Shown here: piece by piece, positions 1 through 64,000 of the stretch
How the letters are laid out: each line of letters opens with the position of its first letter
Position numbering within the stretch: position 1 is the first letter of the stretch
NCBI GenBank assembly: GCA_052146355.1
Contig: JBKQNE010000049.1
Span: 20,031-84,030, forward strand
From: Candidatus Binataceae bacterium
Lineage (GTDB): Bacteria > Desulfobacterota > Binatia > Binatales > Binataceae
Reading direction: 5' to 3'
Length of the DNA stretch: 64,000 nt
Notes under the pieces: generated by a model
Told to the model about the DNA's origin: nothing
Seen by the model: only the letters and a program-made list of their open reading frames with translations
The model's database searches: none
Made by a program: the position numbers and the translations under genes

Positions 1-86
1 AGGTCAACCTGATTGTCGAGGTAGTTGCGTTCCTCAGCCTCGATATCGTCGCCCTTGAAGTTGAACGTGACGAAATTCAAATACAT
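1..86 (-). CDS. hypothetical protein, N-terminal fragment only (gene runs off the left edge)
   Basis: ATG at 86..84 on the minus strand opens MYLNFVTFNFKGDDIEAEERNYLDNQVDL..., 18 nt downstream of the SDR stop at 105. Too short to assign a family. Confidence 0.3.
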   Translation of the reverse strand, partial: MYLNFVTFNFKGDDIEAEERNYLDNQVD

Positions 87-104
87 CGCAAGTCACGCCC
101 TAAA

Positions 105-863
105 TCAGATCACATACCCACCGTTCGGGCTAACCACCTGCCCAACCATGAAGTTGGAGTCCTCCGAGGCAAGGAACAATGCCGCCGCCGCGATATCGCG
201 CGGCTCGCCGAAGCGGCCCGCCGGCGTTACGGCGACGATCTGCCGACGCATATCTTCCGTTATCGGTGCAGTCATCGGCGTTTCGATGAATCCCGGCGCG
301 ATACAATTGACCAGAATTCCGTGACCGACAACCTCCTTCGCCAACGCCTTGCTGAACGAAATGATTCCGCCCTTCGCCGCGGAATATGCCACCGCATTGG
401 GGAGGCCGGTGGTTCCGGCGATCGAGCCCAGGTTGATGATACGTCCCGACTTGCGGGGAATCATTACCTTGAGCGCCTCGCGCGTGCAGTAAAAGGTGGA
501 ATCGAGATGAGTCGCCAGCATCTTGTGCCAGTCGTGATCGGTGACGTCCTGCAACCCGGTGAATTCATTCGCCTCGCGCGTGCGGCCGATCCCGGCGTTG
601 TTGATGAGCACATCGATAGTGCCGAACGCCGCGATGAAGTCGGCGAACATTTTCTTCACGGCCTCGCTCGATGAGACATCGGCGACGAATGCGCGCGCCT
701 TTCCGCCCGCGCGCTCAATCTCGGTCGCGACATTCTGCGCGGATTCGGTGCGAATATCGTTAACCCCGATCTTCGCCCCCTCGCGCGCGAAGGTCAGACC
801 CATCTCGCGGCCGAGGCCCGAGCCCCCGCCGGTGATCAACACGACTTTGTCCTTGAGCTTCAT
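105..863 (-). CDS. SDR family oxidoreductase (FabG-like)
   Basis: 252-aa ORF with TGGGSGLG dinucleotide motif, NNAG, and the YSAAK (YxxxK) catalytic signature of classical SDRs. Confidence 0.9.
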   Translation of the reverse strand: MKLKDKVVLITGGGSGLGREMGLTFAREGAKIGVNDIRTESAQNVATEIERAGGKARAFVADVSSSEAVKKMFADFIAAFGTIDVLINNAGIGRTREANEFTGLQDVTDHDWHKMLATHLDSTFYCTREALKVMIPRKSGRIINLGSIAGTTGLPNAVAYSAAKGGIISFSKALAKEVVGHGILVNCIAPGFIETPMTAPITEDMRRQIVAVTPAGRFGEPRDIAAAALFLASEDSNFMVGQVVSPNGGYVI

Positions 864-870
864 CGCATCC

Positions 871-1215
871 TCACGCTTTCGGCTTCCCTTCGCGCAGTTG
901 TCGTTTCCAGTCGAGCCGGCGAGCCTCCGCGCCGGCGGCTTCAGCTTCCGGAACCATATTTTTCTTCTGGTAGAACATGCTGAGATTCGTGAAGGCCAGG
1001 ATGTCCTCAGGTGCCTGCTCTATATGCTTCTTGGTCAATTCGATTGCCATATCGAGATCGCCCTTGGCCTGATAGCACATCGCGAGCCCGTGGACTGCAT
1101 CGATGTACTTCGGATCTATCTCGAGAGCCTTCTTGTAAGTTTCAATCGCCTCGTCGTATTTCTGGTCGGCGTACAGGTCGACCGCCTCATCATAAAGATC
1201 TTCCGCATCAGGCAT
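871..1215 (-). CDS. tetratricopeptide repeat protein
   Basis: 114-aa ORF with TPR-like 34-residue repeats (YDEAIETYKKALEIDPKY, AVHGLAMCYQAKGDLDMAIE). Sits 8 nt upstream of the SDR gene. Confidence 0.75.
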   Translation of the reverse strand: MPDAEDLYDEAVDLYADQKYDEAIETYKKALEIDPKYIDAVHGLAMCYQAKGDLDMAIELTKKHIEQAPEDILAFTNLSMFYQKKNMVPEAEAAGAEARRLDWKRQLREGKPKA

Positions 1216-1333
1216 CGCTTTTTCTCTCCCCGACGCGCAGCGTCCACCGGCAAGTAGCTGGAATCAAATCCCCACCGGCCCGCCGCGCGCCGTATTTCCG
1301 CGTCACCGAGTCTTATATAATAGCGACTGTCCG

Positions 1334-1651
1334 ATGGATAATTCACCCGCAATCACTGAAGCCGAAGTCTACGAAGTCCTGCGCGAGTGCTACGACCCGG
1401 AGATTCCCGTCAACATCGTTGACCTCGGTCTGATCTACGGCGTGGTGCTGCAGGAGGGCATCATCAACATCACGATGACGCTGACCGCGCCGGGATGCCA
1501 CATGGGTGCGATGATCACGCAGGAGATTCAGGACAAGCTGCTCGGCCTCCCCGGCTGCGAGGACGCGAACATCGAACTGGTGTGGGATCCCCCCTGGAAC
1601 CCGCAGATGATGAGCGACGCCGCCCGCGAGAAACTCCGCCTCAACGACTGA
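1334..1651 (+). CDS. DUF59/MIP18-family Fe-S assembly protein (SufT/PaaD-like)
   Basis: 105-aa ORF. The stretch DPEIPVNIVDLGLIY ... TLTAPGCHMG is the typical DUF59 signature with the conserved Cys. Confidence 0.8.
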   Translation: MDNSPAITEAEVYEVLRECYDPEIPVNIVDLGLIYGVVLQEGIINITMTLTAPGCHMGAMITQEIQDKLLGLPGCEDANIELVWDPPWNPQMMSDAAREKLRLND

Positions 1652-1795
1652 ACAAACTCCCTCATCAGCACTTAGACGCTACGCGTCACCGGCGAGACGC
1701 CGGTGATACTCCAGAAAAGAAAAATTCAGTGGGGCGGGCGTCCCGCCCGCCAATGGATGTGCGAGCGCTGCGCCCGCGCCACATTCATTCGCCTG

Positions 1796-3406
1796 CTACT
1801 CTGGATCGATCAACACTCCCGGATTGAGTATGCCGCGCGGATCGAGCGCGCGCTTCGCCGCTTTCAGGGCGCGTGCAAAGCCTTCCGGGCGCTGGCGGTC
1901 GTACCACGGGCGATGGTCGCGGCCGACGGAGTGATGATGCGTGATCGTGCCGCCGAGTTTGATTAGCCGGTCGGACACCGCCTCCTTGATCTCGTCCCAC
2001 TGCTCCATCTCGGAACCGCGGCGGCCCGGCGCGAGGATCGTGTAGTAAGGCGCGGGACCATCGGGATAAACGTGCGTGAAGCGGCACGTGACCGTGCCCT
2101 TGCCGCACACTCGTTTCACCGCGTCGGTGGCGCACTCCATTATCTGGCGATGGAAGTCGGGAAACCTCTCCCAGGTGATCGCCGTTTCAAAAGTGTCGCT
2201 GACCATGCCCATCGCGACGACCGTGTCGCGCAGATACGGCGCGTTCAGAAATGCGTTGCGCCACGCGCCTGCCGCGCCTTCGTGAGTCGCTTTTTCGTCG
2301 CTGCGCGTCTTGCCCGCGTCAATGGGCACTCGGCCACCGTGATCGGCGCAACATTCGAGCGCCCGTTTGATCCAGGGCTCCAGCGGATGGTCCGCGGACT
2401 CAAATGCGAGCACCAGCACGGCTTCATTCTTCTCGGTCGCACCCGAGTTGAATGCCTCACCGGGATCGAGCAACCGGCAATTCGCCGGATAGAGGCCAGC
2501 CTGCGAGATCTGCCGCACCGCATTGGCGGCCGAGATGAAGTCATCGAACGGCACCGATGCTCCCGCGCGGAACGTCGGCCGGTCCTGCAGGCGCATCCAC
2601 GCCTCGGTCAGAATCCCCAAAATTCCCTCGGACCCGATGAACATCCGGTCGGGGCTCGGCCCCGCGCCTGAACCGGGAAGCCGCCGTGACTCGACGATTC
2701 CGGTCGGCGTGACCACGCGCACCGACTCCACGAAATCGTCGATGTGCGTGTAGAGCGTCGCGAAATGGCCGCCGGATCGAGTGACGATCCAACCGCCGAG
2801 CGATGAAAATTCGAACGACTGCGGAAAATGGCGGATCGTATAGCCGTGCGGGCGGAGTTGATCGTCCAGCGCGGGTCCCAGCACGCCGCCCTGGATTCGC
2901 GCCGCGCGCGAGAGTTTGTCGACTTCAAGCACGCGATCGAGATGCTTCAGGTCGATCGAGACCGCACCATGATATCTGTCGCCGGCCGGCGGCTCTATAC
3001 CGCCGACGACGCTCGATCCTCCGCCAAACGGCACGGCAGCAAGATTGGAGCTGTCACACCATTCGAGCACGCGGATCACGTCCTGTTCGTCCCGCGGATA
3101 CGCGACTACATCGAAGGGGTTCGGAAAATATCTGCGGAACGCCCGCACGACATCGCGAAAGCTGCTGCCGTAGCTGTGTAGTGCGCGATCGTAGGTCGCG
3201 CTGGAACAGATCGCGGCGAGCGAGTCGGGCGGCGAGACTCGGGGCGCGCGCAGGTTGAGCTCGCTCTCTTTGGGCGGCGGCGTAAGTTCGAAGCCATCGA
3301 GGCCAAACCGTTTCGCCATCCGGTCCGCAATGTGCCGCTGCTGATCGGGGTTGGGGCCCTGATCTTCGTAGCCCCACCCCCAGAATTTGCGCTTGCGCTC
3401 AGCCAT
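1796..3406 (-). CDS. FAD-linked oxidase, alkyl-dihydroxyacetonephosphate synthase-like (AgpS type)
   Basis: 536-aa ORF with N-terminal FWGWGYED motif and PCMH-type FAD-binding domain (AVPFGGGSSVVGG). Length and layout match bacterial AgpS-like proteins. Confidence 0.75.
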   Translation of the reverse strand: MAERKRKFWGWGYEDQGPNPDQQRHIADRMAKRFGLDGFELTPPPKESELNLRAPRVSPPDSLAAICSSATYDRALHSYGSSFRDVVRAFRRYFPNPFDVVAYPRDEQDVIRVLEWCDSSNLAAVPFGGGSSVVGGIEPPAGDRYHGAVSIDLKHLDRVLEVDKLSRAARIQGGVLGPALDDQLRPHGYTIRHFPQSFEFSSLGGWIVTRSGGHFATLYTHIDDFVESVRVVTPTGIVESRRLPGSGAGPSPDRMFIGSEGILGILTEAWMRLQDRPTFRAGASVPFDDFISAANAVRQISQAGLYPANCRLLDPGEAFNSGATEKNEAVLVLAFESADHPLEPWIKRALECCADHGGRVPIDAGKTRSDEKATHEGAAGAWRNAFLNAPYLRDTVVAMGMVSDTFETAITWERFPDFHRQIMECATDAVKRVCGKGTVTCRFTHVYPDGPAPYYTILAPGRRGSEMEQWDEIKEAVSDRLIKLGGTITHHHSVGRDHRPWYDRQRPEGFARALKAAKRALDPRGILNPGVLIDPE

Positions 3407-3575
3407 CGCTCGATCCTCCGAATATCGCGTCGTGACGAATCAGGATTCTGCGCCCGCCTTGCGCGCCAGCGCAAACCTGCCGCCATCTTCCGGCAGTGCT
3501 GTCAGGCGCACGCCGCTTGTGTGATTCGCTTCCAGGTCGTATGTCTCGGTTTGAATCCTCGACCAAGGAACACAG

Positions 3576-4457
3576 ATGAGCGAAGAAACCATTTCCGCCG
3601 CCGATCCGCATCCGCGCAAGAACCTTGATCTCCTCGGCACGTCGATGTCGTATGCCGACACGGGGAGCGGCGATCCGGTCGTGTTCCTCCACGGCAACCC
3701 GACATCGTCGTACTTGTGGCGCAACGTCATCCCGCACGTTGCGCCGATGGCGCGATGCATCGCGCCCGACCTGATCGGCATGGGCGCATCGGGACCCTCC
3801 GCCACCGGCTCCTATCGATTCGCCGATCATTCACGGCATCTCGACGCGTTCCTCGAGGGCGTCCTGCCCAGCGGCAAAGTCACCCTCGTCGTACATGACT
3901 GGGGATCGTCGCTGGGCTTCGACTGGGCTAACCGTCATCGCGATCGCGTCAAGGGAATCGCATATATGGAAGCGATCGTGCGGCCACTCGTCTGGGCGGA
4001 ATGGTCACCACGCGCGGTCGACGTCTTCAAAGCGATGCGCAGTCCGGCCGGCGAGGACATGATCCTCAACAAGAACACTTTCGTGGAGCGCATCCTGCCC
4101 GGCAGCGTGCTCCGCAAGCTCACCGATGCGGAGATGGAAAACTATCGCAGGCCGTTTCGCGAACCCGGCGAATCGCGCCGGCCGACCTTGCAATGGCCGC
4201 GCGAGATACCGCTGGAAGGCGAGCCCGCTGATGTGGTCGCGGTCGCCAAAGGCTATTCCGAGTGGCTCGCGCAAAGTCCGGTTCCCAAGCTTTTCGTCAA
4301 TGCCGACCCCGGAGCGATTTTGATCGGAGCGCAGCGCGAGTTCTGCCGCAAATGGCCGAACCAGCGCGAGGTAACGGTCAAGGGTGTGCACTTTATCCAG
4401 GAAGACTCGCCGCACGAGATCGGCCGCGCGATCGCCGAATGGTACCGGACTCTGTGA
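3576..4457 (+). CDS. haloalkane dehalogenase, HLD-II subfamily
   Basis: 293-aa alpha/beta hydrolase. HGNPTSSYLWRN supplies the halide-binding Asn, HDWGS the nucleophile Asp plus Trp, YMEAI the catalytic Glu, and HFIQEDSP the catalytic His. Confidence 0.9.
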   Translation: MSEETISAADPHPRKNLDLLGTSMSYADTGSGDPVVFLHGNPTSSYLWRNVIPHVAPMARCIAPDLIGMGASGPSATGSYRFADHSRHLDAFLEGVLPSGKVTLVVHDWGSSLGFDWANRHRDRVKGIAYMEAIVRPLVWAEWSPRAVDVFKAMRSPAGEDMILNKNTFVERILPGSVLRKLTDAEMENYRRPFREPGESRRPTLQWPREIPLEGEPADVVAVAKGYSEWLAQSPVPKLFVNADPGAILIGAQREFCRKWPNQREVTVKGVHFIQEDSPHEIGRAIAEWYRTL

Positions 4458-4500
4458 GAAACGGCGCTCACCATTCGTAAGACCGGGAGGAATATTGGCA

Positions 4501-5295
4501 ATGGCGGAATATTCGACGCTCACTTTTGAAGTCAAAAACAACGTCGGTCACGTCGCGTTCAACCGCCCTGAGTCCGCCAACGGAATCAATCTCGAGTTGG
4601 CGCGCGAGTTCAGCGACGCGATCCGAAGATGCGCCGAAAGCCACGAGGTGCGGGCGGTCCTGCTGACCGGCAACGGAAAGCTGTTCTGCGCCGGCGGCGA
4701 CGTCAAAGCTTTCGCCGCACAGCCACCCGGAGAGCTGCCCGACTATTTGCGCGAAGTAACTCATTTTCTGCACGGCGCGATCTCGACTTTCTCACACATG
4801 AGTTCGCCGATCGTCGCCGCCGTGCACGGCAGCGCCGCGGGCGCGGGATTCAGCCTGGCGTGCGCGTGCGACTTTGTGTTCGCGGCGGAAACAGCGAAAT
4901 TTACGATGGCTTATACGCGGCTCGGTCTCACGCCCGATGGTTCCGCGACTTATTTTCTGCCGCGTATCGTGGGATATCGAAGAGCGCTCCAACTGGCGAT
5001 TGCCAATCCTGTCCTGACCGCTGACCAGGCCCAGGTCCTCGCTATCGTGACTCGCGTCGTTCCCGATGCCGACCTGCTTACCAGCGCCCGCGCGTTCGCC
5101 GAAGAGCTTGCCGCGGGCCCCACGCAGGCGTTCGGCGGCGTGAAACGATTGTTGCTGGATAACGCCACCAACAATCTGGAAGCGCAGATGGCGCATGAGA
5201 CGGACTGGATCGCGGAGATGGCGCGCGCCAAAGACGGCCGAGAGGGCATCAAAGCGTTTGTCGAGAAGCGCGCCCCGAAGTTCAGGGGAGAATAG
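4501..5295 (+). CDS. enoyl-CoA hydratase/isomerase family protein
   Basis: Crotonase-fold motifs FCAGGDV and GSAAGAGFSLA. I chose the ATG at 4501 because the upstream part of the 4384 ORF overlaps the dehalogenase gene. Confidence 0.85.
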   Translation: MAEYSTLTFEVKNNVGHVAFNRPESANGINLELAREFSDAIRRCAESHEVRAVLLTGNGKLFCAGGDVKAFAAQPPGELPDYLREVTHFLHGAISTFSHMSSPIVAAVHGSAAGAGFSLACACDFVFAAETAKFTMAYTRLGLTPDGSATYFLPRIVGYRRALQLAIANPVLTADQAQVLAIVTRVVPDADLLTSARAFAEELAAGPTQAFGGVKRLLLDNATNNLEAQMAHETDWIAEMARAKDGREGIKAFVEKRAPKFRGE

Positions 5296-5452
5296 AAACC
5301 CTCTTCTCCGCGACTACGCGCAGCGCCAATGCTTCGACTGCGGCGAGAGCCTCATCGCGCGTTTGGCCATAGGCGAGTACTCCGGGCAGATGGGGAACCT
5401 CACCGATCCACCGACCGTCGGTCTCTCGCTCCAATTCCATCTTGAGCTTCAT
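5282..5452 (-). CDS. HicB-like antitoxin-fold small protein (56 aa)
   Basis: Hand-translated and below the ORF-track size cutoff: MKLKMELERETDGRWIGEVPHLPGVLAYGQTRDEALAAVEALALRVVAEKRVSILP. The DGxWxxEVPxLPGxxxxGxTxxEA pattern is typical of the HicB/UPF0150 N-terminal fold. Confidence 0.5.
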   Translation of the reverse strand: MKLKMELERETDGRWIGEVPHLPGVLAYGQTRDEALAAVEALALRVVAEKRVSILP

Positions 5453-5477
5453 CGCGCGGATTATATCAGATCGCCGA

Positions 5478-6998
5478 TCAGCGGCCGCCGCCGGCTGAGG
5501 TCGGCGCGGATTCCGGCGGACGCGCCGTGCGGTTCGGCGGATGGATGTACAGCAGCGACGCGTCCGGCCGCCCTGTCGTGTGCATCTTGGGCGGGCGCAT
5601 CTCGTATTTCACTGCCTGCGAATGCTCGGCGAACTGGCGCTCGGGGTTGTAGACCTTGTTGAACTTCCAGAGCATCTTGATGAAATTGGTCTGCCCCTTG
5701 AGCATCAGCTTGCCAGCGATCGATGCGACTTCCTTCAGCGCCTGGAAGCCGAGATGCTTCCGATTGAGCACGTCCTGGGTCTTTACCAGCTCCTGGTAAA
5801 ACTTCAGGAGCGGCAGCTTGGTGGGCAGCACCGCATGCTGGATATCGTACAGACGATAGTCCAGCGTGGTCAGCTTGCGCGCCTCGGTAAACCACAGTTC
5901 CGTGCCCGGATAAGGCGTCGCCACGGTGAGATGAACGATTTCGGGAACGCTCATCGCCCATTCGCGAATAACCTCGAACCGGCGCTCATCCCATGAAGGA
6001 TCCGCAATCAGGTTTATCGCTACGGTCAGACCGATTTCGCGTGCGACTTCGAGCGCCTTGATATTGGTGCCGGTGGACGAGCGCTTGCGATGGAGCTTCA
6101 GTCCTTCTTCATCGATCGCTTCCAACCCAAGGAACATGTACTCCAGCCCAAGCCTGCGCCAGTACTGAAACACTTCCTTGTTGCGAATCAGAACGTCGGC
6201 ACGAGTCTCGAGGTAGTACTGTTTCTTGATCTTGCGCTTTTCGAGTTCGTGACCGATCGCGAAGCCGTGCTCCGGATGGATGAACGCGACGTCGTCGACG
6301 ATGAAGACGTTGGGCTCCTTGATCGAAGCCATGTCTTCGGCCGCCGCTTCCGCCGTCGATTTGCGATAGCTGCGTCCGTAAAAGGTCCACGCGCTGCAGA
6401 ACGAGCAATCCCACGGACATCCGCGCGTAAACTCGATCGACGCGCAGGGATCCAGCACGCCGATGAAATATTTGTTGCGCCGCCGCCCCAAATCGCGCGC
6501 GGGAAAATACTTGTCGAGATCGTCGAGCATTACCGGCGTCGGACCGGAGCCCTGCGTGGTGATGACGCCCGGAACCTTGGTGATTGAATCGGTCCCGATC
6601 GCCTCCAGCAACATCTGCGCGCTGCTCTCGCCCTCGCCGCGCACGACGCAATCGACCGCGCCCTCGGCGTGCTCGAGTATTTCGTCGGCGACGAACGAAC
6701 CGCTGTGTCCGCCGACAAAGATGAAGCAATCGCGATCGCGCGCCTTGAGTGCCTTGGCCAGGTCGATCACTTCCGGCACGTTGGCGAGATAGTTCACTGA
6801 GAACCCAACCGCCTGCGGCTTGAAGTCGGCGAACTCCCGGTAGAGTTCACGATGCTGAAAAATCTGGAGGTCGATGATGCGGACGTCGTGCCCCGCCGCG
6901 CGCACGGCTGCCGCGACGCGTTCCATCCCCAGCGGTTCCAGCCGTAGATAGATCTCGCTGTACATCAAGGGGCTAGGATGAACGAACAGAACCCGCAT
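5478..6998 (-). CDS. B12-binding domain radical SAM protein (class B; possible hopanoid methylase HpnR/HpnP type)
   Basis: N-terminal cobalamin-binding Rossmann-like domain (RVLFVHPSP..., FVGGHSGS) followed by CPWDCSFC (CxxxCxxC). The ATG at 6998 is preceded by GGAGGG. The specific methylase assignment is from memory of family N-termini only. Confidence 0.85.
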   Translation of the reverse strand: MRVLFVHPSPLMYSEIYLRLEPLGMERVAAAVRAAGHDVRIIDLQIFQHRELYREFADFKPQAVGFSVNYLANVPEVIDLAKALKARDRDCFIFVGGHSGSFVADEILEHAEGAVDCVVRGEGESSAQMLLEAIGTDSITKVPGVITTQGSGPTPVMLDDLDKYFPARDLGRRRNKYFIGVLDPCASIEFTRGCPWDCSFCSAWTFYGRSYRKSTAEAAAEDMASIKEPNVFIVDDVAFIHPEHGFAIGHELEKRKIKKQYYLETRADVLIRNKEVFQYWRRLGLEYMFLGLEAIDEEGLKLHRKRSSTGTNIKALEVAREIGLTVAINLIADPSWDERRFEVIREWAMSVPEIVHLTVATPYPGTELWFTEARKLTTLDYRLYDIQHAVLPTKLPLLKFYQELVKTQDVLNRKHLGFQALKEVASIAGKLMLKGQTNFIKMLWKFNKVYNPERQFAEHSQAVKYEMRPPKMHTTGRPDASLLYIHPPNRTARPPESAPTSAGGGR

Positions 6999-7475
6999 CA
7001 ATTTCCCTCCTGCGGACCCATCAGGCGTCGCGGCTGCTCTTTGTCACGAGCAGGATTTGCCCGGACGCCGCGTGCCTGACCAATCGGCCAGTCGGGCGCA
7101 TTGTAGCCCGCAAACGTGGCTTTGGAAATAGTCTCGTAACGCGCCGGCGGGTCTTTTTTGAGACCGCGACTGGAGTCATGCTCTGCACATGGCGACCGTG
7201 CGCAAACCGCACCGGGATTTGACGCTGATCCTGATACTGATCGTCGCCCTGATCGACGGGATCCTGATAGCCATCGTGAGGGTGCGGTCCATACAAGACA
7301 TGGGCCTCGACCTCAACGTACGTCCACCGCATCAGGCGGTGCAGCGGTCCACGCAGCCTTAGGGCCTTGCTCTTGACAAGCTCGGCGCCGCGCCGGAATT
7401 TGAGCGCAGGTCGTTCGTTTTACAACCCATCATCAAGCGCGCGGAGACATCTCAGCTCCGCGTGACGAGGAAACC

Positions 7476-8495
7476 ATGCAGTACGCAAAGCTCGGACGGA
7501 CCGGACTCTCTGTCTCACGCATCTGCCTCGGGTGCATGAGCTATGGCGACAAGAAATGGCGCGATTGGGTGCTGACGGTCGAAGAGGCTCGCGAGCATTT
7601 CGCGGAATCGCTCGAAGCAGGGATCAATTTCTTCGACACGGCCAACGTCTACTCGGTGGGCGTCAGCGAAGAGATCACCGGGCGATGGCTCAACGAGATG
7701 GCGAATCGCGATGAGATCGTGGTCGCGACCAAGGTCCACGGACCAATGGCCTCGGGACAAAACCGCGGCGGCCTGTCGCGCAAGCACATCCTGCAATCCT
7801 GCGACGCATCGCTGAAGCGGCTGCGCATGGATTACATCGACCTGTATCAAATCCATCGATGGGACTTCACGGTGCCGATCGAAGAGACGCTCGAGGCGCT
7901 CGACTCGCTCGTGCGCGCAGGCAAAGTGCGCTACCTGGGCGCAAGCTCGATGGCGGCGTGGCAGTTCGCCAAGGCGCTCTTTCTGCAAAAGGAAAACGGA
8001 TGGCATCGATTCGTCTCGATGCAGAATCACTACAACCTCGTGTATCGCGAAGAAGAACGCGAGATGAATCCGCTCTGCATCGACCAGGGCGTCGGACTGA
8101 TCCCATGGAGTCCGCTCGCGCGCGGCTTCCTGGCGGGCAATCGCAGCGCAGCCGACAAGGGCGGAGAAACGACACGCGCCAAATCCGACGACTTCGCCAA
8201 GGGGATGTACTTCCGCGAAAGCGACTTCGAGGTGCTGAGCGCCGTCGAGAAGATTGCCAAGGAGCGCGGCGTGACGCCTTCGCAAATCGCCTGCGCGTGG
8301 ATCCTGCAAGCGCCCGGAGTCAGCGCGCCGATAATCGGCGCAACCAAACTCAAGCACCTGAAGGAGACAATCGCGGCAGTCGAGATCAAGCTCAGCGCGG
8401 AGGAAGTGAAGGAACTGGAAAAAGCATATACTCCCCATCCGATCCTCGGCCACGCGCAACCCAACCCAAAGCGGATGGCAGCTCAGGCCGCGTGA
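7476..8495 (+). CDS. aldo/keto reductase
   Basis: 339-aa ORF with LGRTGLSVSRICLGCMSYG N-terminus, FFDTANVY and other AKR (Tas/YajO-like) blocks. Confidence 0.9.
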   Translation: MQYAKLGRTGLSVSRICLGCMSYGDKKWRDWVLTVEEAREHFAESLEAGINFFDTANVYSVGVSEEITGRWLNEMANRDEIVVATKVHGPMASGQNRGGLSRKHILQSCDASLKRLRMDYIDLYQIHRWDFTVPIEETLEALDSLVRAGKVRYLGASSMAAWQFAKALFLQKENGWHRFVSMQNHYNLVYREEEREMNPLCIDQGVGLIPWSPLARGFLAGNRSAADKGGETTRAKSDDFAKGMYFRESDFEVLSAVEKIAKERGVTPSQIACAWILQAPGVSAPIIGATKLKHLKETIAAVEIKLSAEEVKELEKAYTPHPILGHAQPNPKRMAAQAA

Positions 8496-8512
8496 TCGCC
8501 CGGTCAAGATTG

Positions 8513-8603
8513 CCCCTCGCCCGCTATGTTGCGGGAGAGGGCAAGCGGCGCGGCTCTTGCGCTTTTTTTCGCAAGAGCCGTGACGCGTGGGTGAGGGCGC
8601 TGC
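8513..8603. repeat. REP-like palindromic element, family A (copy 1)
   Basis: Sequence ccctcgcccgc...gcgggagagggcaagcggcgcggctcttgcg-ttttttt-cgcaagagccgtgacgcgtgggtgagggc. Its reverse complement recurs at about 90 percent identity by eye at 59598..59686. Confidence 0.6.
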
Positions 8604-8619
8604 TACCCGGGACAATCGC

Positions 8620-9219
8620 ATGACCAATCTTAAAGCAATACTTGAAGTGGCCACGGCCCTCGGGCGGGTCCGCGCCCAATGGTCGATTGACGGCGGATGG
8701 GCCATCGATCTCCATCTCGATCGCATCACACGCGAGCATCACGACATCGACGTCCTTATATTGCGGCGCGATCAAGCCGCTCTGCGACCGGCGCTCGAGA
8801 AGTTCAACCTGAAGAAGATCACGCCGCACCCCGACGGCTCACCGAACCGGGGAACCTTTTCGGACTGGGCGTCCGATGAGCGGCTGGAACTGCCGATCAA
8901 TATGATAAATGCCTACCGACCAAATGAAACCGAGCCGGCGTTTCAGCTGATGCTCGCCGACTCGGAGGGGCGCGATTGGATCTATCGGCGCGATCCGCGA
9001 GTGCGCCGGCGGCTGGCAGCGATCGGATTCGAACCGCTGTGGGGAATCCCATATGTCGCGCCCGAGATCGTGCTGTTGTTCAAGGCCAAGTCGATGCTCC
9101 CGAAAGACGAAGCGGATTTCCGAAACGCCCTGCCCCTGCTCAGCATCGAAGCGCGGCGCTGGCTACGCGAAGCGCTGAGGACCGCGCATGCGGGCCATCC
9201 ATGGATCGCGCGCCTTTGA
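8620..9219 (+). CDS. nucleotidyltransferase family protein (aminoglycoside 2-double-prime nucleotidyltransferase-like fold)
   Basis: The stretch WSIDGGWAIDLHL...HHDIDVLI resembles the AadB-like nucleotidyltransferase domain. I chose the ATG at 8620 over the GTG at 8587, which lies inside the repeat. Confidence 0.6.
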   Translation: MTNLKAILEVATALGRVRAQWSIDGGWAIDLHLDRITREHHDIDVLILRRDQAALRPALEKFNLKKITPHPDGSPNRGTFSDWASDERLELPINMINAYRPNETEPAFQLMLADSEGRDWIYRRDPRVRRRLAAIGFEPLWGIPYVAPEIVLLFKAKSMLPKDEADFRNALPLLSIEARRWLREALRTAHAGHPWIARL

Positions 9220-9276
9220 CTCGATGCGGGGTGCTGGCGATTATCTGCCTCACGTAGACAAAAGGAGTCGTCGCAG

Positions 9277-9690
9277 ATGGAGATCAACGGCATCGCGCAC
9301 GTGATCCTCACGGTCAGTAATTTCGAAAAGTGTTACCCCTTCTACGAAAAGTTGCTCCCTTTTCTCGGTATGAAGCCGGTCATCAACAACGACCAGATGT
9401 TCTACTGCGTCGGAGCAAGGACTGCCGTAGGAATCATGCCGTGCGCCGAGGAACATCGCGGCGCGCTTTTCGAACAGCAGCGGATCGGGCTCCATCATGT
9501 GTGCCTGCGTGCCCGCGACCAGGCGAGCGTCGATGAAGCCCACCGTTTTCTGCAATCAATCGGCGCGAAGATCGTTCACGCACCCGAGACCGGGCCCTGG
9601 GCTCCCGGCTATTACTCCGTGCTATTCGAAGACCCGGACGGAATCCGGCTCGAAATAAATTACGTTCCGGGAAAAGGCCTGCTCGCGTAG
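9277..9690 (+). CDS. VOC (glyoxalase/bleomycin-resistance/dioxygenase) family protein
   Basis: 137-aa ORF with GIAHVILTVSNFEKCYPFY and HHVCLRA metal-ligand blocks. AAAGGAG lies upstream of the ATG. Confidence 0.85.
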   Translation: MEINGIAHVILTVSNFEKCYPFYEKLLPFLGMKPVINNDQMFYCVGARTAVGIMPCAEEHRGALFEQQRIGLHHVCLRARDQASVDEAHRFLQSIGAKIVHAPETGPWAPGYYSVLFEDPDGIRLEINYVPGKGLLA

Positions 9691-9736
9691 CGGTCTTAAC
9701 CTGTGTCCTTTTTTCCGGAGAGCCTGCTAAGCCGCC

Positions 9737-10903
9737 CTACTTCTCCTGATTCTGCTGCGCTTCGATTACTGCGCGCATGCGCTCGCCCGCGTCGCGCGCG
9801 ACTTGCTCCTGCTCGGGATTGCTGCCGGTGCCCTCCAGGTCCAGCAAGTCGTAGTAGAGCTTGCCGTTCAGCTTGGCGACTTCGTCGACGAAGGTGGTGC
9901 CGTAGTCGCTCTCCGCGCTCATCGCGAAAGCTTGCCGCGTGTAGTTCCAGCTCTCCGGACGGAGCCGGCGCGCTTCCTTGAAGTAAGGCACCGCATCGGC
10001 GGTGTGGCCTTGCTCGCACAGATACTCGGCGAGCCTGAAGTTCGCATTCGCCAGCATGTGATCGCGGCTGGGAACTTTGAGCTTCCCCGTCACCTGATCG
10101 GGCGCGAGGGCGAATCGGCTCTCCGCCCCGCTTCGCACCCAATCGCGGAGTGCATCGAGGTACGGCGTCGAAGCGACGCCGGTGATTCCGCGGAACATGT
10201 CGGTTGAAAATGCGACCTCGTTGGGGCGCACGACCATCCCGCGCTCGTCGATCCACGTCCCGGTCGGGACGTTCACCATATTGTAGAGTTCAGCGACGAC
10301 GTGCCGTTTATCGATAAGCGAAGGATGAGTCGGGTTTGCGGCGCGAATGAATTCACCCGCAGCCGCTGCGCCGCCACTGTCGAATGCAACCGTGATGACT
10401 GTGAAATCATGATCCTTGAGTTCTTCGTAAAGAGCCTGCCAGCCTGGCAGGTCAAAGCGGCAACCTCACCAGGAAGCCCACGAGACCAGCAGGACTTTCT
10501 TGCCCAGATGGTCGGAAAGCCGATGCGTCCGGCCCTCCAGGTCAGGCAGTTCGAAGTCCGGCGCTTTCAAGGTCCTGAGAGCGGCACCGCGCGCCACGGA
10601 ATCCTCGCCGAAGTACCACACGCGATGTTTCACATCGCCCGCCCATGGGATGCCGATGTGATCGGCGAATGCCGTGAAATTCAGATACGTCGAGCCGTTG
10701 CGGGTCGAAACGAAATCCGCATCGCGGCCCGATGGGATCGGAAAGCAGAGTTCGCCCCGGCACAGGCCCTGCGGTTTCAGTTCCCATCCGGTTCGCCGCG
10801 CCAACTCACCTGCTTCGAGCCACAGCGCGCGGCCCTCTTCGACCGCGCCGTCGAAGCGATGCTCTTTTTCATCAATAATGACGATCGCTGAATTCTGCGC
10901 CAT
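9737..10903 (-). CDS. TlpA/ResA-like thioredoxin-fold protein with in-frame TGA (candidate selenocysteine) and C-terminal TPR-like domain
   Basis: ORFs 10466..10903 and 9737..10279 are in the same frame. They are joined by 62 stop-free codons after a single TGA at 10466..10468. The fold continues across it: KKVLLVSWASW-TGA-GCRFDLPGWQALYEELKDHDFTVITVAFDS...NVPTGTWIDERGMVV. Confidence 0.65.
10435..10451 (-). promoter_or_regulatory. SECIS-like hairpin downstream of the in-frame UGA
   Basis: mRNA reads UGA GGU UGC CGC UUU GAC CUGCCA GGC UGGCAG G. A perfect 7-bp stem (C-CUGCCA / UGGCAG-G) carries a G-rich apical loop and starts about 13-15 nt after the UGA. Confidence 0.45.
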
Positions 10904-10930
10904 CGGTAGTTGCCCTCCCCGATTGTCTAG

Positions 10931-13492
10931 TCACGCCGCCAGGGTCGCGCCGAGCTTCGCACCTTCGCGTTTGCGGAATGCGATCGCGACTGCGAGGCGC
11001 TCCAGGTGCTGATCGATAATCTTCGCGCCCAGCCGCACGCGATGCGTCTGAAAGAAGTTTTTCACTTCGTCTTCTCGATCCAGCAGCGCGACCACCGCCT
11101 CGCACATCCGCGGCAGCGCGTTGTCCGGGTATTTGCGCGTCATCTCGTCCCAGTTCTTGCGAATGAAATCCCACGCCTGGTAGCGGCTGGCGGTGTTGAG
11201 CAGCAATGAGTGCATCAGGTATGGCGAATTCTGGGTGCGCACCTGCCCATCGAGCGTCATATCCATCGTCGCACGCAACAGGCCTGGATCGCGAAAACTG
11301 GTCAGCGAGAACAGGTAGCGCTGCTCTTCCTGCGGCGTGCGCGCGCCCTTGAACTTGCGCTTGAACTCATCGTAGCGCTTCGCATCGCCGGCATAAGCGA
11401 GAATCGAAACCAGCGCGGGACCGAGGTCGCGGTCCGCCTTGTCAGGATTGTCTTCGAAGCGGGCGTACAGGGTCGCTGCCTGCTTCTGAACTTCCTTGTC
11501 GTCGCCGATGGTTCCAAGTGTCGCGATCAGGATGCCGCGCAACTGGCGATCGAGTTCGCTCTCGCCGGGCTTCGCTTGCCATCCAAGGCGCGCGGCAGCC
11601 GGACCGATAGTCGCGCGCACGGCCGCGGCCAGTGCCGGCCGATCCGAATCCGGCGCGATCATGTCGAGATAGTTGAATGCGCCGATAATCGCGCGCCACA
11701 CGTTGAGATCGGTTTCGCCGGTGAACAGGCGCGCCATCTTCAGGAATTCCGACAGCGGTCCCAGGCCTGCAACGGTCGCCGCCCAGGTGTCGCTGACCAG
11801 GCCGAAGCGCTCGATCGGCCGTAGTTCGGCGAGGTTGCGGGTCAGCGCGGCGAGCAGCTCGGGCGCGTAGTGCACGCGGTAGAAGCCGTGCCCACCTTCG
11901 TTCAGGAACGACCAATCGACCTTGCCCCCAAGGTCGACCGTGGTCTCGCGCTCGGTCATCAGCACCTTCCGGGTGACGATGCCCTTATCGGTGCGGGCGC
12001 GAATCATGACCGGGATGTGCCAGAGCTGGTTCGAATCGTCCTTGAGATAGAAGAAGCGGCGCTGCGAAAGCTTGAGGCCGTTGGCGCTGGCCGCAGCATC
12101 GACGATCGGGAACCCCGGCTGGAAGATCCAGGAATCCATTATCTTGCGGACGGGCTCGCGCGATGCCGCTTCGAGCGCATCCCACAGATCGCTGGTTTCG
12201 GTGTTGTCGAATTGATGCTTCTTCAGGTAGCCGCGGATTCCGTCGCGAAACACTTCGGGCCGCAGGAACTGCTCGAGCATCCGGAGCACGGCCGCGCCCT
12301 TCTCGTAGGTAAGGATGTCGAACATCGCGCGGCATTCTTCGGGACTGTGCACGGTGAACTCGATGGGGCGCGTGCTGCGCAACCCGTCAATCGCCATCGC
12401 GGCAGCGCGCGATACCGAAAAACTCTCCCATCGCTTCCACTCCGGCTTCCACGCATCGACCGCGAGCATTTCCATGAACGTCGCAAATGCTTCGTTGAGC
12501 CAGATGCCGTTCCACCATCGCATCGTCACCAGGTCGCCGAACCACATGTGCGCGTTCTCGTGCGACACGACGTCCGCGACCCGCTCCAGCTCCGCGCGCG
12601 ACGCAGCCTTGTCATCGGCCAGCAGCGCAGTTTCGCGAAACGTGATCGCGCCGAGATTTTCCATCGCGCCGGAAGCGAAATCGGGAATCGCGATCAAATC
12701 CAGCTTGTCGCCGGGATAAGCGAGGCCGTAGTAGCTCGCGAAGTATTTGAGGGAAAACGCTCCGATCTGCTTCGCCCACTCCGTCAGTCCGGCCTTGCCC
12801 GGAACGTGGACGATGCGCAGCGGCGTGCCCGCATCGACCGGGGCGGTCGCATCGAATTCCCCGACGATGAATGCCACCAGGTAGGTGGACATCACGATCG
12901 TTTCCTTGAAGATGACCTCTTTCTTGCCGTTGCCGAGCTTGCGTTCGCTCTCCTGGCCGCCGTTGGAGATCGCGGCGAGGTTCTCATCGACGACGAGCGT
13001 GATTTTGTAACTCGCCTTCAGCTCCGGCTCGTCCCAGCACGGAAATGCGCGGCGCGCATCGGTGGACTCGAATTGCGTGGTGGCAGCGACGTGGTCCTTG
13101 CCGGCCGCATCGGTGTACTGGCTCCTATAGAAGCCGTGCAGCTTGTCGTTGAGAATTCCGCGAAACGTAATTTTGAGCGTATATTCTCCGGGAGCGAGCG
13201 CCTCGGAGAAATTCAGATGCGCGCGTTCCTTGGCCGGCTCCAGCCGCGCGGTCGCCTTGAACGATCGGCCCGAACGCTCGACGCTGGCGGTATCGATCTC
13301 CAGCTCCAGCGCGTTGAGCACTATCTCATCGGTCGGCTCGACGACTGTGATTGCAACGCTCTCCTCACCTTTGAAAACGAAAGCCTTGAGGTCGGGTTCA
13401 AGCCGAAGCTCGTAGCGGCGTGGCTTGACGCTTTTCGGCAGCCGATAGTCCTGGACCTGCTGGCTGGAGGACGCACCTTCCTGATCGCGCAT
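10931..13492 (-). CDS. pepN: M1-family aminopeptidase N
   Basis: 853-aa ORF with the GAMENLG exopeptidase motif and the HENAHMWFGDLVTMRWWNGIWLNEAF zinc motif (HExxH-x18-E). Confidence 0.95.
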   Translation of the reverse strand: MRDQEGASSSQQVQDYRLPKSVKPRRYELRLEPDLKAFVFKGEESVAITVVEPTDEIVLNALELEIDTASVERSGRSFKATARLEPAKERAHLNFSEALAPGEYTLKITFRGILNDKLHGFYRSQYTDAAGKDHVAATTQFESTDARRAFPCWDEPELKASYKITLVVDENLAAISNGGQESERKLGNGKKEVIFKETIVMSTYLVAFIVGEFDATAPVDAGTPLRIVHVPGKAGLTEWAKQIGAFSLKYFASYYGLAYPGDKLDLIAIPDFASGAMENLGAITFRETALLADDKAASRAELERVADVVSHENAHMWFGDLVTMRWWNGIWLNEAFATFMEMLAVDAWKPEWKRWESFSVSRAAAMAIDGLRSTRPIEFTVHSPEECRAMFDILTYEKGAAVLRMLEQFLRPEVFRDGIRGYLKKHQFDNTETSDLWDALEAASREPVRKIMDSWIFQPGFPIVDAAASANGLKLSQRRFFYLKDDSNQLWHIPVMIRARTDKGIVTRKVLMTERETTVDLGGKVDWSFLNEGGHGFYRVHYAPELLAALTRNLAELRPIERFGLVSDTWAATVAGLGPLSEFLKMARLFTGETDLNVWRAIIGAFNYLDMIAPDSDRPALAAAVRATIGPAAARLGWQAKPGESELDRQLRGILIATLGTIGDDKEVQKQAATLYARFEDNPDKADRDLGPALVSILAYAGDAKRYDEFKRKFKGARTPQEEQRYLFSLTSFRDPGLLRATMDMTLDGQVRTQNSPYLMHSLLLNTASRYQAWDFIRKNWDEMTRKYPDNALPRMCEAVVALLDREDEVKNFFQTHRVRLGAKIIDQHLERLAVAIAFRKREGAKLGATLAA

Positions 13493-14257
13493 CGTGTTTC
13501 CCTTCGTCTTGAATTGAAAATTCAGTCGCGCGGACGGTGTATTCCGCGCCGCGCCTTACAGTACGTCAATCGCGCGATGCGCGCGAGGATTGGTATCGTC
13601 GGCAATAACTTCACTATGCAAAGGATCCTTCGTCGCGTTGGTCCTCAACGCTGGCTAACGCCCGCAACCCAAAGAGGCTGTCTCGGCGATCGAGTTCAAA
13701 GGTTCTCACACTCACGGGATTCCTCGGAGAAGAACCTCGGAATGACACCACCTTCCGACGACGCCTGAAGACAAAATCTTTTCACCACGCAACGAAGTTC
13801 AGAATTAGAAGCTCAGGACTCCTCGCTCGCTGGTGGGATTCGGTTCCAGATTGGGAGCGGGGTTTCGGCTCCAAGCAGAGGCGGGACCTCGTGCCTAAAT
13901 TTTAGGCGAACCCAAATAAGTCTAATTAAATCAAGGATAAATTGGGTTTGTTCTGCAAAAAAATTTTTTGGCTTTCCTCCGGTTCGGTCAACTTTTGACG
14001 GTCGGTCGTTTGAAGAAGCGGCCCGCGCAACTTCGTGGAGCGGCGCGATGGTGGCAAGAAAAACGGATGAATCTGCTGAGCCGGTAGCGACCATGTGCGG
14101 AACCCTACGCGGCGCCGCATTACATATCAACTTCCAAAAAAATCTATCCACAGCCAGCAGTGAATTTCCCTTTCCTGCACGCGATCATTTTGAGGAAACG
14201 CCGCCCGTGCCTTGTGGACGCAAACCGGGGCCTTCGTGATGAATCCTTCCGCCTCGG

Positions 14258-14767
14258 CTAGTCCAGCACCAACGGACGCTCCATCCACAGTACGTCCCAG
14301 TAGCGATCGAACTTGCGGCCGTTTTCTGTAAATACGCCCACATCTTTGAAGCCGAACCGCCGATGCAACGCCACTGACGCATCGTTGGGTACCGTGATTC
14401 CCGCCACCAGCCGATTCAAATCCGCGCCGCGGAGCGCATCGAACAGCACTTGATACATCAAGCGCCCGATGCCGCGTCCGGTGACATCGGGCGCGCAATA
14501 GATGGTCATTTCCGCCGTGGTGTCATAAGCGGCTTTCGCGCGAAATCTGCCGGTGCCCGCGTAGCCGCGCACGTGGCCGTCTTCTTCCGCCACGAAAAGT
14601 TGATAGCGAGGTCCGTCGGTGTGTTCGTGGAACCAGGGCACGCGCTGCTCGGGAGTGACGGGCTCGATATCGAACGAGATCGGCGTCGTCAGGATGTAGT
14701 GATTGTAGATGGCCGTGATTTGCGCGAGATCATCGCGGATCGCCGGCCTGACGTTGAGATTCGGCAT
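14258..14767 (-). CDS. GNAT N-acetyltransferase (phosphinothricin/MSO acetyltransferase-like)
   Basis: 169-aa ORF. IRDDLAQITAIYNHYI N-terminus and RGIGRLM acetyl-CoA loop are typical of the PAT subfamily. Confidence 0.8.
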   Translation of the reverse strand: MPNLNVRPAIRDDLAQITAIYNHYILTTPISFDIEPVTPEQRVPWFHEHTDGPRYQLFVAEEDGHVRGYAGTGRFRAKAAYDTTAEMTIYCAPDVTGRGIGRLMYQVLFDALRGADLNRLVAGITVPNDASVALHRRFGFKDVGVFTENGRKFDRYWDVLWMERPLVLD

Positions 14768-15193
14768 TCGTGGCGCCCCCCCTCAAATCGCTGCGACTAT
14801 CACCTCCCGCCAGGAGTCGCGAATCAAGGGTCGCCGCATACATCCAGGGTCAGGACTCAGCCGAAGAGATCGAGCGGGTACGGTCGGCTTGTAGAGCTTG
14901 AGCCGCAATGTCCCGAGCGGCGGCGCAATGTACTTGGCCTCACCGTGACGGCGTCGGGCAGCGGTGAAGCTGAGGTCGTCGCCAGGCATCGCTAATCCTC
15001 CGCGGTCCGATTCTGCATCAACCCTGCTCGCGTCTACCAGCGGCAGCTTCAGGGATGGGCGTGGCCGTGCTTTGCGCCCAGCCGCGGCTTCAGAGTTGAC
15101 TCGCGGTGGAGGTTATTGGCAACAGGCAAGTCTCGCCGTTAAACTGATGCCGTCCAAGCTCGCCCGCTCCGGTAAGTGCAAAGGGCTATCGCG

Positions 15194-17188
15194 ATGACTC
15201 TTCGGCGCAGACCATACAGGCTCTTCCTTGGTTTCTTGGCGATGCTGCTCTGCGCGGTTTGCGCTTCACCGGCCGGCGCCGCGGCCAGTAGCTTCATCGT
15301 GCGGAACGTCCGGGTGTTCGACGGTGAGAAGATAATTCCCGCAAATAGCGTGGTCGTGGTGGATGGCAAAATTGCCCAGGTCGGCACCAAGCTGAAGGCG
15401 CCCCCCGGCGCCGAGGTCATCGATGGTACCGGTGACACGCTTCTTCCCGGACTGATCGATTCGCACGTCCATTTGTGGACTCGCGACGTTCTGCGCCTGG
15501 GTCTGGCGATGGGCGCCACCACTCAACTCGACATGTATATGCGGTGGAACGAGGCGCAGCTTTGGAAAGAACAGGAATCGAAGGGCGCCGTCGATATCTC
15601 CGATTTCCGGACCGCCGGCACCTGCTTTGCCGTGGCTCGCGGACACGGCACTGAATCTACCATGCCGCCCATAGTTCCTATCTCGATCCCCGGCCAGGCG
15701 CAGGCCTTTGTCAACGAACGGATCCAGCATGGCTCTGACTACATCAAGGTCATGTACGACAACGGTCCTCGGTTTGCGGCGATGTCAAAGGACATCCTGG
15801 ACGCTATCGTCAAGGCGGCACACCAGCGCGGCAAGATAGTGGTGGTTCACGCGTTCTCGCCGCAGGCAATTCTCGACGTGATCAATTCGGGAGCCGATGG
15901 ACTCGCTCATGTGCCGATAGTGAAACTGCCCGAGCCGCAATTCACCGACGCCCTGAAAAGCCATCATATTTTCGCGATTACTACGCTGAGCATCACCGAC
16001 CTTTGGTTTGGAACCCGGCGGTTGCCGACCACCTTGCCACAGGATCCTTTCCTTGCTCCTTACATCGATCCTTTTTTGCGCAGCTCGCTCGAGCAGCCTG
16101 CATTCACTAGTCCCGAACACATCGACTACCGCGACAATCAAGCTGATCTGCGCATACTTCGTGATGCGGGAGTGCCGCTCCTGGCGGGTACCGATGCCTC
16201 GAATACCGAGCCTGCGGGCGCGCTTCTGCATACCGAACTCCAGCTGATGGTCGAAGCGGGGCTTACGCCTTCACAAGCGCTGACCGACGCAACCTCTGTC
16301 CCCGCCGGAATTTTCGGACTGACGGATCGTGGCCGGATTGTGCCGGGGCTGCGCGCCGACTTGTTGCTAGTGCGCGGCAATCCGACCAGCGATATTCGCA
16401 AGACTCGCGAGATCGTCGCGATCTGGAAACAGGGTGTGCGCGTGAATCGCGACACGTTGCGCGACGAGGTCGCGAAAGAGGATACCGCCTGGCGATTTGG
16501 CGCCGGCTGGCTCCCGCTCGCAGCCGATAACGCAAAAGTACGAATCAGTAATGCGGGCGGCGGAACTAATCATGCTCCGCGGAGCTTGATTATCAACGGC
16601 GCAGTAGAGAACGCTCACCCACCTGCAGAGGCGGGAGTGGTCTACCTGCCCAGCCTCGCGTACCCGGGCGCGACCATGGACGTATCAGGCGTCCGTCAAT
16701 TGTCGTTTCGCGCGCGCGGAGACGGAAAGACTTATACCATCACAGTTTCAAGCTATGACGACGCTCCGATCGCGAAGAATTTCGTGGCCGCCAAAGATTG
16801 GACTCTGATCACCTTTCCATTTTCGGACTTCGACAGTAGCGGCAAAGAAGTCCACAGCGTCAGAATCGCCAGCACGACTCCCGGACCATTCAACCTCGAG
16901 TTGGCCGATCCGCAAATCGGAGCCCATCGATGGTTAGGCATCGAGTTCACCGACGATCCCAGCGCGGCGAAGATCAGCGTCGTGGATCCGAATTCACCGG
17001 GACAGAGGGCGGGGTTCAAGCCCGGCGACACAATCACCCGCTTCAACGACGGGGTGGTATTCGGCTCTGACGATCTGTCGATCTTGTTAGATAACACTCA
17101 CGTAGGCGATCGAGTCCCGGTCGAGATTGAGCGTGGCGGCGACACCAAAAAACTCGTGATCGAAGTGGGACAGCACGCGTCTGACTAG
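15194..17188 (+). CDS. secreted amidohydrolase with CIA30-like and C-terminal PDZ domains
   Basis: Signal peptide (LGFLAMLLCAVCASPAGA), metal-binding DSHVHLW, amidohydrolase C-terminal blocks (GTDA, ADLLLV), a beta-sandwich segment, then a PDZ (VVDPNSPGQRAGFKPGDTITRFNDG). Confidence 0.8.
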   Translation: MTLRRRPYRLFLGFLAMLLCAVCASPAGAAASSFIVRNVRVFDGEKIIPANSVVVVDGKIAQVGTKLKAPPGAEVIDGTGDTLLPGLIDSHVHLWTRDVLRLGLAMGATTQLDMYMRWNEAQLWKEQESKGAVDISDFRTAGTCFAVARGHGTESTMPPIVPISIPGQAQAFVNERIQHGSDYIKVMYDNGPRFAAMSKDILDAIVKAAHQRGKIVVVHAFSPQAILDVINSGADGLAHVPIVKLPEPQFTDALKSHHIFAITTLSITDLWFGTRRLPTTLPQDPFLAPYIDPFLRSSLEQPAFTSPEHIDYRDNQADLRILRDAGVPLLAGTDASNTEPAGALLHTELQLMVEAGLTPSQALTDATSVPAGIFGLTDRGRIVPGLRADLLLVRGNPTSDIRKTREIVAIWKQGVRVNRDTLRDEVAKEDTAWRFGAGWLPLAADNAKVRISNAGGGTNHAPRSLIINGAVENAHPPAEAGVVYLPSLAYPGATMDVSGVRQLSFRARGDGKTYTITVSSYDDAPIAKNFVAAKDWTLITFPFSDFDSSGKEVHSVRIASTTPGPFNLELADPQIGAHRWLGIEFTDDPSAAKISVVDPNSPGQRAGFKPGDTITRFNDGVVFGSDDLSILLDNTHVGDRVPVEIERGGDTKKLVIEVGQHASD

Positions 17189-17394
17189 GTCAAAGCGTTA
17201 CGAAAGCCGATTTCGATTCCCTGGCGACGATGGCAATGCGATCCTGATGATCGCCGCCGCTCGCGAAATTACTTCTCTTTGAACAAATCTTTCTGGTAGA
17301 TCGAAAAACGCTGCTGATTTTTGATCGTCCAGTTCCAGCGAGCCATGGGAGCCCGCCATTGGCGGACGACAGCACATCATCGAAAGAGCAAAAA

Positions 17395-18126
17395 TCAGCG
17401 CCGATTGGTCGTGGTTTTCGAGACCTCATCGAGAAATTTCGCGACCGGCTCGAAATTTCTCAGTACGGTTGAAGCGCCGGCCCTTCGCAATTGCTCGGCG
17501 CCGTCGCCGCTGGCTATTCCGATGAAGCCCCAACCTAAATTGCGCGCTGCTCTGATGTCCCAGACGCCGTCCCCCACATACGTGATAGCGGAGAATTGGC
17601 ACCCGTGCTTCGCGCCTGCCTGGCGAGCGGCGCTCAGCATGATCGCCTCACGAGAGGGCGCATCATCGCAACCCGCCATCGAGATGGAACTATCGAAGAG
17701 CCCCGCCTTGCAGAGTGTGAATTCCGCAGATGCGAGAAAGCACCCGGTTGCTATGGCGGCGCAAAAGCCTGACGTCGATCCGATTGCCGCAAGCACATCA
17801 GCGGCACCGGGCATCGCGCGGATGCACTCCGCGTCCGCCAGGAACGCGGCGTCGAGAGATGCGACGAGCCGACGTTTGAGCAAATCAATTTCCGAAGCCA
17901 TCATGTCGCGCCCGAACGCGGCCCTACAATGTTGCGAGGCAATTCCGAGATCGGTGTAGTGCTCGACTTCGTCAAGCCACTGCGAATGATTCGGCGGCAG
18001 ACGGAGAACTTCTCGCGCGGCTTGCCAGAAACCTTCGGCGCCCACCGCGTTCGTGTCCGTCAATGTTCCGTCAACGTCGAACACGACCAGGTGCGTGCTC
18101 AACGCCCGGGACCGCCGCTGGCGCAT
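17395..18126 (-). CDS. HAD family hydrolase
   Basis: Motif I VVFDVDGTLTDT and motif IV YVGDGVWD. I chose the ATG at 18126 over the longer ORF start. Confidence 0.75.
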   Translation of the reverse strand: MRQRRSRALSTHLVVFDVDGTLTDTNAVGAEGFWQAAREVLRLPPNHSQWLDEVEHYTDLGIASQHCRAAFGRDMMASEIDLLKRRLVASLDAAFLADAECIRAMPGAADVLAAIGSTSGFCAAIATGCFLASAEFTLCKAGLFDSSISMAGCDDAPSREAIMLSAARQAGAKHGCQFSAITYVGDGVWDIRAARNLGWGFIGIASGDGAEQLRRAGASTVLRNFEPVAKFLDEVSKTTTNRR

Positions 18127-18304
18127 TTCCGGCCCTCCTCGATCAGATCTTTCACAGAACCCGGAGCTGCTCTGTACCGTAAGCAGGTGGCGGGCGGAGA
18201 AAATCATCGCCGATCATCTCAAGTATCGCATCTCCTGACGCGTTGCCTATCTGAGACTCCACTTAATTGTCCATTCCTGAAGGCCCAATGGCGACACCCT
18301 CAAA

Positions 18305-19165
18305 TCAGGACACAGCCCCGCCCTGCGCCAGTTCCTTGAAGGTCGTCAGCTGGATGCCACGCGCGGCGAGCGCGTCGCGCACGCGCGGGCTGGTGAGAAT
18401 TTCCACTTCGACCTGCGCCTCGGCGGGCGGCGGCGTGCCGCCGATATCCATCGCGGGATGAAAATAAAGCTCGGTTACGCCGTCGCGCAGGCGATCGATG
18501 ATCGCGAGTATGTAATCTTCGTCCAAGTGTCCGCTTTGATGGAGTCCGAAGAGCCAGTCGGTCGACTTGAGCCCTTGCTCACGCATCATGCGGCGCGTTC
18601 TGCGCGAGAGCGTGCGGAAAATTACCGCCTCAACAACTTTACGGGCGGCGTGGTCGCGCCGGAGCCGCAGGGTCGTGAAGACTTGTTCGCGCGGGAGGCG
18701 AAGGCACGGCACCTTATATTCGATCGCGAGGCCGACGAGAATGTCGGCGATCACCGGATGAACGTGGAAATTGAGATGACCGTCGATATGGTTCAGGTAG
18801 CCGACCAGCTCCAGATGTTTTTCAACCTGGGCGCGCAGTTCAGCCGCAAGTTTGGCGCGCGCGGGTTTGTCGAAAAACCAGCGCAGGCCCGCAAGCACGG
18901 GGTTTTCCGGAAACCTGCCCGATGCGTCCACGGCGGGCGCGAGGTCCGCCGCAGGAAGCACGCTCCTGCCCTTGCAAACGACCGCGTGAAGGCCGACGTC
19001 GAGCCCGGGGTTTTCGCGCGCAAGCCGCGCGGCTTCATCGCGATGCGCCTCCGCGACCATCAGGCTGGCGCTCGTGAGGACGCCCTTGCGATGGGTGCGC
19101 GCGACGGCGGCGTTGACCTCGCGCGAAAAGCCGAAGTCGTCGGCGTTGATGATTAGTGTCTTCAT
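18305..19165 (-). CDS. hpnK: YdjC-family deacetylase, hopanoid-associated HpnK type
   Basis: MKTLIINADDFGFSREVN is the YdjC signature. The position next to hpnG and the hpn cluster supports HpnK. ATG at 19165. Confidence 0.7.
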   Translation of the reverse strand: MKTLIINADDFGFSREVNAAVARTHRKGVLTSASLMVAEAHRDEAARLARENPGLDVGLHAVVCKGRSVLPAADLAPAVDASGRFPENPVLAGLRWFFDKPARAKLAAELRAQVEKHLELVGYLNHIDGHLNFHVHPVIADILVGLAIEYKVPCLRLPREQVFTTLRLRRDHAARKVVEAVIFRTLSRRTRRMMREQGLKSTDWLFGLHQSGHLDEDYILAIIDRLRDGVTELYFHPAMDIGGTPPPAEAQVEVEILTSPRVRDALAARGIQLTTFKELAQGGAVS

Positions 19166-19281
19166 GGCGCGGATGCGGCGCGGTGCCGGCGCGCGGGTAA
19201 CTTGACCGACCGGCACGTGCGCGCAATTTTGCTAGCATCGCCGGGGCCGCTCAAGTACTTGCCGCAGGAAGTGCAGACCGC

Positions 19282-20070
19282 TTGATACTTATCTTCTACG
19301 CATTCGCTCGCGAAATCGCGCCGTTCAAGCGCAGGCTGAAAAATCGCCGCCCGCTGGAGCATCGCGAACTGCATGGTTTTCGGGCCGAAGTCGCCGGAAC
19401 CGAGATCGCCGCGATCGCAACCGGAATTGGAATCAGGCGCGCGCTCGATACTGCGCGGCGGGCGTTCGAAGTTTATCCCGATGCGGAGATTGCGATCGGT
19501 GCCGGAGTCGCCGGTTCGCTGACCAGCGCGCTCGGGCCCGGCGATCTGGTGCTGGCGGATCGCGTGATGGTCCATCACGCCGCCGACGTTGAACCGGAAC
19601 ACGTTACCGCCATCGATGAGAACAATTTGAGCGAGCTTGGGCGGATGCTGAATGGCGCGGGGCTGCGCTACAGCAGCGGGACCATTCTGACTTCGCATCG
19701 CGTGTTGCCCGGCAGCGTGGAGAAGCGGCGCGCCAACGAGCGCACCGGCGCCATCGCCGTCGACATGGAGACCGCATCGATCGCTAGCGAAGCAGGCGCG
19801 CGCGGCATTCCGTTCGCCAGCGTGCGCACCATCATCGACGCCGCCGACGATGATGTCGTCGGGGCGGGACTGGCCGACGAAGAGGGACGCGTCAGCGCGC
19901 TCGCCGCGACGGGTCGTCTGATTCGCAACCCGGGCGAGATATTCAGGCTGCCGCGGATGATGCTGAACCTGAACCGCGCGACGCGATCGCTCGCCGATGC
20001 GCTCGAAGTGATCGCGTGGCGCGGCGCGCCTATCGCACGAGGTCGGGCGGCAAAAAAGAACCGGCGCTGA
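19282..20070 (+). CDS. hpnG: hopanoid-associated nucleoside phosphorylase HpnG type (PNP/UDP family)
   Basis: PNP_UDP-fold blocks (IATGIGIRRA, GAGVAGSL, AVDMETASIA). TTG start. Divergent from hpnK. Confidence 0.7.
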   Translation: MILIFYAFAREIAPFKRRLKNRRPLEHRELHGFRAEVAGTEIAAIATGIGIRRALDTARRAFEVYPDAEIAIGAGVAGSLTSALGPGDLVLADRVMVHHAADVEPEHVTAIDENNLSELGRMLNGAGLRYSSGTILTSHRVLPGSVEKRRANERTGAIAVDMETASIASEAGARGIPFASVRTIIDAADDDVVGAGLADEEGRVSALAATGRLIRNPGEIFRLPRMMLNLNRATRSLADALEVIAWRGAPIARGRAAKKNRR

Positions 20071-20821
20071 AGCCGCCATCGATCGGTACCGCGACACCCG
20101 TAATGAACGCGGCCTGATCGGAGGCGAGAAACGCGGCGAGCGCCGCGACCTCTTCGGGTTTTCCGTTGCGCCCGATCGGATGCATGTTGCCGGTGCGGCG
20201 CCAGACCTGCTGCGAGCTTCCCGCGGGAGCGCCCGTGCAGTTCTCGAAGATGGGCGTCTCGATGACGCCGGGGCAGATCGAGACGCAGCGGATCTTGTGG
20301 CGCGCGAAGTCGAGCGCGATTCCCTTCGACATGATCACGACGCCGCCCTTGGCTGCCTGGTACGCCCCCAGATTCGGCACGCCTTCGATGCCCGCGCCGC
20401 TGGCGGTGTTGATGATCACGCCGCCGCCCTGCTTGATCATTTGCGGAATCGCGTATTTGCAGCCGAAGAACACGCCTTTCATGCATACGTCGACGACCCA
20501 ATCCCATTCCTCTTCGGTGGTATCGACGACGTTCTTGCCGACGTAGACGCCGGCGTTATTAAAGATGACATCGAGGCGCCCGAAGGCGCGCACGGTCTCG
20601 GCGACCAGATTCTCGACCTGCGCTCCGATGCGCACATCGACGACCATCGATTTGGCGCTGCCGCCCGCTTTTTCGATCTCCGCGGCGGTCTGTGCGGCCG
20701 ATTCGGCGCGCACGTCGGCAACCATCACCTTCGCGCCTTCAATCGCAAATCGCAGCGCGCTCGCGCGCCCGATTCCCGAGCCGGCGCCAGTTATCAGCGA
20801 GACTTTGTTTTCCAACAGCAT
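20030..20821 (-). CDS. SDR family oxidoreductase
   Basis: 263-aa ORF with TGAGSGIGRA, NNAG and YQAAK motifs. Its 3' end overlaps the hpnG 3' end by 41 nt (convergent). Confidence 0.9.
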   Translation of the reverse strand: MLLENKVSLITGAGSGIGRASALRFAIEGAKVMVADVRAESAAQTAAEIEKAGGSAKSMVVDVRIGAQVENLVAETVRAFGRLDVIFNNAGVYVGKNVVDTTEEEWDWVVDVCMKGVFFGCKYAIPQMIKQGGGVIINTASGAGIEGVPNLGAYQAAKGGVVIMSKGIALDFARHKIRCVSICPGVIETPIFENCTGAPAGSSQQVWRRTGNMHPIGRNGKPEEVAALAAFLASDQAAFITGVAVPIDGGFSAGSFLPPDLVR

Positions 20822-20869
20822 AGTGGTGCTCCTTCAGCAGATATTCGTGCGCAAGAAATCGTGGCCGTT

Positions 20870-21334
20870 TCAGGCGACGTCTTTCTTTGCCCATCCGGTT
20901 TCGTAGGGCGCGGCCATGCGGCCGATCGCGCGCAGATGCTGGAACTTCCACTCGCCGTTCACCTTCACGTAGTCCTCTTCATAGCGAGCGGCCAGCCACA
21001 TCTGGCGGTTGCCCTTGCGGAACGTGAATGGCCCCAGAAAGTACCAACTGCCTTTCGCGCGATCGCCGTCCACGTTGATGATCGGGTTGAAGACGTTGTG
21101 CTGCGAAAAGGCGATGCGCTCCTGGAACTTCTGGAACAACGCGCGAATGGCGGCGTGTCCCTGCTGCGCGCTGATTCCATCGCCTTCCCAGATGCCGTCC
21201 TCCGCGAACAGCTTGGTGATCTCGGCCGGATTGTGATTGTCGTCGCAGATCAGGCAGTAGCGCGCCTTGAGCTTCTTGATTGCCTCGATGTCTTCGAGAA
21301 TCGCGATGCGCCTGGCGAGTTCTTCGTTTGCCAT
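20870..21334 (-). CDS. NTF2-like (SnoaL_4-type) protein
   Basis: The stretch LEDIEAIKKLKARYCLICD...FAEDGIWEG is the typical SnoaL-like/NTF2 N-terminal helix pattern. ATG at 21334. Confidence 0.7.
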   Translation of the reverse strand: MANEELARRIAILEDIEAIKKLKARYCLICDDNHNPAEITKLFAEDGIWEGDGISAQQGHAAIRALFQKFQERIAFSQHNVFNPIINVDGDRAKGSWYFLGPFTFRKGNRQMWLAARYEEDYVKVNGEWKFQHLRAIGRMAAPYETGWAKKDVA

Positions 21335-21367
21335 GGTTGATTCCTCCATATGCTGGAGCTGAGCCAG

Positions 21368-21445
21368 CAACCTAACCCCTTACCCCTTCCCGCCTCCAGA
21401 GGCCTTGCGGAGGGCAGGCCCTGAGACGGAAGGTGAACCAGAGAG
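21368..21445. repeat. REP-like element related to the arms of the 45.0-kb inverted repeat
   Basis: caacctaaccccttaccccttccc ... cctgagacggaaggtgaaccagagag, with an inserted hairpin (gcctccagaggccttgcggagggc). Compare caacctaacccctaaccccttccctgagaaggaagggg at 45035. Confidence 0.5.
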
Positions 21446-21475
21446 ATAATTCTGATCCGCAGATAATAACGAGGG

Positions 21476-21976
21476 TCACGCGTTGACTTTGCCTTCCGCC
21501 GCCTTTAGACGCTGGCGGGCGAGTTCGAAGACGTGCCAGTTGCCCTCGTTCCAGGTCAGCGTCAGCTTGCACTTGCTGATTCTCCAGCCTTTCGCCGTCC
21601 GCACGAAGTGGTTGGTGTAGTAGCCGCCCATGGTCTGCGTGCTGCCGCCTTTGTCGTTGGGCAGATAGTGCTGGGCCTGCACGTACGCGATGCACAGCGC
21701 CTTGTCGCCATCGACGGTAATTACATGATTCGTGATCATGTGCTGCGTCGCCTGAAGACCGCTCACGGTCCGGGGCGCGGATTCCGTCCAGCGGTCGGCG
21801 CTGACTTTGCGCGGACCACCCGAACCGAACACCGAGCTGAAGTCCACTTCGATCTCGTCGTCGAAGCACGAACGGAAACAGACCCAATCGCGAAAATCGA
21901 GGCCGGTTGCGTAGCGCGATTGCGCGTCGCTGATCTCAGCGCGATCGATCAGAAGCTGAAGGCTGGCGTTCTCCAT
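21476..21976 (-). CDS. NTF2-like (SnoaL_4-type) protein
   Basis: LIDRAEISDAQSRYATGLDFRDW ... HMITNHVITVDGDKA pattern of SnoaL-like proteins. ATG at 21976. Paralogous in architecture to 20870..21334. Confidence 0.7.
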   Translation of the reverse strand: MENASLQLLIDRAEISDAQSRYATGLDFRDWVCFRSCFDDEIEVDFSSVFGSGGPRKVSADRWTESAPRTVSGLQATQHMITNHVITVDGDKALCIAYVQAQHYLPNDKGGSTQTMGGYYTNHFVRTAKGWRISKCKLTLTWNEGNWHVFELARQRLKAAEGKVNA

Positions 21977-22054
21977 CTCGGGCACCTCCCCGCTGTGCGG
22001 GAACATACACCAGATTGCCGGAAAAGAGAGGGTGAATCGCGTCGGTCAGGGGAA

Positions 22055-22267
22055 TCAGGGAGAGTGGTCAGCTTCAATACGGCGCAAGAAATCCCTGGCA
22101 CCCATGAGCACCGCGAGCGCCTCGGTCATGCTACCGACAAGATCTGCGCGTTCAGCATCGCTGAATTTCGCCACCGTGTTGGCATCCACCGCCTCGCTGA
22201 TTTCGCTGATGATGCTGGTCAACTCTTGCAGTTTTTCTTTCGCGATAGCCTTTGTTTGCTCGTCCAT
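22055..22267 (-). CDS. hypothetical small helical protein (70 aa)
   Basis: ATG preceded by AGAGG. Sits between the DUF422 gene and the NTF2-like genes in the same orientation. No recognisable family. Confidence 0.4.
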   Translation of the reverse strand: MDEQTKAIAKEKLQELTSIISEISEAVDANTVAKFSDAERADLVGSMTEALAVLMGARDFLRRIEADHSP

Positions 22268-22308
22268 AACTCGCCTCTATTTCATTCCCACCGCGCGGGT
22301 GCGACTCG

Positions 22309-23208
22309 TCAGCCGAAACGGCGGCGGATTTCGGGGGAATGCGCTCTCAACACTGACGGAACGATCAGGCCGCGTTCGTACGGAAAATCATGCAGATGGC
22401 GCTCGATCGCGTCTTCGTCGCCGTAGCAGTCGCTGCGGGTCAGGATGTCCAGCGCCAGCGCGAGGAACGGCAGATAGACAAACACGCTGGCCCATCCGAT
22501 CTCGGACGCGCGAATACGAAACAGCATCGTCACGCCGAAGCATACGATTCCCAGGTAGAGCGCCGGGCCCAGGAGCGCGCGCGAGGGAAAGGACACGACC
22601 GCACCATACGGCTTTCGCGACCCGATGTTCATGGCTGAATCGAGCAGCACGAAAATCGCAATCGTAACCGCGGCCACGAAGTACCATCCGAGGTAGTTGC
22701 TGATCGGCACGCCGAAATGCGGGCCGGCCGGGTCGTACCAGAAGATTTTGCCCAGGAACCATCGGTCGCCGAGCACGCTCAGCGGATCGACCACCCAATC
22801 GATCATCACCATGAACAGCGACGCCAAAAGCCATACGCGCGGCGCGCGGCGGATTTTCCAGGTGTCGAGCAGGCGCAGGTCCCATCCGTTGCGGTAGAGC
22901 GGCGCGCAGAGCAGCAAAGCGACCGTGTAGCTCGCAAAACCGAGGAACGTGAAGGACAACGAGTCCATGAACGGCACGCCGAAGACCCAGATTTCACGGT
23001 TCCGGGTGCCCTCGATGTAGTGATAAAGGCCGAACGGAAATCCGTTGTGCACCGAAGACCACTCACAGCCGAGCGACACGACGTAGGTCAGTATTGCGAA
23101 GAGCAAAGTGGCGCGCAGGCCGAAGTTGACGATGGCGATGAAAAGAAAGCTCGCCAGGAAGATGAAGACGTAGGGGCGAAGCGCGACGGTGGAAATCAGC
23201 AGGTGCAT
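22309..23208 (-). CDS. polytopic membrane protein, DUF422 / carotenoid-biosynthesis-protein family (CruF-like)
   Basis: 299-aa ORF with about 8 hydrophobic segments. The stretch GCEWSSVHNGFPFGLYHY...GVPFMDSLSFTFLGFASY resembles the Caroten_synth (DUF422) family as I remember it. Starts 10 nt after the hpnA stop. Confidence 0.6.
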   Translation of the reverse strand: MHLLISTVALRPYVFIFLASFLFIAIVNFGLRATLLFAILTYVVSLGCEWSSVHNGFPFGLYHYIEGTRNREIWVFGVPFMDSLSFTFLGFASYTVALLLCAPLYRNGWDLRLLDTWKIRRAPRVWLLASLFMVMIDWVVDPLSVLGDRWFLGKIFWYDPAGPHFGVPISNYLGWYFVAAVTIAIFVLLDSAMNIGSRKPYGAVVSFPSRALLGPALYLGIVCFGVTMLFRIRASEIGWASVFVYLPFLALALDILTRSDCYGDEDAIERHLHDFPYERGLIVPSVLRAHSPEIRRRFG

Positions 23209-23218
23209 CGCATCGTGC

Positions 23219-24229
23219 TCACGCCGCCGCGCGCGGAGCCACCCCGCTGCGCCGGAAAAACTCGATAGCGCCCGCGAGGGCGTCGTCTACGGGACTGGGA
23301 GCATAGCCAAGGTCGCGCGTCGCCTTCGACGAGTCGAAGAACATCCGCTTGCGCGACATCCGCACTTCGGTGACGCTGGCGCGTGGCGCGCGATGCGTCA
23401 CCATGCGCGAGACCGCCTCCGCGCCCAGCGCGAATCCATACGCCACCGCATACGGCAGCTTGACGCGCGGGGCAGGCAGGCCCGACAGGCGCGCGAGACG
23501 TTCGAGCATTTCTTTCAGCGTCAGGTTCTCGCCGCCCAGAATATATCTCTCGCCGATACGGCCGCGTTCGGCCGCAAGCAGATGGCCCCGCGCCGCATCC
23601 TTGACGTCGACGAGGTTCAGGCCCGTATCGACATAGGCCGGCATCCTGCGATTCAGGAAATCGACGATCACGCGCCCGGTCGGCGTAGGTTTCAGGTCGA
23701 GAGGCCCAACCGGAGTGGAAGGATTGACGACTACGACCGGCGCTCCTGAACGCGCCGCCTCGACCGCCACCTTCTCCGCGAGAAACTTGGATCGTTTGTA
23801 AGGGCCGGTCATGTCATCGAGCGACACAGGAGTATCTTCCGTACCAACTCCGCCGTGCGGAATTCCCAGCGCGCCCACCGTGCTCGTATGAACGATGCGC
23901 TCGACGCCGGCGCGATGCGACGCGTCGATGATATTGCGGGTGCCCTCCACGTTGGCCGCATACATCGGGGCGGGATCGGGAACCCAGAGCCGATAGTCGG
24001 CGGCGACGTGATAGACCTGATTGCAGCCGGCGACTGCGCGCTCGACCGAGTTGCGATCGCGAAGGTCGCCCACCGCGAATTCCACGTCGAGGCCCGCCAG
24101 CGCGCCGCGATCGGCGCCCTCGCGGATGAAGATGCGGACCCGATCGCCTCGTGCCAGCAGCGCGCGCGCGACGTGGCACCCCACGAAGCCGTTCCCTCCC
24201 GTCACGAGTGCGAGTCTCGGCACGGTCAC
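23219..24229 (-). CDS. hpnA: hopanoid-associated NAD-dependent sugar epimerase/dehydratase HpnA
   Basis: LVTGGNGFVGCHVARALLARG Rossmann motif, extended-SDR layout, and position after hpnE. The GTG start at 24229 overlaps the hpnE TGA (GTGA). The longer ORF N-terminus is Arg-rich overlap junk. Confidence 0.8.
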   Translation of the reverse strand: MTVPRLALVTGGNGFVGCHVARALLARGDRVRIFIREGADRGALAGLDVEFAVGDLRDRNSVERAVAGCNQVYHVAADYRLWVPDPAPMYAANVEGTRNIIDASHRAGVERIVHTSTVGALGIPHGGVGTEDTPVSLDDMTGPYKRSKFLAEKVAVEAARSGAPVVVVNPSTPVGPLDLKPTPTGRVIVDFLNRRMPAYVDTGLNLVDVKDAARGHLLAAERGRIGERYILGGENLTLKEMLERLARLSGLPAPRVKLPYAVAYGFALGAEAVSRMVTHRAPRASVTEVRMSRKRMFFDSSKATRDLGYAPSPVDDALAGAIEFFRRSGVAPRAAA

Positions 24230-25602
24230 TCTCCACCCGCGTCCGCGGCGGCGCGATGAGCGACCGCGCCGGCAGCGGCACGCCCTGCCATGACGGCGCT
24301 CTCGATCGTCGCGGGAAGGCCGGTCTGAATCCAATCGCCGGCGAGAAACAGATTCGGGAACGGGGTCGCCGCGGGCGGTCGCAGTTGATGTGACCGCGTA
24401 TCGGGCGCCATGGTGGCCTGCTTTTCCTTGAGCACGATCGCCTTGGTGACCTTGGCGCTGCGCGCCGTGGGAATCATCGTGTACAGATCGTTGATCACCA
24501 GCTCCAGGATCTCATCGTTGGATTTATCGACGAGAGAGCGCGCGCCGCTGATTACGAAGCTCAAGTACCCCGGATGCCGTTCGCCGTGGCGTTCGAAAAT
24601 CCTGCGTTTGTTGAACAGCCACTGGGTCGGAGTGCCGATAAAGCCCACAAATGCCGAACGCGTGACTTCGCGGTCGAACCAGACGTGGACGCAGATTGTC
24701 GGGGTCGTGCCAAGCTCGTCGATGCGCCTGAAGAAAGGGTCTGCGACCGCGTTCTCGGGGAGCATGCGAACCAGGTGATGGGGAGGGACGGCGGCGATGA
24801 AATTGGCGGCCGCCAGTTTGCGCCCGTCGCGCAGGCGCACGCGCTCCACCGTGCCGTCGCCGGCGATTTCCAGCCCCTCGACGATCGCGTGCGAGGCGAT
24901 GACGCCGCCGGATTGCTCGATAACCGCGCGCGCGCCCGTGCAATACAGATCGCTGAGACCCACCCGGGAATAAACGAAAGCGGAATCCTGGCGGCGCGCG
25001 AAAAATGCACGCTTCAACACCTCGGCGAACAGCGCCGCGGAGGAGACTTCGGGCTCGTCGTTGAGAGTCGCAATCGAGATCGGGTACCAAAAAGCGCGGC
25101 GCGCATTCTCGCTCTGCCCCAACTGGTTCATCAATTCGGTTACGGTAAGTTTTTCCAGCGCCGCCGGGTCGCGCCTGCGTATCGCGCGCAACTTGAGGCC
25201 GGCTCGAATCGCCGAGAGCCGCTCTCCAAGACTCAAATGGCGGTAGCGCAGCAGCGCGGCGCCCATGTGAAGGGGGCCGGGCAGATGAGCGGTGCGAACG
25301 GTCGCGCTGCGGCCGGGACCCGCGAGCATCTCGATTTCCAGATCGGGATGAAAGACGAGCTTGTCGCCGGACCCGATCTTGTTCAGGAAATCCAGGCTCT
25401 CCTTGTAGCAGCCCATCAGCACGTGCTGTCCATTGTCGACGAAGTCGCCGGTTTCCGGATCCTCGAACGAGTAGGCGCGCCCGCCAAGCGCGGGCTTGCG
25501 TTCGAGCAGAGCGACACGGAAGCCGCGCTCGGCAAGCGCCACTCCCGCGCTTAGTCCGGCGAAGCCGCCGCCGACTACGACGACATCTTTCGAATCGACC
25601 AT
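24226..25602 (-). CDS. hpnE: hydroxysqualene dehydroxylase HpnE (FAD-dependent amine-oxidase fold)
   Basis: VVVVGGGFAGLSAGVALAERGFRVALLERKPALGGR dinucleotide motif, 458 aa, directly downstream of hpnC-hpnD. Confidence 0.85.
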   Translation of the reverse strand: MVDSKDVVVVGGGFAGLSAGVALAERGFRVALLERKPALGGRAYSFEDPETGDFVDNGQHVLMGCYKESLDFLNKIGSGDKLVFHPDLEIEMLAGPGRSATVRTAHLPGPLHMGAALLRYRHLSLGERLSAIRAGLKLRAIRRRDPAALEKLTVTELMNQLGQSENARRAFWYPISIATLNDEPEVSSAALFAEVLKRAFFARRQDSAFVYSRVGLSDLYCTGARAVIEQSGGVIASHAIVEGLEIAGDGTVERVRLRDGRKLAAANFIAAVPPHHLVRMLPENAVADPFFRRIDELGTTPTICVHVWFDREVTRSAFVGFIGTPTQWLFNKRRIFERHGERHPGYLSFVISGARSLVDKSNDEILELVINDLYTMIPTARSAKVTKAIVLKEKQATMAPDTRSHQLRPPAATPFPNLFLAGDWIQTGLPATIESAVMAGRAAAGAVAHRAAADAGGE

Positions 25603-25620
25603 CTGTATGTAGTAGTAACC

Positions 25621-26535
25621 TTACCCGCGCAGCGCGCCAAGGCGGGAGGTCGCCCACGCGCGTCCAACGAGGTAAAGCTTGTGCGGCGCCGAGAGGCTCA
25701 GCCTGCGATCCAGCACGCGATAATTTGAACTGACGATCAGGTCAAGCAGCGAACCATAGATGAGGCGCATCGCCTCCGCCGTCAGCAACGTGGAGCGATC
25801 CTCGCGCGGCAGCGAATGCTCAGCGCGTTCATAGAAGTCGCGCGCGCGGCGCGCCTCGAACTCCATCAGGCTCACGAACGCATCGTTGTAGACCCCGCTC
25901 AGGATCTCGCTCTCCGGCACGTGAAAGCGCTGCAAATCCTCCAGCGGAATATAGATTCGCCCGCGGGTCGCATCTTCCTTCACGTCGCGCAGGATGTTGG
26001 TGAGCTGGCAGGCGATGGCGAGATTTTCAGCATAAACCTTGGCGGCGGGATTGCTGTAGCCGAAGATCTCGATACAGATGAGGCCGACCACCGAGGCGGC
26101 CCGATAGCAGTACACGCGAAGCTCGTCGAACGTCGCGTAGCGCTTGCGGGAGAGATCCATCTCCATGCCCGCGATGAGTTCCTCGAAATATTCGCGCGGA
26201 ACGCGAAACCGCACCACGGCATCCGCGAGCGCGCGGGAGATCGGCCGCGTCGGTTCGCCGTCTCCGTAGACGCGGCCAAGTTCTTCACGCCATCGCGCCA
26301 GCAGGCCCGCCGGCTCGCCGATCGATTCGTCGTCGGCGATGTCGTCGACAAAGCGGCAAAACGCATAGACCGCATACAGCGCGCGGCGGCGTTCCGCGGG
26401 CAGCAGCATGAAGGCGTAGTAGAAATTCGACGACGACTGCCGCGTGATCTCGGCGCAGCGGCGGTAGTCCGCCTCGAGCGACGCCGCGGCGCTTTCTTCG
26501 AGCCGATCGCCGAAGTCAGGATTCAAGTTTCCCAC
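25621..26535 (-). CDS. hpnD: presqualene diphosphate synthase HpnD
   Basis: Squalene/phytoene synthase fold with Asp-rich FVDDIAD and DVKED-type motifs, plus the SSSNFYYAFMLLP block. Second of the tandem pair. GTG start overlapping hpnC by 20 nt. Confidence 0.8.
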   Translation of the reverse strand: MGNLNPDFGDRLEESAAASLEADYRRCAEITRQSSSNFYYAFMLLPAERRRALYAVYAFCRFVDDIADDESIGEPAGLLARWREELGRVYGDGEPTRPISRALADAVVRFRVPREYFEELIAGMEMDLSRKRYATFDELRVYCYRAASVVGLICIEIFGYSNPAAKVYAENLAIACQLTNILRDVKEDATRGRIYIPLEDLQRFHVPESEILSGVYNDAFVSLMEFEARRARDFYERAEHSLPREDRSTLLTAEAMRLIYGSLLDLIVSSNYRVLDRRLSLSAPHKLYLVGRAWATSRLGALRG

Positions 26536-27439
26536 GCAGCGCGTTCCATCCCAGTTTCAGATAGTCGAATTTCGAAAGCTTGGGCCGGTTGTGAAATACG
26601 TCGTACCCCACCCGCTCGATAGCACGGAGTATCGCCAGCCCTCCGCCCGCAAACATCAGCATGTCGCGGCTGAGACGCCGATCGACGAGCCGATGGATCT
26701 GCCCGCCTTCGATGAGCATCGCGCGCGCGAAGCCGACTTCATGCTTGAGCAACGCGCTGAAGTTCCCGCCCGTGGCGCCGCGGTTCAGGTCCTCGACGGT
26801 CACGCCAAATTGCGCCATGTCGTGGCGGGGAAGATAAACGCGTCCCTTGCCGAGGTCGATAGCGACATCCTGCCAGAAATTGGCGAGCTGCAAGCCGCTG
26901 CAAACCAGATCGGAAAGCCGCTGGCGTTCGGCATCGCGATAGCCGAACAAATAGAGCACCAGGCGGCCGACAGGATTTGCCGAATAGCGCGAGTAGCCGA
27001 GCAGATCGCCGATCGTGTCGAAGCCCTGGAAATTCACGTCGGATCGGAATGCCACCAGCAGGTCGGCGAATGGTTCGCGCGGAATCTCAAATCGATTCAC
27101 GGTATCGGCGATCGCGACGAACACCGGATGACTCGGCACGCCCGCGTACGCCAGGTCGAGTTCGCGCTCCCAGGCATCGAGCTTGGCGAGGTCGTGATCT
27201 TCGTCGGCGAAGTCGTCGGCGATCCGCGCGTAGGCGTAGATCGCGTACATGTATTTGCGCATCGCGGGCGGCATCATCCACGAGGCGACGGTGAAGTTTT
27301 CGTAGTGAGATTTCGCAAGGCCTGCGCAGAATTCGTAGGCGGCCTCGACGGAGACCGTCGCGCGATGTACGGCACCATCGCCAAGTAGTGCCGCCGATTC
27401 AGTGCCAAGCACCGTCCCCATCGCTTCCGTGCGCCTCAC
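26516..27439 (-). CDS. hpnC: hydroxysqualene synthase HpnC
   Basis: Squalene/phytoene synthase fold with SHYENFTVAS block and IADDFADE Asp-rich motif. First of the hpnC-hpnD-hpnE order. Confidence 0.8.
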   Translation of the reverse strand: MRRTEAMGTVLGTESAALLGDGAVHRATVSVEAAYEFCAGLAKSHYENFTVASWMMPPAMRKYMYAIYAYARIADDFADEDHDLAKLDAWERELDLAYAGVPSHPVFVAIADTVNRFEIPREPFADLLVAFRSDVNFQGFDTIGDLLGYSRYSANPVGRLVLYLFGYRDAERQRLSDLVCSGLQLANFWQDVAIDLGKGRVYLPRHDMAQFGVTVEDLNRGATGGNFSALLKHEVGFARAMLIEGGQIHRLVDRRLSRDMLMFAGGGLAILRAIERVGYDVFHNRPKLSKFDYLKLGWNALRGKLES

Positions 27440-27449
27440 TTGCCCGGTT

Positions 27450-28619
27450 TCAAGCAGCCGCGGAATGTCCGCCCATCAGCCGGCGCGCTTCCGTGCGCGC
27501 CCATTCGTCGGTTTCGAGCAGGTCTTCGAGCGTGCGCGCGGCGGCATTCGGATGCCGCCCGAGGATCGATTCGAGGTGGCGCGGGATGTCGATGAAGCGC
27601 GCCCTGCCGGCCAGGAACCCCGCGACCAGTTCTTCGTTAGCGGCGTTGAGGCACGCCGGCATCGTGTTGCCCGCCTTAAGCGCCTCGAACGCCATGCCCA
27701 GACAGGGAAAGCGGGCGATGTCGGGTTCTTCGAACGTAAGTTGCGAGCACTCGGCGAGCGAAAGCGTCTTGAGATGCGGCATCGGCAGCCGGTCGGGATA
27801 TGCGAGCGCATAAGCGACCGGGATCGCCATATCGGGAATTGCCATCTCGGCAATCACGGAGCCATCCACCATTTCAACCATCGAGTGGATCACGCTCTGC
27901 GGATGAATCACCACGGAAATCTGGTCCGTATCGACGCCGAACAGCCATCGCGCCTCGATGACTTCGAGACCCTTGTTCATCAGCGTCGCGGAATCGATCG
28001 TAATCTTGCTGCCCATCCGCCAGGTCGGATGGTTCAATGCCTGCTCGATCGTGATCGATTCGAAATGCTCCGCAGGCAGGTTGCGGAACGGGCCGCCGGA
28101 AGCGGTCAGGATGATGCGCCGCAGGCCTTCGCGACCACGCCCTTCCAGGCATTGAAAGATTGCGTTGTGCTCGCTGTCGACCGGGAGCAGCCGGACGCCG
28201 TGCTCGCGCACGGTCCGCGTCACCAACTCGCCCGCGATCACCAGCACTTCCTTGTTGGCGAAGGCGATGTCCTTGCCCGCTTTGATCGCGGCGAGCGTCG
28301 GGCGCAGGCCCATCGCGCCGACCAGCGCCGACATCAGCATTTGCGCATCGGGATGCGTCGCGACGGCGGTCGCTCCTTCGAGGCCGTGGACTATCTCGAC
28401 CTTGATCGTTCCCAAACGGGCGCGAAGGTCGCCGGCCAGTTCCGCGTTCGCCACCGAGACCAGCTCGGGGCGGAATTTTTTTACCTGCGCGGTGAGGAGA
28501 TCGAGATTGCGGCCCGCCGCCATGGCGGCCACGCGAAAGCGATCGGGAAACCGGCTGACCACGTCGAGCGTGGTGACGCCGACCGAGCCGGTCGAGCCGA
28601 GTATCGAGATGGTCTTCAT
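27450..28619 (-). CDS. dxr: 1-deoxy-D-xylulose-5-phosphate reductoisomerase
   Basis: MKTISILGSTGSVGVTTLDV N-terminus, NKEVLV, LPVDSEHNAIFQCL and other canonical Dxr blocks. 389 aa. Confidence 0.95.
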   Translation of the reverse strand: MKTISILGSTGSVGVTTLDVVSRFPDRFRVAAMAAGRNLDLLTAQVKKFRPELVSVANAELAGDLRARLGTIKVEIVHGLEGATAVATHPDAQMLMSALVGAMGLRPTLAAIKAGKDIAFANKEVLVIAGELVTRTVREHGVRLLPVDSEHNAIFQCLEGRGREGLRRIILTASGGPFRNLPAEHFESITIEQALNHPTWRMGSKITIDSATLMNKGLEVIEARWLFGVDTDQISVVIHPQSVIHSMVEMVDGSVIAEMAIPDMAIPVAYALAYPDRLPMPHLKTLSLAECSQLTFEEPDIARFPCLGMAFEALKAGNTMPACLNAANEELVAGFLAGRARFIDIPRHLESILGRHPNAAARTLEDLLETDEWARTEARRLMGGHSAAA

Positions 28620-28634
28620 TACTCGATAGGCCGT

Positions 28635-30638
28635 CTAGTTCGATGCGGTTTCCTTGAGGCGGGTGCGGAAACGCCCGAGCGCCATCAGCGGGAAATAGTG
28701 CGCGTACATCCAGTAGCGCAGGTAAAAATGGTTGGGGAACCCGGTCCCCGTGAATTCGTTTTCATCCCACGCGCCAACATCGTTCTGCCGCTCCACAAGC
28801 CATTGCACGCCGCGCATCACCGATTCGCCGATGCCCTCTTCGCCGGCAATCAGCGCGATTAGAGCCCACGCGGTCTGTGACGCCGTGCTGGTGCCGCGCC
28901 CGCGCCACGCAGGATCTTTGTCGGCCAGCGGGCTCTCGCCCCATCCGCCGTCAGCGTTCTGCTTTGACTTGAACCACTCGACCGCGCGCTTGATCCAGGG
29001 CTCCTTCATGTCGCATCCGATGGCGCGCAGGCCGGAGAGGGCGGCTGACGTGCCGTAGATGTACGCGATGCCCCATCGCCCCCACCAGGCGCCGTCGGAG
29101 GACTGATTGCGCTTGAGCCAATCGATGGCGCGGCGCGCGACAGGATGATCGGGCTTGTAGCCGACCACCGCCATCATCTCCAGCACTCGACCGGTGAGAT
29201 CTGCGCAGGAAGGATCGGTCACCGCTTCGACATCCGCGAGCGGCAGATTGTTGAGCCAATGCGCGTCGTTGTCGACGTCGAAAGCGGCGAACCCGCCATC
29301 CTTCGATTGCATCCCCATGACCCAGTTCGCGCCCGCGCTGATACATCGCTCGCGCTTGGCGGCGTCGTCGCATGCCGCTTCCGCCATGACCATCAAAATA
29401 ACCGCGGAGTCGTCCACGTCGGGAAACCAGTCATTATAAAACTGAAATGCCCATCCGCCCGGCTCCAGGTGCGGCCGCTTAATCGACCAATCGCCGCGCT
29501 TGAAAATCTGATTGCTAATGAACCACGCGGCGCTCTTGCGCAGCGCCGGATGATCTCCCGGCGTGCCTGAATCGATCAGCGCCTTCGCCGCCAGCGCGGT
29601 GTCCCAGTTCGGCGAGACGCACGGCATGTAGAGCGCGGTGTCGCCGAGGTCCCAGAGCAGTTCGCGCGACCCTTCGAGCGCCTTCTGGAGAACAGGATGG
29701 TCGTTGCGATAGCCCAACGCCTTGAGCGCCATCGCGCTCAGCAGATAGCACGGCTCGATTCCGCCCCACGTTCCGTTGGCATCCTGATGCTCGAGAATCC
29801 AGTTCTCGGCGTGGCGCAGCGCGCGGGTACGCAAGCCCTTGAGGTTGTGATGGTCGTAGACGCGCAGGCCCTTGTCGACGACGTTAAACAGGCTGCGCAG
29901 AGAGAGCGCTCTCTTCGCGCTTGGCTGCTTGAACTTCGTGAAATGCGGCGGCTGGATGTAAAGCTCGAGAATGCCGTCCTGATGGCTCACCTCCACGGCC
30001 GGGCGCATCGCCTGCAGAATCATCAGCGCGAACGTCGTGCCGCGCGCCCACGAGGAAAGCTCGTACATGTTGAATGGGAACCAGTTCGGGAACAGCGAGA
30101 TCTCGACCGGCAGCGCCGCGGTCGAATCCCACGGCACCTGCCCCATCGCGGCCAGATAAAAGCGGGCAAGCGTGCCGCACTTTTCGATTCCGCCCTGGGA
30201 CAGGATCCAGCGCCGCGCCTGGATCATCGTCTCGTCGCCGGCGCGCATTCCGGCCAGCTTGAGCGCGAAGTAAGTCTCGATTGAGATGGAAAGATATCCC
30301 GGACTGCCCGCGAAGATGCTCCAGCTACCGTCGGCATTTTGCGCATCGAGCAGCAGCTTCTTGAGCTTCGCTTCCAGCTCTATGTCGACCGTGCCCATGA
30401 AGTGGCTGAAGATGATGTACTCCGCGTTCATCTGGGCGTTCGCTTCGAGCACGGCCTGCCAGTAACCCTCGGCGTGCTGTTGATTGATCAGCGAATCGCG
30501 GGCGCGCTCGATGGTGTAGTCGAGCTTCCCGACGAACTCATCGTGGGGCCCGACCGCGGATGACAGCGGTTGTGATTCGGTTGGTGAGAGCTGGCTCATT
30601 TGGTCTGACTCGTTCATTCGGCCGCACTGGCGCGCCAC
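28635..30638 (-). CDS. shc: squalene-hopene cyclase
   Basis: Multiple QW repeats (e.g. NADGSWS, QSKDGGF, QNADGGWGE, RQNDVGAWDE) and the DVDDSAV catalytic Asp motif. Start uncertain: GTG 30638, ATG 30617 or ATG 30599. Confidence 0.95.
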   Translation of the reverse strand: MARQCGRMNESDQMSQLSPTESQPLSSAVGPHDEFVGKLDYTIERARDSLINQQHAEGYWQAVLEANAQMNAEYIIFSHFMGTVDIELEAKLKKLLLDAQNADGSWSIFAGSPGYLSISIETYFALKLAGMRAGDETMIQARRWILSQGGIEKCGTLARFYLAAMGQVPWDSTAALPVEISLFPNWFPFNMYELSSWARGTTFALMILQAMRPAVEVSHQDGILELYIQPPHFTKFKQPSAKRALSLRSLFNVVDKGLRVYDHHNLKGLRTRALRHAENWILEHQDANGTWGGIEPCYLLSAMALKALGYRNDHPVLQKALEGSRELLWDLGDTALYMPCVSPNWDTALAAKALIDSGTPGDHPALRKSAAWFISNQIFKRGDWSIKRPHLEPGGWAFQFYNDWFPDVDDSAVILMVMAEAACDDAAKRERCISAGANWVMGMQSKDGGFAAFDVDNDAHWLNNLPLADVEAVTDPSCADLTGRVLEMMAVVGYKPDHPVARRAIDWLKRNQSSDGAWWGRWGIAYIYGTSAALSGLRAIGCDMKEPWIKRAVEWFKSKQNADGGWGESPLADKDPAWRGRGTSTASQTAWALIALIAGEEGIGESVMRGVQWLVERQNDVGAWDENEFTGTGFPNHFYLRYWMYAHYFPLMALGRFRTRLKETASN

Positions 30639-30660
30639 TTCGACGCGCGAGTCACCTGAA

Positions 30661-31722
30661 TTAGGGAATTACCGCGCACTTGAGGACCGCGCCCCGGTCC
30701 ATCATCGCGAACACATCGGCGAGGTCGCTCAGGTTGCGATGCGCGTTGATGATTCGATGCGCTCCGAGGCGGCGCTCCGCGAGCAACTCGTGGGCGCGGC
30801 GCACGTCGCGCCTGCGATAGTGAAACGGAGCGAGCAACGACAGGCCGTCGTAGTGCATCCGGCGCGTGTCGACGCTGAGCACCGTGCCGGGCGGGCATCC
30901 GCCGAAAAACACCACCCGCCCGCCGCGACGGGTGCGCGCGAGCGCATCGCTCCATCCGTCGAGCTGGCCGGTGCATTCGATTACCAGGTCGGGACCATAG
31001 CCGCCGTTCAGCCGCGCCGCGGCCGCGGCGGCATCTTCGTGGTCGACGTCGATTACGCGGTCCGCGCCCATCTCGGCCGCCCATCGGAGGCGATCCTTGC
31101 CGCGGCCTGCGATGACCACCTGGCGAACGCCGGCCGCCCGCAGCACCATCATGTGGATCAATCCGAACGGACCGCCGCCGATAATCATCGCGGTCTCGTA
31201 CGATTCGGGTTTCGCGATCGCCTGCGCGTGGACGACGCAGGAAAGCGGCTCCAGCAAGGCCGCCTCTTCGAACGGCAGATCGGGCGGTTTGGGAAAAGTA
31301 TTTTTCGCCACCACGAGCGCGGGCAGCAGGAGCATGTCCCCGTATGCGCCAAGGACCATCTTGTCGATCGCGGTTGCGCACAGATTTTCCTGGCCGCGGC
31401 CGCAGTAGAAGCAGATGCCGCACGGAGCGGTCGGCGCGGCCATCACCTCGTCGCCCGGCGCAAATTCGATCACGCCCAGGCCGACTTCGGCCACGACGCC
31501 CGCGAACTCGTGCCCAAAGGGCGTCGGCATCTTCCACAGCGGATGCCCGCGGCGCCAGGCCTTGAGGTCGGTTCCGCAACTCAGCGCGCATCGCACCTGC
31601 AGCAGAATCTCGCCCGCGCCCGGATGAGACGGCACGAAGTCGCGCATCTCGAGACGCCCCGGCGCGACCAGCATCGCGCGGCGCGGATTCGTGGATTGAA
31701 GCGAAGCAGCCGCGCCGCTCAT
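30661..31722 (-). CDS. zinc-dependent MDR alcohol/polyol dehydrogenase
   Basis: Catalytic Zn ligands (SCGTD, FGHEFAG), structural Zn site CGICFYCGRGQENLC, GGGPFG Rossmann motif. Its ATG overlaps the ispA stop (ATGA at 31719..31722). Confidence 0.85.
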   Translation of the reverse strand: MSGAAASLQSTNPRRAMLVAPGRLEMRDFVPSHPGAGEILLQVRCALSCGTDLKAWRRGHPLWKMPTPFGHEFAGVVAEVGLGVIEFAPGDEVMAAPTAPCGICFYCGRGQENLCATAIDKMVLGAYGDMLLLPALVVAKNTFPKPPDLPFEEAALLEPLSCVVHAQAIAKPESYETAMIIGGGPFGLIHMMVLRAAGVRQVVIAGRGKDRLRWAAEMGADRVIDVDHEDAAAAAARLNGGYGPDLVIECTGQLDGWSDALARTRRGGRVVFFGGCPPGTVLSVDTRRMHYDGLSLLAPFHYRRRDVRRAHELLAERRLGAHRIINAHRNLSDLADVFAMMDRGAVLKCAVIP

Positions 31723-32609
31723 AGCTTGCGCTCCACTACGAAAGTCGCGACCGCGCGCAACGGATCGGCGCGCTCGTCGAAATCCGCGAGCGCGCGATGG
31801 GCAGTGCGCTCGAGTTCTCGCGCAAATTCGCGCGAGCGTGCCGCGCCCATCAAAGTTGGAAAAGTCGCCTTGCCCGCGGCTTCGTCCTTGCCGGTCCGTT
31901 TGCCCATCTGCTCGGTGGTCGCTTCGACATCGAGGAGGTCATCGATAACCTGGAAAGCCAACCCCAGCGCGCGCGCGTACTCGTCCAAAGACGAAAGCTG
32001 AGCGGCCGAACCGCCGCCGAGTCTGGCGCCGCCGACGATCGACGCGCGAAACAATGCGCCGGTTTTCTTGCTGTGCAGATGCTTCAATTCGTCGAGCGAC
32101 AGCGTCAGACCCTCGCTCTGAAGATCGATCACCTGTCCGCCGACCATTCCGCATGAGCCGGCGGCGCGCGCCAGCTCCGCGACCGTCTCGAGCACGATCG
32201 CCGCAGGCACGCCGTCGGAGGCGGAACGCGCCAGCACGTTGAATGCGTCGGTCAGCAGGCCGTCGCCTGAAAGCGTGGCCATCGCTTCGCCGTAGACCTT
32301 GTGATTGGACGGACGGCCGTGCCGGAGATCGTCGTCATCCATGCACGGCAAGTCGTCGTGAATGAGCGAATAGTTGTGCACCATCTCAACCGCGCACGCG
32401 AAGCCCATCGCGCGCTCGTGCGCTCCGCCCACCGCCTCGCACGACGCGAGCGCCAGGATAGGCCGCAGGCGCTTGCCGCCGCCGAGCAGGCTGTAACGCA
32501 TCGCCTCGTACAGACGAGCGTCGGCGCCGGAAGGTTCCGCGACGACCTTCGACAGCGCGCGCTCGACGAGCGCGGCTCGTTCTTTCAAATAGCGATCGAG
32601 TTGAAACAT
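31719..32609 (-). CDS. ispA: polyprenyl (farnesyl) diphosphate synthase
   Basis: First Asp-rich motif [14 protein letters not shown] and second [10 protein letters not shown] chose the ATG at 32609 (MFQLDRYL...) over the Gly/Pro-rich extension from the ATG at 32711. Confidence 0.85.
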
Positions 32610-32715
32610 GTCTCTAACGGACCCACAAATCCGGCCGCCGGCGCCGGGCATGAATCGCCCGGAAAGCGCGGCCGCACTGCCGCCCGGAGGCGGCCCGCCC
32701 ACATCAACCATCGGC

Positions 32716-33720
32716 TCAGGACATATAATGACGAACCATTCGCCACGAATCCTTTAAATTCTTGCCGAACTCCATCGCGACCGTGCCTTCGAATCCCGAG
32801 TGCAACTTGCAGTCACGGCAGCGGATGTCCTGCTTGGTGCGGTAGAACTCCCAATCCGTCGCCTCGTGCAACTGCTTGAACGTCTGGTAGTGACCGTTGG
32901 TGATGAGGTAACACGGCCCCTTCCATCCGCGCGGATTGCGCGTGACGGTCGTCCACGGGCTGCACGTAAGGTCGCGTTCACCGACCAGGTAGTCGAGGTA
33001 AATCGGGGTATTGATGATCTTGTAGTCGTCGGCGAGCTTGCGGACCTTCTTGAACTTGTACGGCATCTCTTCTTTCTTGAGATAGAGATCGTCGTTGTTC
33101 AGCACCTGGTAATGGTAGCCGGGCGACAGCAGCATGCCGTCCACGCCGAGACTGCCCAGCAGCTTGACGAGTTCTTCCAGCTCTTCGCCGGTCGTCTCGC
33201 GAAAGACCGTAGTGTTGGTCTGCACGCGATAGCCCTTGTCCTTGAGCATCCGGATCATCTTCATGATGATGTCGAAATGACCCTGGCGATCGACGACGCG
33301 GTCGTTAGTTTCGCGCATGCCGTCGATATGGAGATTGAAGCTCAGGTAGGGGCTCGGCGGGACCTGCTTGACGAAGCGCTCGAGCAGGATCGCGTTGGTG
33401 CAGATCATGACGTGGCGGCCCTGCTCTTCGATAAGCCGCGTGGTGAGCGGCGCGATATGCTTGTACATCAGCGGCTCGCCGCCGCAGATAGAGACGATCG
33501 GCGCGCCGCACTCCTGCGCCGATGCGACCGCTTCATCGAGCGGCATCATGTCGCGAATCGTTTCCTTGTACTCGACGATTCGTCCGCATCCGACGCACGC
33601 CAGGTTGCATGCGTGCAAAGGCTCGAGCATCAGCACGAGCGGAAAATATTTCTCACCGGCCCGCTTCTTCCTGCTCATGTAGCGGCCCAGGTCGATCATC
33701 TGCTTAAGCGGTACCCGCAT
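32716..33720 (-). CDS. hpnH: adenosylhopane synthase, radical SAM protein HpnH
   Basis: CNLACVGC radical SAM cluster motif near the N-terminus, 334 aa, and location at the head of the shc/hpnCDE operon. Confidence 0.8.
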   Translation of the reverse strand: MRVPLKQMIDLGRYMSRKKRAGEKYFPLVLMLEPLHACNLACVGCGRIVEYKETIRDMMPLDEAVASAQECGAPIVSICGGEPLMYKHIAPLTTRLIEEQGRHVMICTNAILLERFVKQVPPSPYLSFNLHIDGMRETNDRVVDRQGHFDIIMKMIRMLKDKGYRVQTNTTVFRETTGEELEELVKLLGSLGVDGMLLSPGYHYQVLNNDDLYLKKEEMPYKFKKVRKLADDYKIINTPIYLDYLVGERDLTCSPWTTVTRNPRGWKGPCYLITNGHYQTFKQLHEATDWEFYRTKQDIRCRDCKLHSGFEGTVAMEFGKNLKDSWRMVRHYMS

Positions 33721-33753
33721 TGGTCCTCCCCGCGTTACGAAGTTTCAGAAAAA

Positions 33754-34413
33754 TCAGGCGACGGCTTTGCCGCCGTCGGATGGTGTTTGATTGCCGAACA
33801 GCCACTCGCTGGCCATCGCCACCGCGGCGATCGGATCCAACGGATTGTTGGCCACGAATAGATGCTCGATCAGGATGCCGTTGAGCGCCGACAGCAGAAA
33901 CCCCGCCGCCGCCTCGGGCGAGAACCGGCCTGTGCACAGCCCCTTCTGCTGGGCGCGCGCGATCAGCTCCACCAGCATCGCGCGGTAGCCTGAATAGAGC
34001 TTCAAAACCTGTTCGTTGAGCCCCTCCGAGAAATGCTGGTCGTGCAACATTTGCGCGAGAAAAAAGCGCACTGAACTAGCGTTATCGCGCACGAACAACA
34101 AATAGAACTCCACCAGCTTTTGAATCTGGGCGCGCTCGTCGAGGACGCCGGCTTCCTCGGCAAAGTCGATGAAATACGGTTCGAGCAGCCGGTTCAGAAC
34201 CGCCACGAAAAGCTCTTCCTTGGTCTTGAAGTGCCAGAAGATGAGCGCCTTGCTGACGTGCGCCTCTCGCGCAACCTCAGACATGGAAGTCTCGTGAAAG
34301 CCCCGATTCGCGAACAGATGCATCGCGGCTTTCAGAATCTCATCGCGGGAGTCCTGGGAACTGTGACTATCGGCGGAAACGGTGCGCGTCTCTTCTGGGG
34401 TACTCATTGACAT
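33754..34413 (-). CDS. TetR/AcrR family transcriptional regulator
   Basis: HTH block ILKAAMHLFANRGFHETSMSEVAREAHVSKALIFWHFKTKEELF. First gene of the co-directional hopanoid array. Confidence 0.85.
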   Translation of the reverse strand: MSMSTPEETRTVSADSHSSQDSRDEILKAAMHLFANRGFHETSMSEVAREAHVSKALIFWHFKTKEELFVAVLNRLLEPYFIDFAEEAGVLDERAQIQKLVEFYLLFVRDNASSVRFFLAQMLHDQHFSEGLNEQVLKLYSGYRAMLVELIARAQQKGLCTGRFSPEAAAGFLLSALNGILIEHLFVANNPLDPIAAVAMASEWLFGNQTPSDGGKAVA

Positions 34414-34452
34414 CAAATGTGACGGCCGTCGCTAACCTATCGGTCAATCGTA

Positions 34453-34480
34453 ACTTTATCGTCATCTCCGGCAAAGTCAA
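34453..34480 (-). promoter_or_regulatory. candidate sigma-70 promoter upstream of tetR/hpn array
   Basis: The minus strand reads TTGACT - 16 nt - TAAAGT, about 35 nt upstream of the tetR ATG. Sequence match only. Confidence 0.25.
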
Positions 34481-34546
34481 TACCGCCCGTCCGACCGGTC
34501 AGGCCCACCTGTTTATAGATTCAACGTCAGGCGTCCTGACCGATGG

Positions 34547-35569
34547 TCAGGATGCAATACTTATTTCAGCGCCTAGGCTTTTGGCAGATTCGCGCGCGGC
34601 GACGATGAGCGACAACGCATTTCGCGCTTCGTTGAGATTGGTTCGGGCGGTTGGGGAATCGATACCCTCGGAGATGGCGCGCTCGAACGCCGCTGCCATG
34701 CCAGCAAACCAGGTCGAATGGTACGAATCGTCGACGATGTCCTGCACGGACAGGTCGTGAGTCACGCCTGCCCCGTCAGTAAAGATGGCGCGATCGCCCT
34801 CAATTTCGAGCGTCCCGTTTTCGCCCGATATCGTTGCCGACGTCTTCCTGGCGGCGGCGCGCCAGGAGAGATGCGCCTGCGCGGCGCGGCCGGAGGAAAA
34901 CCTGACGCGGAGATCGGCGACCTCTTCGGTGCCGCCTGCTTCACCCGAGAGACTCGCCGAAATGGCGCCGGGAGCTTCATCGCCCATCAGCCATTGCATC
35001 AGGTAGAAGACGTGCCAGCCATGGTCGATAAGAATTCCTCCACCGGAATCACTGGCCGAGCGCCATGCGCCCCCCGCCCGACCCGTGCCGGCAGGCTCGG
35101 TACGCAGGCGGTCGAGCGAAAGAGAATTGACGGCACCGACCCGTCCATCATCGATGAGCTGACGCGCCATCGCATACGCGGGGGCATACTTCCAATTGTG
35201 CACGCACATCAGGATGCGCCCGTTGGTTCGCGCCAGGCCGGCAAGCTCGTCGAATTCCGCGAGCGAAAGACAAAGCGGCTTCTCGACCAGCACGTGGGCG
35301 CGCGCCTTCAATGCGAGACGCGCCGCCGTCGCATGATACGCGGGCGGACTCGCGATATCGACGAAGTCGAGCGCCTCACCATCGAGCATCAGCTCGAGGT
35401 CGTCGTAGACGCGGACGTTCTTGATTAGCCGAATCGCTTCGTGCCGACGCTCCGAAACGGGATCGTGAATGACGGAGATATTGATCCCGTCGCGGGTGCG
35501 CCATCCGGTCAGATGGGCTTTCGCGGCAACCTCGCCAAAGCCCGATATTGCGCCTCTCAATCGACCCAC
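34547..35569 (-). CDS. Gfo/Idh/MocA family oxidoreductase
   Basis: Rossmann N-terminus (RGAISGFGEVAAKAH), LVEKPL motif and C-terminal alpha/beta domain. The true start is probably GTG 35569 or TTG 35560, overlapping the upstream stop. The long Arg-rich 5' part of ORF 34547..36343 overlaps the LLM gene and is rejected. Confidence 0.75.
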   Translation of the reverse strand: MGRLRGAISGFGEVAAKAHLTGWRTRDGINISVIHDPVSERRHEAIRLIKNVRVYDDLELMLDGEALDFVDIASPPAYHATAARLALKARAHVLVEKPLCLSLAEFDELAGLARTNGRILMCVHNWKYAPAYAMARQLIDDGRVGAVNSLSLDRLRTEPAGTGRAGGAWRSASDSGGGILIDHGWHVFYLMQWLMGDEAPGAISASLSGEAGGTEEVADLRVRFSSGRAAQAHLSWRAAARKTSATISGENGTLEIEGDRAIFTDGAGVTHDLSVQDIVDDSYHSTWFAGMAAAFERAISEGIDSPTARTNLNEARNALSLIVAARESAKSLGAEISIAS

Positions 35570-36408
35570 GCCGCTGCGAGTTCCTCCAGCTCTGGTTCGT
35601 ACTTGTCGGGCGCGAGCGTCGGCGGGAAGAGGATCAGGCGATGGGCGCCCGCGGCGCGATAGGCCTCGACCGCGGCGCGAGGATCTTTGCCGCCCACCGG
35701 AGAGAAAATCGTAATCTCGAGTTTCGAGAAGTCGCGATTTGCTTCGTCGCAGAGCTGCCGCAACTTTGCGAGTTCCAACTTCAATTCTTCCGGCTTGAGC
35801 GCGATCGGCGCCCATCCGTCGCCGATGAGTGCAGTGTTGCGCAGCGCGCGGTCGCCGCCCGCGCCGATGTGGATGGGAGGATGAGGCTTCTGCGCGGGCT
35901 TGGGATTGCTGCGGACGGCAGGAAACTTGACGAATTCGCCCTCGAAGCTGGCTTCGTCGCGCGTCCACAGTTCTTTCATCGCGCGGATGTACTCGCGCGT
36001 CATCGGCCATCGCCGGCGAAAATCGACACCCAGGATTTCGCTCTCGTCGCGCAGCCATCCGGCACCGATTCCAAACAAGAACCGGCCGCCCGAATAGTGA
36101 TCGAGCGTCGCAACCTCCTTGGCGAGATTGAACGGATCGCGCTCCGGCACGAGGCATATTCCGGTGCCCAGCTTGATTCGATTGGTAGCGCCTGCGGCGA
36201 GCGCGAGGCCGACGAAGGGATCGATCATCTGCGAGTAAACAGGCGGAATCTTGCCGTCGGCCCGCGGAAACGAGGTCTTGGGACTTACCGGCATTATCAC
36301 GTGCTCGGGGAGCCAGAACGATTCGTATCCCAGCGCTTCGCACTTGCGCGCGACTGAAACGGGATGAGCAGTGTATGAGGCGATGAAAGCCAGCACTCCG
36401 ATCTTCAT
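35557..36408 (-). CDS. LLM-class (luciferase-like) F420-dependent oxidoreductase
   Basis: 283-aa ORF. The stretch KCEALGYESFWLPEH...GTGICLVPERDP...LFGIGAGW is typical of the F420-dependent LLM subfamily. Confidence 0.8.
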   Translation of the reverse strand: MKIGVLAFIASYTAHPVSVARKCEALGYESFWLPEHVIMPVSPKTSFPRADGKIPPVYSQMIDPFVGLALAAGATNRIKLGTGICLVPERDPFNLAKEVATLDHYSGGRFLFGIGAGWLRDESEILGVDFRRRWPMTREYIRAMKELWTRDEASFEGEFVKFPAVRSNPKPAQKPHPPIHIGAGGDRALRNTALIGDGWAPIALKPEELKLELAKLRQLCDEANRDFSKLEITIFSPVGGKDPRAAVEAYRAAGAHRLILFPPTLAPDKYEPELEELAAAWVD

Positions 36409-36493
36409 AACGACTTCCGCCCGCGGAGTCCGCAGGCGGAAGTATTTGTATCGCGAATTTGAGCGCGGGAGCTATCGCCCCCGGGCGCGCCGG

Positions 36494-36679
36494 CTATTCG
36501 GAGCGCTTGAGCATCGCGCCGGCGATCATCATTCCGCTGCCCGCCACTGCCGATGCCAGCGCGGCAATCGCGCGCTCCACGCTTCCCGGCCCCACGCCGG
36601 CGATTATCATGCCCGCCAATCCGGCCATGAAGAGCGTCAGGAAGCCGACGACCAGGACGATGCCTCTGAGAATTTTCAT
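36494..36679 (-). CDS. small membrane protein (61 aa)
   Basis: Two hydrophobic Gly/Ala-rich segments. The ATG is preceded by a GGGGA-type SD. No family recognised. Confidence 0.4.
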   Translation of the reverse strand: MKILRGIVLVVGFLTLFMAGLAGMIIAGVGPGSVERAIAALASAVAGSGMMIAGAMLKRSE

Positions 36680-36701
36680 TTGCGGTTCCCCTTGCTGTTT
36701 T

Positions 36702-36812
36702 CAGCACCCTCACCCGACGAGCGATTGGTAGACCAATCGCTCGTCTGCCCTCTCCCGGCTTGCGCTCGTACGCGAAGCGTCCGCTCGAAAAGGTAGCGAG
36801 CGCGGGCGAGGG
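36702..36812. repeat. REP-like element sharing termini with family A, with a different central hairpin
   Basis: cagcaccctcacccg + perfect 12-bp hairpin acgagcgattgg-taga-ccaatcgctcgt + tgccctctcccg ... gcgggcgaggg. Confidence 0.5.
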
Positions 36813-36820
36813 AATCAGGA

Positions 36821-37060
36821 TTACAGTTCGCCGGTCAGCGCGCGGGTGCCCATCACCAATGCGGTTGCACCCAGCGTCGATATCATTATCGCGCCGAACA
36901 GATGATGCGCGTGCACTCCGAACGCCGCGAACATCCAGCCGCCAACCACTCCGCCGATCAGTCCCAGAAAGATGTCGGCGAGGACGCCGTATCCTCGGCC
37001 ACGAATCAATTTCCCGGCGAGCCATCCAGCAACCAAACCAACCAAGATTGAAGCAATCAT
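36821..37060 (-). CDS. GlsB/YeaQ/YmgE family (transglycosylase-associated) stress membrane protein
   Basis: 79-aa product MIASILVGLVAGWLAGKLIRGRGYGVLADIFLGLIGGVVGGW... is the classic family pattern. Confidence 0.8.
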   Translation of the reverse strand: MIASILVGLVAGWLAGKLIRGRGYGVLADIFLGLIGGVVGGWMFAAFGVHAHHLFGAIMISTLGATALVMGTRALTGEL

Positions 37061-37290
37061 CGCGATGCTTCCTCCTTCTCCAGGGCAAATCGCGCGAGCG
37101 CGTTTACCCACCTGAAGGAGATAGCAAGAGAACTGCCACCGAAAAGACGCGGGAAAGCCTGCGATTAATTGCGCATCATCAGCCAACTGCCGCGATCCGA
37201 CTGCGGCTCCGCAACTGCCGCGCGGCCAGCATTGATTGTCCCGCGCGCACGGCATAGCCGCGCGGGAATGACAAAGTGGCGGGCGCGGAG

Positions 37291-37767
37291 TTATTTCCAG
37301 CCGAAGAAGTCTTTTGCGTACACGAAGTTGGCGACGCCGGCTGCTTGCGCTGCTTTCTTGTCTACTTCCTGGTCGCCGATCATCGTGGAGTTTTCGAGAT
37401 CGACGCCGTAGATCTCGGCCAGGTCGGTGATCATCCCGCCGCGCGGCTTGCGGCAGTTGCATCCGTCGGCATCGTCATGCGGGCAGATTTGCCATCCGGT
37501 CAGAGTTTCACCGAGCTTATGGTCGAGCTCGACAATCGCGGCTTCGACCGCCTCCATCGTAAAGCGGCCGCGCTTGATCTTCGACTGATTGGTCACGATT
37601 AGAAACAAGTAATCGTGCAGCGGGCCCAGCTTCTCCGCTACGCCCGGCAGCAAATCGACCACGATCTTGCCGTTAGCATCGAGCGGGAGTTCCTGCGACT
37701 CATCGAGCCGCACGAGCGTGCCGCCAAGATCAAAGAATAGCGCCCGGTTTCCGTTCGGATTGGACAT
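37291..37767 (-). CDS. HAD-IIIA phosphatase, GmhB/histidinol-phosphatase-like
   Basis: Zn-finger insert CPHDDADGCNCRKP, motif III/IV GDQEVDKKAA. Motif I reads FFDLGGTL (DxG instead of DxD). Confidence 0.75.
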   Translation of the reverse strand: MSNPNGNRALFFDLGGTLVRLDESQELPLDANGKIVVDLLPGVAEKLGPLHDYLFLIVTNQSKIKRGRFTMEAVEAAIVELDHKLGETLTGWQICPHDDADGCNCRKPRGGMITDLAEIYGVDLENSTMIGDQEVDKKAAQAAGVANFVYAKDFFGWK

Positions 37768-37787
37768 CGCGATTCAAACCCGGATGA

Positions 37788-39146
37788 TCAGGCCGCGCGC
37801 CAGTCGATATTGTCGCGCACGTAGCTGAATACTTCGTCCAGGATCGCGACGCCCGTGTCGGCCTGTTCTTCCGTAATCACCAGCGGCGGATTTATCCGGA
37901 CGCGCGGGAAGTAAGTCATCGTCACGATTCCGCGCTTGAGCGCTTCGAGGAAGATCTGCTCGGTGACTTTGCGGCTCAATGGCTCGCGGGTCTTGAGATC
38001 GCGCACCAGGTCGATGCCGATAAGCAGGCCCTTGCCGCGGACGTCGCCGATAAATTCGTATTTTTCCTTGAGCGCGTTCAGCCGATGGAGCATTTGTCCG
38101 CCGACCTTGCGCGAGTTTTCCACCAGCTTCTCGTCGCGAATCGTCTTGATCGTTTCCGCGACGGCGGTCGCCGCGAGCGGATTACCGCCGTAGCTCGATG
38201 ACGACGCGCTCGGCTTGCCGAACGGCTCGGCCTTGCCGAGCTCTTCGCTCATCAGCACGCCCGAAACCGGGAACCCCGATCCCATGCCTTTGCCGACGGT
38301 CACGATGTCGGGGCTGACGCCGGTGTGATCGACGCCCCACATTTTTCCGGTGCGGCCGAAGCCGGTGATCATCTCATCGGAAATCAGCAGCGCGTTCAGG
38401 TCCTTGGCCACGGACTTGATCGCCGGCAGCCAATCGTCGGGCGGAATGACGTTGCCCGCGGTTCCCTGCATCGGCTCCACCAGGATCGCCGCGACCTCGC
38501 CGGCGGAAGAATTCTTGATTTGATCGCGCGCGAAATCGACGCACAGCAGCCCGCACGACGGATGCTGCAGCTTGAAGGGGCATCGATAACAGTCTGCGTA
38601 CGGCACCTGGTAACGGCCGCCCGGCAGGGGACCATAGCCCTTCTTCGACTCGTCGCCGATCAGTCCGAGCACGCCGCCGGTCTTGCCGTGGAATCCGCCC
38701 CAGAAGCCCACCACTTCATGCTTCTTGGTGGCCGATCGCGCCAGGCGCAGCGCGGCTTCGACCGCTTCGGCCCCGCCGCTGAAAAGATGCGACCGGTTGA
38801 GGCCGCGCGGCGCGACTTCCGCGATCAGCTTGAATGCTTCCGCGCGTTCTTTGGTGGCAAACGTTCCTACGGTCAGGCGCCCCGCCTGTTTGGCGATCGC
38901 CTTGGTGACACGCGGATGGGCATGGCCGAGGCTCGCCACCGCGATGCCCGCATACAGGTCGATATAGGTGTTGCCGTCCGCGTCGGTCAGGGTGGCGCCT
39001 TCGCCGTGATCAAAAGCCACGCCGGCCAGCAACGAGACGCGCTGGCGCCCGGACGCGATATACTTCTGCTCTTCGTCGAAAATCTTGCGGGACTCGGGTC
39101 CGGGGACAGCGGTTTTAACAGAGGGCAGTTTTCCGTTCGATGCCAT
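37788..39146 (-). CDS. class-III (omega) PLP aminotransferase
   Basis: 452 aa with SGGAEAVEAALRLAR, DEMITGFGRTGKMW and the PLP-Lys block TVGKGMGSGFP. An HpnO-like role is possible from context only. Confidence 0.9.
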   Translation of the reverse strand: MASNGKLPSVKTAVPGPESRKIFDEEQKYIASGRQRVSLLAGVAFDHGEGATLTDADGNTYIDLYAGIAVASLGHAHPRVTKAIAKQAGRLTVGTFATKERAEAFKLIAEVAPRGLNRSHLFSGGAEAVEAALRLARSATKKHEVVGFWGGFHGKTGGVLGLIGDESKKGYGPLPGGRYQVPYADCYRCPFKLQHPSCGLLCVDFARDQIKNSSAGEVAAILVEPMQGTAGNVIPPDDWLPAIKSVAKDLNALLISDEMITGFGRTGKMWGVDHTGVSPDIVTVGKGMGSGFPVSGVLMSEELGKAEPFGKPSASSSSYGGNPLAATAVAETIKTIRDEKLVENSRKVGGQMLHRLNALKEKYEFIGDVRGKGLLIGIDLVRDLKTREPLSRKVTEQIFLEALKRGIVTMTYFPRVRINPPLVITEEQADTGVAILDEVFSYVRDNIDWRAA

Positions 39147-39187
39147 CAGCAGCTAGCAACATTCCTTCCAAGAATCGTCGCAAGAGG

Positions 39188-40009
39188 CTAGCGCGCGCGG
39201 GCAAGCAACGAAAGGCCCCTGCGCGCGATCGCGCGAGCCGCCTGGCCGCGCACCCTGCTGAAGCTGGGCCAATCGTTGAAATCGATGATCGCGAACCGGT
39301 CCTCGTTGATGACCGCGTCTCCGCCCCACGCCTCCAGCCCCAGCGCAGCCGATGCTTTCTGCGCGGCATCGGACAGCTCGCGCATCGCGATTTCGGGAAG
39401 TTCGCCGCTCTCGGGCAGCGCGGTGAAGTACGATCCGCCGCTGACGCCATAGAATTTGATCACACCGCCCGGATATTCCTGCTGGACGTATGCGTGCCGA
39501 ACGCCTCTGCGCGCGAGGCCGTTCAGTCTCGCCTCGATTTCCTTGCGTCCGATCGCGCGCTGGACGTCGTCCGCCCCAAGCGCATGCAGGTCGCCGCGCT
39601 TGACGAACACAGGCTGGTCGAGATCGACCGCGCCGAGCGCACGCTGGTCGAGTCGCTGATCGGTCCTGACCAGGGCGCCCACCGGAGTGGGAACGCCGGC
39701 GCGGCCGAGTCCGGGAGCCAGCAAATCGCGGTAGCAGTTGCGAATCGCCAGGGCCGAATTGATCGCCACCGCCCCGTTGCGCTCCACTTCGGCGAGCCTT
39801 CTGAGCGCGCCCTCGCTCTGGCACATCGCGAGCACCAGGTCGGCCTGGATTTCATGCCGATCGAGAAACTCGGTCGGGGACAAAGCTTCCGTCTCAACGC
39901 CTTCGCGCGCGAGTTCGGCCAGCGACGCGTCAAGAATCGCTGCGTCGGCTTCGACCTTGCCCGGCGAATATTCCGGTTCGCGGTAAATTCCGATTGCTCG
40001 ATAACTCAT
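39188..40009 (-). CDS. ATP-grasp domain protein
   Basis: 273 aa. The central VFVKRGD...GVIKFYGV and the C-terminal GGDAVINEDRFAIIDFNDWPSF resemble the ATP-grasp catalytic half. Substrate unknown. Confidence 0.55.
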   Translation of the reverse strand: MSYRAIGIYREPEYSPGKVEADAAILDASLAELAREGVETEALSPTEFLDRHEIQADLVLAMCQSEGALRRLAEVERNGAVAINSALAIRNCYRDLLAPGLGRAGVPTPVGALVRTDQRLDQRALGAVDLDQPVFVKRGDLHALGADDVQRAIGRKEIEARLNGLARRGVRHAYVQQEYPGGVIKFYGVSGGSYFTALPESGELPEIAMRELSDAAQKASAALGLEAWGGDAVINEDRFAIIDFNDWPSFSRVRGQAARAIARRGLSLLARAR

Positions 40010-40011
40010 TG

Positions 40012-40719
40012 TTAACCCACCACCATCCGGCGCGCGGCCTCGAGATCGGAGGCCTCGTCCACATCGATCGCGCCCGCAACTTCGACCGCACCCAGCCGAA
40101 TGTTTTCCTTAACGAGCATCTGCAGGAACGCACGCATCGCCGCGAGCTTCCGCCCCCGCGCGGCGGCGCTGAAACGAAAAATCTCCGTCGGCAGCCAATA
40201 CAATCCTGCCGTGACGAGGGAACTCTCGCGCTCTCCCAATGACGTAATCAACCCCGCTTCCGTTACTTCTGTGAAAAGCGGCTTGCGATCGCCGCGCCAT
40301 TTGGTAACCGCCAGCACGCCGTCGAAGTTCGCTTTTGAGGCGGCAAGTTCTGCCGCCTCCGCCACGAACCGGCGCAACTCGGTTTCCGGAACGATCGCGT
40401 CGACCGTCGCGAGCAGAAAATGGCCGGGGCGAAGCGACTCACCAAGCGTGAACAGCGACTCCATCGAACTCTCGGTGTCGCGTACGACTATTTGCAAAGC
40501 CGCCGGCATGGTAATGCCGCGCGCGAGGGCCGCGGTCTCCGAATTGATGACCGCCAGCACGCTCTCAGCACCCGCTGAGAGCATCGCCGTCGCCTGCCGC
40601 GCCAGCATCGGCTGCCCGCCGACCTCGACGAGCGGCTTGGGAATCGTCGCGCCGCCCGAAGCGCGCAGGCGATCGCCGCGGCCCGCGGCAATTATCGCGC
40701 CTTGAAATCCGGTCACCAT
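40012..40719 (-). CDS. sugar-/alcohol-phosphate nucleotidyltransferase (NTP_transferase fold)
   Basis: Intact AIIAAGRGDRL...PKPL signature (GxGxR...K). 235 aa. Only 2 nt separate it from the ATP-grasp gene, and it overlaps the upstream HAD gene by 7 nt. Confidence 0.8.
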   Translation of the reverse strand: MVTGFQGAIIAAGRGDRLRASGGATIPKPLVEVGGQPMLARQATAMLSAGAESVLAVINSETAALARGITMPAALQIVVRDTESSMESLFTLGESLRPGHFLLATVDAIVPETELRRFVAEAAELAASKANFDGVLAVTKWRGDRKPLFTEVTEAGLITSLGERESSLVTAGLYWLPTEIFRFSAAARGRKLAAMRAFLQMLVKENIRLGAVEVAGAIDVDEASDLEAARRMVVG

Positions 40720-41447
40720 TGCAGCCCCGCAACTTCGTTCAGCGAAGCGATAGTAAAATCCGCGCTCGATTCGGCGCCGGGTTCATCCGGATGCACCGAC
40801 GCACTCGAGCGGTACCAGACGGTTTTCAGGCCCAGGCGATGCGCCGGCGCGCAATCCTTGCCCAACGAATCGCCGATCATCGCCGCCTCGGACGGCTTCA
40901 CACGCAGCGCGCGCAAAGCAGTCTCGAAGATACCGGGCGCGGGCTTGAACACCCCCACTCGGCTGGAGTCAACGATCGAGTCGACCATTTTCTTCACGCC
41001 CGTTTCCGCAAGAATGCCTTCGAGGTTTCCATAAAAGTTGGAAACCACTCCGATTCGGAAATTCGCTTTCAAGTCCTTCAGCACCGGGCGATTCGCTTCA
41101 ATTCCTTTTCTGGTTGCCGTGACAAAGCCCGCCGTCACTTGTTCGACGATCCGATGCCGCGCCTTCGGATCGAGCGTGGCTAATCTGGTGCGGATGCGAT
41201 CCGGCCCTTGATGCGCCAAGAATTCCACCTGATTTCCCGTCAGAAATCGCACCAGATCCACCAACCCAAAGCGCTGAACCACTTTTCCCGCGCGATAACC
41301 CGCTTTCGTCGCATGGTCGAAGGCCGCATCAAGTTCAGCACGATCAAGCTCGACTCCGGCCGCGTGATACTGGATAAGAAATCGATCCAGCCAATGCAGC
41401 GGCCCATCGAGCGTGCCGCCGAAGTCGAAAAGCAGAGCCGATATCAT
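40713..41447 (-). CDS. HAD-IA family hydrolase
   Basis: Motif I LLFDFGGTL, motif II VVSN, motif III KP, motif IV GDSLGKD. First gene of the five-gene minus-strand operon. Confidence 0.8.
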   Translation of the reverse strand: MISALLFDFGGTLDGPLHWLDRFLIQYHAAGVELDRAELDAAFDHATKAGYRAGKVVQRFGLVDLVRFLTGNQVEFLAHQGPDRIRTRLATLDPKARHRIVEQVTAGFVTATRKGIEANRPVLKDLKANFRIGVVSNFYGNLEGILAETGVKKMVDSIVDSSRVGVFKPAPGIFETALRALRVKPSEAAMIGDSLGKDCAPAHRLGLKTVWYRSSASVHPDEPGAESSADFTIASLNEVAGLQW

Positions 41448-41539
41448 CTTCGCGAACCATGCAGTCTATCAGCACCGACGTGCAGCCTCCAGGGTGCAGC
41501 AAAAACCCCGCACCAACAGGGCTGTTTTCGGCCGATCAA

Positions 41540-41568
41540 TTGACACGGCAGCACTCGTACTCTAAATC
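41540..41568 (+). promoter_or_regulatory. candidate sigma-70 promoter for the plus-strand operon
   Basis: TTGACA - 17 nt - TAAATC in the 162-nt divergent intergenic region. A GGAGG lies about 10 nt before the TTG start at 41610. Confidence 0.3.
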
Positions 41569-41609
41569 CATCGCGCGAACCGCGTTCCATTTTCGGAGGC
41601 GTCTCAAGC

Positions 41610-42233
41610 TTGCAGCCCGGATTTCCTAAATCAATTCGCATAGTTGCGTACTTTTTTGCGTCATTGATTTTGATGCTGACCGTTATTCGTGTTGATGCGG
41701 GTACCGCCGATGAAAGTGCCACCGCGACCGTCCGCCAGCTCCTCGCCTCAATAGGCAAGCTGCGTACCACCACCGACGCAGCGCAGAAAAAGATGCCGAT
41801 CGGCTCCATAGATAATTCTCTTGCGATCGAGAAGCTCAGTAAGCAGGCACTTGGTGCGCAATGGAGCAAACTCGACGCTCCCGAGCGCGCTCATTTTGTC
41901 GCGCTAGTAAAGGAACTTCTGGAAAAAATCGCGTATCCGAATGCTGCCCAGTTCTTTGCGGATTTCAGCATCAAGATCGTTGGCGAGGATGCTTCCGGCG
42001 ATCAGCGCACCGTGCAGACGACCGTCACCCGCCCGGAGGGAGGCGCGGTATCGATCAACTACATCCTGGAGCGCATGAACCATCGATGGACCATCGTGGA
42101 TGTCATCCTCGATCGGCAGAGCCTCGCCGCCAGCATGACCACCCAGATTCAGGCGACCCTCAAGAGCAGCTCTTACCAGGACCTGGTCAAGCAGCTTGAA
42201 TCGCGGCTAACGCAGGCGACACCCCCGCATTAG
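41610..42233 (+). CDS. MlaC/Ttg2D-family lipid-binding periplasmic protein (HpnM-like)
   Basis: Signal peptide. The C-terminal block HRWTIVDVILDRQSLAASMTTQIQATL matches the MlaC pattern (W-K-I-Y-D-V-x-V-E-G-V-S-L-V-x-x-Y-R-x-Q-F type). Confidence 0.7.
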   Translation: MQPGFPKSIRIVAYFFASLILMLTVIRVDAGTADESATATVRQLLASIGKLRTTTDAAQKKMPIGSIDNSLAIEKLSKQALGAQWSKLDAPERAHFVALVKELLEKIAYPNAAQFFADFSIKIVGEDASGDQRTVQTTVTRPEGGAVSINYILERMNHRWTIVDVILDRQSLAASMTTQIQATLKSSSYQDLVKQLESRLTQATPPH

Positions 42234-42379
42234 AAGCCTGTGCCGACAAAATCCGCTATACACCGCCATACAGATGTAAGAGACCGCCGGGGGGCGGAAT
42301 CGTCACAGAAGAATCGCTGCACGAGCGCTCGATTAAAAAGAAGGTAGCCTTCTAGCCCCGAGGTTGCGGGCATGTTACC

Positions 42380-43636
42380 TTGACGCGGCACGATGGCCTG
42401 TTTAGGAAACTTGGTTTTAATACGACCTTGGCGATAGAAACCGCTCTAATCTCGGCGCCTTCGCGCGCCGACAACCGCATTTTCGGGCGGCCTTTGCTCG
42501 AACGGTTGATCCTTTCCTGCGAACGGGCGGGAGTTAAGCGCTTCTTCATCGCAGCGCCGGCCGAACGGCACTCCCAGGTAGCGTCCTCGCTCGGTGGCTT
42601 CCAGAGCCATCCTGAGATCAATCTGGTCGACAAGCTCGATTCCTCGATGGCGCGGCAAACCGATCTGGACCCGAGCGCGCCGTGCATTTCCTTCGCGGGC
42701 AATCTGGTTTTTTCCAGGATGCAACTGCGGCGCGTGCTCGACGACGCGGCTAATCATCCGACCAGCGTGCTGCGTTTTTCCAGCAGCGACCCGGACCACG
42801 GCGGCGAAATTACGACCGGTCCGATGCGCGATCTGCTCGAACAGGATACGCCTCGCACCGAGCCAGTCCGCCGGCCGACCGGAGAATTGCCGTTCGCGCT
42901 CAATGGACGCCCGGAAGATCGGAAGGAAGCCGAGATAAGGCTGGCGCGTTCGCTGCGTTTGGAAACGGCATCGAAGGACGCGCTGATGGCGCGGCTGCTC
43001 GATCGCAAGATCTCATGGCGGCTCAGCCTCAGGCTGGCACGCACGAAGATAACCCCCAATCAGGTAACGATCGCCAATACGGTACTCGGCTTTGTCGCGG
43101 CATGGATGTTTGCGATTCCGAGCTACGGCGTCCGCCTGATCGCATCGCTGCTGTTTCTGGCTTCGATCACGATCGACGGAATCGACGGTGAGTTGGCGCG
43201 GCTCCAGATGAGCGAGACGGATTGGGGCGGCAAGCTCGACGTGGCGACGGACAATATCGTCCACGTCGCGATCTTCGTCGGAATCTTCGTAGGGGCTTAT
43301 CGGGCCAGCGCCGATTCCACATTCCTGTGGTTATTGCCCGTTCAATTGGTTGGTTTCGCGCTAAGCGCGTTGTCGATCTTCATGGCGTTTCGTTTTCGAG
43401 GCGCACAGGCCCAGAAATGGATTGATCAGGTGGACCGCTGGAGCGGACGTGATTTCGCATACCTGCTGGTGGGTTTCGCGCTGATTAACCGCTTGCAGTG
43501 GTTTTGTTGGGCGACGGCGTTTGGTACCTATGTATTCGCATTGGTGTTGACGTGGCTCACGGCTCGGCATCGGGCTGTGGAGACACCGGATGAGCCGCTT
43601 CGCGAGAATCGGAGCGTTGCGGCGGAGGAAGCATGA
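42380..43636 (+). CDS. fusion protein: degenerate nucleotidyltransferase-like N-domain + CDP-alcohol phosphotransferase membrane domain
   Basis: The C-terminal half carries DGELARLQMSETDWGGKLDVATD (DG-x2-AR-x8-G-x3-D-x3-D) within about 6 TM segments. The N-terminal roughly 200 aa looks NTP_transferase-like but lacks GxGxR (ISAPSRADNRIFGRPLLERL). The layout recalls IPCT/DIPPS fusions. TTG start uncertain. Confidence 0.8.
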   Translation: MTRHDGLFRKLGFNTTLAIETALISAPSRADNRIFGRPLLERLILSCERAGVKRFFIAAPAERHSQVASSLGGFQSHPEINLVDKLDSSMARQTDLDPSAPCISFAGNLVFSRMQLRRVLDDAANHPTSVLRFSSSDPDHGGEITTGPMRDLLEQDTPRTEPVRRPTGELPFALNGRPEDRKEAEIRLARSLRLETASKDALMARLLDRKISWRLSLRLARTKITPNQVTIANTVLGFVAAWMFAIPSYGVRLIASLLFLASITIDGIDGELARLQMSETDWGGKLDVATDNIVHVAIFVGIFVGAYRASADSTFLWLLPVQLVGFALSALSIFMAFRFRGAQAQKWIDQVDRWSGRDFAYLLVGFALINRLQWFCWATAFGTYVFALVLTWLTARHRAVETPDEPLRENRSVAAEEA

Positions 43637-44961
43637 ACAAGAAGCCCAGGATCCTGTTGGTCCAGCCGACGACCGTGCATCTCGACGGCACTCCGCATAA
43701 GACCCGGTGGCGTCTCATCATGGGATTGATGATCCCGCTGTTGGCCGGCCTCACGCCCGATGACTACGACGTCACGCTTTGCGACGAGCGTCTTGAAGAC
43801 ATCAATTTCGACGGGGGATGGGATCTCGTTGGAATGACCACGACCATCGGCGCATCGCTGCGCGCCTATCAGCTCGGCGATGAATTTCGCCGCCGCGGCA
43901 TTCCGGTCGTATTCGGCGGTTTTCATGCGACGCTGCAAACCGACGAAGCCCTTGAGCACTCCGACGCGGTCGTGCAGGGCGAGGCCGACCTGGTATGGCC
44001 CGAGCTGCTGCAGGATTGGCGTGACGGCAAGCTGAAGCAAATCTACAAGTCGACCAAGGTGCACGATCTCAAGAAGCTGCCGCGTCCGCGCCACGAGCTG
44101 CTGAAGCTCAACCGCTATCTGTTCAAGGCGGTGCCGGTGCAGGCCAGCCGCGGATGCCCCTATCGCTGTTCGTTCTGCGAAATTCCGGTCTTCTACGAGG
44201 GTTCGTATCGCACGCGCCCGATCGAAGACATCGTCGAGGAGATGAAGGAAGTCATCAAGGTCACCGGCTTTCGCCGCTTCCAGTTCATCGACGATCAGAT
44301 CACCGGCAAGCACAAGTTCGCGCGCGAGCTGTTTAAGGCGCTCGAACCGCTCAATATCCGCTTCTCATGCTTGTGGACGATCAACTCGAACCATGACGAT
44401 GAGCTGCTCGAACTGGCGGCCAAGGCGGGAATCTTCCACGTCAATATCGGCGTGGAATCGATCAGCCAGGAAAGCCTGCTGTCGATGAACAAGATTCAGA
44501 ACCACGCCAATCAGTACAAGAAGCTGCTCAAGAAGATGGAGCACTACGGCATCTACTATTCGCTGAACTTCCTGTTCGGTCTCGAGGAAGACCGGCCCGG
44601 CATTTTCGACGAGACGATGAAGTTCCTGCATGAAGTCCGCGCTCCCGAGGCGTTCTTCAACACCGTCACGCCGCGGCGGGGCACGCCGATGCGCACGCAG
44701 CTCGAAAACGAAGGCCGCGTGATCATCCCGGATGCGGATCTCTACACCAATAACTTCCGCTGTATGTTCGTACCCAAGAACATGTCGCCGCAGCAGGTTG
44801 AAGAAGGCGTGTGGAAGTGCACCAAGGAATTCTACTCGTTCAAGTCAATGTTCAAGCGGCTGCTGTTGCCACCGAACAAATTCACCTGGCAGGGCCTGAC
44901 TGAAAACATGCTGTTCTGGTACGGAGCAAAGCGGCAGATCGATCCGGTAGATTACTATTAA
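43633..44961 (+). CDS. B12-binding domain radical SAM protein (DUF4070-type C-terminus)
   Basis: N-terminal cobalamin-binding domain (ILLVQP..., VVFGGFHAT), CPYRCSFC cluster motif. The ATG overlaps the upstream stop (ATGA) and is preceded by GGAGGAAG. Confidence 0.9.
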   Translation: MNKKPRILLVQPTTVHLDGTPHKTRWRLIMGLMIPLLAGLTPDDYDVTLCDERLEDINFDGGWDLVGMTTTIGASLRAYQLGDEFRRRGIPVVFGGFHATLQTDEALEHSDAVVQGEADLVWPELLQDWRDGKLKQIYKSTKVHDLKKLPRPRHELLKLNRYLFKAVPVQASRGCPYRCSFCEIPVFYEGSYRTRPIEDIVEEMKEVIKVTGFRRFQFIDDQITGKHKFARELFKALEPLNIRFSCLWTINSNHDDELLELAAKAGIFHVNIGVESISQESLLSMNKIQNHANQYKKLLKKMEHYGIYYSLNFLFGLEEDRPGIFDETMKFLHEVRAPEAFFNTVTPRRGTPMRTQLENEGRVIIPDADLYTNNFRCMFVPKNMSPQQVEEGVWKCTKEFYSFKSMFKRLLLPPNKFTWQGLTENMLFWYGAKRQIDPVDYY

Positions 44962-44984
44962 GCCGCCTCTCTGCGATTGAATCT

Positions 44985-45022
44985 AAAACGGCCGCGGAAG
45001 CCAGAGCTTCCGCGGCCGTTTT
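44985..45022. terminator. bidirectional intrinsic terminator
   Basis: aaaacggccgcggaagc-caga-gcttccgcggccgtttt forms a perfect 17-bp stem including the flanking A/T tracts. It begins 24 nt after the radical SAM stop. Confidence 0.75.
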
Positions 45023-45034
45023 GTATCTGCGACT

Positions 45035-45255
45035 CAACCTAACCCCTAACCCCTTCCCTGAGAAGGAAGGGGAACCAGAAAAAGAGAAATCGCTTCTTAA
45101 AAGTGGCGCCGGCGTCCCGCCGGTGGACGCGTAGCGTCGGCTTGCGATCTAGAAATGCGGCGCGTCATGCATCAGTCCACCGGCACCACTCTCAGAATGA
45201 ACTTCTTCTATTTGGTCCCCCTTCCTTCTCAGGGAAGGGGTTAGGGGTTAGGTTG
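45035..45255. repeat. perfect 38-nt inverted repeat pair flanking a 145-nt core (MITE-/BIME-like)
   Basis: The left arm caacctaacccctaaccccttccctgagaaggaagggg (45035..45072) is the exact reverse complement of 45218..45255. Each arm has its own internal hairpin, and the core holds a gcgccggcgtcccgccggtg palindrome. Confidence 0.75.
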
Positions 45256-45280
45256 ATTCGCTTACGCAGCAAACCTTTTT

Positions 45281-46132
45281 TCACGGCGTGAGCACGGTGT
45301 TATCGATCAGGCGCGTCTTGCCTACGCGGGCTGCGATTGCGAGCAGCACCGGGTGCTCGATCGATGAGACTCGCTCCAGCGTGGTCGCATCCACCGCTTC
45401 CACGTATTCGATTTCCACGCCTGGCGTCCGTTTGAGCACCCGCTTTGCCACGTATGCCAGCTCTTCGGCGCAGCACGCGCTCTTGCGGTAGTGGTCGCGC
45501 GCGGCACGCAGCGCGAGACTCAGCGCCAGCGCGCGCTGGCGTTCGTCGGGCGACAGATAGGCGTTGCGCGAACTCATCGCGAGTCCGTCGCTTTCGCGCA
45601 CGATCGGCACCGGCACGACCTCCAGGTCGAAGTTCAGGTCGGTGACCATCCGCTGGATCGCGCGCAGTTGCTGGAAATCCTTCTCGCCGAAAATCGCGAA
45701 ATGCGGCTTTACGATATTGAACAACTTGGCGACCACCGTCGTGACGCCGCGAAAATGCCCGGGCCGATGCGGCCCGCACAGCCCCGCGCTCACCTGCGTC
45801 GCCTCGACCCAGGTCTGCGAATCCGGCGCATACATGGCCGACGGATCCGGCGCGAAGACGATATCCACCGGCACCGATTCCATCAGCGCGCAATCGCGCT
45901 CGAAGTTGCGCGGATATCTCGCGAAATCTTCGTTGGGCGCGAACTGGGTCGGATTGACGAAGATCGATGTGACCAACACGCCCGCGCGCCGGCGCCCTTC
46001 GCGCATCAGCGTCAGATGGCCTTCGTGCAGGAAGTCCATCGTCGGCACAAATGCGATCTGCTCGCCGGACCGGCGCGCGCTCTCTGACCAGCGCTGCATC
46101 TCGTCGGGAGTGCGGATTGTATCCATCGTCAA
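45281..46132 (-). CDS. panC: pantoate--beta-alanine ligase
   Basis: The stretch FVPTMDFLHEGHLTLMR matches the HxGH nucleotidyltransferase motif of PanC. 283 aa. The start overlaps the panB stop. Confidence 0.9.
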   Translation of the reverse strand: MTMDTIRTPDEMQRWSESARRSGEQIAFVPTMDFLHEGHLTLMREGRRRAGVLVTSIFVNPTQFAPNEDFARYPRNFERDCALMESVPVDIVFAPDPSAMYAPDSQTWVEATQVSAGLCGPHRPGHFRGVTTVVAKLFNIVKPHFAIFGEKDFQQLRAIQRMVTDLNFDLEVVPVPIVRESDGLAMSSRNAYLSPDERQRALALSLALRAARDHYRKSACCAEELAYVAKRVLKRTPGVEIEYVEAVDATTLERVSSIEHPVLLAIAARVGKTRLIDNTVLTP

Positions 46133-46962
46133 TTCCCCTTTGCTTCCGCGTAGCAGTGCTCAGGTGCGGGAAAGGCCCGTTCGCGGACTTCGCGCACGTA
46201 GCATTCGGCGGCCGCGGATGCCTCGTGCCAGAGATTTGCGAATGGCTTGGCGAAACGCGGCTTGAACGACTCGCTGAGGCCGAGCATGTCGTGCATCACG
46301 AGCACCTGGCCGTCACAGTCGGCGCCCGCGCCGATTCCGATCGTCGGAATACTCACCCGCCCGGTGATCTCGCGTCCGAGCGAGGGAGGCACGCCTTCGA
46401 TCACGATCGCGAAGGCGCCGGCCGCCTCGATCGCAATCGCGTCTTCAATCAGCCGCTCGCGGCATCCGGGCCGCCGTCCCGGCTTGCGCCCCTGCACGCG
46501 ATTTCCGCCCATCCGATGGATCGATTGCGGCGTCAGTCCGATATGCCCCATCACGGGGATGTCGACTTCGGCGATCCGGCGCACGGTCTCGGCGACCGCG
46601 ATACCGCCCTCGAGTTTGACCGCTTCGGCACCCGCTTCCTTGATGAAGCGGCCGGCGTTCCGCAGCGCATCTTCGGCGCTCACCTGGTAGGAGAGAAACG
46701 GCATATCGGCGATGACCAGAGCGCGCCGGCGCGCGCGGACCACGGCGCGGGTGTGGTAAACGACGTCATCGACCGTCACGGCGAGCGTGTTCTCCTCGCC
46801 ACGCACTGCGGTCGCAAGACTGTCGCCGACGAGCATGAGATCGATGCCGGCCTGATCGAAGATGCGCGCGAATGGAAAGTCGTACGCGGTCAGCATCGTG
46901 ATTGGCCGCCGCTCCGCCTTCATTTTCGCGAGGTCGGGGACGCGAACTTTTTCCTGACTCAT
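46129..46962 (-). CDS. panB: 3-methyl-2-oxobutanoate hydroxymethyltransferase
   Basis: Canonical PanB blocks ITMLTAYDFPFARIFDQAGIDLMLVGDSL and GHIGLTPQS. I chose the ATG at 46962, with GGAG 7 nt upstream, over the TTG at 46974. Confidence 0.9.
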   Translation of the reverse strand: MSQEKVRVPDLAKMKAERRPITMLTAYDFPFARIFDQAGIDLMLVGDSLATAVRGEENTLAVTVDDVVYHTRAVVRARRRALVIADMPFLSYQVSAEDALRNAGRFIKEAGAEAVKLEGGIAVAETVRRIAEVDIPVMGHIGLTPQSIHRMGGNRVQGRKPGRRPGCRERLIEDAIAIEAAGAFAIVIEGVPPSLGREITGRVSIPTIGIGAGADCDGQVLVMHDMLGLSESFKPRFAKPFANLWHEASAAAECYVREVRERAFPAPEHCYAEAKGN

Positions 46963-47319
46963 CGAATACTCCAAAAAAACAGCGAGGCCGCCGTAACACC
47001 GGCAACCCCGCAGGCAGAGTACTCTTTGAGGGAGCGCTCAAGTCCCGTTTTGGAGTCCCGGTCCGACTTGCGGATCCAGGCGCGAGCCCAAGCTGCGTAT
47101 TCAAGCGGCGTCCGCAGGCGACGCCTATTTCTTCAAACCGCCTCGCCGGACGCATCGCGTCTCGACGGGCTCAACATCTCCACTAGTACAGAAAGCGAAG
47201 CCGGGTAAAGGGCCGCGCGCGCGGAGTCAACGCAACATCGATCGAGTCATCGGTTGCCCTCACGCCCGGATTCGGCTACCCAAATCTGTGCAGGAAAATT
47301 TCTTACACCTGGACGTGAT

Positions 47320-49395
47320 GTGAATAAGCTCCGATTTCCATGGGCCGCGTTGTCTCTCCTTGCGCCGATTCTGATCATTTGCGCGCTTTGCCTGGGACCT
47401 TCCGCATGCAGCAACAGCAGCAGCGGAGCTGCTCCAGTCCCCAGCCCAACGGCCGCCAACGTCCAGGTCGGCTTTATTACAACGCTGACCGGACAGCCCG
47501 TCTCGAACATGCAGAGCGTGGTGCTCAACGTCGCAAACGTTCGGATAAATCCTCTGCCGTCCGGAACGGGCACCCCGCCCCCGGCAACCAACGGCAAATG
47601 GGTCATCATTCCCGTGCCTTCGGGAACGCCCACCAGCAGCAGTCCGGGAGACGTGCCGCTCGATATGGTCGCGGGTGAAAGCCAGCTTCAGACCTTCAAC
47701 ACCCAGGGCGTGAAGAGCGCAAAATACAAGACGGTCGAAGTAGTGCTCGACACCGGGGTTCCGGGCTTCATAATTCCGACCTGTCCGGCGGGCGGGAGCG
47801 GCAATATCGAGGGATGCATCAAGATTCCGATCCAGCTCGAGAATGCGAGCACTCCGCTCCAGTACCAACTGACAGAGCCGCTGCAAACCAAGCAGAACAC
47901 GACATCGTTGCTGCCGATCCAGCTCAACATGAATATCGTCGCCACTCCCAGCGCGGCCGGACAGCCATACACGGTCCAGGTGAGCGCCGCGGAGCCGACC
48001 AATGCGAGCGATTTCTTCGCTACCGTCACGGGAACGATCACAGGCGCGAACGGCAACACGAACTCGAAGAAAATTCCTCATCTGGCGGTGAGCGCGGAGC
48101 TTTCCGGCACCAACACCCTGGTCGCGAGCGTCCCCGTCCGCAAAGGAGCCTACTCGCTGTTTCTACCGGCGGCTGCCGACATCGGCACTCTCTATGACCT
48201 CTATGTGTCCGGTGGCACCTCGACCTTCGCAGCCGAACGCCAGGTAAGGCTGGTTCCCAACGCGACGACCACAGCGACCTTCACTGTGAAGGGGGGGCAA
48301 ACGCTCGGCGGCTTCGACGGACTGATTACCGACGGATGCACTACTCGGCCGATCGTCGGCGCCACCGTGCAAATACTGCAGGTGCCGCCGACCGGGGATT
48401 CGACGGTCTGCATGACGACGCCCGAGCAGTGTGTCAGCGTCGGTACGGCGGTGTCGGACGACAGTGGCAACTATCCTGTGGCGGGAACCCTGACCGCTCC
48501 GGCGCCGTTCACCAAAATCCCGATCGGTTCCCCTACGACCACCTACGTGCTGGAAGTCGGTGCGCCGGGGTATGACACTCAATTCGTCGAAGGATCTGCG
48601 ACGGCAGCCGGAGCTTCGGGCACCCTCACTGCGGGCAAGTGCCCGCCCGCATCGGCGCCGAGCCCCGGTGCGAATGGCAGCTGCAATTTCGTACTCACGA
48701 CTGCTTATGTCGCCGGCAATGTGAGCCTGGCGGCCGCCGCGCCACCCGGCACGAAGACCACCGTGCAGGTGGTCGCGGAAAACACCGGCACCAACGATCT
48801 GATCAGTGCGCTGAGCAGTCCGGTTGTGATCGCCGGCGGCCAGACCAGCTTCGGATTTTCGCTCAACATCCCTACGCACGCCTTCAATCAGCCAACCGTG
48901 GCCCAAAGCTACGACCTGTTCGCGGAAGCGCAAGATCTCTACCAGGGCGGAACCGACCCATTTACGGGCCACACCGTAATCGTCCAGTCCAACGTTGCGG
49001 GGCCCAATCCGCCAACGGCCTGCGCGACGATCGCTCCCGCCGGGCTGTTCTCGCAGGCGATGGAATGCAGCGGCCACGGCAGTATCGTCGGCACGGCAGC
49101 GAGCCCCAACAGCGGCACCGCGGCCGAACTGATCAAAGACGGCGTGCAACTGACGCAAGCGCCGGTGGGACCTCCCACTCCGGCGCCATCGATCGGCAAC
49201 ACCTACAACTTCTGCGCTCCGCCGGATACCTACACCGTGCAGCGTCTCGAGCAGGGCTCGCCGGTGGGAACGCCCGCCAATGTGGGCTCGATGGCGACGC
49301 CGATGACGATCAGCACGCCATGTCCGAGTACGTGCTTCAACGGCACCGGCACCTGCCCCGGCATCTGCGCGAACACGATCGGACCTTCGCTGTAG
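47320..49395 (+). CDS. large secreted protein, possible lipoprotein, with repeated beta-sandwich (carboxypeptidase-regulatory-like/DUF4382-like) segments
   Basis: Signal peptide LSLLAPILIICALCLGPSAC, then about 660 aa rich in T/S/G/P/A/V with few charged residues. The GTG start at 47320 is inferred. Confidence 0.6.
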   Translation: MNKLRFPWAALSLLAPILIICALCLGPSACSNSSSGAAPVPSPTAANVQVGFITTLTGQPVSNMQSVVLNVANVRINPLPSGTGTPPPATNGKWVIIPVPSGTPTSSSPGDVPLDMVAGESQLQTFNTQGVKSAKYKTVEVVLDTGVPGFIIPTCPAGGSGNIEGCIKIPIQLENASTPLQYQLTEPLQTKQNTTSLLPIQLNMNIVATPSAAGQPYTVQVSAAEPTNASDFFATVTGTITGANGNTNSKKIPHLAVSAELSGTNTLVASVPVRKGAYSLFLPAAADIGTLYDLYVSGGTSTFAAERQVRLVPNATTTATFTVKGGQTLGGFDGLITDGCTTRPIVGATVQILQVPPTGDSTVCMTTPEQCVSVGTAVSDDSGNYPVAGTLTAPAPFTKIPIGSPTTTYVLEVGAPGYDTQFVEGSATAAGASGTLTAGKCPPASAPSPGANGSCNFVLTTAYVAGNVSLAAAAPPGTKTTVQVVAENTGTNDLISALSSPVVIAGGQTSFGFSLNIPTHAFNQPTVAQSYDLFAEAQDLYQGGTDPFTGHTVIVQSNVAGPNPPTACATIAPAGLFSQAMECSGHGSIVGTAASPNSGTAAELIKDGVQLTQAPVGPPTPAPSIGNTYNFCAPPDTYTVQRLEQGSPVGTPANVGSMATPMTISTPCPSTCFNGTGTCPGICANTIGPSL

Positions 49396-49423
49396 AGGCC
49401 GCTATAGGAAAGACGGGCGTCGA

Positions 49424-50524
49424 CTACCAGGTGAGCGTGCTGCTGGGCGGGACGTAGACTTTTATCTGCTCGCGCTTGCCGTTGTGCACCACGCTCAGAT
49501 AAACGATTTCGCCGGGCCGCAGATCGTGCATCCGATCCTGGAAGTCCAGGAAATTGCTGACGCGACTGCCGTCGATTCCGATTATCATGTCGTAGCTCTC
49601 ACCGACCTGCGAGTAGTCGATTAGCGGCACCGCCAAAATGGCGGGCGGAAAAATCATAGCCGCGGCGAGCGCCGCGCCGGTCATGACGTTGTGCGCCGTG
49701 CGCTGATAGCCGTGCAGTCCGGCGGTGGCGGCGGGACTTCCCTTCGCAACGTTGACGATCAACAGCCCGTCGGCTTCTTCTCCGTTCGACAGCTTGCGTC
49801 GCGCCTCCTGGAGTTCCAGGCCGATCGGCGAAGTAATGGCGCCCTCGGCCATGAAATCGCGCAGGCCACTGAGCTGCTGCGGATCGACGATGCCCTGCTG
49901 CTCGCGCTGATAGCGGGTCACATCGGGATCATCCGGATCAACCTGCGCATCGTCATCGTCGGTCTTGGGCGGCGGATTCGATGCGACCGGGGCCGGCGCG
50001 CTCTGCGTTGCGACCGTGGGAATTTCCTGCGTCGTAGGCGGCGTAGTGCTCTGCGCGTCGCTCAGATTGCTCGGCGGAGGAGGCGCGAGCAGCGCATCGC
50101 TCGGTACGGCGGCAGCTGGACTGGCGACGGCCATCGGCAATGGAGCCGGCGCGGGAAATGCCGCGGCGACAGGCGACGGCGCCTCGACCGGCGCGGCCGC
50201 CTCGACTGGCGCGGCCGGCGAAGGGTCTGCTGATGCAGCGGAAGGCACCCACGCCGCGATTGGCGATTCCGTCACCGGAGACGCGGCCGCGGCGGGTGAA
50301 GCAGCCGGTGACGTGACCGGTGCAGCAGAGGCTTCCGCTATAGGTGCGCCTTCAGCTGGCGCAGCCGGCGAGGCTACCGCCTTGGACCATACCTCAGCTG
50401 TGGCGGACTCGTCCGCGTCTGCTGCTCGCGCAGGCGATGCATAGAGGACTGCGATGAGCGCGAGGGCGCACCCCAGACCATAAGCGATGCCGACCGCCCT
50501 AATTGACGCTCCAGCGCTTCTCAT
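49424..50524 (-). CDS. membrane-anchored PDZ-domain protein with Ala/Pro-rich linker
   Basis: N-terminal TM/signal segment, roughly 170-aa Ala/Pro/Ser low-complexity region, C-terminal PDZ (LLIVNVAKGSPAATAGL ... IIGIDGSRV). Confidence 0.7.
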   Translation of the reverse strand: MRSAGASIRAVGIAYGLGCALALIAVLYASPARAADADESATAEVWSKAVASPAAPAEGAPIAEASAAPVTSPAASPAAAASPVTESPIAAWVPSAASADPSPAAPVEAAAPVEAPSPVAAAFPAPAPLPMAVASPAAAVPSDALLAPPPPSNLSDAQSTTPPTTQEIPTVATQSAPAPVASNPPPKTDDDDAQVDPDDPDVTRYQREQQGIVDPQQLSGLRDFMAEGAITSPIGLELQEARRKLSNGEEADGLLIVNVAKGSPAATAGLHGYQRTAHNVMTGAALAAAMIFPPAILAVPLIDYSQVGESYDMIIGIDGSRVSNFLDFQDRMHDLRPGEIVYLSVVHNGKREQIKVYVPPSSTLTW

Positions 50525-51374
50525 GCTCCGTGACCCGGCCTTCCTTGCCGAGCTTTTTCAGATGAGAGCGAACCGAATTCGCGGCGGCCGGATGCAGATA
50601 CTCCGGCACGTCGACATATATTTTCTTGACTACCGCCATCACTTCCAGCGGCCCGCCCGCCAGCGCATCGAGCACCTGGCGTTCGCGAAGTTCGCGATGC
50701 GCGATGTATTCACGGATTTTCTCTTTGGGCTTGCGGATAACCGGACCGTGTGCCGGATAGATCGTCTCGAGATCAAGCTCCAGCAGACGATGGAGCGAAT
50801 CCATGTATTGGCTCAAATCGCCGGTGTCGTCCGGGATCACCGTAGTTCCCGCCCCAAGTACCACGTCCCCCGTGAAAAGGGCGCGCTCTTCTTCGAGATA
50901 GTAGCACAAATGATCGGGAGCGTGACCGGGCGTATGAATCGCGCGCAGGGTCACACCTTCGGTCTTCACGATTGCATCGTGGCCGATGGCGACTTGAAGA
51001 TTGCCGGCCTTGGCATCCTGCCCCGCCCACGGCATCTTGAGCACCTCGATATCGCCGAAGCGTTCGCGCACCTGTGGCACGCCGCCGATATGATCGACGT
51101 GCGCGTGCGTCAGCACAATTCGTTCGAGTCCGCTGGAGCTGGATAGCTCCTTGAGCGCATCGACGAGCAGCTCCATCCAGATCGGAACGCCCTGCCCCGT
51201 GTCGAGCAGAAGCGGACGCGGGCCGGAACCTACGATATAGGTGTTGGTGCCCGGTCCCGTGAATGGCCCCGGATTATGGCCGAGCACGGTGGCGACCAGC
51301 GGCGAATGCCGCGCATAGTCCGGCAGCTTCATTCCGATCATCGAATCGGTAACGATCCGCGCGGGCTTTTCCAT
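50499..51374 (-). CDS. MBL-fold metallo-hydrolase
   Basis: LTHAHVDHIGG metal-binding motif and further His/Asp ligands (HTPGHAPDH). ATG at 51374. Confidence 0.85.
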   Translation of the reverse strand: MEKPARIVTDSMIGMKLPDYARHSPLVATVLGHNPGPFTGPGTNTYIVGSGPRPLLLDTGQGVPIWMELLVDALKELSSSSGLERIVLTHAHVDHIGGVPQVRERFGDIEVLKMPWAGQDAKAGNLQVAIGHDAIVKTEGVTLRAIHTPGHAPDHLCYYLEEERALFTGDVVLGAGTTVIPDDTGDLSQYMDSLHRLLELDLETIYPAHGPVIRKPKEKIREYIAHRELRERQVLDALAGGPLEVMAVVKKIYVDVPEYLHPAAANSVRSHLKKLGKEGRVTEHEKRWSVN

Positions 51375-51386
51375 CACACTCTCCGT

Positions 51387-52157
51387 TTAGCGGCGATTGC
51401 GCTCGAAGATCAATCGCAGACCCTTCAGGGTCAGAAATTCGTCCACTTCTTCTATGGTCTCTGACTCCGGCGCGATCAAGTCCGCAAGCCCCCCGGTTGC
51501 GATAACCCGCGCGCGCTCGCCGCGCTCCTTGCGGATGCGATGCACGAGACCATCGACCAGCGCGCTGTATCCGAAAATCAGCCCGGACTGGATAGAGGCG
51601 ATCGTCGTCCTGCCCACCGCCTCGCGCGGACGGACCAGCTCGACCCGGTAGAGCTTGGCCGCGCGGGCGATGAGCGCATCCATCGAGACGCCCAGCCCCG
51701 GCGCGATCGCGCCGCCGGCGTATTCGCCGCGCCCCGTCACATAATCAAAGGTGGTCGCGGTACCGAAATCGACCACGATGCACGCGCTCGAATAGCGCTC
51801 GTAGGCTGCCACCGCGTCGACGATCCGGTCGGCGCCGACCTCTTTGGGATTCTCGTACAAAATCGGCATCCCGGTCTTGATGCCCGGTCCGACCATCAAC
51901 GGCGCGCAGTGGAAGTAGCGCTCCGCAAGCTGCTCCATCGATTGATTCAGCGGAGGAACCACGCAGGCGATTATCACGCCCTCGGGCTTGAACCCGGGCT
52001 CGATTCCCGCCGCGACAAATAGCGTGTTGAGCATCGCGCCGTGCTCATCGGTGGTCCGCTCGGGAACGGTTTGGATACGCCAATGATGCGTCAGCGTCTC
52101 ACCCTCATAGATTCCGATGACGGTGTGGCTGTTTCCGACGTCGAGCGTGATGAGCAT
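51387..52157 (-). CDS. coaX: type III pantothenate kinase
   Basis: MLITLDVGNSHTVIG N-terminus, GADRIVDAVAA and DFGTATT blocks of CoaX. Confidence 0.9.
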   Translation of the reverse strand: MLITLDVGNSHTVIGIYEGETLTHHWRIQTVPERTTDEHGAMLNTLFVAAGIEPGFKPEGVIIACVVPPLNQSMEQLAERYFHCAPLMVGPGIKTGMPILYENPKEVGADRIVDAVAAYERYSSACIVVDFGTATTFDYVTGRGEYAGGAIAPGLGVSMDALIARAAKLYRVELVRPREAVGRTTIASIQSGLIFGYSALVDGLVHRIRKERGERARVIATGGLADLIAPESETIEEVDEFLTLKGLRLIFERNRR

Positions 52158-52222
52158 CGATTAACTCCCGGCATCCGCGCGGGTGCGGCGCCAATTGGGA
52201 GAACGAATAATAGCGTCGAAAG

Positions 52223-52870
52223 TCAGCGGATGCGAAAGCCCCGTGGCATTCCCGACATCGGCATCGGACGCGACATCACAAAGCCCCCCATCGAACGGGG
52301 CGGATAAAGCCATGGGCGATGCGGCATCATGATCGGTCCGGGTGCGCCAATTATTCGTGGCACAAACGGAGCGGCGCCGACGAATGGCCCGATCGGAATC
52401 GGAGCTGCCACGAAAATCGGCGGACGGATATACGCCTCGGTGGGCAAACTGCCTGCCCCGTATGGCACCGCGGATGAAACGAGCGGGCCCGTCACCTCGC
52501 CCTGATTCTGATAGTCCTGCACCGTTCCCCAATCGGCATTGGCGGTCTGGTCGGCGTCGTCAGAATCGGGCGATTTCGCAGCGGTGGCCACCGCGCCGTT
52601 CGCACCTGCCGCCTGCTCAGCGCTTTGCACGCTGGCCGCTTCGGCGCTCGCACCGGAATCGGCCGCATCGATGTCGGGCTCGGGATTGTCGCACTGGATC
52701 GGAGTGCCATCGAGCGAGCAGCTCTGCGGCAGCTCGAGTACCTGGCTGGGCGGATCGTCGCCGGCGGGTGAGTCGACCTCGATCGGCTCGCCCGCATGCG
52801 CGAACGAGACGGCGATCTGCGGCGAACCGAAGACCAGCAAAGTTGCGAAAGCGATCGGGAAAAACTTCAT
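52223..52870 (-). CDS. secreted hypothetical protein with Met/Pro-rich C-terminal tail
   Basis: Signal peptide MKFFPIAFATLLVFGSPQIAVSFAHA, acidic middle region, and the tail PIMMPHRPWLYPPRSMGGFVMSRPMPMSGMPRGF. Confidence 0.5.
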   Translation of the reverse strand: MKFFPIAFATLLVFGSPQIAVSFAHAGEPIEVDSPAGDDPPSQVLELPQSCSLDGTPIQCDNPEPDIDAADSGASAEAASVQSAEQAAGANGAVATAAKSPDSDDADQTANADWGTVQDYQNQGEVTGPLVSSAVPYGAGSLPTEAYIRPPIFVAAPIPIGPFVGAAPFVPRIIGAPGPIMMPHRPWLYPPRSMGGFVMSRPMPMSGMPRGFRIR

Positions 52871-53079
52871 TCCCGTGTGACCTGATTTGAGACGCTATCA
52901 CCGAGGGAAGGATCGGCCAAGGGTAAAAGCGCAAAAAACTCAGCGACACATGTTTTCTTTTGTCATCTCGACCGAAGTGGAGGGATCGCGCGCCGTCTGC
53001 GGCGCGCTACCGCCGATGCGGCAAGCCCGCGCGGGACAGACGAAGATCAGCCGCTATCCCTCGAACTGGCGGCGTCGGA

Positions 53080-54489
53080 CTACGCGGCCTGGGGCAGCGG
53101 CTGGCGGCCGAGGGAGCTAAGCACCTGATTCGCCGCGGCAAGGCCGCTCAGATAGGCGCCGTTGACGGTTGCGAAATGCTCGACTGAGAGAGCCTCGCCG
53201 GCGAAAAAGAGTTGATCGCCCAGCGGCGCGGTCAATTGCTGGCGGGCCGCGGAATTACCGGGGGTCGCGTGGCTATAAGAGCCAACCGTCCAGGGATCGT
53301 TCAGCCAGTCCGTAGTTAAGCCGCTCTGGTAGTAGCTGAGAATCCCGCTGCCAAAAAACGTCGCCACTTGTTGCTGAGCGAAGTCAATCATCGCCGCCGA
53401 GCCTGCCATGGTCAGTTGGCGGCCGAAATCGCCACCCACCAGGCAAACTGCCACATTGCCACCCCATACCGGTGCTTGGGTGAGGGGCTCCTGGATTTGG
53501 TCAACCAGCGAGATTAACACCGAGTTAACCGGGACGTCGAAAACCTGGCGCGAGAAGCCCAGAAAAATCTTTTCAAAATCACCCATCGGCAGGTTCGCGA
53601 TCGCGTTCAGGTAAGCGGCTGGCAAGACCGGGTCGAAGCCGATCACCCCCGCCGCCAGCCCGCCCATCGGCGTGGTGACGATCGCAGTGCGCGCTCTGAT
53701 GACTTCCGCCGCTGTTACCACCTCGACGCCTCCGCGGCGGTCCCACTTGATAGCGGTCACCGGCGTGGAAAGTCGGATGCGCAGCCCCTTGGCAAAAGAG
53801 CCGACGAAAGTCCCCATTCCGCCCTGAATCATCGTGTTGCCGGGCTGCGGGATGCTGTAGTTGTAAAGGTCCTCGCACGAGAGGTCCGGGAAGTTGGCGG
53901 CGAAATCATCCGGCCCCATTAGCGCCTCGCTCAGTTGATACCACGGCTGTCCGACTTGATTCACCGTCGCCTGCGCGGCCGATTCATCCGGCGCGCCGCC
54001 GGCTGCCGCCGCGCCAGCGTTGTCGATCTCCGTGTGCACGGTCTGGAACATTTGTTCGAATGGGGCGACCTGCGCTGGCGTCGCCGGTTGAGTGCCGTCG
54101 TAAACCAGAGCCTGGTTGTCTGGCATCAGGGTGTAACCATGCGCTGTCGCGTAGGCCAGCAGGGCGCTGCTGGGCGACTGGTGGAACCATTGCGCGCCGA
54201 TATCTGCCGGCACACTAAAAGTGGTCGTATCGGTGTAGGTGCGTCCTCCGATACGATTGCGTCCCTCCAACACCAGGACGCTGAGTCCGCTGGCCGCCAA
54301 TGTGCTCGCGGCCGCCAAGCCTGACATCCCGGAGCCCACCACTACCGTATCGTACCCTGAAGCCGGAGCCCCGCCGTCGCTGGCACCACAGCCAGCCAGG
54401 TAAAGATATGGTGCCGCGGCCAGCGCCGCTTTCAGAAAAGCGCGTCGGCTCAGCTCGAGACTTAGGCTGGCGGTTTTGCGATCCAACAT
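53080..54489 (-). CDS. flavin-dependent amine oxidase, Tat-signal lipoprotein
   Basis: Twin-arginine SRRAFLKAAL plus LAGC lipobox, VVVGSGMSGLAAA...LEGRNRIGGR dinucleotide motif, C-terminal FFAGEA block. ATG at 54489. Confidence 0.85.
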   Translation of the reverse strand: MLDRKTASLSLELSRRAFLKAALAAAPYLYLAGCGASDGGAPASGYDTVVVGSGMSGLAAASTLAASGLSVLVLEGRNRIGGRTYTDTTTFSVPADIGAQWFHQSPSSALLAYATAHGYTLMPDNQALVYDGTQPATPAQVAPFEQMFQTVHTEIDNAGAAAAGGAPDESAAQATVNQVGQPWYQLSEALMGPDDFAANFPDLSCEDLYNYSIPQPGNTMIQGGMGTFVGSFAKGLRIRLSTPVTAIKWDRRGGVEVVTAAEVIRARTAIVTTPMGGLAAGVIGFDPVLPAAYLNAIANLPMGDFEKIFLGFSRQVFDVPVNSVLISLVDQIQEPLTQAPVWGGNVAVCLVGGDFGRQLTMAGSAAMIDFAQQQVATFFGSGILSYYQSGLTTDWLNDPWTVGSYSHATPGNSAARQQLTAPLGDQLFFAGEALSVEHFATVNGAYLSGLAAANQVLSSLGRQPLPQAA

Positions 54490-54694
54490 GTGAGCCGACT
54501 TTTTCACCTTTATGTTACGGCGCTTTCTCTTACTCTATTAACAGTTTTAACACTTAATTCCAACTCGTACATAGCTCAAACGCCCCTCCCTCTGCAAGGG
54601 TTTAATCAGAAATCCGCGGATTTGGAGGATTCGACAGCAGCCAGGCTGGCGGCGCTCATGTGCGCCCGGCCGTCACGGCGACCGCCAATCGGTC

Positions 54695-55750
54695 TCAGGG
54701 TCGCGCTTCGAGCACCAGATTGAACGGGGTGGCGGTCGCGCGCCGCAGGCGCGAGAACCCTCCGCTCAAAATCACTTCTCGTAGTCTCGTTTCACCCGCC
54801 TGAGTACCGAGAGCCAGACCGACTTCCTGCGACAATGATGCGGGCACGCAAATCTGCGTCGATGCCGAATAGAATATGCGGCCGATCGGATTGAGATTGT
54901 CGGCCATTCGATCGCCGGCAAAGGGCTCGACAATCATCCACGTGCCGCCCGATTTCAAAGTCGACTTGACGTGCGCGGCCACGCCGACGGGGTCGCCCAT
55001 GTCATGCAGGCAGTCGAAGAATGCAACCAGATCGTAGGAGCCGGTAAATTCTTTCGCCGACGCTCGCTGAAAGGTGACCCGGTCGGCGACGCCGCCTTCG
55101 CGCGCCAGCTCGCGGGCGCGGACGAGGGACGGTTCGTGGTAATCGAAGCCGGAAAATTGCGATTTCGGAAATGCCTGGGCCAACAGAATGGTCGATGCGC
55201 CATGACCGCATCCGACGTCTGCGACGTGCGCGCCGCGTTCGAGCTTTTCCTTGACGCCCTCCAATGCCGGGATCCATTCCGACACCAAATGCGCCGCGTA
55301 ACCCGGGCGGAAAAATCTCTCCGTGCCGCGGAACAGGCAGGGATCGTGCTCATGCCATCCAACCCCTCCGCCGGTACGGAACGCCACTTCGAGTTTTGGT
55401 AGATCGCGCGCGGCAGCGGCGGCAACTTCGAACATCGCGGGGAAAAATGCGGGTCCGTTCTCGTCGGCGAGTACCAGTGCCTGCTCGGGTGAAATCGAAA
55501 ATCGCTCCGTCGCAGGATCAAAATTGATATAGCCGGCCGCGGCCTGGGCGGCCGCCCACTCGCGCACGTAACGCTCCGCCGTGAGGGTGCGCGATGCGAG
55601 TTCCGCGGAAGTCAACGGCCCTGCCGCCGCGAGCGCCTTGTACAATCCAAACTTGTCGCCCAGGAGGACCAGCCCGATAGCCATCGCGGCGCCGACCTCG
55701 CCGAGCATCTTGCCGAGGAGTTGTTGAAGCTTCGCTTCGTCGACTGCCAT
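54695..55750 (-). CDS. class I SAM-dependent methyltransferase
   Basis: VADVGCGHGAST motif I plus post-I/II blocks. N-terminal helical (winged-helix-like) domain. ATG at 55750. Confidence 0.85.
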   Translation of the reverse strand: MAVDEAKLQQLLGKMLGEVGAAMAIGLVLLGDKFGLYKALAAAGPLTSAELASRTLTAERYVREWAAAQAAAGYINFDPATERFSISPEQALVLADENGPAFFPAMFEVAAAAARDLPKLEVAFRTGGGVGWHEHDPCLFRGTERFFRPGYAAHLVSEWIPALEGVKEKLERGAHVADVGCGHGASTILLAQAFPKSQFSGFDYHEPSLVRARELAREGGVADRVTFQRASAKEFTGSYDLVAFFDCLHDMGDPVGVAAHVKSTLKSGGTWMIVEPFAGDRMADNLNPIGRIFYSASTQICVPASLSQEVGLALGTQAGETRLREVILSGGFSRLRRATATPFNLVLEARP

Positions 55751-55845
55751 CGCTGTGCCTCTCTTAGCTTTTTCCTGACGGAGATTCCGTTCAGTCTGCT
55801 CTTTCAACAACCTTTACTACACTTTTTCAGACTTCAACGTGAAGC

Positions 55846-56122
55846 GCGGGAGCCAGCATGCTGGCTCCCTGCCGGTCATTCTCGCGCGTGGCTGCCGCAA
55901 GAAAGCCTGTCCTGAGGAGCGTAGGGCGACGAACGGAAATCCCGCTCCGTTGGCCTGCCGGATTCGGGATTCCTCGCACGCGCCAGGCGCGAAGCGCACG
56001 GCGTAGCCGCGCGCGGGAATGACAAATGATGCTGCACGACGTCTGCCCCTCGCCCGCCTGGTGGCGAGCGACGGGGATATGATTTCGAGCATTCAAAAGC
56101 GCACAGGCTGGAAGCCTGTGTC
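55846..56122. repeat. cluster of REP-like palindromes (three families)
   Basis: Three elements: gggagccagcatgctggctccc; gggattcctcgc...gcgcgggaatgac; and cacaggctggaagcctgtg. Related units recur at 58689..58768, 61236..61350, 13703..13745, 37236..37275 and 52951..52985. Confidence 0.6.
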
Positions 56123-56131
56123 ACCGAAGGC

Positions 56132-57391
56132 TCACGGGTCGCCGCCCACGCAGGCTCCTATCCGTCGATCGAAAAATCGGCGCTCCATCGGGTTGCGCGC
56201 CCGCGCCAGCGCTGCGCAGAAGTGCCGGCGCGCGATCTCGCGCCTCCCGCAGCGAAGCTCGAGCTCGCCAAGCGCGGCCGAGTAGAAAGGATATGCGGCG
56301 AGACGATCACTGTCGGCGATCGAGCCGATCTCTTCGAGCCCACGCTCGGGCCCCTGGTCCTGTGCGATCGCGATGGCGCGGTTGAGCGCGACAACCGGGG
56401 ACGGACGCACCGTCATCAGGGTGTCGTACAGCGACACGATGGCGGCCCAATCGGTGTCGTCGGCGCGGCGAGCTTGCGCATGTATCGAAGCGATCGCCGC
56501 CTCGACGTGATACTCCGTGAGTTCCGAGCCTGCGGCCGAACGCTCCAACAGCATCAGTCCCTCGGCCACGAGCTGTTGATCCCAAAGCGATCGATCCTGG
56601 TCGAACAGCGAACTCAAATCTCCGGACGCATCGACCCGCGCCGGCAACCGCGCCGCGCTCAGACACATCAAGGCGCCGAGAGCGTATGTCGCCGGCGTCG
56701 ACCCGAGCCGATGCTCCAGCAGCATCGCCGTGAGGCGCATCGCCTCCTGACAAAGTTCAGCGCGGACCGCCTTCTCGGCGCAGGCGCCGTGGTAGCCCTC
56801 ATTGAACAGCAGATAGAGGGCGCGGCGGACGACCGGAAGACGGGCGGAGAACTCGGGGCCGGCGGCGACGTCGAACAGTCTTTTCGATGCCGCGAGCACC
56901 TTCTTCGCGCGCGTTATCCGCTTGCCGATCGCGGTCTGAGTGCTGACGAACGCGCCTGCCACTTCGCCCACGCTGAATCCGCATAGGATATTGAGAATGA
57001 GCGCGACCTGCGCTGCCTCGGACACGCGAGGATGGCAGCAGGAGAACATCATCCGCAGCATGTCGTCCTTGATCGCACCAGGTGCAAACTGTTCTTCAAT
57101 CGCGGGAGCAAGTGTCCACTCGCTCTCGAGCAGCCGTCCCAGATCAGGGGCGAAAGTCCGCGCGGTGCGCTCACGCCGCAGGACGTCGAGCGCCCGGTTC
57201 TTCGCCGCGGCCATCAGCCAGGCTGACGGATTGTCCGGCACGCCGCGGAATTTCCACACCTCGACCGCGGTGCAGAACGCGTCCTGCACCGCGTCCTCCG
57301 CCAAGGCGAGGTTGTGGACCCCGAAAATTCGCGTCAGCACGGAGACCATACGTCCCGCCTCGCGCCGAAAGAGGTGATCGTTGGAGTCCAT
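56132..57391 (-). CDS. ECF-type sigma-70 family sigma factor with long C-terminal (TPR-like/DUF6596-type) extension
   Basis: Region 2 (AEDAVQDAFCTAVEVW...NPSAWLMAAAKNRALDVLRRE) and region 4 HTH (GFSVGEVAGAFVSTQTAIGKRITRAKK). 419 aa. Immediately follows the YciI gene. Confidence 0.8.
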   Translation of the reverse strand: MDSNDHLFRREAGRMVSVLTRIFGVHNLALAEDAVQDAFCTAVEVWKFRGVPDNPSAWLMAAAKNRALDVLRRERTARTFAPDLGRLLESEWTLAPAIEEQFAPGAIKDDMLRMMFSCCHPRVSEAAQVALILNILCGFSVGEVAGAFVSTQTAIGKRITRAKKVLAASKRLFDVAAGPEFSARLPVVRRALYLLFNEGYHGACAEKAVRAELCQEAMRLTAMLLEHRLGSTPATYALGALMCLSAARLPARVDASGDLSSLFDQDRSLWDQQLVAEGLMLLERSAAGSELTEYHVEAAIASIHAQARRADDTDWAAIVSLYDTLMTVRPSPVVALNRAIAIAQDQGPERGLEEIGSIADSDRLAAYPFYSAALGELELRCGRREIARRHFCAALARARNPMERRFFDRRIGACVGGDP

Positions 57392-57742
57392 TTACATCTT
57401 CATTACCCGGACCGGCCGCACCTCCACGAACCCGCCGATATCGAAGATCGGACAGCCCTTGGCGATTTCCACCGCATGCGCAAGATCCTCGGCCTCAATC
57501 AGAGTGTAGCCGTTGACGATGTCCTTGGCCTCGGCATAGGGGCCGTCGATAACGCTCTTTTGCTTACCTTTGACAACCTTGCCGGTGTGCTCAAGCGGAT
57601 GTCCGGTCTCCTTGATGTGGCCCTTTTCACCGAGCTGCTTGAACCAAGCGAGCCAGTTCTGCGCGTATTGCTGCATTTGTTCGGGGGACGCAGAGGTGTC
57701 TCTGCCGCGAAACAGAAATGCAAATTCACTCGTCGTGTTCAC
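57392..57742 (-). CDS. YciI/DGPF-family protein
   Basis: 116 aa with the pattern GPYAEAKDIVNGYTLIEAEDLAHAVEIAKGCP. Its stop abuts the sigma-factor ATG. Confidence 0.8.
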   Translation of the reverse strand: MNTTSEFAFLFRGRDTSASPEQMQQYAQNWLAWFKQLGEKGHIKETGHPLEHTGKVVKGKQKSVIDGPYAEAKDIVNGYTLIEAEDLAHAVEIAKGCPIFDIGGFVEVRPVRVMKM

Positions 57743-57837
57743 TCCTTGGATTGGATTCTATGATCTTAGACGTTCCCAAGGCGCTGCGGCGGACATCGAT
57801 TTCAACGCCTGCCTGCCGGACAGCTCATCGGCGACGC

Positions 57838-58521
57838 TCATGTGATGGCGCGCTTTTCCGCTGCGCTTTTCCGAATTGCCGCTATCACTTCGGTAGTGTG
57901 CGGCGGCGGAAACGACGCCCGGTAGCTCGGCCGCGCGGAGTGAAGCGCAAAATAGTCAGAGAGGTTCCTGGCTGACTGAACCATTGCGGCACCCTCGGGG
58001 AAGCGCTGGACGAAGTAGAGGACGGGCAGCAGGTTGATGTCGGCCAGGGTGAAGTTGTTGCCCGCCAGATAGCCTGTCCTGGCCACCGCCCTGTCCAGTA
58101 CCTCGATCTGCGTCCGCATCGCCGGTAGCACGGCGTCGATCGCCCCGCGGTCTGGCTGACCGTCAGCGCCCTTCGGAATCAGGTGGGTTAAGACATAGGT
58201 CCGGATGAGACAAGGGTCGATCGTGGTGTTGACGAGCGAAACCCACTGCTCGACCTCGGCGGCCTCGCGCGTATCTTCCGGGATCAGCTTTGGGCCGGGG
58301 AAAGTCTTGTCGATGTAGGTGGCGATAGCCTTCGATTCGCACAGCGCGATGTCTCCATGGCGCATCACGGGAATCTTGCCGAAGGGGTGGATGGCGCAGA
58401 CCTCGGGGCTGTGCAGCCCGGCGGGAACGAGGTCGTAAGGAACGCGCTTCTCCTCGCAGACCATGCGCACGACCCAAACGTAGCTTGAAAAAGGCGCCCC
58501 AATAATCTGGATCCTGGTCAT
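57838..58521 (-). CDS. glutathione S-transferase
   Basis: The N-terminal thioredoxin-like domain carries the HPFGKIPVMRHGDIALCESKAI pattern, followed by a helical C-domain. ATG at 58521. The longer ORF N-terminus lies in REP sequence. Confidence 0.85.
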   Translation of the reverse strand: MTRIQIIGAPFSSYVWVVRMVCEEKRVPYDLVPAGLHSPEVCAIHPFGKIPVMRHGDIALCESKAIATYIDKTFPGPKLIPEDTREAAEVEQWVSLVNTTIDPCLIRTYVLTHLIPKGADGQPDRGAIDAVLPAMRTQIEVLDRAVARTGYLAGNNFTLADINLLPVLYFVQRFPEGAAMVQSARNLSDYFALHSARPSYRASFPPPHTTEVIAAIRKSAAEKRAIT

Positions 58522-58688
58522 CGCTGTCCCTCCTGTTGTGCTGCGTCCCAGTCTTGTTTGAGCCCTGCGGCCCGGTTTCGCGTCATCGTCTTCAAGACGT
58601 TTGAACGCGGCTGCAACGGACAACTTTTTTTTCGGGCACGCGGCAGGGCAGCCGGCGGTCGGATGACACCAGGACGGATCAAGACTTT

Positions 58689-58768
58689 CCGTCATCCCGA
58701 CCGAAGCGCAGGGATGACGGAAAGAAACGGGATTCCTCGCGCGGCGGCCACGCGCGGGAATGACAAAG
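58689..58768. repeat. REP-like palindromes
   Basis: ccgtcatcccgaccgaagcgcagggatgacgg followed by gggattcctcgcgcggcggccacgcgcgggaatgac. Confidence 0.6.
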
Positions 58769-58822
58769 TTCGTGATCGGCGAGGTTTCCACGCGGCGATG
58801 GTCCGGCTAAGATTCGGGCGCT

Positions 58823-59560
58823 ATGTCGAAAGTCGCATTGGTTACAGGGGCCGGCCGCGGAATCGGCCGTGATATCGCACAACGGCTCGCGCACGAAGGC
58901 TATGCGGTAGGGCTTATCGCGCGGACGAAGTCGCAACTCGAGGAGACCGCCGACATCATCCAGAAGGCGGGCGGCAAGGCTCTCGTCACTCCGACCGACG
59001 TGTCCAAGCGCGATCAGGTGCTGGCGGCGGTGGAAGCGGTCGAGCGCGATCTCGGGCCGATCTCCGTGCTGATCAACAACGCCGGCGCATATCTGCGCAA
59101 GCCGGTCCTCGAAATTACCGAAGAGGATTTCGATTTTCAGCTCAAGGTGAACACCTACGGCCCGTTCTTCTGCACGCAGGCCGTCGTCGGCAAAATGGCC
59201 GAGCGTGGCGGCGGCACCGTGATTTTCGTGCTGGGCTCCGAAACCCGCGGCGGACCTGCGCAATATTCCGCGTACACCGCATCCAAGGTGGCGCAACGCG
59301 CGATCGCCGAATCGGTCGCGTACGAATTCATGCATCGCGGCGTTCACGCGGCGACGCTCGACGTGGATGGCGCCGTGGACAGCCCGCGCGTGCGCGAAGC
59401 GATGCCGGATGAAGACCCGTCGCACTTCGTCTCGCCCGAGGCGATTTGGAGCGAGATCGTCCATCTCATCAATCAGCCCAAGAGTTCATGGACCTTCGCC
59501 GTCGATCTGCGCTCATACGTGCAATGGCGCCCACGCGTCGCAGCAAAGAAAAAGGCCTGA
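58823..59560 (+). CDS. SDR family oxidoreductase
   Basis: TGAGRGIGRD, NNAG and YTASK motifs. 245 aa. Confidence 0.9.
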   Translation: MSKVALVTGAGRGIGRDIAQRLAHEGYAVGLIARTKSQLEETADIIQKAGGKALVTPTDVSKRDQVLAAVEAVERDLGPISVLINNAGAYLRKPVLEITEEDFDFQLKVNTYGPFFCTQAVVGKMAERGGGTVIFVLGSETRGGPAQYSAYTASKVAQRAIAESVAYEFMHRGVHAATLDVDGAVDSPRVREAMPDEDPSHFVSPEAIWSEIVHLINQPKSSWTFAVDLRSYVQWRPRVAAKKKA

Positions 59561-59597
59561 GCGGAAATCCACAGATTTCGCAGATTTGCGCAGATTG

Positions 59598-59686
59598 CAG
59601 CACCCTCACCCGCGCGTCACGGCTCTTGAAAAAAGACTCAAGAGCCGCGCCGCTTGCCCTCTCCCGCAAAGAAGCGGGCGAGGGGC
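59598..59686. repeat. REP-like palindromic element, family A (copy 2, inverted relative to 8513..8603)
   Basis: gcagcaccctcacccgcgcgtcacggctcttg-aaaaaaga-ctcaagagccgcgccgcttgccctctcccgc...gcgggcgagggg, flanked by aatctgcg-type short repeats. Confidence 0.6.
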
Positions 59687-59902
59687 TTTTCTGAATCTGC
59701 TGCGAATCCATGAAATCTGCGTAATCTGCGGATTCTTCTGCTCCTGTCTTCTCTCCGGCCGTAGTCTGACGCGCGAAATTCTGGAATCCTTGCATTGCGG
59801 GCGGGGTGCGATCCCTGAAGTTGCATAGGCACGTCTTCCGCGCGCTCAGGGCATCCATCTCCCGGCAGGTTTCGCCATCTCATATTGGAGGCGCACAGCT
59901 AG

Positions 59903-61180
<1,278 letters not shown>

Positions 61181-61235
61181 CTTGTGCGGCACAGCCACTT
61201 AATAAGTAAGAATAGCTGTCCCGTCTGCTTCTGAT

Positions 61236-61350
61236 GTGGCACGGGCTTCCAGCCTGTGTTCTGCGACTCCGAGTAGTAGCGGGCGTCCCGCCCGCCCCTG
61301 CTCAATACGCAAGGGTGTCATTCCGAAACTTTATTGAGGAATCCCGGATC
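61236..61350. repeat. tandem REP-like palindromes upstream of tRNA-Pro
   Basis: Three consecutive units: cacgggcttccagcctgtg; gcgggcgtcccgcccgc; and gtcattccgaaactttattgaggaatccc. Confidence 0.55.
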
Positions 61351-61525
61351 AGCGTTCGTTCGCTTGACCACTCAGTCACGCAAAAGCCACCAAACGGTGC
61401 TCAGCGAGCAGCGTGATCAAAGTCCGCGAAAGCCGGAGCCCCCGCTATAGTTTCGGCCCGACGATAATTATAATCTGCGTTTCCGCCGCGAATTTTCCCG
61501 CCCTCGGCGGGGAAAGCCGCACGGT

Positions 61526-61602
61526 CGGGGTGTAGCGCAGCCTGGTAGCGCACACGCTTGGGGTGCGTGTGGTCGCCGGTTCAAATCCGGCCACCCCGAC
61601 CA
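61526..61602 (+). tRNA. tRNA-Pro (anticodon GGG)
   Basis: Hand-folded cloverleaf: acceptor CGGGGTG/CACCCCG, D stem GCGC/GCGC, anticodon stem CACGC/GCGTG with loop TTGGGGT, T arm GCCGG-TTCAAAT-CCGGC, encoded CCA. 77 nt. Confidence 0.9.
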
Positions 61603-61660
61603 ATCGAAAATCCGATATTTCCAACCGGACCTGCAAATCGAATAGACGCGGTTCGCGCTT

Positions 61661-61687
61661 CCATAACCGAAGGTTATGGTTTGTTTT
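61661..61687 (+). terminator. intrinsic terminator after tRNA-Pro
   Basis: ccataacc-gaa-ggttatgg followed by tttgtttt. Confidence 0.5.
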
Positions 61688-61745
61688 CAGGCGGCCCCGC
61701 AGCAATCCTCCGGAAGTTAGGAGCTTCTAGCCTGCGACGGCTGAC

Positions 61746-62699
61746 TTAGAGCCCGCGCGGGCGCAATCTACGCACGTTGCCGTGTGATTCACTCTCGCCC
61801 GCGTCGTCGCCGGTCGCACCGATTCGGATCGATCTGAGGAGCGACCGCAGCGGTCCTGAGATGGCGCGCTGCTTGTTGCGCGCGGTTTGAATTGTCCAGG
61901 TGACGGGCGGCTCGAGTGGAACGGTTGCGACCATCCGGCCGTCGATCTGATTGGCGACTTCACTGTCGATGAAGCCGATGCCTGCTCCGGTACCGACCAT
62001 CGCGGCGACCGCCTTCTGGGTTGCGGCTTCGCACGAAACCATCGGCTTGCGCGCGGCTTCGAAGAAGCGCAGGTCCACGATCGATCTCAACGGGTGTGGC
62101 ACGTTGTTAAGAATTATTCTCTCATCGACCAAATCCTCGATGCGCAGGCTCGGTTTCAACGCCAGCGAATGATCGACGGGGAGCGCGACCAGCATCCTGC
62201 GGGTTCCGATCGCCACCGTATCGATATTCGGATGCCCGCTTACGGGACCAAACAGGAATCCGAGATCGGCGAGTTCCAGTTCCAGCGCGCGCACCACGCC
62301 CTCCTGAAGGTCCAGCGAAACCTGCAGGCGAACCTCGGGGTTAGTCCTGACGAATTCACCCAGCAGGCGGCCGATCGATCCCTCCGCGAGCGCCGGGATT
62401 GATGCGATGCGCAGGTCGCCGCGCTTGCCGCTTTGAATCGATTGGACCGTCGCCGCGATCCGTTCCATCCCCACGTAGCTGCGCAGCACTTCTTCGTACA
62501 GCAGCTTGCCGTCGGGCGTCAGGGTCATTCCGTGGGAGCCGCGGCGGAAAAGATTCAAGCCGCACTTCTGCTCAAAGTCGGCTATCGCCCGCGTTACCGC
62601 AGGCTGCGTGATATCGAGGTTTTGCGCGGCGGCGGTAGCGGAACCCGCCTCTGCAACCGCGCGGAAAATCTCAACCGCCCGAACGTCAAAAGCTTCCAT
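61746..62699 (-). CDS. LysR family transcriptional regulator
   Basis: N-terminal HTH (FRAVAEAGSATAAAQNLDITQPAVTRAIADFE) and LysR substrate-binding domain. 317 aa. Divergent from the sulfatase gene. Confidence 0.9.
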   Translation of the reverse strand: MEAFDVRAVEIFRAVAEAGSATAAAQNLDITQPAVTRAIADFEQKCGLNLFRRGSHGMTLTPDGKLLYEEVLRSYVGMERIAATVQSIQSGKRGDLRIASIPALAEGSIGRLLGEFVRTNPEVRLQVSLDLQEGVVRALELELADLGFLFGPVSGHPNIDTVAIGTRRMLVALPVDHSLALKPSLRIEDLVDERIILNNVPHPLRSIVDLRFFEAARKPMVSCEAATQKAVAAMVGTGAGIGFIDSEVANQIDGRMVATVPLEPPVTWTIQTARNKQRAISGPLRSLLRSIRIGATGDDAGESESHGNVRRLRPRGL

Positions 62700-62835
62700 G
62701 CGTAGTGGTTATAGCGACCGTATCCTGCATCATACCCGTAGCAGCAATCGATAATGCAGAATACCTCGACAGCGGGTTTTCACTGAACGCCGGATGGCCG
62801 GCGGTGAATTGGCCAAACCCTACGAGACGGATTTT

Positions 62836-64000
62836 ATGAAGGCGGTGAATTTGAGTAAGCGATTGTTGATGGTGTTCGGGAACGGGGGGCGGGAGCTGCT
62901 TGCCGCTGCCTGTCTTATAGTGCTGCTGCTGGTGTCGGCCTGTGGCGGCGGCGGAGGGGGAGGGTCGGGTTCGACGGCCCCGGCAAACACCCCCAATATC
63001 GTGATGATCCTGATGGACGACATCGGGATCGACCAATGGACGCTGTTTGGTTACGGCGGGCAGACGCCGCCGGCGCTGCCGACTATCGGGACGATCGCGC
63101 AGGGCGGGGTCCGATTCCACAATCTCTGGTCGATGCCGGCGTGCTCGAATGGACGCGCGGCCGTATTCACGGGACGCTATCCGTTTCGCACCCACGTTCT
63201 CACCGCGCTGGGTGAAAACGATCTCGCGAACTACATGGTGAACCCCAATGAGTTCACGATGCCGCTACTGCTCCATCAACGCGGCTACAAGAGTGCGCTG
63301 TTCGGCAAGTTCCATATCGGCGTCCAGAGCCACGATCCATACGGCCTCGGCATGGTCCATGCCCTGGGGTTCGACTACTTCGATGGATGGCTCGATGAAA
63401 CCGGCGATCCTTCCTCGATCGACAGCACCGCCGGAGGCGTAGCGCCGCTCGGCACCTGGTCATGCGGTTTCGTTCGTGATGCCGCCCACGGCGGTGCCGA
63501 TTCCGGCGCCTGCTATGCGGGCAACAATACCTGCCAGGTCGTGAGCAAGTCCGGAGCGGAGGCGCCGGGCCGGGTCTGCCGCGATGCCGGCGGCATCTTC
63601 GATCCCAATCAGCCGTGCCAGAGCCCGGTCCCGTCCTATATCAACTTCGGCATGCTTAGCGGGCACTATGTCTCGCCGCTGGACATCAATGAGCAAGATG
63701 GGACCGTTCAGGAAATTCCGTCCACGGACCTCCGCGCGCGGACCTTTCGCGGCATCGAACCCGTCGATGCGGCGGTAGCGTGGATTAAAAGCCAGCCCGC
63801 CAAACAACCGTGGATGGTGACGTTGAGCTTTGCGACGGTCCACACACCCGTCATCCAGCCGCCAAGTCAGTTGCTGCCGGCATCGGACCCCGACTCCAGC
63901 AATCTTGATTGCGCCGACCCGAACGACCAGAGAGTTATCTCGAATGACATGGAAGAAGCGCTCGACTTCGAGGTTGGACAGTTCCTGGTTGAGATCGGCC
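62836..64000 (+). CDS. sulfatase/alkaline-phosphatase superfamily lipoprotein (3' end beyond window)
   Basis: Hand-translated open frame: MKAVNLSKRLL...LLLVSAC lipobox, NIVMILMDDIG metal site, ACSNGRAAVFTGRYP active-site block, GKFH, TVHTP. No stop before the window end. Confidence 0.8.
   Translation, partial: MKAVNLSKRLLMVFGNGGRELLAAACLIVLLLVSACGGGGGGGSGSTAPANTPNIVMILMDDIGIDQWTLFGYGGQTPPALPTIGTIAQGGVRFHNLWSMPACSNGRAAVFTGRYPFRTHVLTALGENDLANYMVNPNEFTMPLLLHQRGYKSALFGKFHIGVQSHDPYGLGMVHALGFDYFDGWLDETGDPSSIDSTAGGVAPLGTWSCGFVRDAAHGGADSGACYAGNNTCQVVSKSGAEAPGRVCRDAGGIFDPNQPCQSPVPSYINFGMLSGHYVSPLDINEQDGTVQEIPSTDLRARTFRGIEPVDAAVAWIKSQPAKQPWMVTLSFATVHTPVIQPPSQLLPASDPDSSNLDCADPNDQRVISNDMEEALDFEVGQFLVEIG

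Follow-up and report, generated by a model that had tools for sequence, protein, structure and literature searches.

The minus-strand segment 10903..9737 of the window, as we call the whole 64-kb stretch of DNA analysed, very probably encodes one three-domain selenoprotein of the NF041054 family, in which an in-frame UGA is recoded through a SECIS element, and which works as a thiol/selenol-disulfide oxidoreductase. This is a real selenoprotein gene, correctly interpreted from the sequence alone, but not of a new kind, since its family has a curated model and has been described before. The gene and the signals read around its recoded codon are the following.

9737..10903, minus strand: complete gene of the selenoprotein, with 388 codons, Sec146 among them, and then the TAG stop (9739..9737); from the single frame and the NF041054 score.
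10466..10468, minus strand: in-frame TGA, Sec residue 146; TGA in 95 of 95 genomic sites, aligned to the N-terminal Cys of CxxC.
10460..10480, minus strand: active-site motif W142-A-S-W-U146-G-C148; from the sequence, the U column being Cys in full-length homologues and C148 invariant.
10913..10920, minus strand: Shine-Dalgarno-like GGGGAGGG, preceding the ATG (10903..10901) by 9 nt; read from the sequence.

The frame running from 10903 to 9737 is interrupted once, by the TGA at 10468..10466, and is otherwise open. The upstream ORF (10466..10903, minus strand) terminates in ...GKKVLLVSWASW followed by TGA; past this codon, 62 sense codons (GCRFDLPGWQ...AELYN) lead in the same frame into the ORF 9737..10279 (MVNVPTGTWIDERGMVV...). 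The sequence-only reading had taken the two ORFs as one thioredoxin-fold gene interrupted by TGA, with one residue between U and C. The single 388-codon frame bears this out, all coordinates and sequence details being correct, and W-A-S-W-[TGA]-G-C is what is read on the minus strand. Its expectation that standard pipelines report fragments is borne out as well: the corresponding Logan contig is called as two genes of 145 and 180 aa, and more than 60 protein clusters consist of C-terminal fragments. The protein begins with MAQNSAIVIIDEKEHRF, a N-terminus in which neither a signal peptide nor a membrane anchor is seen by eye. A longer N-terminus, or a signal peptide encoded further upstream, is impossible, because the stop codon of the preceding gene, pepN, lies only 27 nt from the ATG. 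As it lacks a signal peptide, the protein is probably cytoplasmic in this organism; some homologues carry Sec- or Tat-type signals in the alignment.

In NCBIfam the protein, with Cys entered for the TGA, matches NF041054, "ResA-like WAxxUGC motif-containing protein" (WAxxUGC_long), at 332.8 bits (E 2.7e-99). The model, NF041054.1, is an equivalog with a profile length of 354 and a curated cut-off of 300 bits. The ResA-like family named for a WAxxUGC motif, tentatively mentioned in the sequence-only reading, therefore exists, and the window protein scores 332.8 against the 300 bits set for it. The model is matched in two stretches, the best of which joins protein residues 29-234 to profile positions 8-204 of 354. 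The scores of related models, set against their own cut-offs, are 67.7 vs. 170 bits for ResA, 48.5 vs. 230 for TlpA, 46.9 vs. 210 for StoA, and 18.2 vs. 123 for DsbE. In a full-length alignment with homologues of 345-410 aa, invariant residues are found in all three parts of the protein, which are arranged as listed here.

10604..10903, minus strand: N-terminal alpha/beta domain of ~100 aa; from an AF2 model of window residues 1-105, pLDDT 92.8.
10745..10762, minus strand: Cys48-x4-Cys53 motif (KPxGxCxxxxCxP) within the N-terminal domain; from alignments and the AF2 model.
10199..10582, minus strand: TlpA/ResA-type thioredoxin-fold domain, residues about 108-235; from Pfam AhpC-TSA and Redoxin, PDB and Foldseek.
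9740..10186, minus strand: C-terminal all-helical TPR-like domain, residues about 240-388; from weak TPR_2 and TPR_12 matches and a homologue model.

The central domain is the one with known relatives. Searches of PDB sequences retrieve only thioredoxin-fold proteins of the TlpA/ResA type, with E values down to 2e-16 (3kcm, 4nmu, 1jfu, 1st9). In Pfam, AhpC-TSA and Redoxin cover residues 113-233, AhpC-TSA (PF00578) scoring 62.1 bits against a gathering threshold of 26; the AhpC-TSA model takes in TlpA-like proteins too. In the alignments to solved ResA/TlpA-type structures the TGA falls on the N-terminal Cys of CxxC, the place that the sequence-only reading had assigned to it, and a one-residue gap precedes the second Cys. 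The TlpA/ResA fold with its cis-Pro region, also proposed from the sequence, is found again, N211-V212-P213 being invariant across homologues. The closest Cys-form homologue (P0001, 50% identical to the window protein) has an AlphaFold model with a pLDDT of 91.7. When this model is submitted to Foldseek, the central domain only finds matches, to ResA, DsbE and TlpA (TMt 0.7-0.8, TMq about 0.3), and the three-domain architecture is therefore one without a solved counterpart.

The two flanking parts were both anticipated. The N-terminal extension of about 100 aa is present; the model of residues 1-105 resembles no PDB structure significantly (lowest E 0.38, TM up to 0.43). Within it G46, C48 and C53 do not vary in either of two alignments, one of 30 and one of 45 sequences, and the two Cys are placed by the model in adjacent strands (E46-49 and E52-54). 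The C-terminal TPR-like domain corresponds to a helical part of ~150 aa. Weak TPR signals are found by Pfam at residues 279-317, among them a TPR_2 match at 285-317 (E 4.7e-4) below the Pfam cut-off, and the helices of this region are predicted at high confidence in the P0001 homologue model.

The Sec column reads TGA at each of the 95 homologous sites from genomes, always within the same W-A-x-x-U-G-C motif, and the presence of this codon there is therefore not due to chance. The codon is kept in 13 of 13 Binatus-like orthologues, which are 65-70% identical, and in each of the 80 best-matching loci among at least 597 related ones from species genomes. The taxa involved include Acidobacteriota, Methylomirabilota/Rokubacteria, Binatia (paralogues), Dehalococcoidia, Planctomycetes, Alpha- and Gammaproteobacteria, Hydrogenedentota, and others. 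In ten of the 13 Binatus-like orthologues the frame stays open for ~240 codons past the TGA, and identity to the window gene rises from 56-60% before the TGA to 69-73% after it, the mark of purifying selection on the downstream part. In the three others (L010, L012 and L013) the frame is shifted, apparently by assembly errors, and in two of these identity falls past the TGA. A Logan contig, assembled independently, is identical in sequence to the window gene.

These data bear on the simplest alternative, that the TGA is a nonsense mutation leaving a pseudogene, or a sequencing error in which TGC or TGT was misread. A single internal stop dividing a recognisable fold, with gene callers returning two fragments, is what such an event would produce. 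An accident of this kind would have had to recur at 95 of 95 homologous sites, in independent assemblies and in several phyla, to be reproduced identically in the Logan assembly, and to leave conservation higher after the stop than before it; it has practically no chance of being the right explanation.

Reading of the codon as Sec146 is further supported by the protein homologues. Of the 120 best-matching protein clusters, 55 are full-length with Cys at the column (WxSWCxC, mostly WASWCGC), four show a W, which is the TGA translated as Trp by the gene caller, and 61 are C-terminal fragments of about 217 aa, starting at a CTG, TTG or ATG just past the TGA. The fragment clusters are mis-called Sec forms. 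Genomic TGA and Cys of full-length homologues thus share the column, in agreement with the Cys/Sec position claimed from the sequence. Cys at the Sec column is also seen in many metagenomic homologues of the window gene.

The habit of gene callers to begin the downstream piece at a CTG, TTG or ATG right past the TGA might be taken to mean that two separate genes exist, the first for the N-terminal domain and the initial strands of the fold, the second starting from the ATG at 10279 or from an alternative start further upstream. This is extremely improbable. Such a division would sever the thioredoxin fold right at the active site; the 62-codon stretch separating the TGA from the first ATG shows conservation at the protein level and includes the invariant C148, D151 and W155; the Cys-form homologues are single polypeptides; and, as the called starts vary among homologues, there is no conserved downstream start codon.

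It could be argued instead that one protein is made but that the UGA is read as Trp, Gly or Cys without Sec, either under an alternative code or by a near-cognate tRNA, and the database entries P0002, P0005, P0010 and P0027 do show Trp at this place (WASWWGC). TGA is, however, the commonest stop in the window, closing 21 of the 37 long ORFs, that of the adjacent pepN included, and the Binatus-like orthologues themselves end with TGA, TAG or TAA. A reassigned genetic code is excluded by this ordinary use of TGA as stop. The column in homologues is Cys, not Trp or Gly, a covarying SECIS-type hairpin lies past the codon, and selA occurs in the lineage (see below), so that a reading without Sec is to be held very improbable. 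A search of the window by GC3 for more TGA-split ORFs, as marks of other selenoprotein genes, showed nothing, being too noisy at 62% GC.

The element which may direct Sec insertion at codon 146 lies immediately downstream, within the coding sequence.

10435..10451, minus strand: candidate bacterial SECIS hairpin, 6-bp stem CCUGCC/GGCAGG, loop AGGCU; from covariation and the bSECIS model.

Numbering the UGA as nt 1-3, the candidate begins 14 nt after the UGA, and nt 18-23 pair with nt 29-34. The bacterial SECIS expected downstream of the TGA is thus represented by a conserved, covarying hairpin which agrees with the published bSECIS model at all four of its constraints (5-nt loop, 6-bp stem, a UGA-to-loop distance of 20 nt, and energy, here -11.1 kcal/mol). 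Over 79 distinct sequences 98.5% of the cells of the stem are paired, as against 28-67% in controls obtained by sliding the stem, and none of 500 shuffles reached the observed values. Pair 19-33 is CG in 63 sequences, UA in 14, UG in 2 and unpaired in none; pair 18-34 is CG in 56 and UA in 15. The loop is always N-G-[G/U]-N-U across homologues.

Part of the conservation of the stem reflects the protein, because the stem encodes the conserved D-L-P-x-W-Q. The covariation at pair 19-33 occurs at synonymous sites, Leu CUG/UUG changing with Gln CAG/CAA, and the Leu codon of the stem has an invariant G at its third position; the two features together denote a constraint beyond the protein sequence. 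When the region is folded as a single sequence, its stability does not differ significantly from that of shuffled sequences (z -1.1 to -1.4). A competing helix, formed by the UGA region and the 3' arm and seen at one window length, was rejected, as it shows no excess of pairing or covariation over the 79 sequences. Rfam detects in the window a tRNA-Pro alone above the gathering threshold, and no SECIS family; a permissive Rfam scan of 10380..10500 likewise returned chance-level matches only, with no SECIS family among them.

The hairpin would act as a SECIS recruiting SelB with Sec-tRNA(Sec), so that the UGA at 10468..10466 would be recoded as Sec. Genes of this pathway were searched for at several levels. 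With E. coli SelA, SelB and SelD as queries, no selA, selB or selD was found in the 64-kb window or in 94 family loci, and the window holds no tRNA-Sec, its sole tRNA being the tRNA-Pro. Searching with a GC-rich DNA pattern that encodes the SelA motif GDKLLGGPQ gave 120 selA loci, of which one (L103, JADBKU010000016.1) is from the MAG JADBKU01, which also carries a TGA-bearing member of the family (L077, JADBKU010000009.1). Relatives of this SelA, 63-68% identical, reside in Binataceae MAGs in the conserved context gyrB-dsbD-ribBA-MFS-selA-dodecin. The selA of MAG Bu91, used as protein query, led to Binataceae selA. The presence of selA in Binataceae MAGs means that the Sec pathway is present in the lineage. 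None of the Binataceae selA contigs retrieved comes from the same assemblies as the orthologues of the window gene, none of the selA loci checked has a tRNA-Sec next to selA, and no Binatia genome yielded selB, selC or selD. Sec machinery is thus shown only for the lineage, by selA, and for one other MAG bearing the family, not for this genome. The selA of a MAG labelled 'uncultured delta proteobacterium', considered as a Binatia selA, was discarded, its closest relatives being named Desulfobaccales, Desulfobacca and Syntrophobacterales, not Binatia.

The selenoprotein gene follows an aminopeptidase gene.

10931..13492, minus strand: aminopeptidase N (pepN, M1 family), ending in an ordinary TGA; from Pfam Peptidase_M1 domains.

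pepN is directly upstream in the Binatus-like loci that include the upstream flank (L001-L008, L010-L013 and L016), and also in four loci of Methylomirabilota, and the two genes are possibly co-transcribed. The downstream genes encode a glyoxalase-fold protein, a nucleotidyltransferase, an aldo-keto reductase and a B12-radical SAM protein. No redox partner was found among the neighbours, the recurrent ones being only pepN and, beside a paralogue, a UvrD-type helicase-nuclease. This second TGA paralogue is found in Binatia MAGs, where it adjoins the UvrD/PD-(D/E)XK helicase-nuclease gene.

As to the chemistry, Sec146 would stand where helix 1 of the TlpA/ResA-type fold has its N-terminus, in place of the nucleophilic Cys of CxxC. 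Most likely it would attack either a disulfide of the substrate or some form of oxidised sulfur, and Cys148, one residue on, would resolve the intermediate as a selenenylsulfide. From attack by Sec146 and resolution by Cys148 we infer a thiol/selenol-disulfide oxidoreductase. It may further be guessed that the N-terminal CxxxxC acts as an internal redox partner, and that a protein substrate is bound by the TPR-like helices at the C-terminus.

The main functional rival is a selenoprotein acting as a peroxidase, in which Sec would be the peroxidatic residue of a Prx-like protein rather than the nucleophile of a TlpA/ResA-type disulfide reductase. Sec is a good peroxidatic residue. AhpC-TSA, with its 62.1 bits, is the best Pfam match of the protein, and the first description of the family named it 'Prx-like (UGC-containing)' (PMC2398784). 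The peroxidatic signature PxxxT/SxxC, derived here from the PxxxTxxU motif given in PMC13188914, is nonetheless absent, positions -7 and -3 relative to U146 being Val139 and Ala143. Similarity to ResA and TlpA (67.7 and 48.5 bits; PDB E 2e-16) far exceeds that to peroxiredoxins (20.7 bits), and a 2026 review places the family among the TlpA disulfide reductases. We regard the peroxidase as unlikely, and retain the thiol/selenol-disulfide oxidoreductase.

A bolder proposal, possible but doubtful in our opinion, is that the protein goes beyond a Sec version of ResA and is a self-contained redox machine, in which electrons would pass directly between the N-terminal CxxxxC and U-G-C, and the TPR tail would select a protein substrate: in other words, a new selenium-based protein-disulfide isomerase/oxidase. 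With a spacer of one residue, the selenenylsulfide should be strained and oxidising, as in small CXC peptides. Were this true, the conserved association with pepN in two phyla would suggest that the two genes share a function in the turnover of proteins or peptides.

In terms of annotation, the two fragments should be joined into a single selenoprotein CDS that has Sec at the TGA. Public metagenome protein sets often contain the same error, the family appearing in them as C-terminal fragments or with 'Trp' at the Sec position. Binatia are added to the lineages using the UGC selenoprotein, and existing knowledge is otherwise left unchanged by the finding. In the literature searched, we found neither use of the term WAxxUGC nor an experimental study of any family member. 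With its U-G-C centre, invariant CxxxxC domain and TPR-like tail, the family is a reasonable target for a first biochemical study.

Compared with NF041054, the window gene has the same WAxxUGC motif and the same long three-part architecture; no difference was found, and the gene is a plain member of the family, from a Binatus-like (Binatia) genome. The 'Prx-like (UGC-containing)' group was described in the GOS survey from 46 Sec sequences and 855 Cys homologues (Zhang & Gladyshev 2008, PMC2398784). The window gene has in common with it the thioredoxin/AhpC-TSA fold, the UGC motif and the many Cys homologues, a likeness drawn from the description, which may concern the three-domain 'long' form or the UGC thioredoxin domain alone. 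The group was commoner in non-marine samples (PMC2398784). This fits the origin of the genomes matched here, the best 80 of at least 597 being largely MAGs with soil or groundwater names, from Acidobacteriota, Binatia, Methylomirabilota and Chloroflexota.

ResA, TlpA, CcmG (DsbE) and StoA have the same thioredoxin-fold subtype as the window protein, the same cis-Pro region and the same position of the nucleophile. They are extracytoplasmic proteins with C-x-x-C, whereas the window protein has U-G-C and neither signal peptide nor anchor, and adds to the shared fold an N-terminal CxxxxC domain and a C-terminal TPR-like domain. Selenoproteins of the UxxC thioredoxin-fold type resemble the window protein in having Sec for the N-terminal redox Cys and a SECIS, here a candidate one, within the coding sequence past the UGA. 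Their spacer is of two residues, whereas that of the window protein is of one (UGC), set in a protein of three domains.

The selenoprotein gene of the window (NF041054, ResA-like WAxxUGC motif-containing family), in which an in-frame TGA is very probably read as Sec146, is flanked by an aminopeptidase gene, with two further genes residing a few kb away. The nearby features, and the N-terminal domain of the selenoprotein itself, are as follows:

10931..13492, minus strand, aminopeptidase N (pepN, M1 family), directly upstream of the selenoprotein gene
10604..10903, minus strand, N-terminal domain of the selenoprotein (residues 1-100), with invariant G46-x-C48-x4-C53
5478..7001, minus strand, B12-binding radical SAM gene, a few kb off the selenoprotein gene
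15176..17188, plus strand, amidohydrolase fused with CIA30-like and PDZ domains, a few kb off the selenoprotein gene

In the window pepN and the selenoprotein gene share one reading frame, being separated only by the pepN TGA and 27 nt. The M1 aminopeptidase is ~80% identical between Binatus-like genomes. Binatia loci and 4 Methylomirabilota loci alike have pepN immediately 5' of the selenoprotein gene (L001-L013, L016, L033, L037, L047, L072). The pair is thus kept in two phyla; no functional tie between its members is obvious.

A second paralogue of the family, also carrying the TGA, was found in Binatia MAGs (L039, L041, L042, L044-L046, L052-L054, L057, L060, L062, L063, L068), downstream of a gene encoding a UvrD-type helicase with a PD-(D/E)XK nuclease domain. 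Both TGA copies can reside in one Binatia assembly, as L015 and L046 do. In one Candidatus Angelobacter MAG (L026) the selenoprotein gene occurs twice in tandem (TGA at 1633 and 2927), TGA and hairpin (candidate bacterial SECIS stem-loop) being present in each copy.

The selA genes of Binataceae MAGs (L297-L303) are found in the conserved order gyrB-dsbD-ribBA-MFS-selA-dodecin-BON, and selB, selD and tRNA-Sec are all absent within 8 kb of selA.

Among protein clusters from public sets (best 120 examined), the Sec position is given as W (WASWWGC) in P0002, P0005, P0010 and P0027, which suggests that TGA was rendered as Trp via an alternative genetic code. About 61 clusters are C-terminal fragments of ~217 aa (e.g. 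P0108, P0120), beginning at CTG, TTG or ATG immediately past the TGA. Trp-at-Sec entries and post-TGA fragments are a systematic mis-annotation of the family.

The predicted model of the N-terminal domain of the window protein has a pLDDT of 92.8, and a PDB fold search with it gave nothing significant (best E 0.38); the domain appears to be undescribed. Some family members feature signal peptides, either Sec-type or Tat-type (RRDFL), as judged by eye in the family alignment (P0001, P0002, P0006-P0008, P0027); the window protein has no such signal, nor do its orthologues from Binatus. Hence this seems to be one selenoprotein family, the predicted compartment of which differs by lineage.

What the first reader, a model, noticed from the sequence alone, without database searches (positions are those of the whole stretch)
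30661..31722. Zn-dependent polyol-type dehydrogenase translationally coupled between ispA and shc: candidate for the unassigned ribosylhopane-to-BHT reduction
The ORF is a complete MDR dehydrogenase, with catalytic Zn ligands, the structural CGICFYCGRGQENLC site and a GGGPFG NAD(P) motif. Its ATG overlaps the ispA stop, and it ends 22 nt before shc, so it is almost certainly co-expressed with the pathway. In the accepted scheme, HpnH makes adenosylhopane and HpnG removes adenine. The resulting ribosyl/formyl intermediate is then reduced to bacteriohopanetetrol by an NAD(P)H-dependent enzyme. To my knowledge that enzyme has no assigned gene. A sorbitol/threonine-dehydrogenase-like enzyme embedded here is a logical candidate. 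The SDR genes at 20030 and the AKR at 7476 are weaker alternatives.
Basis: inference. Interest (0 to 1): 0.65.

Follow-up and report, generated by a model that had tools for sequence, protein, structure and literature searches.

The report
Zinc dehydrogenase inside hopanoid operon
A complete zinc-dependent, probably NADPH-using dehydrogenase sits inside the hopanoid lipid operon of an uncultured soil bacterium (Binataceae). Relatives sit in the hopanoid clusters of Acidobacteria too, so it is a credible but unproven candidate for the missing enzyme that makes bacteriohopanetetrol.

Summary
Window 30661-31722 (minus strand) encodes an intact 353-aa Zn-dependent MDR dehydrogenase. Its start overlaps the FPP-synthase stop by 4 nt (ATGA), and it ends 22 nt before shc, in the operon hpnH-ispA-MDR-shc-dxr-hpnC-hpnD-hpnE-hpnA-CruF-like.

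This position is kept in every Binataceae locus that spans it (about 76 distinct copies, 66-81% identity). All Zn ligands are invariant, and a Gly-Arg replaces the NAD-type Asp, which predicts NADP(H) use.

The enzyme belongs to a distinct MDR subfamily ("MDR1-type") that matches no curated equivalog. Elsewhere this subfamily occurs as an unlinked MDR1-MDR2(-cupin) module. In Acidobacteriaceae, however, the pair lies inside the hopanoid cluster (shc-hpnH-hpnA-hpnG-MDR2-MDR1-hpnCDE). These are the genes "ug1/ug2" noted in 2017 as Zn alcohol dehydrogenases of unestablished function.

Hopanoid linkage is therefore seen in two phyla, and the tree gives no support for a single shared origin. Recent literature confirms that the ribosylhopane-to-BHT enzyme is still unassigned.

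The specific reaction remains inference. 116 of 119 sampled hpnH loci from other phyla have no MDR nearby, C. thermophilum makes BHT derivatives without ug2, and aldose reduction is classically done by AKR enzymes. The verdict is a good, testable candidate that is not demonstrated and cannot be universal.

The parts
30661..31722 (-). Target gene: 353-aa Zn-dependent MDR dehydrogenase of the 'MDR1-type' subfamily, homologue of acidobacterial ug2
   Evidence: AF2 model pLDDT 93.8. Best PDB folds are 4ej6, TDH and sorbitol DH at TM 0.87-0.89.
31719..31722 (-). ATGA overlap of the ispA stop with the MDR start (translational coupling)
   Evidence: Read from the sequence. The NTGA overlap is kept in 71/76 distinct Binataceae loci.
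31576..31578 (-). Codon of catalytic-Zn ligand Cys49
   Evidence: Invariant in 85/85 orthologues.
31507..31512 (-). Codons of catalytic-Zn ligands His71-Glu72 (GHEF)
   Evidence: Invariant in 85/85 orthologues.
31378..31422 (-). Structural-Zn lobe C101-x2-C104-x2-C107-x7-C115
   Evidence: All four Cys invariant in orthologues and outgroup.
31249..31251 (-). Codon of Glu158 (EPL motif, fourth Zn-site residue of polyol/threonine DH type)
   Evidence: 84/85 Glu. Aligns with Glu155 of human sorbitol DH.
31162..31179 (-). Rossmann motif G182-G-G-P-F-G187
31102..31107 (-). Gly206-Arg207 at the end of beta-2, in place of the NAD-specifying Asp: predicted NADP(H) preference
   Evidence: G in 84/85 and R in 81/85 orthologues. 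Aligns with Asp of sorbitol DH 'VVTDL' and with 'STR' of 4ej6. The specificity rule is established knowledge for MDRs.
31719..32711 (-). ispA, farnesyl-diphosphate synthase
   Evidence: NF045485 355 bits against cutoff 275.
32716..33720 (-). hpnH, adenosylhopane synthase; first gene of the operon
   Evidence: TIGR03470 380 bits against cutoff 225.
28635..30638 (-). shc, squalene-hopene cyclase
   Evidence: TIGR01507 732 bits.
27450..28619 (-). dxr
24226..27439 (-). hpnC (26516-27439), hpnD (25621-26535), hpnE (24226-25602)
23219..24334 (-). hpnA, hopanoid-associated extended SDR; a rival candidate reductase
   Evidence: TIGR03466 471 bits against cutoff 368.
22309..23208 (-). CruF-like / Caroten_synth membrane protein; last gene of the operon
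   Evidence: PF04240 E 1e-22. Syntenic in Binataceae.
33754..34416 (-). TetR-family regulator upstream of hpnH, with a promoter-like site at 34480-34453
   Evidence: Syntenic in Binataceae.
19282..20070 (+). hpnG-like phosphorylase, which makes the proposed substrate ribosylhopane
   Evidence: PNP_UDP_1 E 1.5e-22. Best NCBIfam hit is HpnG at 97.5 bits, below its cutoff of 187. Homologues lie inside hpn clusters of other phyla.

Best explanation
The gene encodes a soluble, Zn-dependent, NADP(H)-preferring medium-chain dehydrogenase. It is co-translated with FPP synthase and co-transcribed with hpnH, shc and the squalene genes. It most likely acts on the ribose-derived C5 side chain of C35 hopanoids. 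The single most likely reaction is NADPH-dependent reduction of the open-chain aldehyde form of ribosylhopane (made by HpnH plus HpnG) to bacteriohopanetetrol. On this reading it is a dedicated, lineage-restricted 'BHT synthase' in Binataceae, and through its ug2 homologue in Acidobacteria, while other BHT producers use different or promiscuous reductases. Shown: gene integrity, operon position, conservation, subfamily membership, and recurrence in hpn clusters of a second phylum. Inferred: co-transcription, cofactor preference, substrate and direction of reaction.
For: (1) The slot between ispA and shc is occupied in every Binataceae locus that spans it (L001-L021, L048-L127; about 76 distinct copies at 66-81% identity), and the 4-nt overlap is kept in 71/76. 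(2) All catalytic and structural Zn ligands are invariant, and G206-R207 replaces the NAD-type Asp. Bodlenner et al. 2015 showed ribosylhopane is reduced to BHT by a cell-free system (title cited in PMC12583986); that the activity needs NADPH is my recollection of that paper. (3) There is a second-phylum association. In 119 random hpnH loci, the only MDR hits are 3 Acidobacteriaceae loci. In 80 Acidobacteriaceae loci the order is shc-hpnH-hpnA-(hpnG)-MDR2-MDR1-hpnC-D-E on one strand. The MDR1 copy is 40% identical to the target and falls in the same clade (100% bootstrap against MDR2), while an exclusive Binataceae+Acidobacteria clade gets only 11% support, so a single shared origin of the linkage is not supported. 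(4) Those acidobacterial genes are the published ug1/ug2, listed as Zn alcohol dehydrogenases with function 'not established' (PMC5462960 text and Table S1). (5) The BHT-forming enzyme is still unassigned. (6) Of the oxidoreductases in the window, only the MDR (and HpnA) recurs next to hpnH in other phyla: AKR 1/119, SDR 1/119 at 26% identity, Gfo 0/119. (7) hpnG, whose product supplies the substrate, is present in the window.
Against: There is no biochemical or genetic evidence of any kind. 116 of 119 diverse hpnH loci (Alpha-, Beta- and Gammaproteobacteria, cyanobacteria, Actinobacteria, Planctomycetes, Nitrospira and others) have no MDR within the 8-kb stretch fetched. From published descriptions, the hpn clusters of model BHT producers contain no such gene. 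C. thermophilum lacks ug2 yet makes BHT cyclitol ether. The nearest relatives (43-50% identity) form an MDR1-MDR2(-cupin) module in unrelated, housekeeping contexts in Desulfuromonadales, Nitrospirota, Armatimonadota, Anaerolineae and other Binatia. The Binataceae enzyme differs from these at only 4 conserved positions, all conservative changes, so there is no sign of a new specificity. Fold and sequence place it with threonine and sorbitol dehydrogenases, which oxidise secondary alcohols, whereas aldose reduction is typically AKR chemistry. In Acidobacteria it is MDR2 (ug1), not MDR1 (ug2), that stays with hpnG when the clusters split.
Confidence: 0.33

Rival explanations
1. The enzyme works on the hopanoid side chain but catalyses a different redox step. 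One option is oxidation of the ribosylhopane lactol to the lactone (ribonylhopane). Another is polyol-dehydrogenase-type oxidation or reduction at a secondary carbinol of BHT (for example C-34). With the NAD-type MDR2 partner, the latter could epimerise the side chain or feed further tailoring.
For: The same context evidence applies as for the main explanation. The fold and Zn site are of the sorbitol/threonine-DH type, which acts on secondary alcohols next to a polar group. There is a weak Pfam hit to the glucose-dehydrogenase C-terminus, a family of MDR aldose 1-dehydrogenases (36 bits against cutoff 34.9). In most lineages the enzyme is paired with a second MDR that carries the NAD-type Asp, the pattern of oxidise/re-reduce pairs. 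Ribonylhopane has been reported in R. palustris mutants (as discussed in PMC4263297).
Against: No product of such a reaction is known from Binataceae, which are uncultured. Binataceae operons carry MDR1 alone, with no MDR2 within 10 kb. An NADP(H)-type site fits reduction better than oxidation (inference).
Confidence: 0.2
2. It is a general polyol, amino-alcohol or small-carbonyl dehydrogenase with the same job as the unlinked MDR1 of the MDR1-MDR2-cupin module. It has no specific hopanoid role and merely landed in hpn clusters.
For: The closest relatives outside Binataceae lie in housekeeping neighbourhoods (rsmD, coaD, aspartate aminotransferase, M48 peptidase, prfB, two-component systems). 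Only 4 conservative family-specific substitutions separate it from them. The best curated hits are Tdh, at 139-145 bits.
Against: The same narrow subfamily has been captured in hpn clusters in two phyla, with different neighbours and no tree support for a shared origin. It is retained with a 4-nt overlap in all sampled Binataceae. It scores far below the Tdh cutoffs of 380 and 458, and no kbl partner is present: the neighbouring aminotransferase in outgroups is AspAT-like.
Confidence: 0.2
3. It acts earlier in the pathway on an isoprenoid alcohol or aldehyde (farnesol/farnesal-type salvage), or it supports squalene formation by HpnC/D/E.
For: It is translationally coupled to FPP synthase. In Acidobacteria ug2 directly precedes hpnC-hpnD-hpnE and stays with them when the clusters split. 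Zn-MDRs include terpenoid alcohol dehydrogenases such as geraniol dehydrogenase (established knowledge).
Against: HpnC/D/E suffice for squalene synthesis in E. coli (Pan et al. 2015, as summarised in PMC5462960). The authors of that paper concluded ug2 is not essential for squalene synthesis. The active site is of the polar polyol/threonine type with invariant Lys54 and Arg58, not an obviously hydrophobic terpenol site (inference).
Confidence: 0.12
4. The missing ribosylhopane reductase in this organism is another oxidoreductase of the locus: HpnA (23219-24334), the SDR (20030-20821), the AKR (7476-8495) or the Gfo/Idh/MocA protein (about 34547-35560). The MDR then does something else.
For: HpnA is the most widely hpn-linked unknown: 26 of 119 random hpnH loci. 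It was proposed for exactly this step (PMC5462960). AKRs are the classical aldose reductases. The SDR abuts hpnG and is syntenic in several Binataceae. Gfo is syntenic upstream of TetR.
Against: hpnA is reported to be non-essential for BHT in B. cenocepacia and is absent from R. palustris. AKR, SDR and Gfo do not recur near hpnH outside Binataceae.
Confidence: 0.15

Closest known systems
Acidobacterial 'ug2' (Zn-binding alcohol dehydrogenase, about 350 aa, preceding hpnC) and 'ug1' (Zn-dependent ADH, about 370 aa, following hpnA-hpnG); Sinninghe Damste et al. 2017, Front Microbiol 8:968
   Same: Same MDR subfamily as ug2: 40% identity to the Terracidiphilus copy, a common clade with 100% bootstrap against MDR2/ug1, the same Zn motifs including APCGxCFxCxRGQENLC, and no Asp at the cofactor site. 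It is embedded in the hopanoid gene cluster and its function is unestablished.
   Different: The neighbours differ: ispA|MDR|shc here, against hpnG-ug1-ug2-hpnC there. Binataceae carry MDR1 alone, without the ug1/MDR2 partner within 10 kb. The cofactor residues are G-R here and V-K-H in ug2. The tree gives no support for a shared hpn-linked ancestor (11%).
L-threonine 3-dehydrogenase (Tdh) and sorbitol/polyol dehydrogenases (the PDH branch of the MDR superfamily)
   Same: Same fold (TM 0.84-0.88), the Cys/His/Glu(+Glu) catalytic Zn site, and the structural Zn lobe as in bacterial and archaeal TDH.
   Different: Only 24-29% identity. NCBIfam Tdh scores of 139-145 bits lie far below the cutoffs of 380 and 458. 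It has Gly-Arg instead of the NAD-binding Asp. No kbl partner is present, and it sits in a lipid operon.
PDB 4ej6/4ejm, putative Zn-binding dehydrogenase from Sinorhizobium meliloti (structural genomics, function unknown)
   Same: Best sequence hit (E 1e-35) and best fold hit (TM 0.89). It has Ser-Thr-Arg at the same cofactor position.
   Different: 29% identity, uncharacterised, and from an organism that as far as I know makes no hopanoids. It offers no functional transfer.
Aldose reductases (AKR family) and the NADPH-dependent ribosylhopane-reducing activity of Methylobacterium organophilum extracts (Bodlenner et al. 2015)
   Same: The proposed reaction (aldose aldehyde to alditol, with NADPH) is the one these enzymes or extracts perform.
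   Different: The fold is unrelated: MDR Rossmann plus GroES-like domains, not a TIM-barrel AKR. The protein behind the Methylobacterium activity has never been identified.

Membership tests
Zn-dependent medium-chain dehydrogenase/reductase (MDR) superfamily | GroES-like catalytic domain plus Rossmann cofactor domain (PF08240 + PF00107), about 350 aa | tested here: met
   PF08240 74 bits and PF00107 79 bits, both above their cutoffs. The AF2 model at pLDDT 93.8 superposes on MDR structures at TM 0.82-0.89.
Zn-dependent medium-chain dehydrogenase/reductase (MDR) superfamily | Catalytic Zn ligands (Cys, His, Glu) and a four-Cys structural Zn site | tested here: met
   C49, H71, E72 and E158, plus C101/104/107/115, are present and invariant in 85 orthologues.
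L-threonine 3-dehydrogenase (TIGR00692 / NF003808 equivalogs) | Score above the curated equivalog cutoff | tested here: not met
   139 bits against 458, and 145 bits against 380.
L-threonine 3-dehydrogenase (TIGR00692 / NF003808 equivalogs) | NAD+-binding Asp at the end of beta-2; frequent kbl partner | tested here: not met
   Gly206-Arg207 stands in place of Asp. There is no kbl in the window, and the aminotransferase next to outgroup copies is AspAT-like.
Sorbitol / polyol dehydrogenase branch | Close sequence relationship to characterised SDH/XDH/KR enzymes and their substrate-pocket residues (Ser46, Tyr50, Phe59 in human SDH) | tested here: inconclusive
   The fold and Zn site match, but identity is 23-27%. 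In the HMMER alignment the pocket positions read Thr51, Ala55 and Pro61. No curated model passes its cutoff.
Hopanoid-cluster Zn-ADH 'ug2' (Acidobacteria) | Zn-ADH of about 350 aa that groups with ug2 rather than with ug1 or other MDRs | tested here: met
   40% identity to the Terracidiphilus gene preceding hpnC. The MDR1-type clade has 100% bootstrap against the MDR2/ug1 clade.
Hopanoid-cluster Zn-ADH 'ug2' (Acidobacteria) | Physical position inside a hopanoid biosynthesis cluster | tested here: met
   Between ispA and shc in all Binataceae loci that span the slot.
Ribosylhopane reductase (BHT-forming enzyme; no family defined yet) | NAD(P)H-dependent conversion of ribosylhopane to bacteriohopanetetrol | not testable with these tools
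   This needs an enzyme assay or mutant lipid analysis. Only context and a predicted NADP(H) site are available.
Ribosylhopane reductase (BHT-forming enzyme; no family defined yet) | Presence wherever HpnH and HpnG make BHT (if the enzyme is universal) | tested here: not met
   No MDR lies within the 8-kb stretch fetched in 116/119 diverse hpnH loci. C. thermophilum lacks ug2. Whole-genome presence or absence could not be tested.
Aldo-keto reductase (aldose reductase) family | TIM-barrel Aldo_ket_red domain | tested here: not met
   No such Pfam hit; the protein is an MDR. A separate AKR is encoded at 7476-8495.
TIGR03366 'HpnZ_proposed' (phosphonate-associated ADH) | Score above the curated cutoff | tested here: not met
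   85 bits against cutoff 328. The 'Hpn' in that name refers to phosphonate catabolism, not hopanoids.

The most novel reading that the evidence does not exclude
The MDR1-type subfamily (this gene, acidobacterial ug2, and perhaps the unlinked MDR1 of the MDR1-MDR2-cupin module in other hopanoid-producing phyla) is the long-sought dedicated ribosylhopane reductase that forms bacteriohopanetetrol. That would close the last unassigned step between diploptene and BHT in these lineages. It would also explain why genetic screens in Proteobacteria never found the gene: those organisms would use a non-homologous or redundant reductase.
Probability: 0.3. Interest if true: 0.75.

Novelty: new member of a known kind. 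Interest (0 to 1): 0.5.

Why it matters
Bacteriohopanepolyols are major bacterial membrane lipids and the source of the most abundant molecular fossils. The step that turns ribosylhopane into bacteriohopanetetrol has had no gene for more than a decade: some reviews call the enzyme 'not yet established' and others assume the step is non-enzymatic. This analysis ranks one enzyme subfamily above the other oxidoreductases of the locus. It is fixed in the core hopanoid operon of a whole family of abundant soil bacteria. The same subfamily sits in the hopanoid cluster of Acidobacteria, which include culturable strains, so the hypothesis can be tested directly. If it is confirmed, presence of the gene would sharpen genome-based prediction of BHT production. 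If it is refuted, the MDR1/MDR2 pair would point to an unknown hopanoid side-chain modification in two dominant soil phyla.

Tried and rejected
(1) RNA evidence for co-transcription: no RNA run holds the stretch, only soil DNA metagenomes.

(2) AF2 from the single sequence failed (pLDDT 36). It was redone with a 40-sequence alignment (pLDDT 93.8). The fold search returned only generic TDH/SDH/ADH neighbours and gave no substrate clue.

(3) The hpnH protein-anchored genome scan returned only Binataceae. It was useful for conservation but not for other phyla, so it was replaced by a degenerate-motif DNA scan (after a rejected first pattern).

(4) L042 seemed to show a 37%-identical MDR next to a 34%-identical cyclase. 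This is an artefact of a frameshift-ridden long-read MAG, with hits in several frames.

(5) I tested the idea that the outgroup MDR1 is Tdh paired with Kbl. It was rejected: the adjacent Aminotran_1_2 protein is aspartate-aminotransferase-like.

(6) The B12-radical-SAM and patatin neighbours in one Desulfuromonadales locus suggested a lipid context, but they are not conserved in other loci.

(7) I searched for residues shared by the two hpn-linked lineages but absent from unlinked MDR1s. Only F272 was found, so there is no convincing specificity signature.

(8) I searched for an MDR2 partner near the Binataceae operon. None lies within 10 kb; the extra MDR in L001-L003 is only about 32% identical to MDR2.

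(9) The Bodlenner 2015 and Liu 2014 papers are not held in the library, so NADPH dependence of the cell-free activity rests on my recollection and on the title cited in PMC12583986.

Full report
OBSERVATION. The ORF lies on the minus strand at 30661-31722. It is 353 aa with an ATG start and GC3 of 0.82. Pfam finds ADH_N and ADH_zinc_N. The ATG overlaps the stop of the upstream gene as ATGA (31719-31722), and the stop (30661-30663) lies 22 nt from the first possible shc start.

The minus-strand gene order was verified with NCBIfam scores above the curated cutoffs. It reads TetR | hpnH | FPP synthase | MDR | shc | dxr | hpnC | hpnD | hpnE | hpnA | CruF-like protein. The wider window is a hopanoid supercluster. 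It also holds hpnK (18305-19216), an hpnG-like phosphorylase (19282-20070, + strand), hpnR (5478-7001) and an HpnO-like class-III aminotransferase (37788-39146). A promoter-like site lies upstream of TetR, and no convincing intergenic terminator lies inside the operon. No RNA data exist for this sequence, so co-transcription is inferred.

ORGANISM AND CONSERVATION. The closest proteins (67-83% identity) carry Candidatus Binataceae or Binatus names, so the window comes from an uncultured soil Binataceae. A genome scan with the MDR gave 21 Binataceae loci, and a scan with HpnH gave 80 more. Every locus that spans hpnH to shc has the MDR between ispA and shc. The 4-nt stop/start overlap is kept in 71 of 76 distinct loci. 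Across 85 orthologues the four catalytic-site residues and the four structural cysteines are invariant.

Position 206-207, where NAD-dependent MDRs carry an Asp (it aligns with the Asp of sorbitol DH 'VVTDL'), is Gly (84/85) and Arg (81/85). By the established MDR specificity rule this predicts NADP(H).

WHAT FAMILY IT IS. No curated equivalog is reached. The best is Tdh at 139-145 bits against cutoffs of 380-458. The best solved structures are the uncharacterised S. meliloti protein 4ej6 (29% identity), then threonine and sorbitol dehydrogenases. An AF2 model built with a 40-sequence alignment is confident (pLDDT 93.8). It superposes on these same structures at TM 0.84-0.89. The protein is therefore a polyol/threonine-DH-type MDR, with no characterised close relative from which a function could be transferred.

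RELATIVES OUTSIDE BINATACEAE. The next-nearest homologues (35-50% identity) are in other Binatia, UBP10, Desulfuromonadales, Nitrospirota, Armatimonadota, Anaerolineae and Gemmataceae. None has hpn genes within 10 kb. Instead they form a conserved tandem of the target-type gene ('MDR1') and a second, 30-35%-identical MDR ('MDR2'), often followed by a cupin. Their flanks are housekeeping or regulatory genes that differ between lineages.

A degenerate DNA pattern for a conserved HpnH motif fetched 120 loci from many phyla, and 119 of them encode HpnH. Only three have an MDR nearby, and all three are Acidobacteriaceae. In Terracidiphilus (L173) the order is hpnH - small ORF - hpnA - hpnG - MDR2-type - MDR1-type - hpnC - hpnD. 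A further scan found more than 480 relatives of that MDR1 copy. In the best 80 loci, all Acidobacteriaceae, the order shc-hpnH-hpnA-(hpnG)-MDR2-MDR1-hpnC-hpnD-hpnE is essentially universal.

This matches published work. Sinninghe Damste et al. [quoted passage not shown] Zn-binding alcohol dehydrogenase ... ca. 350 amino acids', and that hpnA-hpnG is followed by ug1. Their Table S1 lists ug1 as a Zn-dependent ADH of about 370 aa and ug2 as a Zn-binding ADH of about 350 aa, both with function 'Not established'. The association of this enzyme type with hopanoid genes is therefore not new. Its presence in Binataceae, and the link between the two cases, is.

ONE EVENT OR TWO. In an NJ tree the MDR1-type clade is separated from MDR2 with 100% bootstrap. 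Binataceae (100%) and acidobacterial ug2 (100%) are each monophyletic. An exclusive Binataceae+Acidobacteria clade has only 11% support. The Binataceae enzymes nest beside the unlinked MDR1 of other Binatia and UBP10. The flanking genes also differ: ispA|shc in Binataceae, ug1|hpnC in Acidobacteria. Linkage to hpn genes is therefore best read as having arisen separately in the two phyla, which makes a chance association unlikely.

Against a new function, the Binataceae enzyme differs from unlinked MDR1s at only four conserved positions, all conservative changes (A45C, T48S, G166A, V282L). The two linked lineages share no specific residue apart from F272. Whatever MDR1 does, it probably does the same thing in the unlinked module.

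THE PREMISE. [quoted passage not shown] 2015)'. A 2026 review still draws the step as predicted non-enzymatic. The 2017 Acidobacteria paper proposed HpnA for the step. It also noted evidence that hpnA is dispensable in B. cenocepacia and absent from R. palustris.

WEIGHING. For a hopanoid side-chain role:
- absolute retention in the core operon, with translational coupling;
- recurrence of the same subfamily in a second phylum's hpn cluster, next to hpnG;
- a predicted NADP(H) site;
- among the window's oxidoreductases, only the MDR and HpnA recur near hpnH elsewhere (AKR 1/119, SDR 1/119 at 26% identity, Gfo 0/119).

Against the specific assignment:
- no experiment;
- no MDR in 116/119 hpnH neighbourhoods of other phyla;
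- C. thermophilum makes BHT derivatives without ug2;
- in Acidobacteria ug1, rather than ug2, stays with hpnG when the clusters split;
- enzymes of this fold typically oxidise secondary alcohols, whereas aldose reduction is AKR chemistry;
- the pairing of an NADP-type MDR1 with an NAD-type MDR2 (Asp in 'SDLYPERH') elsewhere also fits an oxidise/re-reduce or polyol-interconversion module.

I put about 0.6 on 'acts on hopanoids' and about 0.3 on 'is the ribosylhopane-to-BHT reductase'. If it is that reductase, it is a lineage-restricted solution, not the universal enzyme.

VERDICT. The gene is a new (Binataceae) member of a hopanoid-cluster Zn-dehydrogenase type that had been noticed before but never characterised. 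It is worth an experiment, because culturable Acidobacteria carry the homologues.

Noticed in passing
window 22309-23208 (-); also L146, L189, L196, L233, L243: A CruF-like / Caroten_synth (PF04240) membrane protein closes the hopanoid operon after hpnA. Homologues (39-47% identity) also sit next to hpnH, hpnA or shc in unrelated phyla (Syntrophobacter, Thermoflexales, Ca. Sulfobium and others). CruF enzymes hydrate terminal isoprenoid double bonds, so it might hydrate diploptene to diplopterol or modify another hopanoid.
   Followed up: partly
window 5478-7001 (-) and 7476-8495 (+): HpnR, the hopanoid C-3 methylase, scores 860 bits against a cutoff of 650, with a divergently oriented aldo-keto reductase beside it. 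Binataceae would be a soil source of 3-methylhopanoids, a biomarker usually tied to methanotrophs and acetic acid bacteria.
   Followed up: no
window 17395-18207 (-), 18305-19216 (-), 19282-20070 (+), 20030-20821 (-): A second hopanoid sub-cluster: a HAD-type phosphatase downstream of hpnK; a divergent hpnG-like phosphorylase (best hit HpnG, but below cutoff); and a classical SDR that overlaps the hpnG 3' end convergently by about 40 nt. The HAD enzyme could be the phosphatase needed if HpnG releases phosphoribosylhopane.
   Followed up: partly
window 37788-39146 (-), about 34547-35560 (-), 35557-36408 (-): A class-III aminotransferase (HpnO-like), a Gfo/Idh/MocA oxidoreductase and a luciferase-like monooxygenase lie upstream of TetR-hpnH. 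The first two are syntenic across Binataceae, which hints at aminotriol production and further tailoring.
   Followed up: partly
L022-L041, L045, L248, L249 (e.g. L248 10001-12647, Desulfuromonas versatilis): An MDR1-MDR2(-cupin) module of unknown function is conserved across Desulfuromonadales, Nitrospirota, Armatimonadota, Anaerolineae, other Binatia and UBP10. It always sits in different, unrelated neighbourhoods. MDR1 has an NADP-type cofactor site and MDR2 an NAD-type one.
   Followed up: partly
window 20870-21370 (-) and 21476-22006 (-): Two tandem SnoaL_4 (polyketide-cyclase-like) proteins lie between the CruF-like gene and the SDR. In several other Binataceae the SDR or hpnK directly follows the CruF-like gene instead, so these look like a local insertion.
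   Followed up: no
L042 1-3300: This long-read MAG has the same ispA-MDR-shc-dxr synteny, but the MDR and shc match in several reading frames. That points to frameshift errors or pseudogenes, which produced misleadingly low identities.
   Followed up: yes
window 43633-44961 (+) with 42380-43636 (+): [quoted passage not shown] Its function is unknown and was not examined.
   Followed up: no

Follow-up and report, generated by a model that had tools for sequence, protein, structure and literature searches.

A conserved five-gene operon of Binatia that may build an amino-inositol lipid head group by a variant of the CDP-inositol route

Two described systems resemble the locus analysed here. Rhodothermus marinus carries an operon of myo-inositol-phosphate synthase (MIPS), IPCT and BEPIS, the last of which makes ether inositol phospholipids, as summarised in PMC4587543. 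Bacteroides and Prevotella have an uncharacterised "alternative inositol lipid cluster", and inositol phosphoceramide is produced by the species that carry it (Heaver et al. 2022, PMC9246714). Our operon comes from an uncultured soil bacterium of the Binatia, and its sequence was found in DNA soil metagenomes only. An earlier note on this DNA stated that the genes match no pathway familiar to its author; however, the core of the operon matches the CDP-inositol (Kennedy-type) route to inositol phospholipids. We read the whole as an aminating variant of this route that makes a phospho-inosamine lipid head group, with a probability of roughly 0.55.

The operon is a minus-strand block of five open reading frames at 37291-41447 (Table 1). 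In order of transcription it encodes a HAD-IA hydrolase, a MobA-like nucleotidyltransferase, an ATP-grasp protein, a class-III aminotransferase and a HAD-IIIA hydrolase, and the junctions are a 7-nt overlap and gaps of 2, 41 and 20 nt; coordinates and spacing are precisely those given in the earlier note. The domain calls made there were borne out by family profiles for HAD-IA, the nucleotidyltransferase, the class-III aminotransferase and the GmhB-like HAD, and by AlphaFold and Foldseek for the ATP-grasp protein. Of 61 Binatia species genomes, 57 carry all five genes within 5 kb with order and strand preserved, and in the remaining four the block is cut by contig ends; a chance juxtaposition is therefore not borne out, and the block is a genuine conserved pathway operon. 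The divergent lipid-handling operon (MlaC-like protein and phosphotransferase) and the nearby hopanoid array (SHC, HpnH, HpnCDE) that had been described are likewise present. A consensus promoter scan of the intergenic region between the two operons gave no significant match.

Table 1. Features of the operon and its surroundings (positions in the analysed stretch)
Feature	Coordinates	Strand	Length	Basis
Gfo/Idh/MocA NAD(P) oxidoreductase	34547..35569	-		best NCBIfam match IolG
F420-dependent luciferase-like (LLM) oxidoreductase	35557..36408	-		TIGR03619, 255 bits
HAD-IIIA hydrolase, GmhB/histidinol-phosphatase-like	37291..37767	-	158 aa	TIGR01656, 86.9 bits
Class-III (GABA-AT-like) PLP aminotransferase	37788..39146	-	452 aa	Aminotran_3, 332 bits
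ATP-grasp protein, unnamed family	39188..40009	-	273 aa	fold from structure model
Sugar/inositol-phosphate nucleotidyltransferase, IPCT-like	40012..40719	-	235 aa	NTP_transf_3 + NTP_transferase
HAD-IA family hydrolase (HAD1)	40713..41447	-	244 aa	Pfam Hydrolase, HAD_2, Hydrolase_like
Divergent intergenic region, presumed shared promoter	41448..41609		162 bp	position between the two operons only
MlaC-family periplasmic lipid-binding protein	41610..42233	+		Pfam MlaC, 71 bits
CDP-alcohol phosphotransferase	42380..43636	+		CDP-OH_P_transf
B12-binding radical SAM enzyme	43633..44961	+		Radical_SAM + B12-binding

A unit of nucleotidyltransferase, ATP-grasp, HAD-IA and CDP-alcohol phosphotransferase genes was found at at least 595 loci in many phyla. 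Co-occurrence outside Binatia was counted over 80 loci, each with an ATP-grasp gene: 75 of them also have the phosphotransferase, 72 the nucleotidyltransferase and 70 HAD-IA; MIPS lies beside the four-gene unit in 48. The nucleotidyltransferase gene adjoins the ATP-grasp gene at 58 of 72 loci, and HAD-IA directly precedes MIPS at 30 of 45. Members of the unit, all four of them, are also known from fusions: nucleotidyltransferase to ATP-grasp (P0135, P0175, P0186, P0239 and L065), HAD to nucleotidyltransferase and ATP-grasp (P0208), and ATP-grasp to phosphotransferase (P0259). The Prevotella version runs nucleotidyltransferase, ATP-grasp, phosphotransferase and HAD, followed by a DUF5686/BT_1527-like gene, with MIPS present in L078 and L069. 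No MIPS gene was seen in the window (the whole 64-kb stretch of DNA analysed) or in any Binatia flank, and the link to inositol in Binatia therefore rests on homology to the clusters of other phyla.

The nucleotidyltransferase has an intact GxGxR...PKPL motif. It shows weak end-to-end matches to IPCT/DIPPS (NF041135) and to PDB 2XME and 4MND IPCT, with sugar-1-phosphate enzymes scoring slightly higher than IPCT against its profile, and 30-33% identity to the syntenic enzyme of the Prevotella cluster. The phosphotransferase, divergent from the operon in 55 of 61 Binatia loci, combines several transmembrane segments and an intact DGIDGELAR...GGKLDVATD motif with a degenerate nucleotidyltransferase-like domain at its N-terminus, the architecture of AF2299 and DIPPS. 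Its best NCBIfam match is the C-terminal half of IPCT/DIPPS (73 bits, cut-off 580) and its best PDB matches are AF2299 (1.5e-17) and 4MND. These best matches form an inositol-phosphate-handling clade (DIPPS, AF2299, PIP synthase), within which the protein is equally close to the solute-forming DIPPS and to any lipid synthase. Upstream of it, the MlaC-like protein begins with a signal-like segment. The radical SAM gene, which shares 4 nt with the phosphotransferase gene, encodes a protein with a median identity of 92% over 54 Binatia loci. Orthologues in Geotalea and Desulfobacca (51-54%) stand alone in unrelated contexts, and none was seen beside the cluster in other phyla except for one distant match in L110; the enzyme is probably coupled physically and not specific to the pathway.

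No Pfam or NCBIfam family model matched the third protein of the operon. Its ATP-grasp fold was confirmed in an AlphaFold (AF2) model with a pLDDT of 96.9, for which Foldseek returned Ddl, RimK and LysX (E about 1e-14) as nearest structural neighbours, all of them carboxylate-amine ligases. The family, with 880 cluster representatives at 50% identity, has K137, K185, D243 and N245 among its invariant residues. Its profile matched PsnB, ITPK4 (2e-6), RimK and ITPK1 (4e-4) marginally, the likeness to ITPKs being confined to the C-terminal lobe, and 16 of 79 members touched Pfam Ins134_P3_kin.

The aminotransferase (motifs DEMITGFGRTG and TVGK) is 48-51% identical to its counterparts in Verrucomicrobia and Elusimicrobia clusters. 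All 35 non-Binatia loci with this gene have it directly 3' of the ATP-grasp gene, and 31 also carry a Gfo/Idh/MocA gene, the four misses being truncated contigs; a Gfo/Idh/MocA gene without the aminotransferase was never seen in the clusters of other phyla (80 loci). MIPS is also present in 14 aminotransferase clusters, from Ignavibacteria, Verrucomicrobiota, Acidobacteriota and Nitrospirae. In the window the dehydrogenase lies 1.7 kb downstream of the five-gene block, beyond the range of the earlier note. It matches inositol 2-dehydrogenase IolG at 79 bits, below cut-off, and shares 33-37% identity with the homologue encoded immediately behind the aminotransferase in L064 and L067. It is found downstream of the operon in most Binatia loci and directly after HAD-IIIA in the divergent relative L095, and is absent from the flank of the closest relative, L083. 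The LLM oxidoreductase gene, which has 13 nt in common with the dehydrogenase gene, is possibly accessory; it occurs in 45 of 61 Binatia loci, is absent from L095, and was not seen in the clusters of other phyla.

Phosphomonoesterases normally need the Asp+2 general acid. Motif I of the HAD-IA protein reads DFGGT and lacks this residue, motifs II-IV being intact, and the pattern D-x-G/S/A-G-T was found in 78 homologues across phyla. HAD-IIIA, a HisB-N-like protein with a CxHx6CxC zinc loop, has DLGGT at motif I, and its +2 residue varies among G, A, T, C and V in Binatia. Because Asp+2 is missing, phosphatase roles for both proteins are shaky. The HAD-IIIA gene was absent from all 80 non-Binatia clusters and is a Binatia-specific addition. 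The likeness to an NDP-heptose route that had been suggested is not supported: HAD-IIIA scores 85 bits against GmhB PRK08942 (cut-off 178), and GmhA and HddA are missing.

We propose a pathway whose direct basis is gene content, motifs, the ATP-grasp fold, synteny, fusions and co-occurrence with MIPS, dehydrogenase and phosphotransferase; from these we infer which substrate is used in Binatia, how the steps follow one another, that the ATP-grasp protein is a kinase, what both HAD hydrolases do and which acceptor is used. The five genes would be the cytoplasmic part, which builds and activates the head group, and the divergent phosphotransferase would carry out the membrane step. The route would start from inositol-3-phosphate, supplied by a synthase whose gene lies elsewhere, or from inositol uptake, and inositol-3-phosphate would be dephosphorylated by a HAD hydrolase, for which HAD-IA is the candidate (a pyrophosphatase role is an alternative). 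The dehydrogenase would oxidise one ring hydroxyl of inositol, or of a derivative, to the ketone on which the aminotransferase would act as an inosose-to-inosamine transaminase; to our knowledge, the inosose aminotransferases described so far are DegT-family enzymes and not class III. The ATP-grasp protein, a putative kinase for inositol or inosamine, would re-phosphorylate the inosamine. The nucleotidyltransferase would then use CTP to form CDP-inosamine, a CDP-alcohol being its most likely product, in keeping with the NDP/CDP activation suggested in the earlier note. Finally, the phosphotransferase, proposed to move a phospho-head group from a CDP-alcohol to an acceptor, would transfer phospho-inosamine to a lipid alcohol, which might be diacylglycerol, an ether lipid or a ceramide-like molecule. 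This would yield a zwitterionic aminocyclitol phospholipid, and the MlaC-like protein, a possible carrier, may ferry it to the outer membrane.

Other readings change single parts of this scheme. The ATP-grasp protein might be an amide ligase instead of a kinase and the head group an N-acylated aminocyclitol, which we consider unlikely; it would (amino)acylate the amine that the aminotransferase produces, or else link a carboxylate with an amino-alcohol phosphate, the reaction of Cj1438 in Campylobacter capsule synthesis. The best Foldseek matches, profile matches to PsnB and RimK as strong as those to ITPKs, and the invariable position of the aminotransferase after the ATP-grasp gene speak for it. 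However, 45 of the 80 clusters, including all those of Bacteroidales, have the ATP-grasp gene without an aminotransferase, there fused or adjacent to the nucleotidyltransferase, and the cluster has no conserved enzyme that would supply a carboxylate. A kinase paired with a nucleotidyltransferase is a common logic for nucleotide-activated alcohols. It is quite unlikely that the same chemistry leads to a soluble phosphodiester, a compatible solute related to di-myo-inositol phosphate or glycerophosphoinositol but aminated. The phosphotransferase would in that case couple a CDP-alcohol with a soluble alcohol phosphate, and the terminal phosphate would be stripped by a HAD hydrolase. Two HAD hydrolases are at hand for that last step, and the phosphotransferase shares an N-terminal cytosolic domain with its best matches, IPCT/DIPPS and AF2299; yet its DIPPS score is far under the family cut-off, an MlaC-family lipid carrier is co-located both here and in the Nitrospirae cluster L148, and homologous clusters are tied to lipids, namely the BEPIS ether lipids of Rhodothermus and the inositol phosphoceramide of Bacteroides and Prevotella.

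A hopanoid product is very unlikely, whether aminobacteriohopanetriol made by an HpnO-like aminotransferase or a phospho-head group on bacteriohopanepolyol. The operon adjoins SHC, HpnH, HpnCDE and FPP synthase genes, an arrangement kept in most Binatia loci, and the MlaC-like protein weakly matches HpnM (50 bits, cut-off 160), but gene order shared inside a single class may reflect descent and not function. The unit of aminotransferase, ATP-grasp and dehydrogenase is also seen in Elusimicrobia, Verrucomicrobiota, Ignavibacteria and other lineages, and its invariant partners are inositol-pathway genes. SHC and HpnH queries found no match on the first distant loci, to which this screen was confined, and no hopanoid family was seen among the scanned flanking genes of L064 and L067. 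The HpnO role raised in the earlier note is not supported, the aminotransferase keeping its ATP-grasp and dehydrogenase partners in lineages where hopanoid genes were not seen in the sampled flanks (±9-10 kb); for a hopanoid acceptor the evidence speaks neither way. CDP-alcohols are also donors for teichoic-acid-like and capsular polymers, and decoration of such a polymer with a phospho-cyclitol, in place of a membrane lipid, is the least probable of the alternatives. Glycosyltransferase genes flank the Verrucomicrobia cluster and inositol was found in the Bacteroides capsule (Heaver et al. 2022, PMC9246714), but over the 141 loci examined the unit has no glycosyltransferase, flippase or polymerase as a conserved neighbour, and the transferase is of the small-molecule/lipid CDP-alcohol phosphotransferase family and not of the TagF/LicD type.

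Of the suggestions in the earlier note, comparative genomics favours the amino-polyol lipid head group. As to the parts it had missed, the transferase is supplied by the divergent phosphotransferase, and the place of the isomerase is taken in relatives by MIPS. The Prevotella version of the cluster agrees with the alternative inositol lipid cluster that Heaver et al. described (PMC9246714) and also with the MIPS-IPCT-BEPIS operon of Rhodothermus marinus, as summarised in PMC4587543. The ATP-grasp gene is part of the unit here and is mentioned neither for the Rhodothermus operon nor for the Bacteroides/Prevotella cluster in these descriptions. We found no description of an amino-inositol lipid head group in the literature searched. 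Compared with the known CDP-inositol route, the Binatia locus has two extra enzymes, the aminotransferase and the dehydrogenase, whose probable effect is that the head group becomes an amino-inositol in place of inositol.

Five genes packed on the minus strand, encoding a HAD-IA hydrolase, a nucleotidyltransferase (NTase), an ATP-grasp protein, a class-III aminotransferase and a HAD-IIIA hydrolase, form a block that is more than a chance juxtaposition. Their open reading frames have the positions and spacing claimed in the earlier note (overlapping by 7 nt at the first junction, then separated by 2, 41 and 20 nt). In 57 of 61 Binatia species-representative genomes all five keep this order on one strand inside a 5-kb span; the other four loci are interrupted by contig ends. 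The gene for a CDP-alcohol phosphotransferase is divergent from the operon in 55 of these 61 genomes, and a B12-binding radical SAM gene comes next after it in 54. Profile searches matched the first, second, fourth and fifth proteins to HAD-IA, NTase, class-III aminotransferase and HAD-IIIA families, and the NTase motif described as intact is seen in the sequence. The sequence comes from an uncultured Candidatus Binatia bacterium (Binataceae/Binatus MAGs). Metagenomes holding the window sequence were of soil DNA only, with no transcript evidence for the operon among them, and a promoter and terminator scan gave a site count not above that of shuffled sequence.

Features of the operon and its surroundings in the window
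Feature	Position	Strand	Remarks
HAD-IA hydrolase	40713-41447	minus	244 aa; profile search
MobA-like / sugar-phosphate nucleotidyltransferase	40012-40719	minus	235 aa; profile search; AAGRGDRLR...PKPL intact
ATP-grasp protein	39188-40009	minus	273 aa; no profile match; structure model
Class-III aminotransferase	37788-39146	minus	452 aa; 332 bits; DEMITGFGRTG and TVGK motifs in sequence
HAD-IIIA, GmhB / histidinol-phosphatase type	37291-37767	minus	158 aa; CxHx6CxC loop
Small predicted membrane protein	36821-37060	minus	79 aa; weak Transgly_assoc/GlsB-type match
Small predicted membrane protein	36494-36679	minus	61 aa
F420-dependent LLM oxidoreductase	35557-36408	minus	13-nt overlap with dehydrogenase gene, other frame
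Gfo/Idh/MocA oxidoreductase	34547-35569	minus	top NCBIfam match inositol 2-dehydrogenase IolG, 79 bits, under cut-off
MlaC-family protein	41610-42233		
CDP-alcohol phosphotransferase	42380-43636	plus	
B12-binding radical SAM protein	43633-44961	plus	4-nt overlap with phosphotransferase gene
Pantothenate genes	45281-46974	minus	panC 45281-46132; panB assigned from relative L083
Hopanoid/isoprenoid block	24226-34416	minus	HpnE-like amine oxidase, two SQS_PSY genes (HpnD/HpnC-like), Dxr, SHC (732 bits), Zn-dependent ADH, FPP/GGPP synthase, HpnH (380 bits), TetR regulator
Caroten_synth (PF04240) protein	22309-23208	minus	
YdjC-family protein	18305-19216	minus	family including hopanoid deacetylase HpnK
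Second B12-binding radical SAM protein	5478-7001	minus	

The third protein had no profile-search match at all, and its assignment comes from an AlphaFold model built from 79 diverse homologues (pLDDT 96.9, pTM 0.92; AF2). Foldseek neighbours of the model are D-Ala-D-Ala ligases (Ddl), RimK and LysX (TM 0.6-0.76, E down to 8.5e-15), and residues K137, K185, D243 and N245 are invariant across the 79 sequences. Judged by the model, the protein is an ATP-grasp enzyme, as had been proposed, with the predicted three-domain fold, ATP-binding lysines and metal-binding D/E-x-N of the superfamily. Because the family, with 880 representatives at 50% clustering, is unnamed, this protein was chosen as the best search handle. 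A broad scan of species-representative genomes with the family motif [IV]DxN[DA]WPSF yielded at least 595 confirmed loci, and neighbour counts were taken from the best 80 non-Binatia loci among them.

Outside Binatia the ATP-grasp homologues occupy small clusters. In the best 80 non-Binatia loci, the most frequent neighbours are the CDP-alcohol phosphotransferase (75), the NTase (72) and HAD-IA (70), followed by myo-inositol-phosphate synthase (MIPS; 48), the class-III aminotransferase (35) and a Gfo/Idh/MocA oxidoreductase (31). Within the same set, the NTase lies immediately 5' of the ATP-grasp gene in 58 of 72 loci, and HAD-IA stands immediately ahead of MIPS in 30 of 45, being the commonest direct neighbour of that gene. 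Fusions connect all four core enzymes: NTase to ATP-grasp in P0135, P0175, P0186, P0239 and a 549-aa protein of locus L065, HAD to NTase and ATP-grasp in P0208, and ATP-grasp to the phosphotransferase in P0259. A Prevotella locus (L073) has the order NTase, ATP-grasp, CDP-alcohol phosphotransferase, HAD-IA and a DUF5686 / CarboxypepD_reg protein, and MIPS belongs to the cluster in loci L078 and L069. From these counts, gene orders and fusions we conclude that four enzymes make up the core, as a unit with ties to the synthesis of inositol phosphate. A MIPS gene itself appears to be missing from the Binatia clusters: tblastn with a Prevotella MIPS against the window and all Binatia flanks returned nothing even at E=5.

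Two members of the unit have the sequence motifs expected in CDP-inositol phospholipid clusters. The window NTase matches NTP_transf_3 and NTP_transferase, keeps G13, R17 and K28 invariant in 38 orthologues, and aligns end to end with the IPCT structures 2XME and 4MND, although a profile-to-PDB search did not separate IPCT from sugar-1-phosphate enzymes. It thereby resembles the soluble nucleotidyltransferase with a GxGxR...K signature that characterises inositol-phospholipid clusters. The adjacent phosphotransferase matches PF01066, has predicted transmembrane segments and an intact DGIDGELAR...GGKLDVATD stretch (residue 266), and by its DxxDGxxAR...GxxxDxxxD motif corresponds to the second characteristic member of such clusters.

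The aminotransferase and dehydrogenase genes occur as a pair that is added to this core. Among the best 80 non-Binatia loci, the aminotransferase gene lies immediately 3' of ATP-grasp in all 35 loci that have it, the Gfo/Idh/MocA gene never occurs without it, and the four aminotransferase loci without Gfo/Idh/MocA are truncated contigs. MIPS is also present in 14 aminating clusters, as in an Ignavibacteria cluster (NTase ... Grasp-AT-phosphotransferase-Gfo-HAD-MIPS) and in the Nitrospirae MAG locus L148 (HAD-NTase-Grasp-AT-Gfo-phosphotransferase-MIPS). An MlaC-like gene was noted 2.7 kb upstream in L148, which is the sole non-Binatia locus with an MlaC match. The window dehydrogenase, which sits outside the coordinates given in the earlier note, shares 33-37% identity with the gene right after the aminotransferase of loci L064 (Verrucomicrobia) and L067 (Elusimicrobia). 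It is retained downstream in most Binatia loci, and directly follows HAD-IIIA in L095, a relative that branches deeply and has just 45% identity in its ATP-grasp. Positions 5385-9995 of the Elusimicrobia MAG locus L067, upstream of ATP-grasp, hold an N run, a fragmented nucleotidyltransferase and a spurious 693-aa ORF, and look like an assembly gap and not biology. In the window, a 598-aa ORF at 34547-36343 of the minus strand was discarded as an artefact, the real genes there being those for the dehydrogenase and the LLM oxidoreductase.

Both HAD proteins depart from the usual catalytic pattern. Motifs II-IV (S/T, K, GDxxxD) are present in their sequences, and the Asp+2 general acid is gone from motif I (DFGGT in HAD-IA, DLGGT in HAD-IIIA); none of the 78 HAD-IA and 64 HAD-IIIA homologues surveyed has it. 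Glycine replaces it in HAD-IA of Binatia, Bacteroidales (DYGGT) and Verrucomicrobia (DLGGT). By sequence, neither protein has the motif I DxD of HAD phosphomonoesterases, a loss that would be unusual for such enzymes; both may prefer substrates with good leaving groups, such as pyrophosphate, whose removal would draw cytidylyl transfer forward, or may use another acid. HAD-IIIA was absent from all of the best 80 non-Binatia loci and is specific to Binatia.

The activity of the ATP-grasp protein can be read in two ways. As a ligase, it would follow the serinol-phosphate amide logic reportedly used by Campylobacter Cj1435-1438, and ligases do dominate its structural neighbours; the family profile also matches PsnB (1.1e-6) and RimK (1.3e-4) about as well as the inositol kinases ITPK4 (2.2e-6) and ITPK1 (3.6e-4). 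However, 45 of the best 80 non-Binatia clusters contain the ATP-grasp gene and no aminotransferase, and we retain this reading solely as a rival. A kinase is favoured by this occurrence in clusters without any amine-forming enzyme, by the NTase-Grasp fusions, since kinase-pyrophosphorylase pairing is a common design, and by the ITPK similarity, which falls in the metal-binding lobe. ITPK1 and ITPK4 share the ATP-grasp fold with the window family, whose genomic context is inositol metabolism, and their C-terminal metal-binding region (GGD...IDxNDWPSF) and KFY strand align with it, whereas the sequence similarity is marginal and ligases rank first structurally. The window protein reaches the inositol kinase family PF05770 (Ins134_P3_kin) at E 0.089, and 16 of 79 family members do so at E up to 1 (best 0.0022), all under the cut-off. 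The kinase assignment is putative.

With the ATP-grasp protein as a kinase, a pathway can be proposed. The starting compound would be either imported inositol or inositol-3-phosphate that a MIPS gene at another locus provides, and HAD-IA would remove the phosphate, a step consistent with its position as the commonest direct neighbour of MIPS. The Gfo/Idh/MocA enzyme would then oxidise the ring to an inosose, the class-III aminotransferase would aminate it, and the ATP-grasp kinase would phosphorylate the aminated product. Activation by the NTase with CTP would give a CDP-alcohol, from which the phosphotransferase would move the phospho-head group onto a lipid alcohol; the MlaC-family protein could plausibly carry the lipid product. 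In non-aminating clusters, we infer that HAD and kinase would together relocate the phosphate, from where MIPS places it to the linkage position.

The furthest-reaching reading, to which we give a probability of about one in three (0.35), is that at least seven phyla make an undescribed class of zwitterionic aminocyclitol (phospho-inosamine) membrane lipids via CDP-inosamine, and that the ATP-grasp protein is a new bacterial inositol/inosamine kinase, one that would also have escaped notice as a fourth enzyme in the 'alternative' route of gut Bacteroides and Prevotella. Soil and sediment carriers may include Binatia, Verrucomicrobiota, Ignavibacteria, Acidobacteriota, Nitrospirae, Rokubacteria/Methylomirabilota and Elusimicrobia. 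Bacterial inositol lipids were once thought rare. The at least 595 loci in species-representative genomes indicate that the CDP-inositol route, a second route that is uncharacterised in gut Bacteroidota, is widespread, and its aminating version is frequent. The predicted product of that version is an amino-inositol phospholipid, none of which is described in the literature searched; these searches returned nothing on inosamine with CDP-alcohols or lipids, nor on ATP-grasp in CDP-inositol pathways. If the reading is true, it would add a new class of polar lipids that might serve as a biomarker of soil lineages which are abundant but uncultured, provide a concrete gene set to complete the Bacteroides/Prevotella pathway, and define a new family of kinases or ligases.

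Other readings start from the surroundings of the operon. The hopanoid genes claimed to lie nearby do adjoin it, and the aminotransferase had been considered as an HpnO-type enzyme, which is likewise a class-III aminotransferase adjoining hopanoid genes. Its orthologues of 48-51% identity, however, lie within ATP-grasp/dehydrogenase clusters of other phyla, where the partners are ATP-grasp, the dehydrogenase and inositol-pathway genes. As these partners are kept in other phyla and no hopanoid genes turned up in the flanks examined, an HpnO-like role appears unlikely, judged by context and not by sequence comparison. This screen covered the distant loci L064-L082, where SHC and HpnH queries had no match, and the genes around L064 and L067, among which Pfam searches found no hopanoid family. 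A hopanoid as the head-group acceptor is conceivable, though nothing supports it. The resemblance to NDP-heptose synthesis, among the earlier note's ALTERNATIVES, did not hold either: matches to the GmhB models reach 85 and 65 bits, with cut-offs at 178 and 150, and no isomerase or sugar kinase was found in the block or across 141 related loci, so that neither the GmhA-HddA/HldE-GmhB-HddC pathway nor 'pieces' of a compatible-solute route were retained. A weak PhpK match of the B12-binding radical SAM protein raised a phosphonate (PntC/Fom3-like) reading, which was rejected since neither the block nor the annotated part of the window genes showed a PEP mutase and since the radical SAM orthologues stand alone elsewhere. 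Assignment of this protein as HpnJ, HpnP or HpnR was also rejected, all scores being far under the cut-offs.

The same radical SAM protein has a median identity of 92% across 54 Binatia species, compared with 55-78% for adjacent genes, and its orthologues in Geotalea uraniireducens and Desulfobacca (51-54%) are stand-alone genes in unrelated contexts; it is linked physically and probably not specific to the pathway. Two Binatia loci (L051 and L052) carry a second phosphotransferase paralogue (41-46% identity) past it, which places the radical SAM gene between two transferases. The LLM oxidoreductase is conserved in one Binatia subgroup only, and the two small membrane proteins between it and HAD-IIIA are also found in the closest relative, L083. 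On the right, the conserved block is limited by the pantothenate genes. The YdjC-family, second B12-binding radical SAM and Caroten_synth genes lie upstream of the hopanoid block and may also take part in tailoring hopanoids or carotenoids.

Among known systems, oxidation and amination of a cyclitol by a dehydrogenase and an aminotransferase is the classical route to inosamines, as for scyllo-inosamine in the streptomycin and rhizopine pathways, and the kanosamine route (NtdC/NtdA/NtdB) is analogous, with a HAD phosphatase used in NtdABC. The aminating clusters would share with these routes the oxidation of a secondary alcohol by a Gfo/Idh/MocA-type enzyme and a subsequent PLP transamination. 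The known routes differ in their aminotransferases, which are of the DegT/fold-type-I sugar type, whereas that of the window is class III (GABA-AT-like), and none of them is known to supply a CDP-alcohol phosphotransferase. The top family and PDB matches of the window phosphotransferase are IPCT/DIPPS and AF2299, including an N-terminal cytosolic nucleotidyltransferase-like domain. This AF2299/DIPPS-like domain is degenerate, with no GxGxR signature left, and a separate protein, not a fused domain, provides the active NTase. NF041135 is matched at 72.9 bits, far under its equivalog cut-off of 580. The DIPPS product, moreover, is a solute of hyperthermophiles (di-myo-inositol phosphate) and not a lipid.

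Rhodothermus marinus offers another parallel: its MIPS-IPCT-BEPIS operon is reported to make inositol phospholipids in a CDP-inositol-dependent manner (Jorge et al. 2015, summarised in PMC4587543). There, a soluble nucleotidyltransferase forms a CDP-cyclitol and a CDP-alcohol phosphotransferase transfers the phospho-head group onto a lipid alcohol; MIPS likewise adjoins the related genes in clusters of other phyla. The likeness is drawn from gene content, and in contrast the window has no MIPS and has an additional ATP-grasp, two HADs, a class-III aminotransferase and a Gfo/Idh/MocA enzyme. A further counterpart is found in Bacteroides vulgatus and Prevotella, whose putative 'alternative inositol lipid cluster' is proposed to form CDP-inositol and then PI or inositol phosphoceramide (Heaver et al. 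2022, PMC9246714) and is still uncharacterised according to a 2023 review (PMC10191378). This cluster likewise combines an NTP transferase, a CDP-alcohol phosphatidyltransferase and a HAD hydrolase, often adjoining MIPS and a BT_1527-like protein. The Prevotella cluster is homologous and has the same arrangement, with identities to the window of 28-33% for NTase, 25-30% for HAD-IA and 29-34% for ATP-grasp. A Bacteroides NTase-Grasp fusion used as a query for Phocaeicola vulgatus gave eight loci, none from P. vulgatus, so that the link to BVU_RS13095-13115 is one of gene content and not of the same record. The Bacteroidales clusters have no aminotransferase, dehydrogenase or HAD-IIIA. The term ATP-grasp has zero occurrences in PMC9246714, and the PMC4587543 account of the CDP-inositol route does not mention it, whereas in the present loci it is always included as the most constant member, often fused to NTase. 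The earlier statement that the operon matches no known pathway thus stands in part: ATP-grasp and HAD proteins as constant partners, an aminating version that is widespread, and the extras specific to Binatia all appear undescribed in the literature searched, but the CDP-alcohol head-group pathway for inositol lipids on which they build is an already known kind of system.
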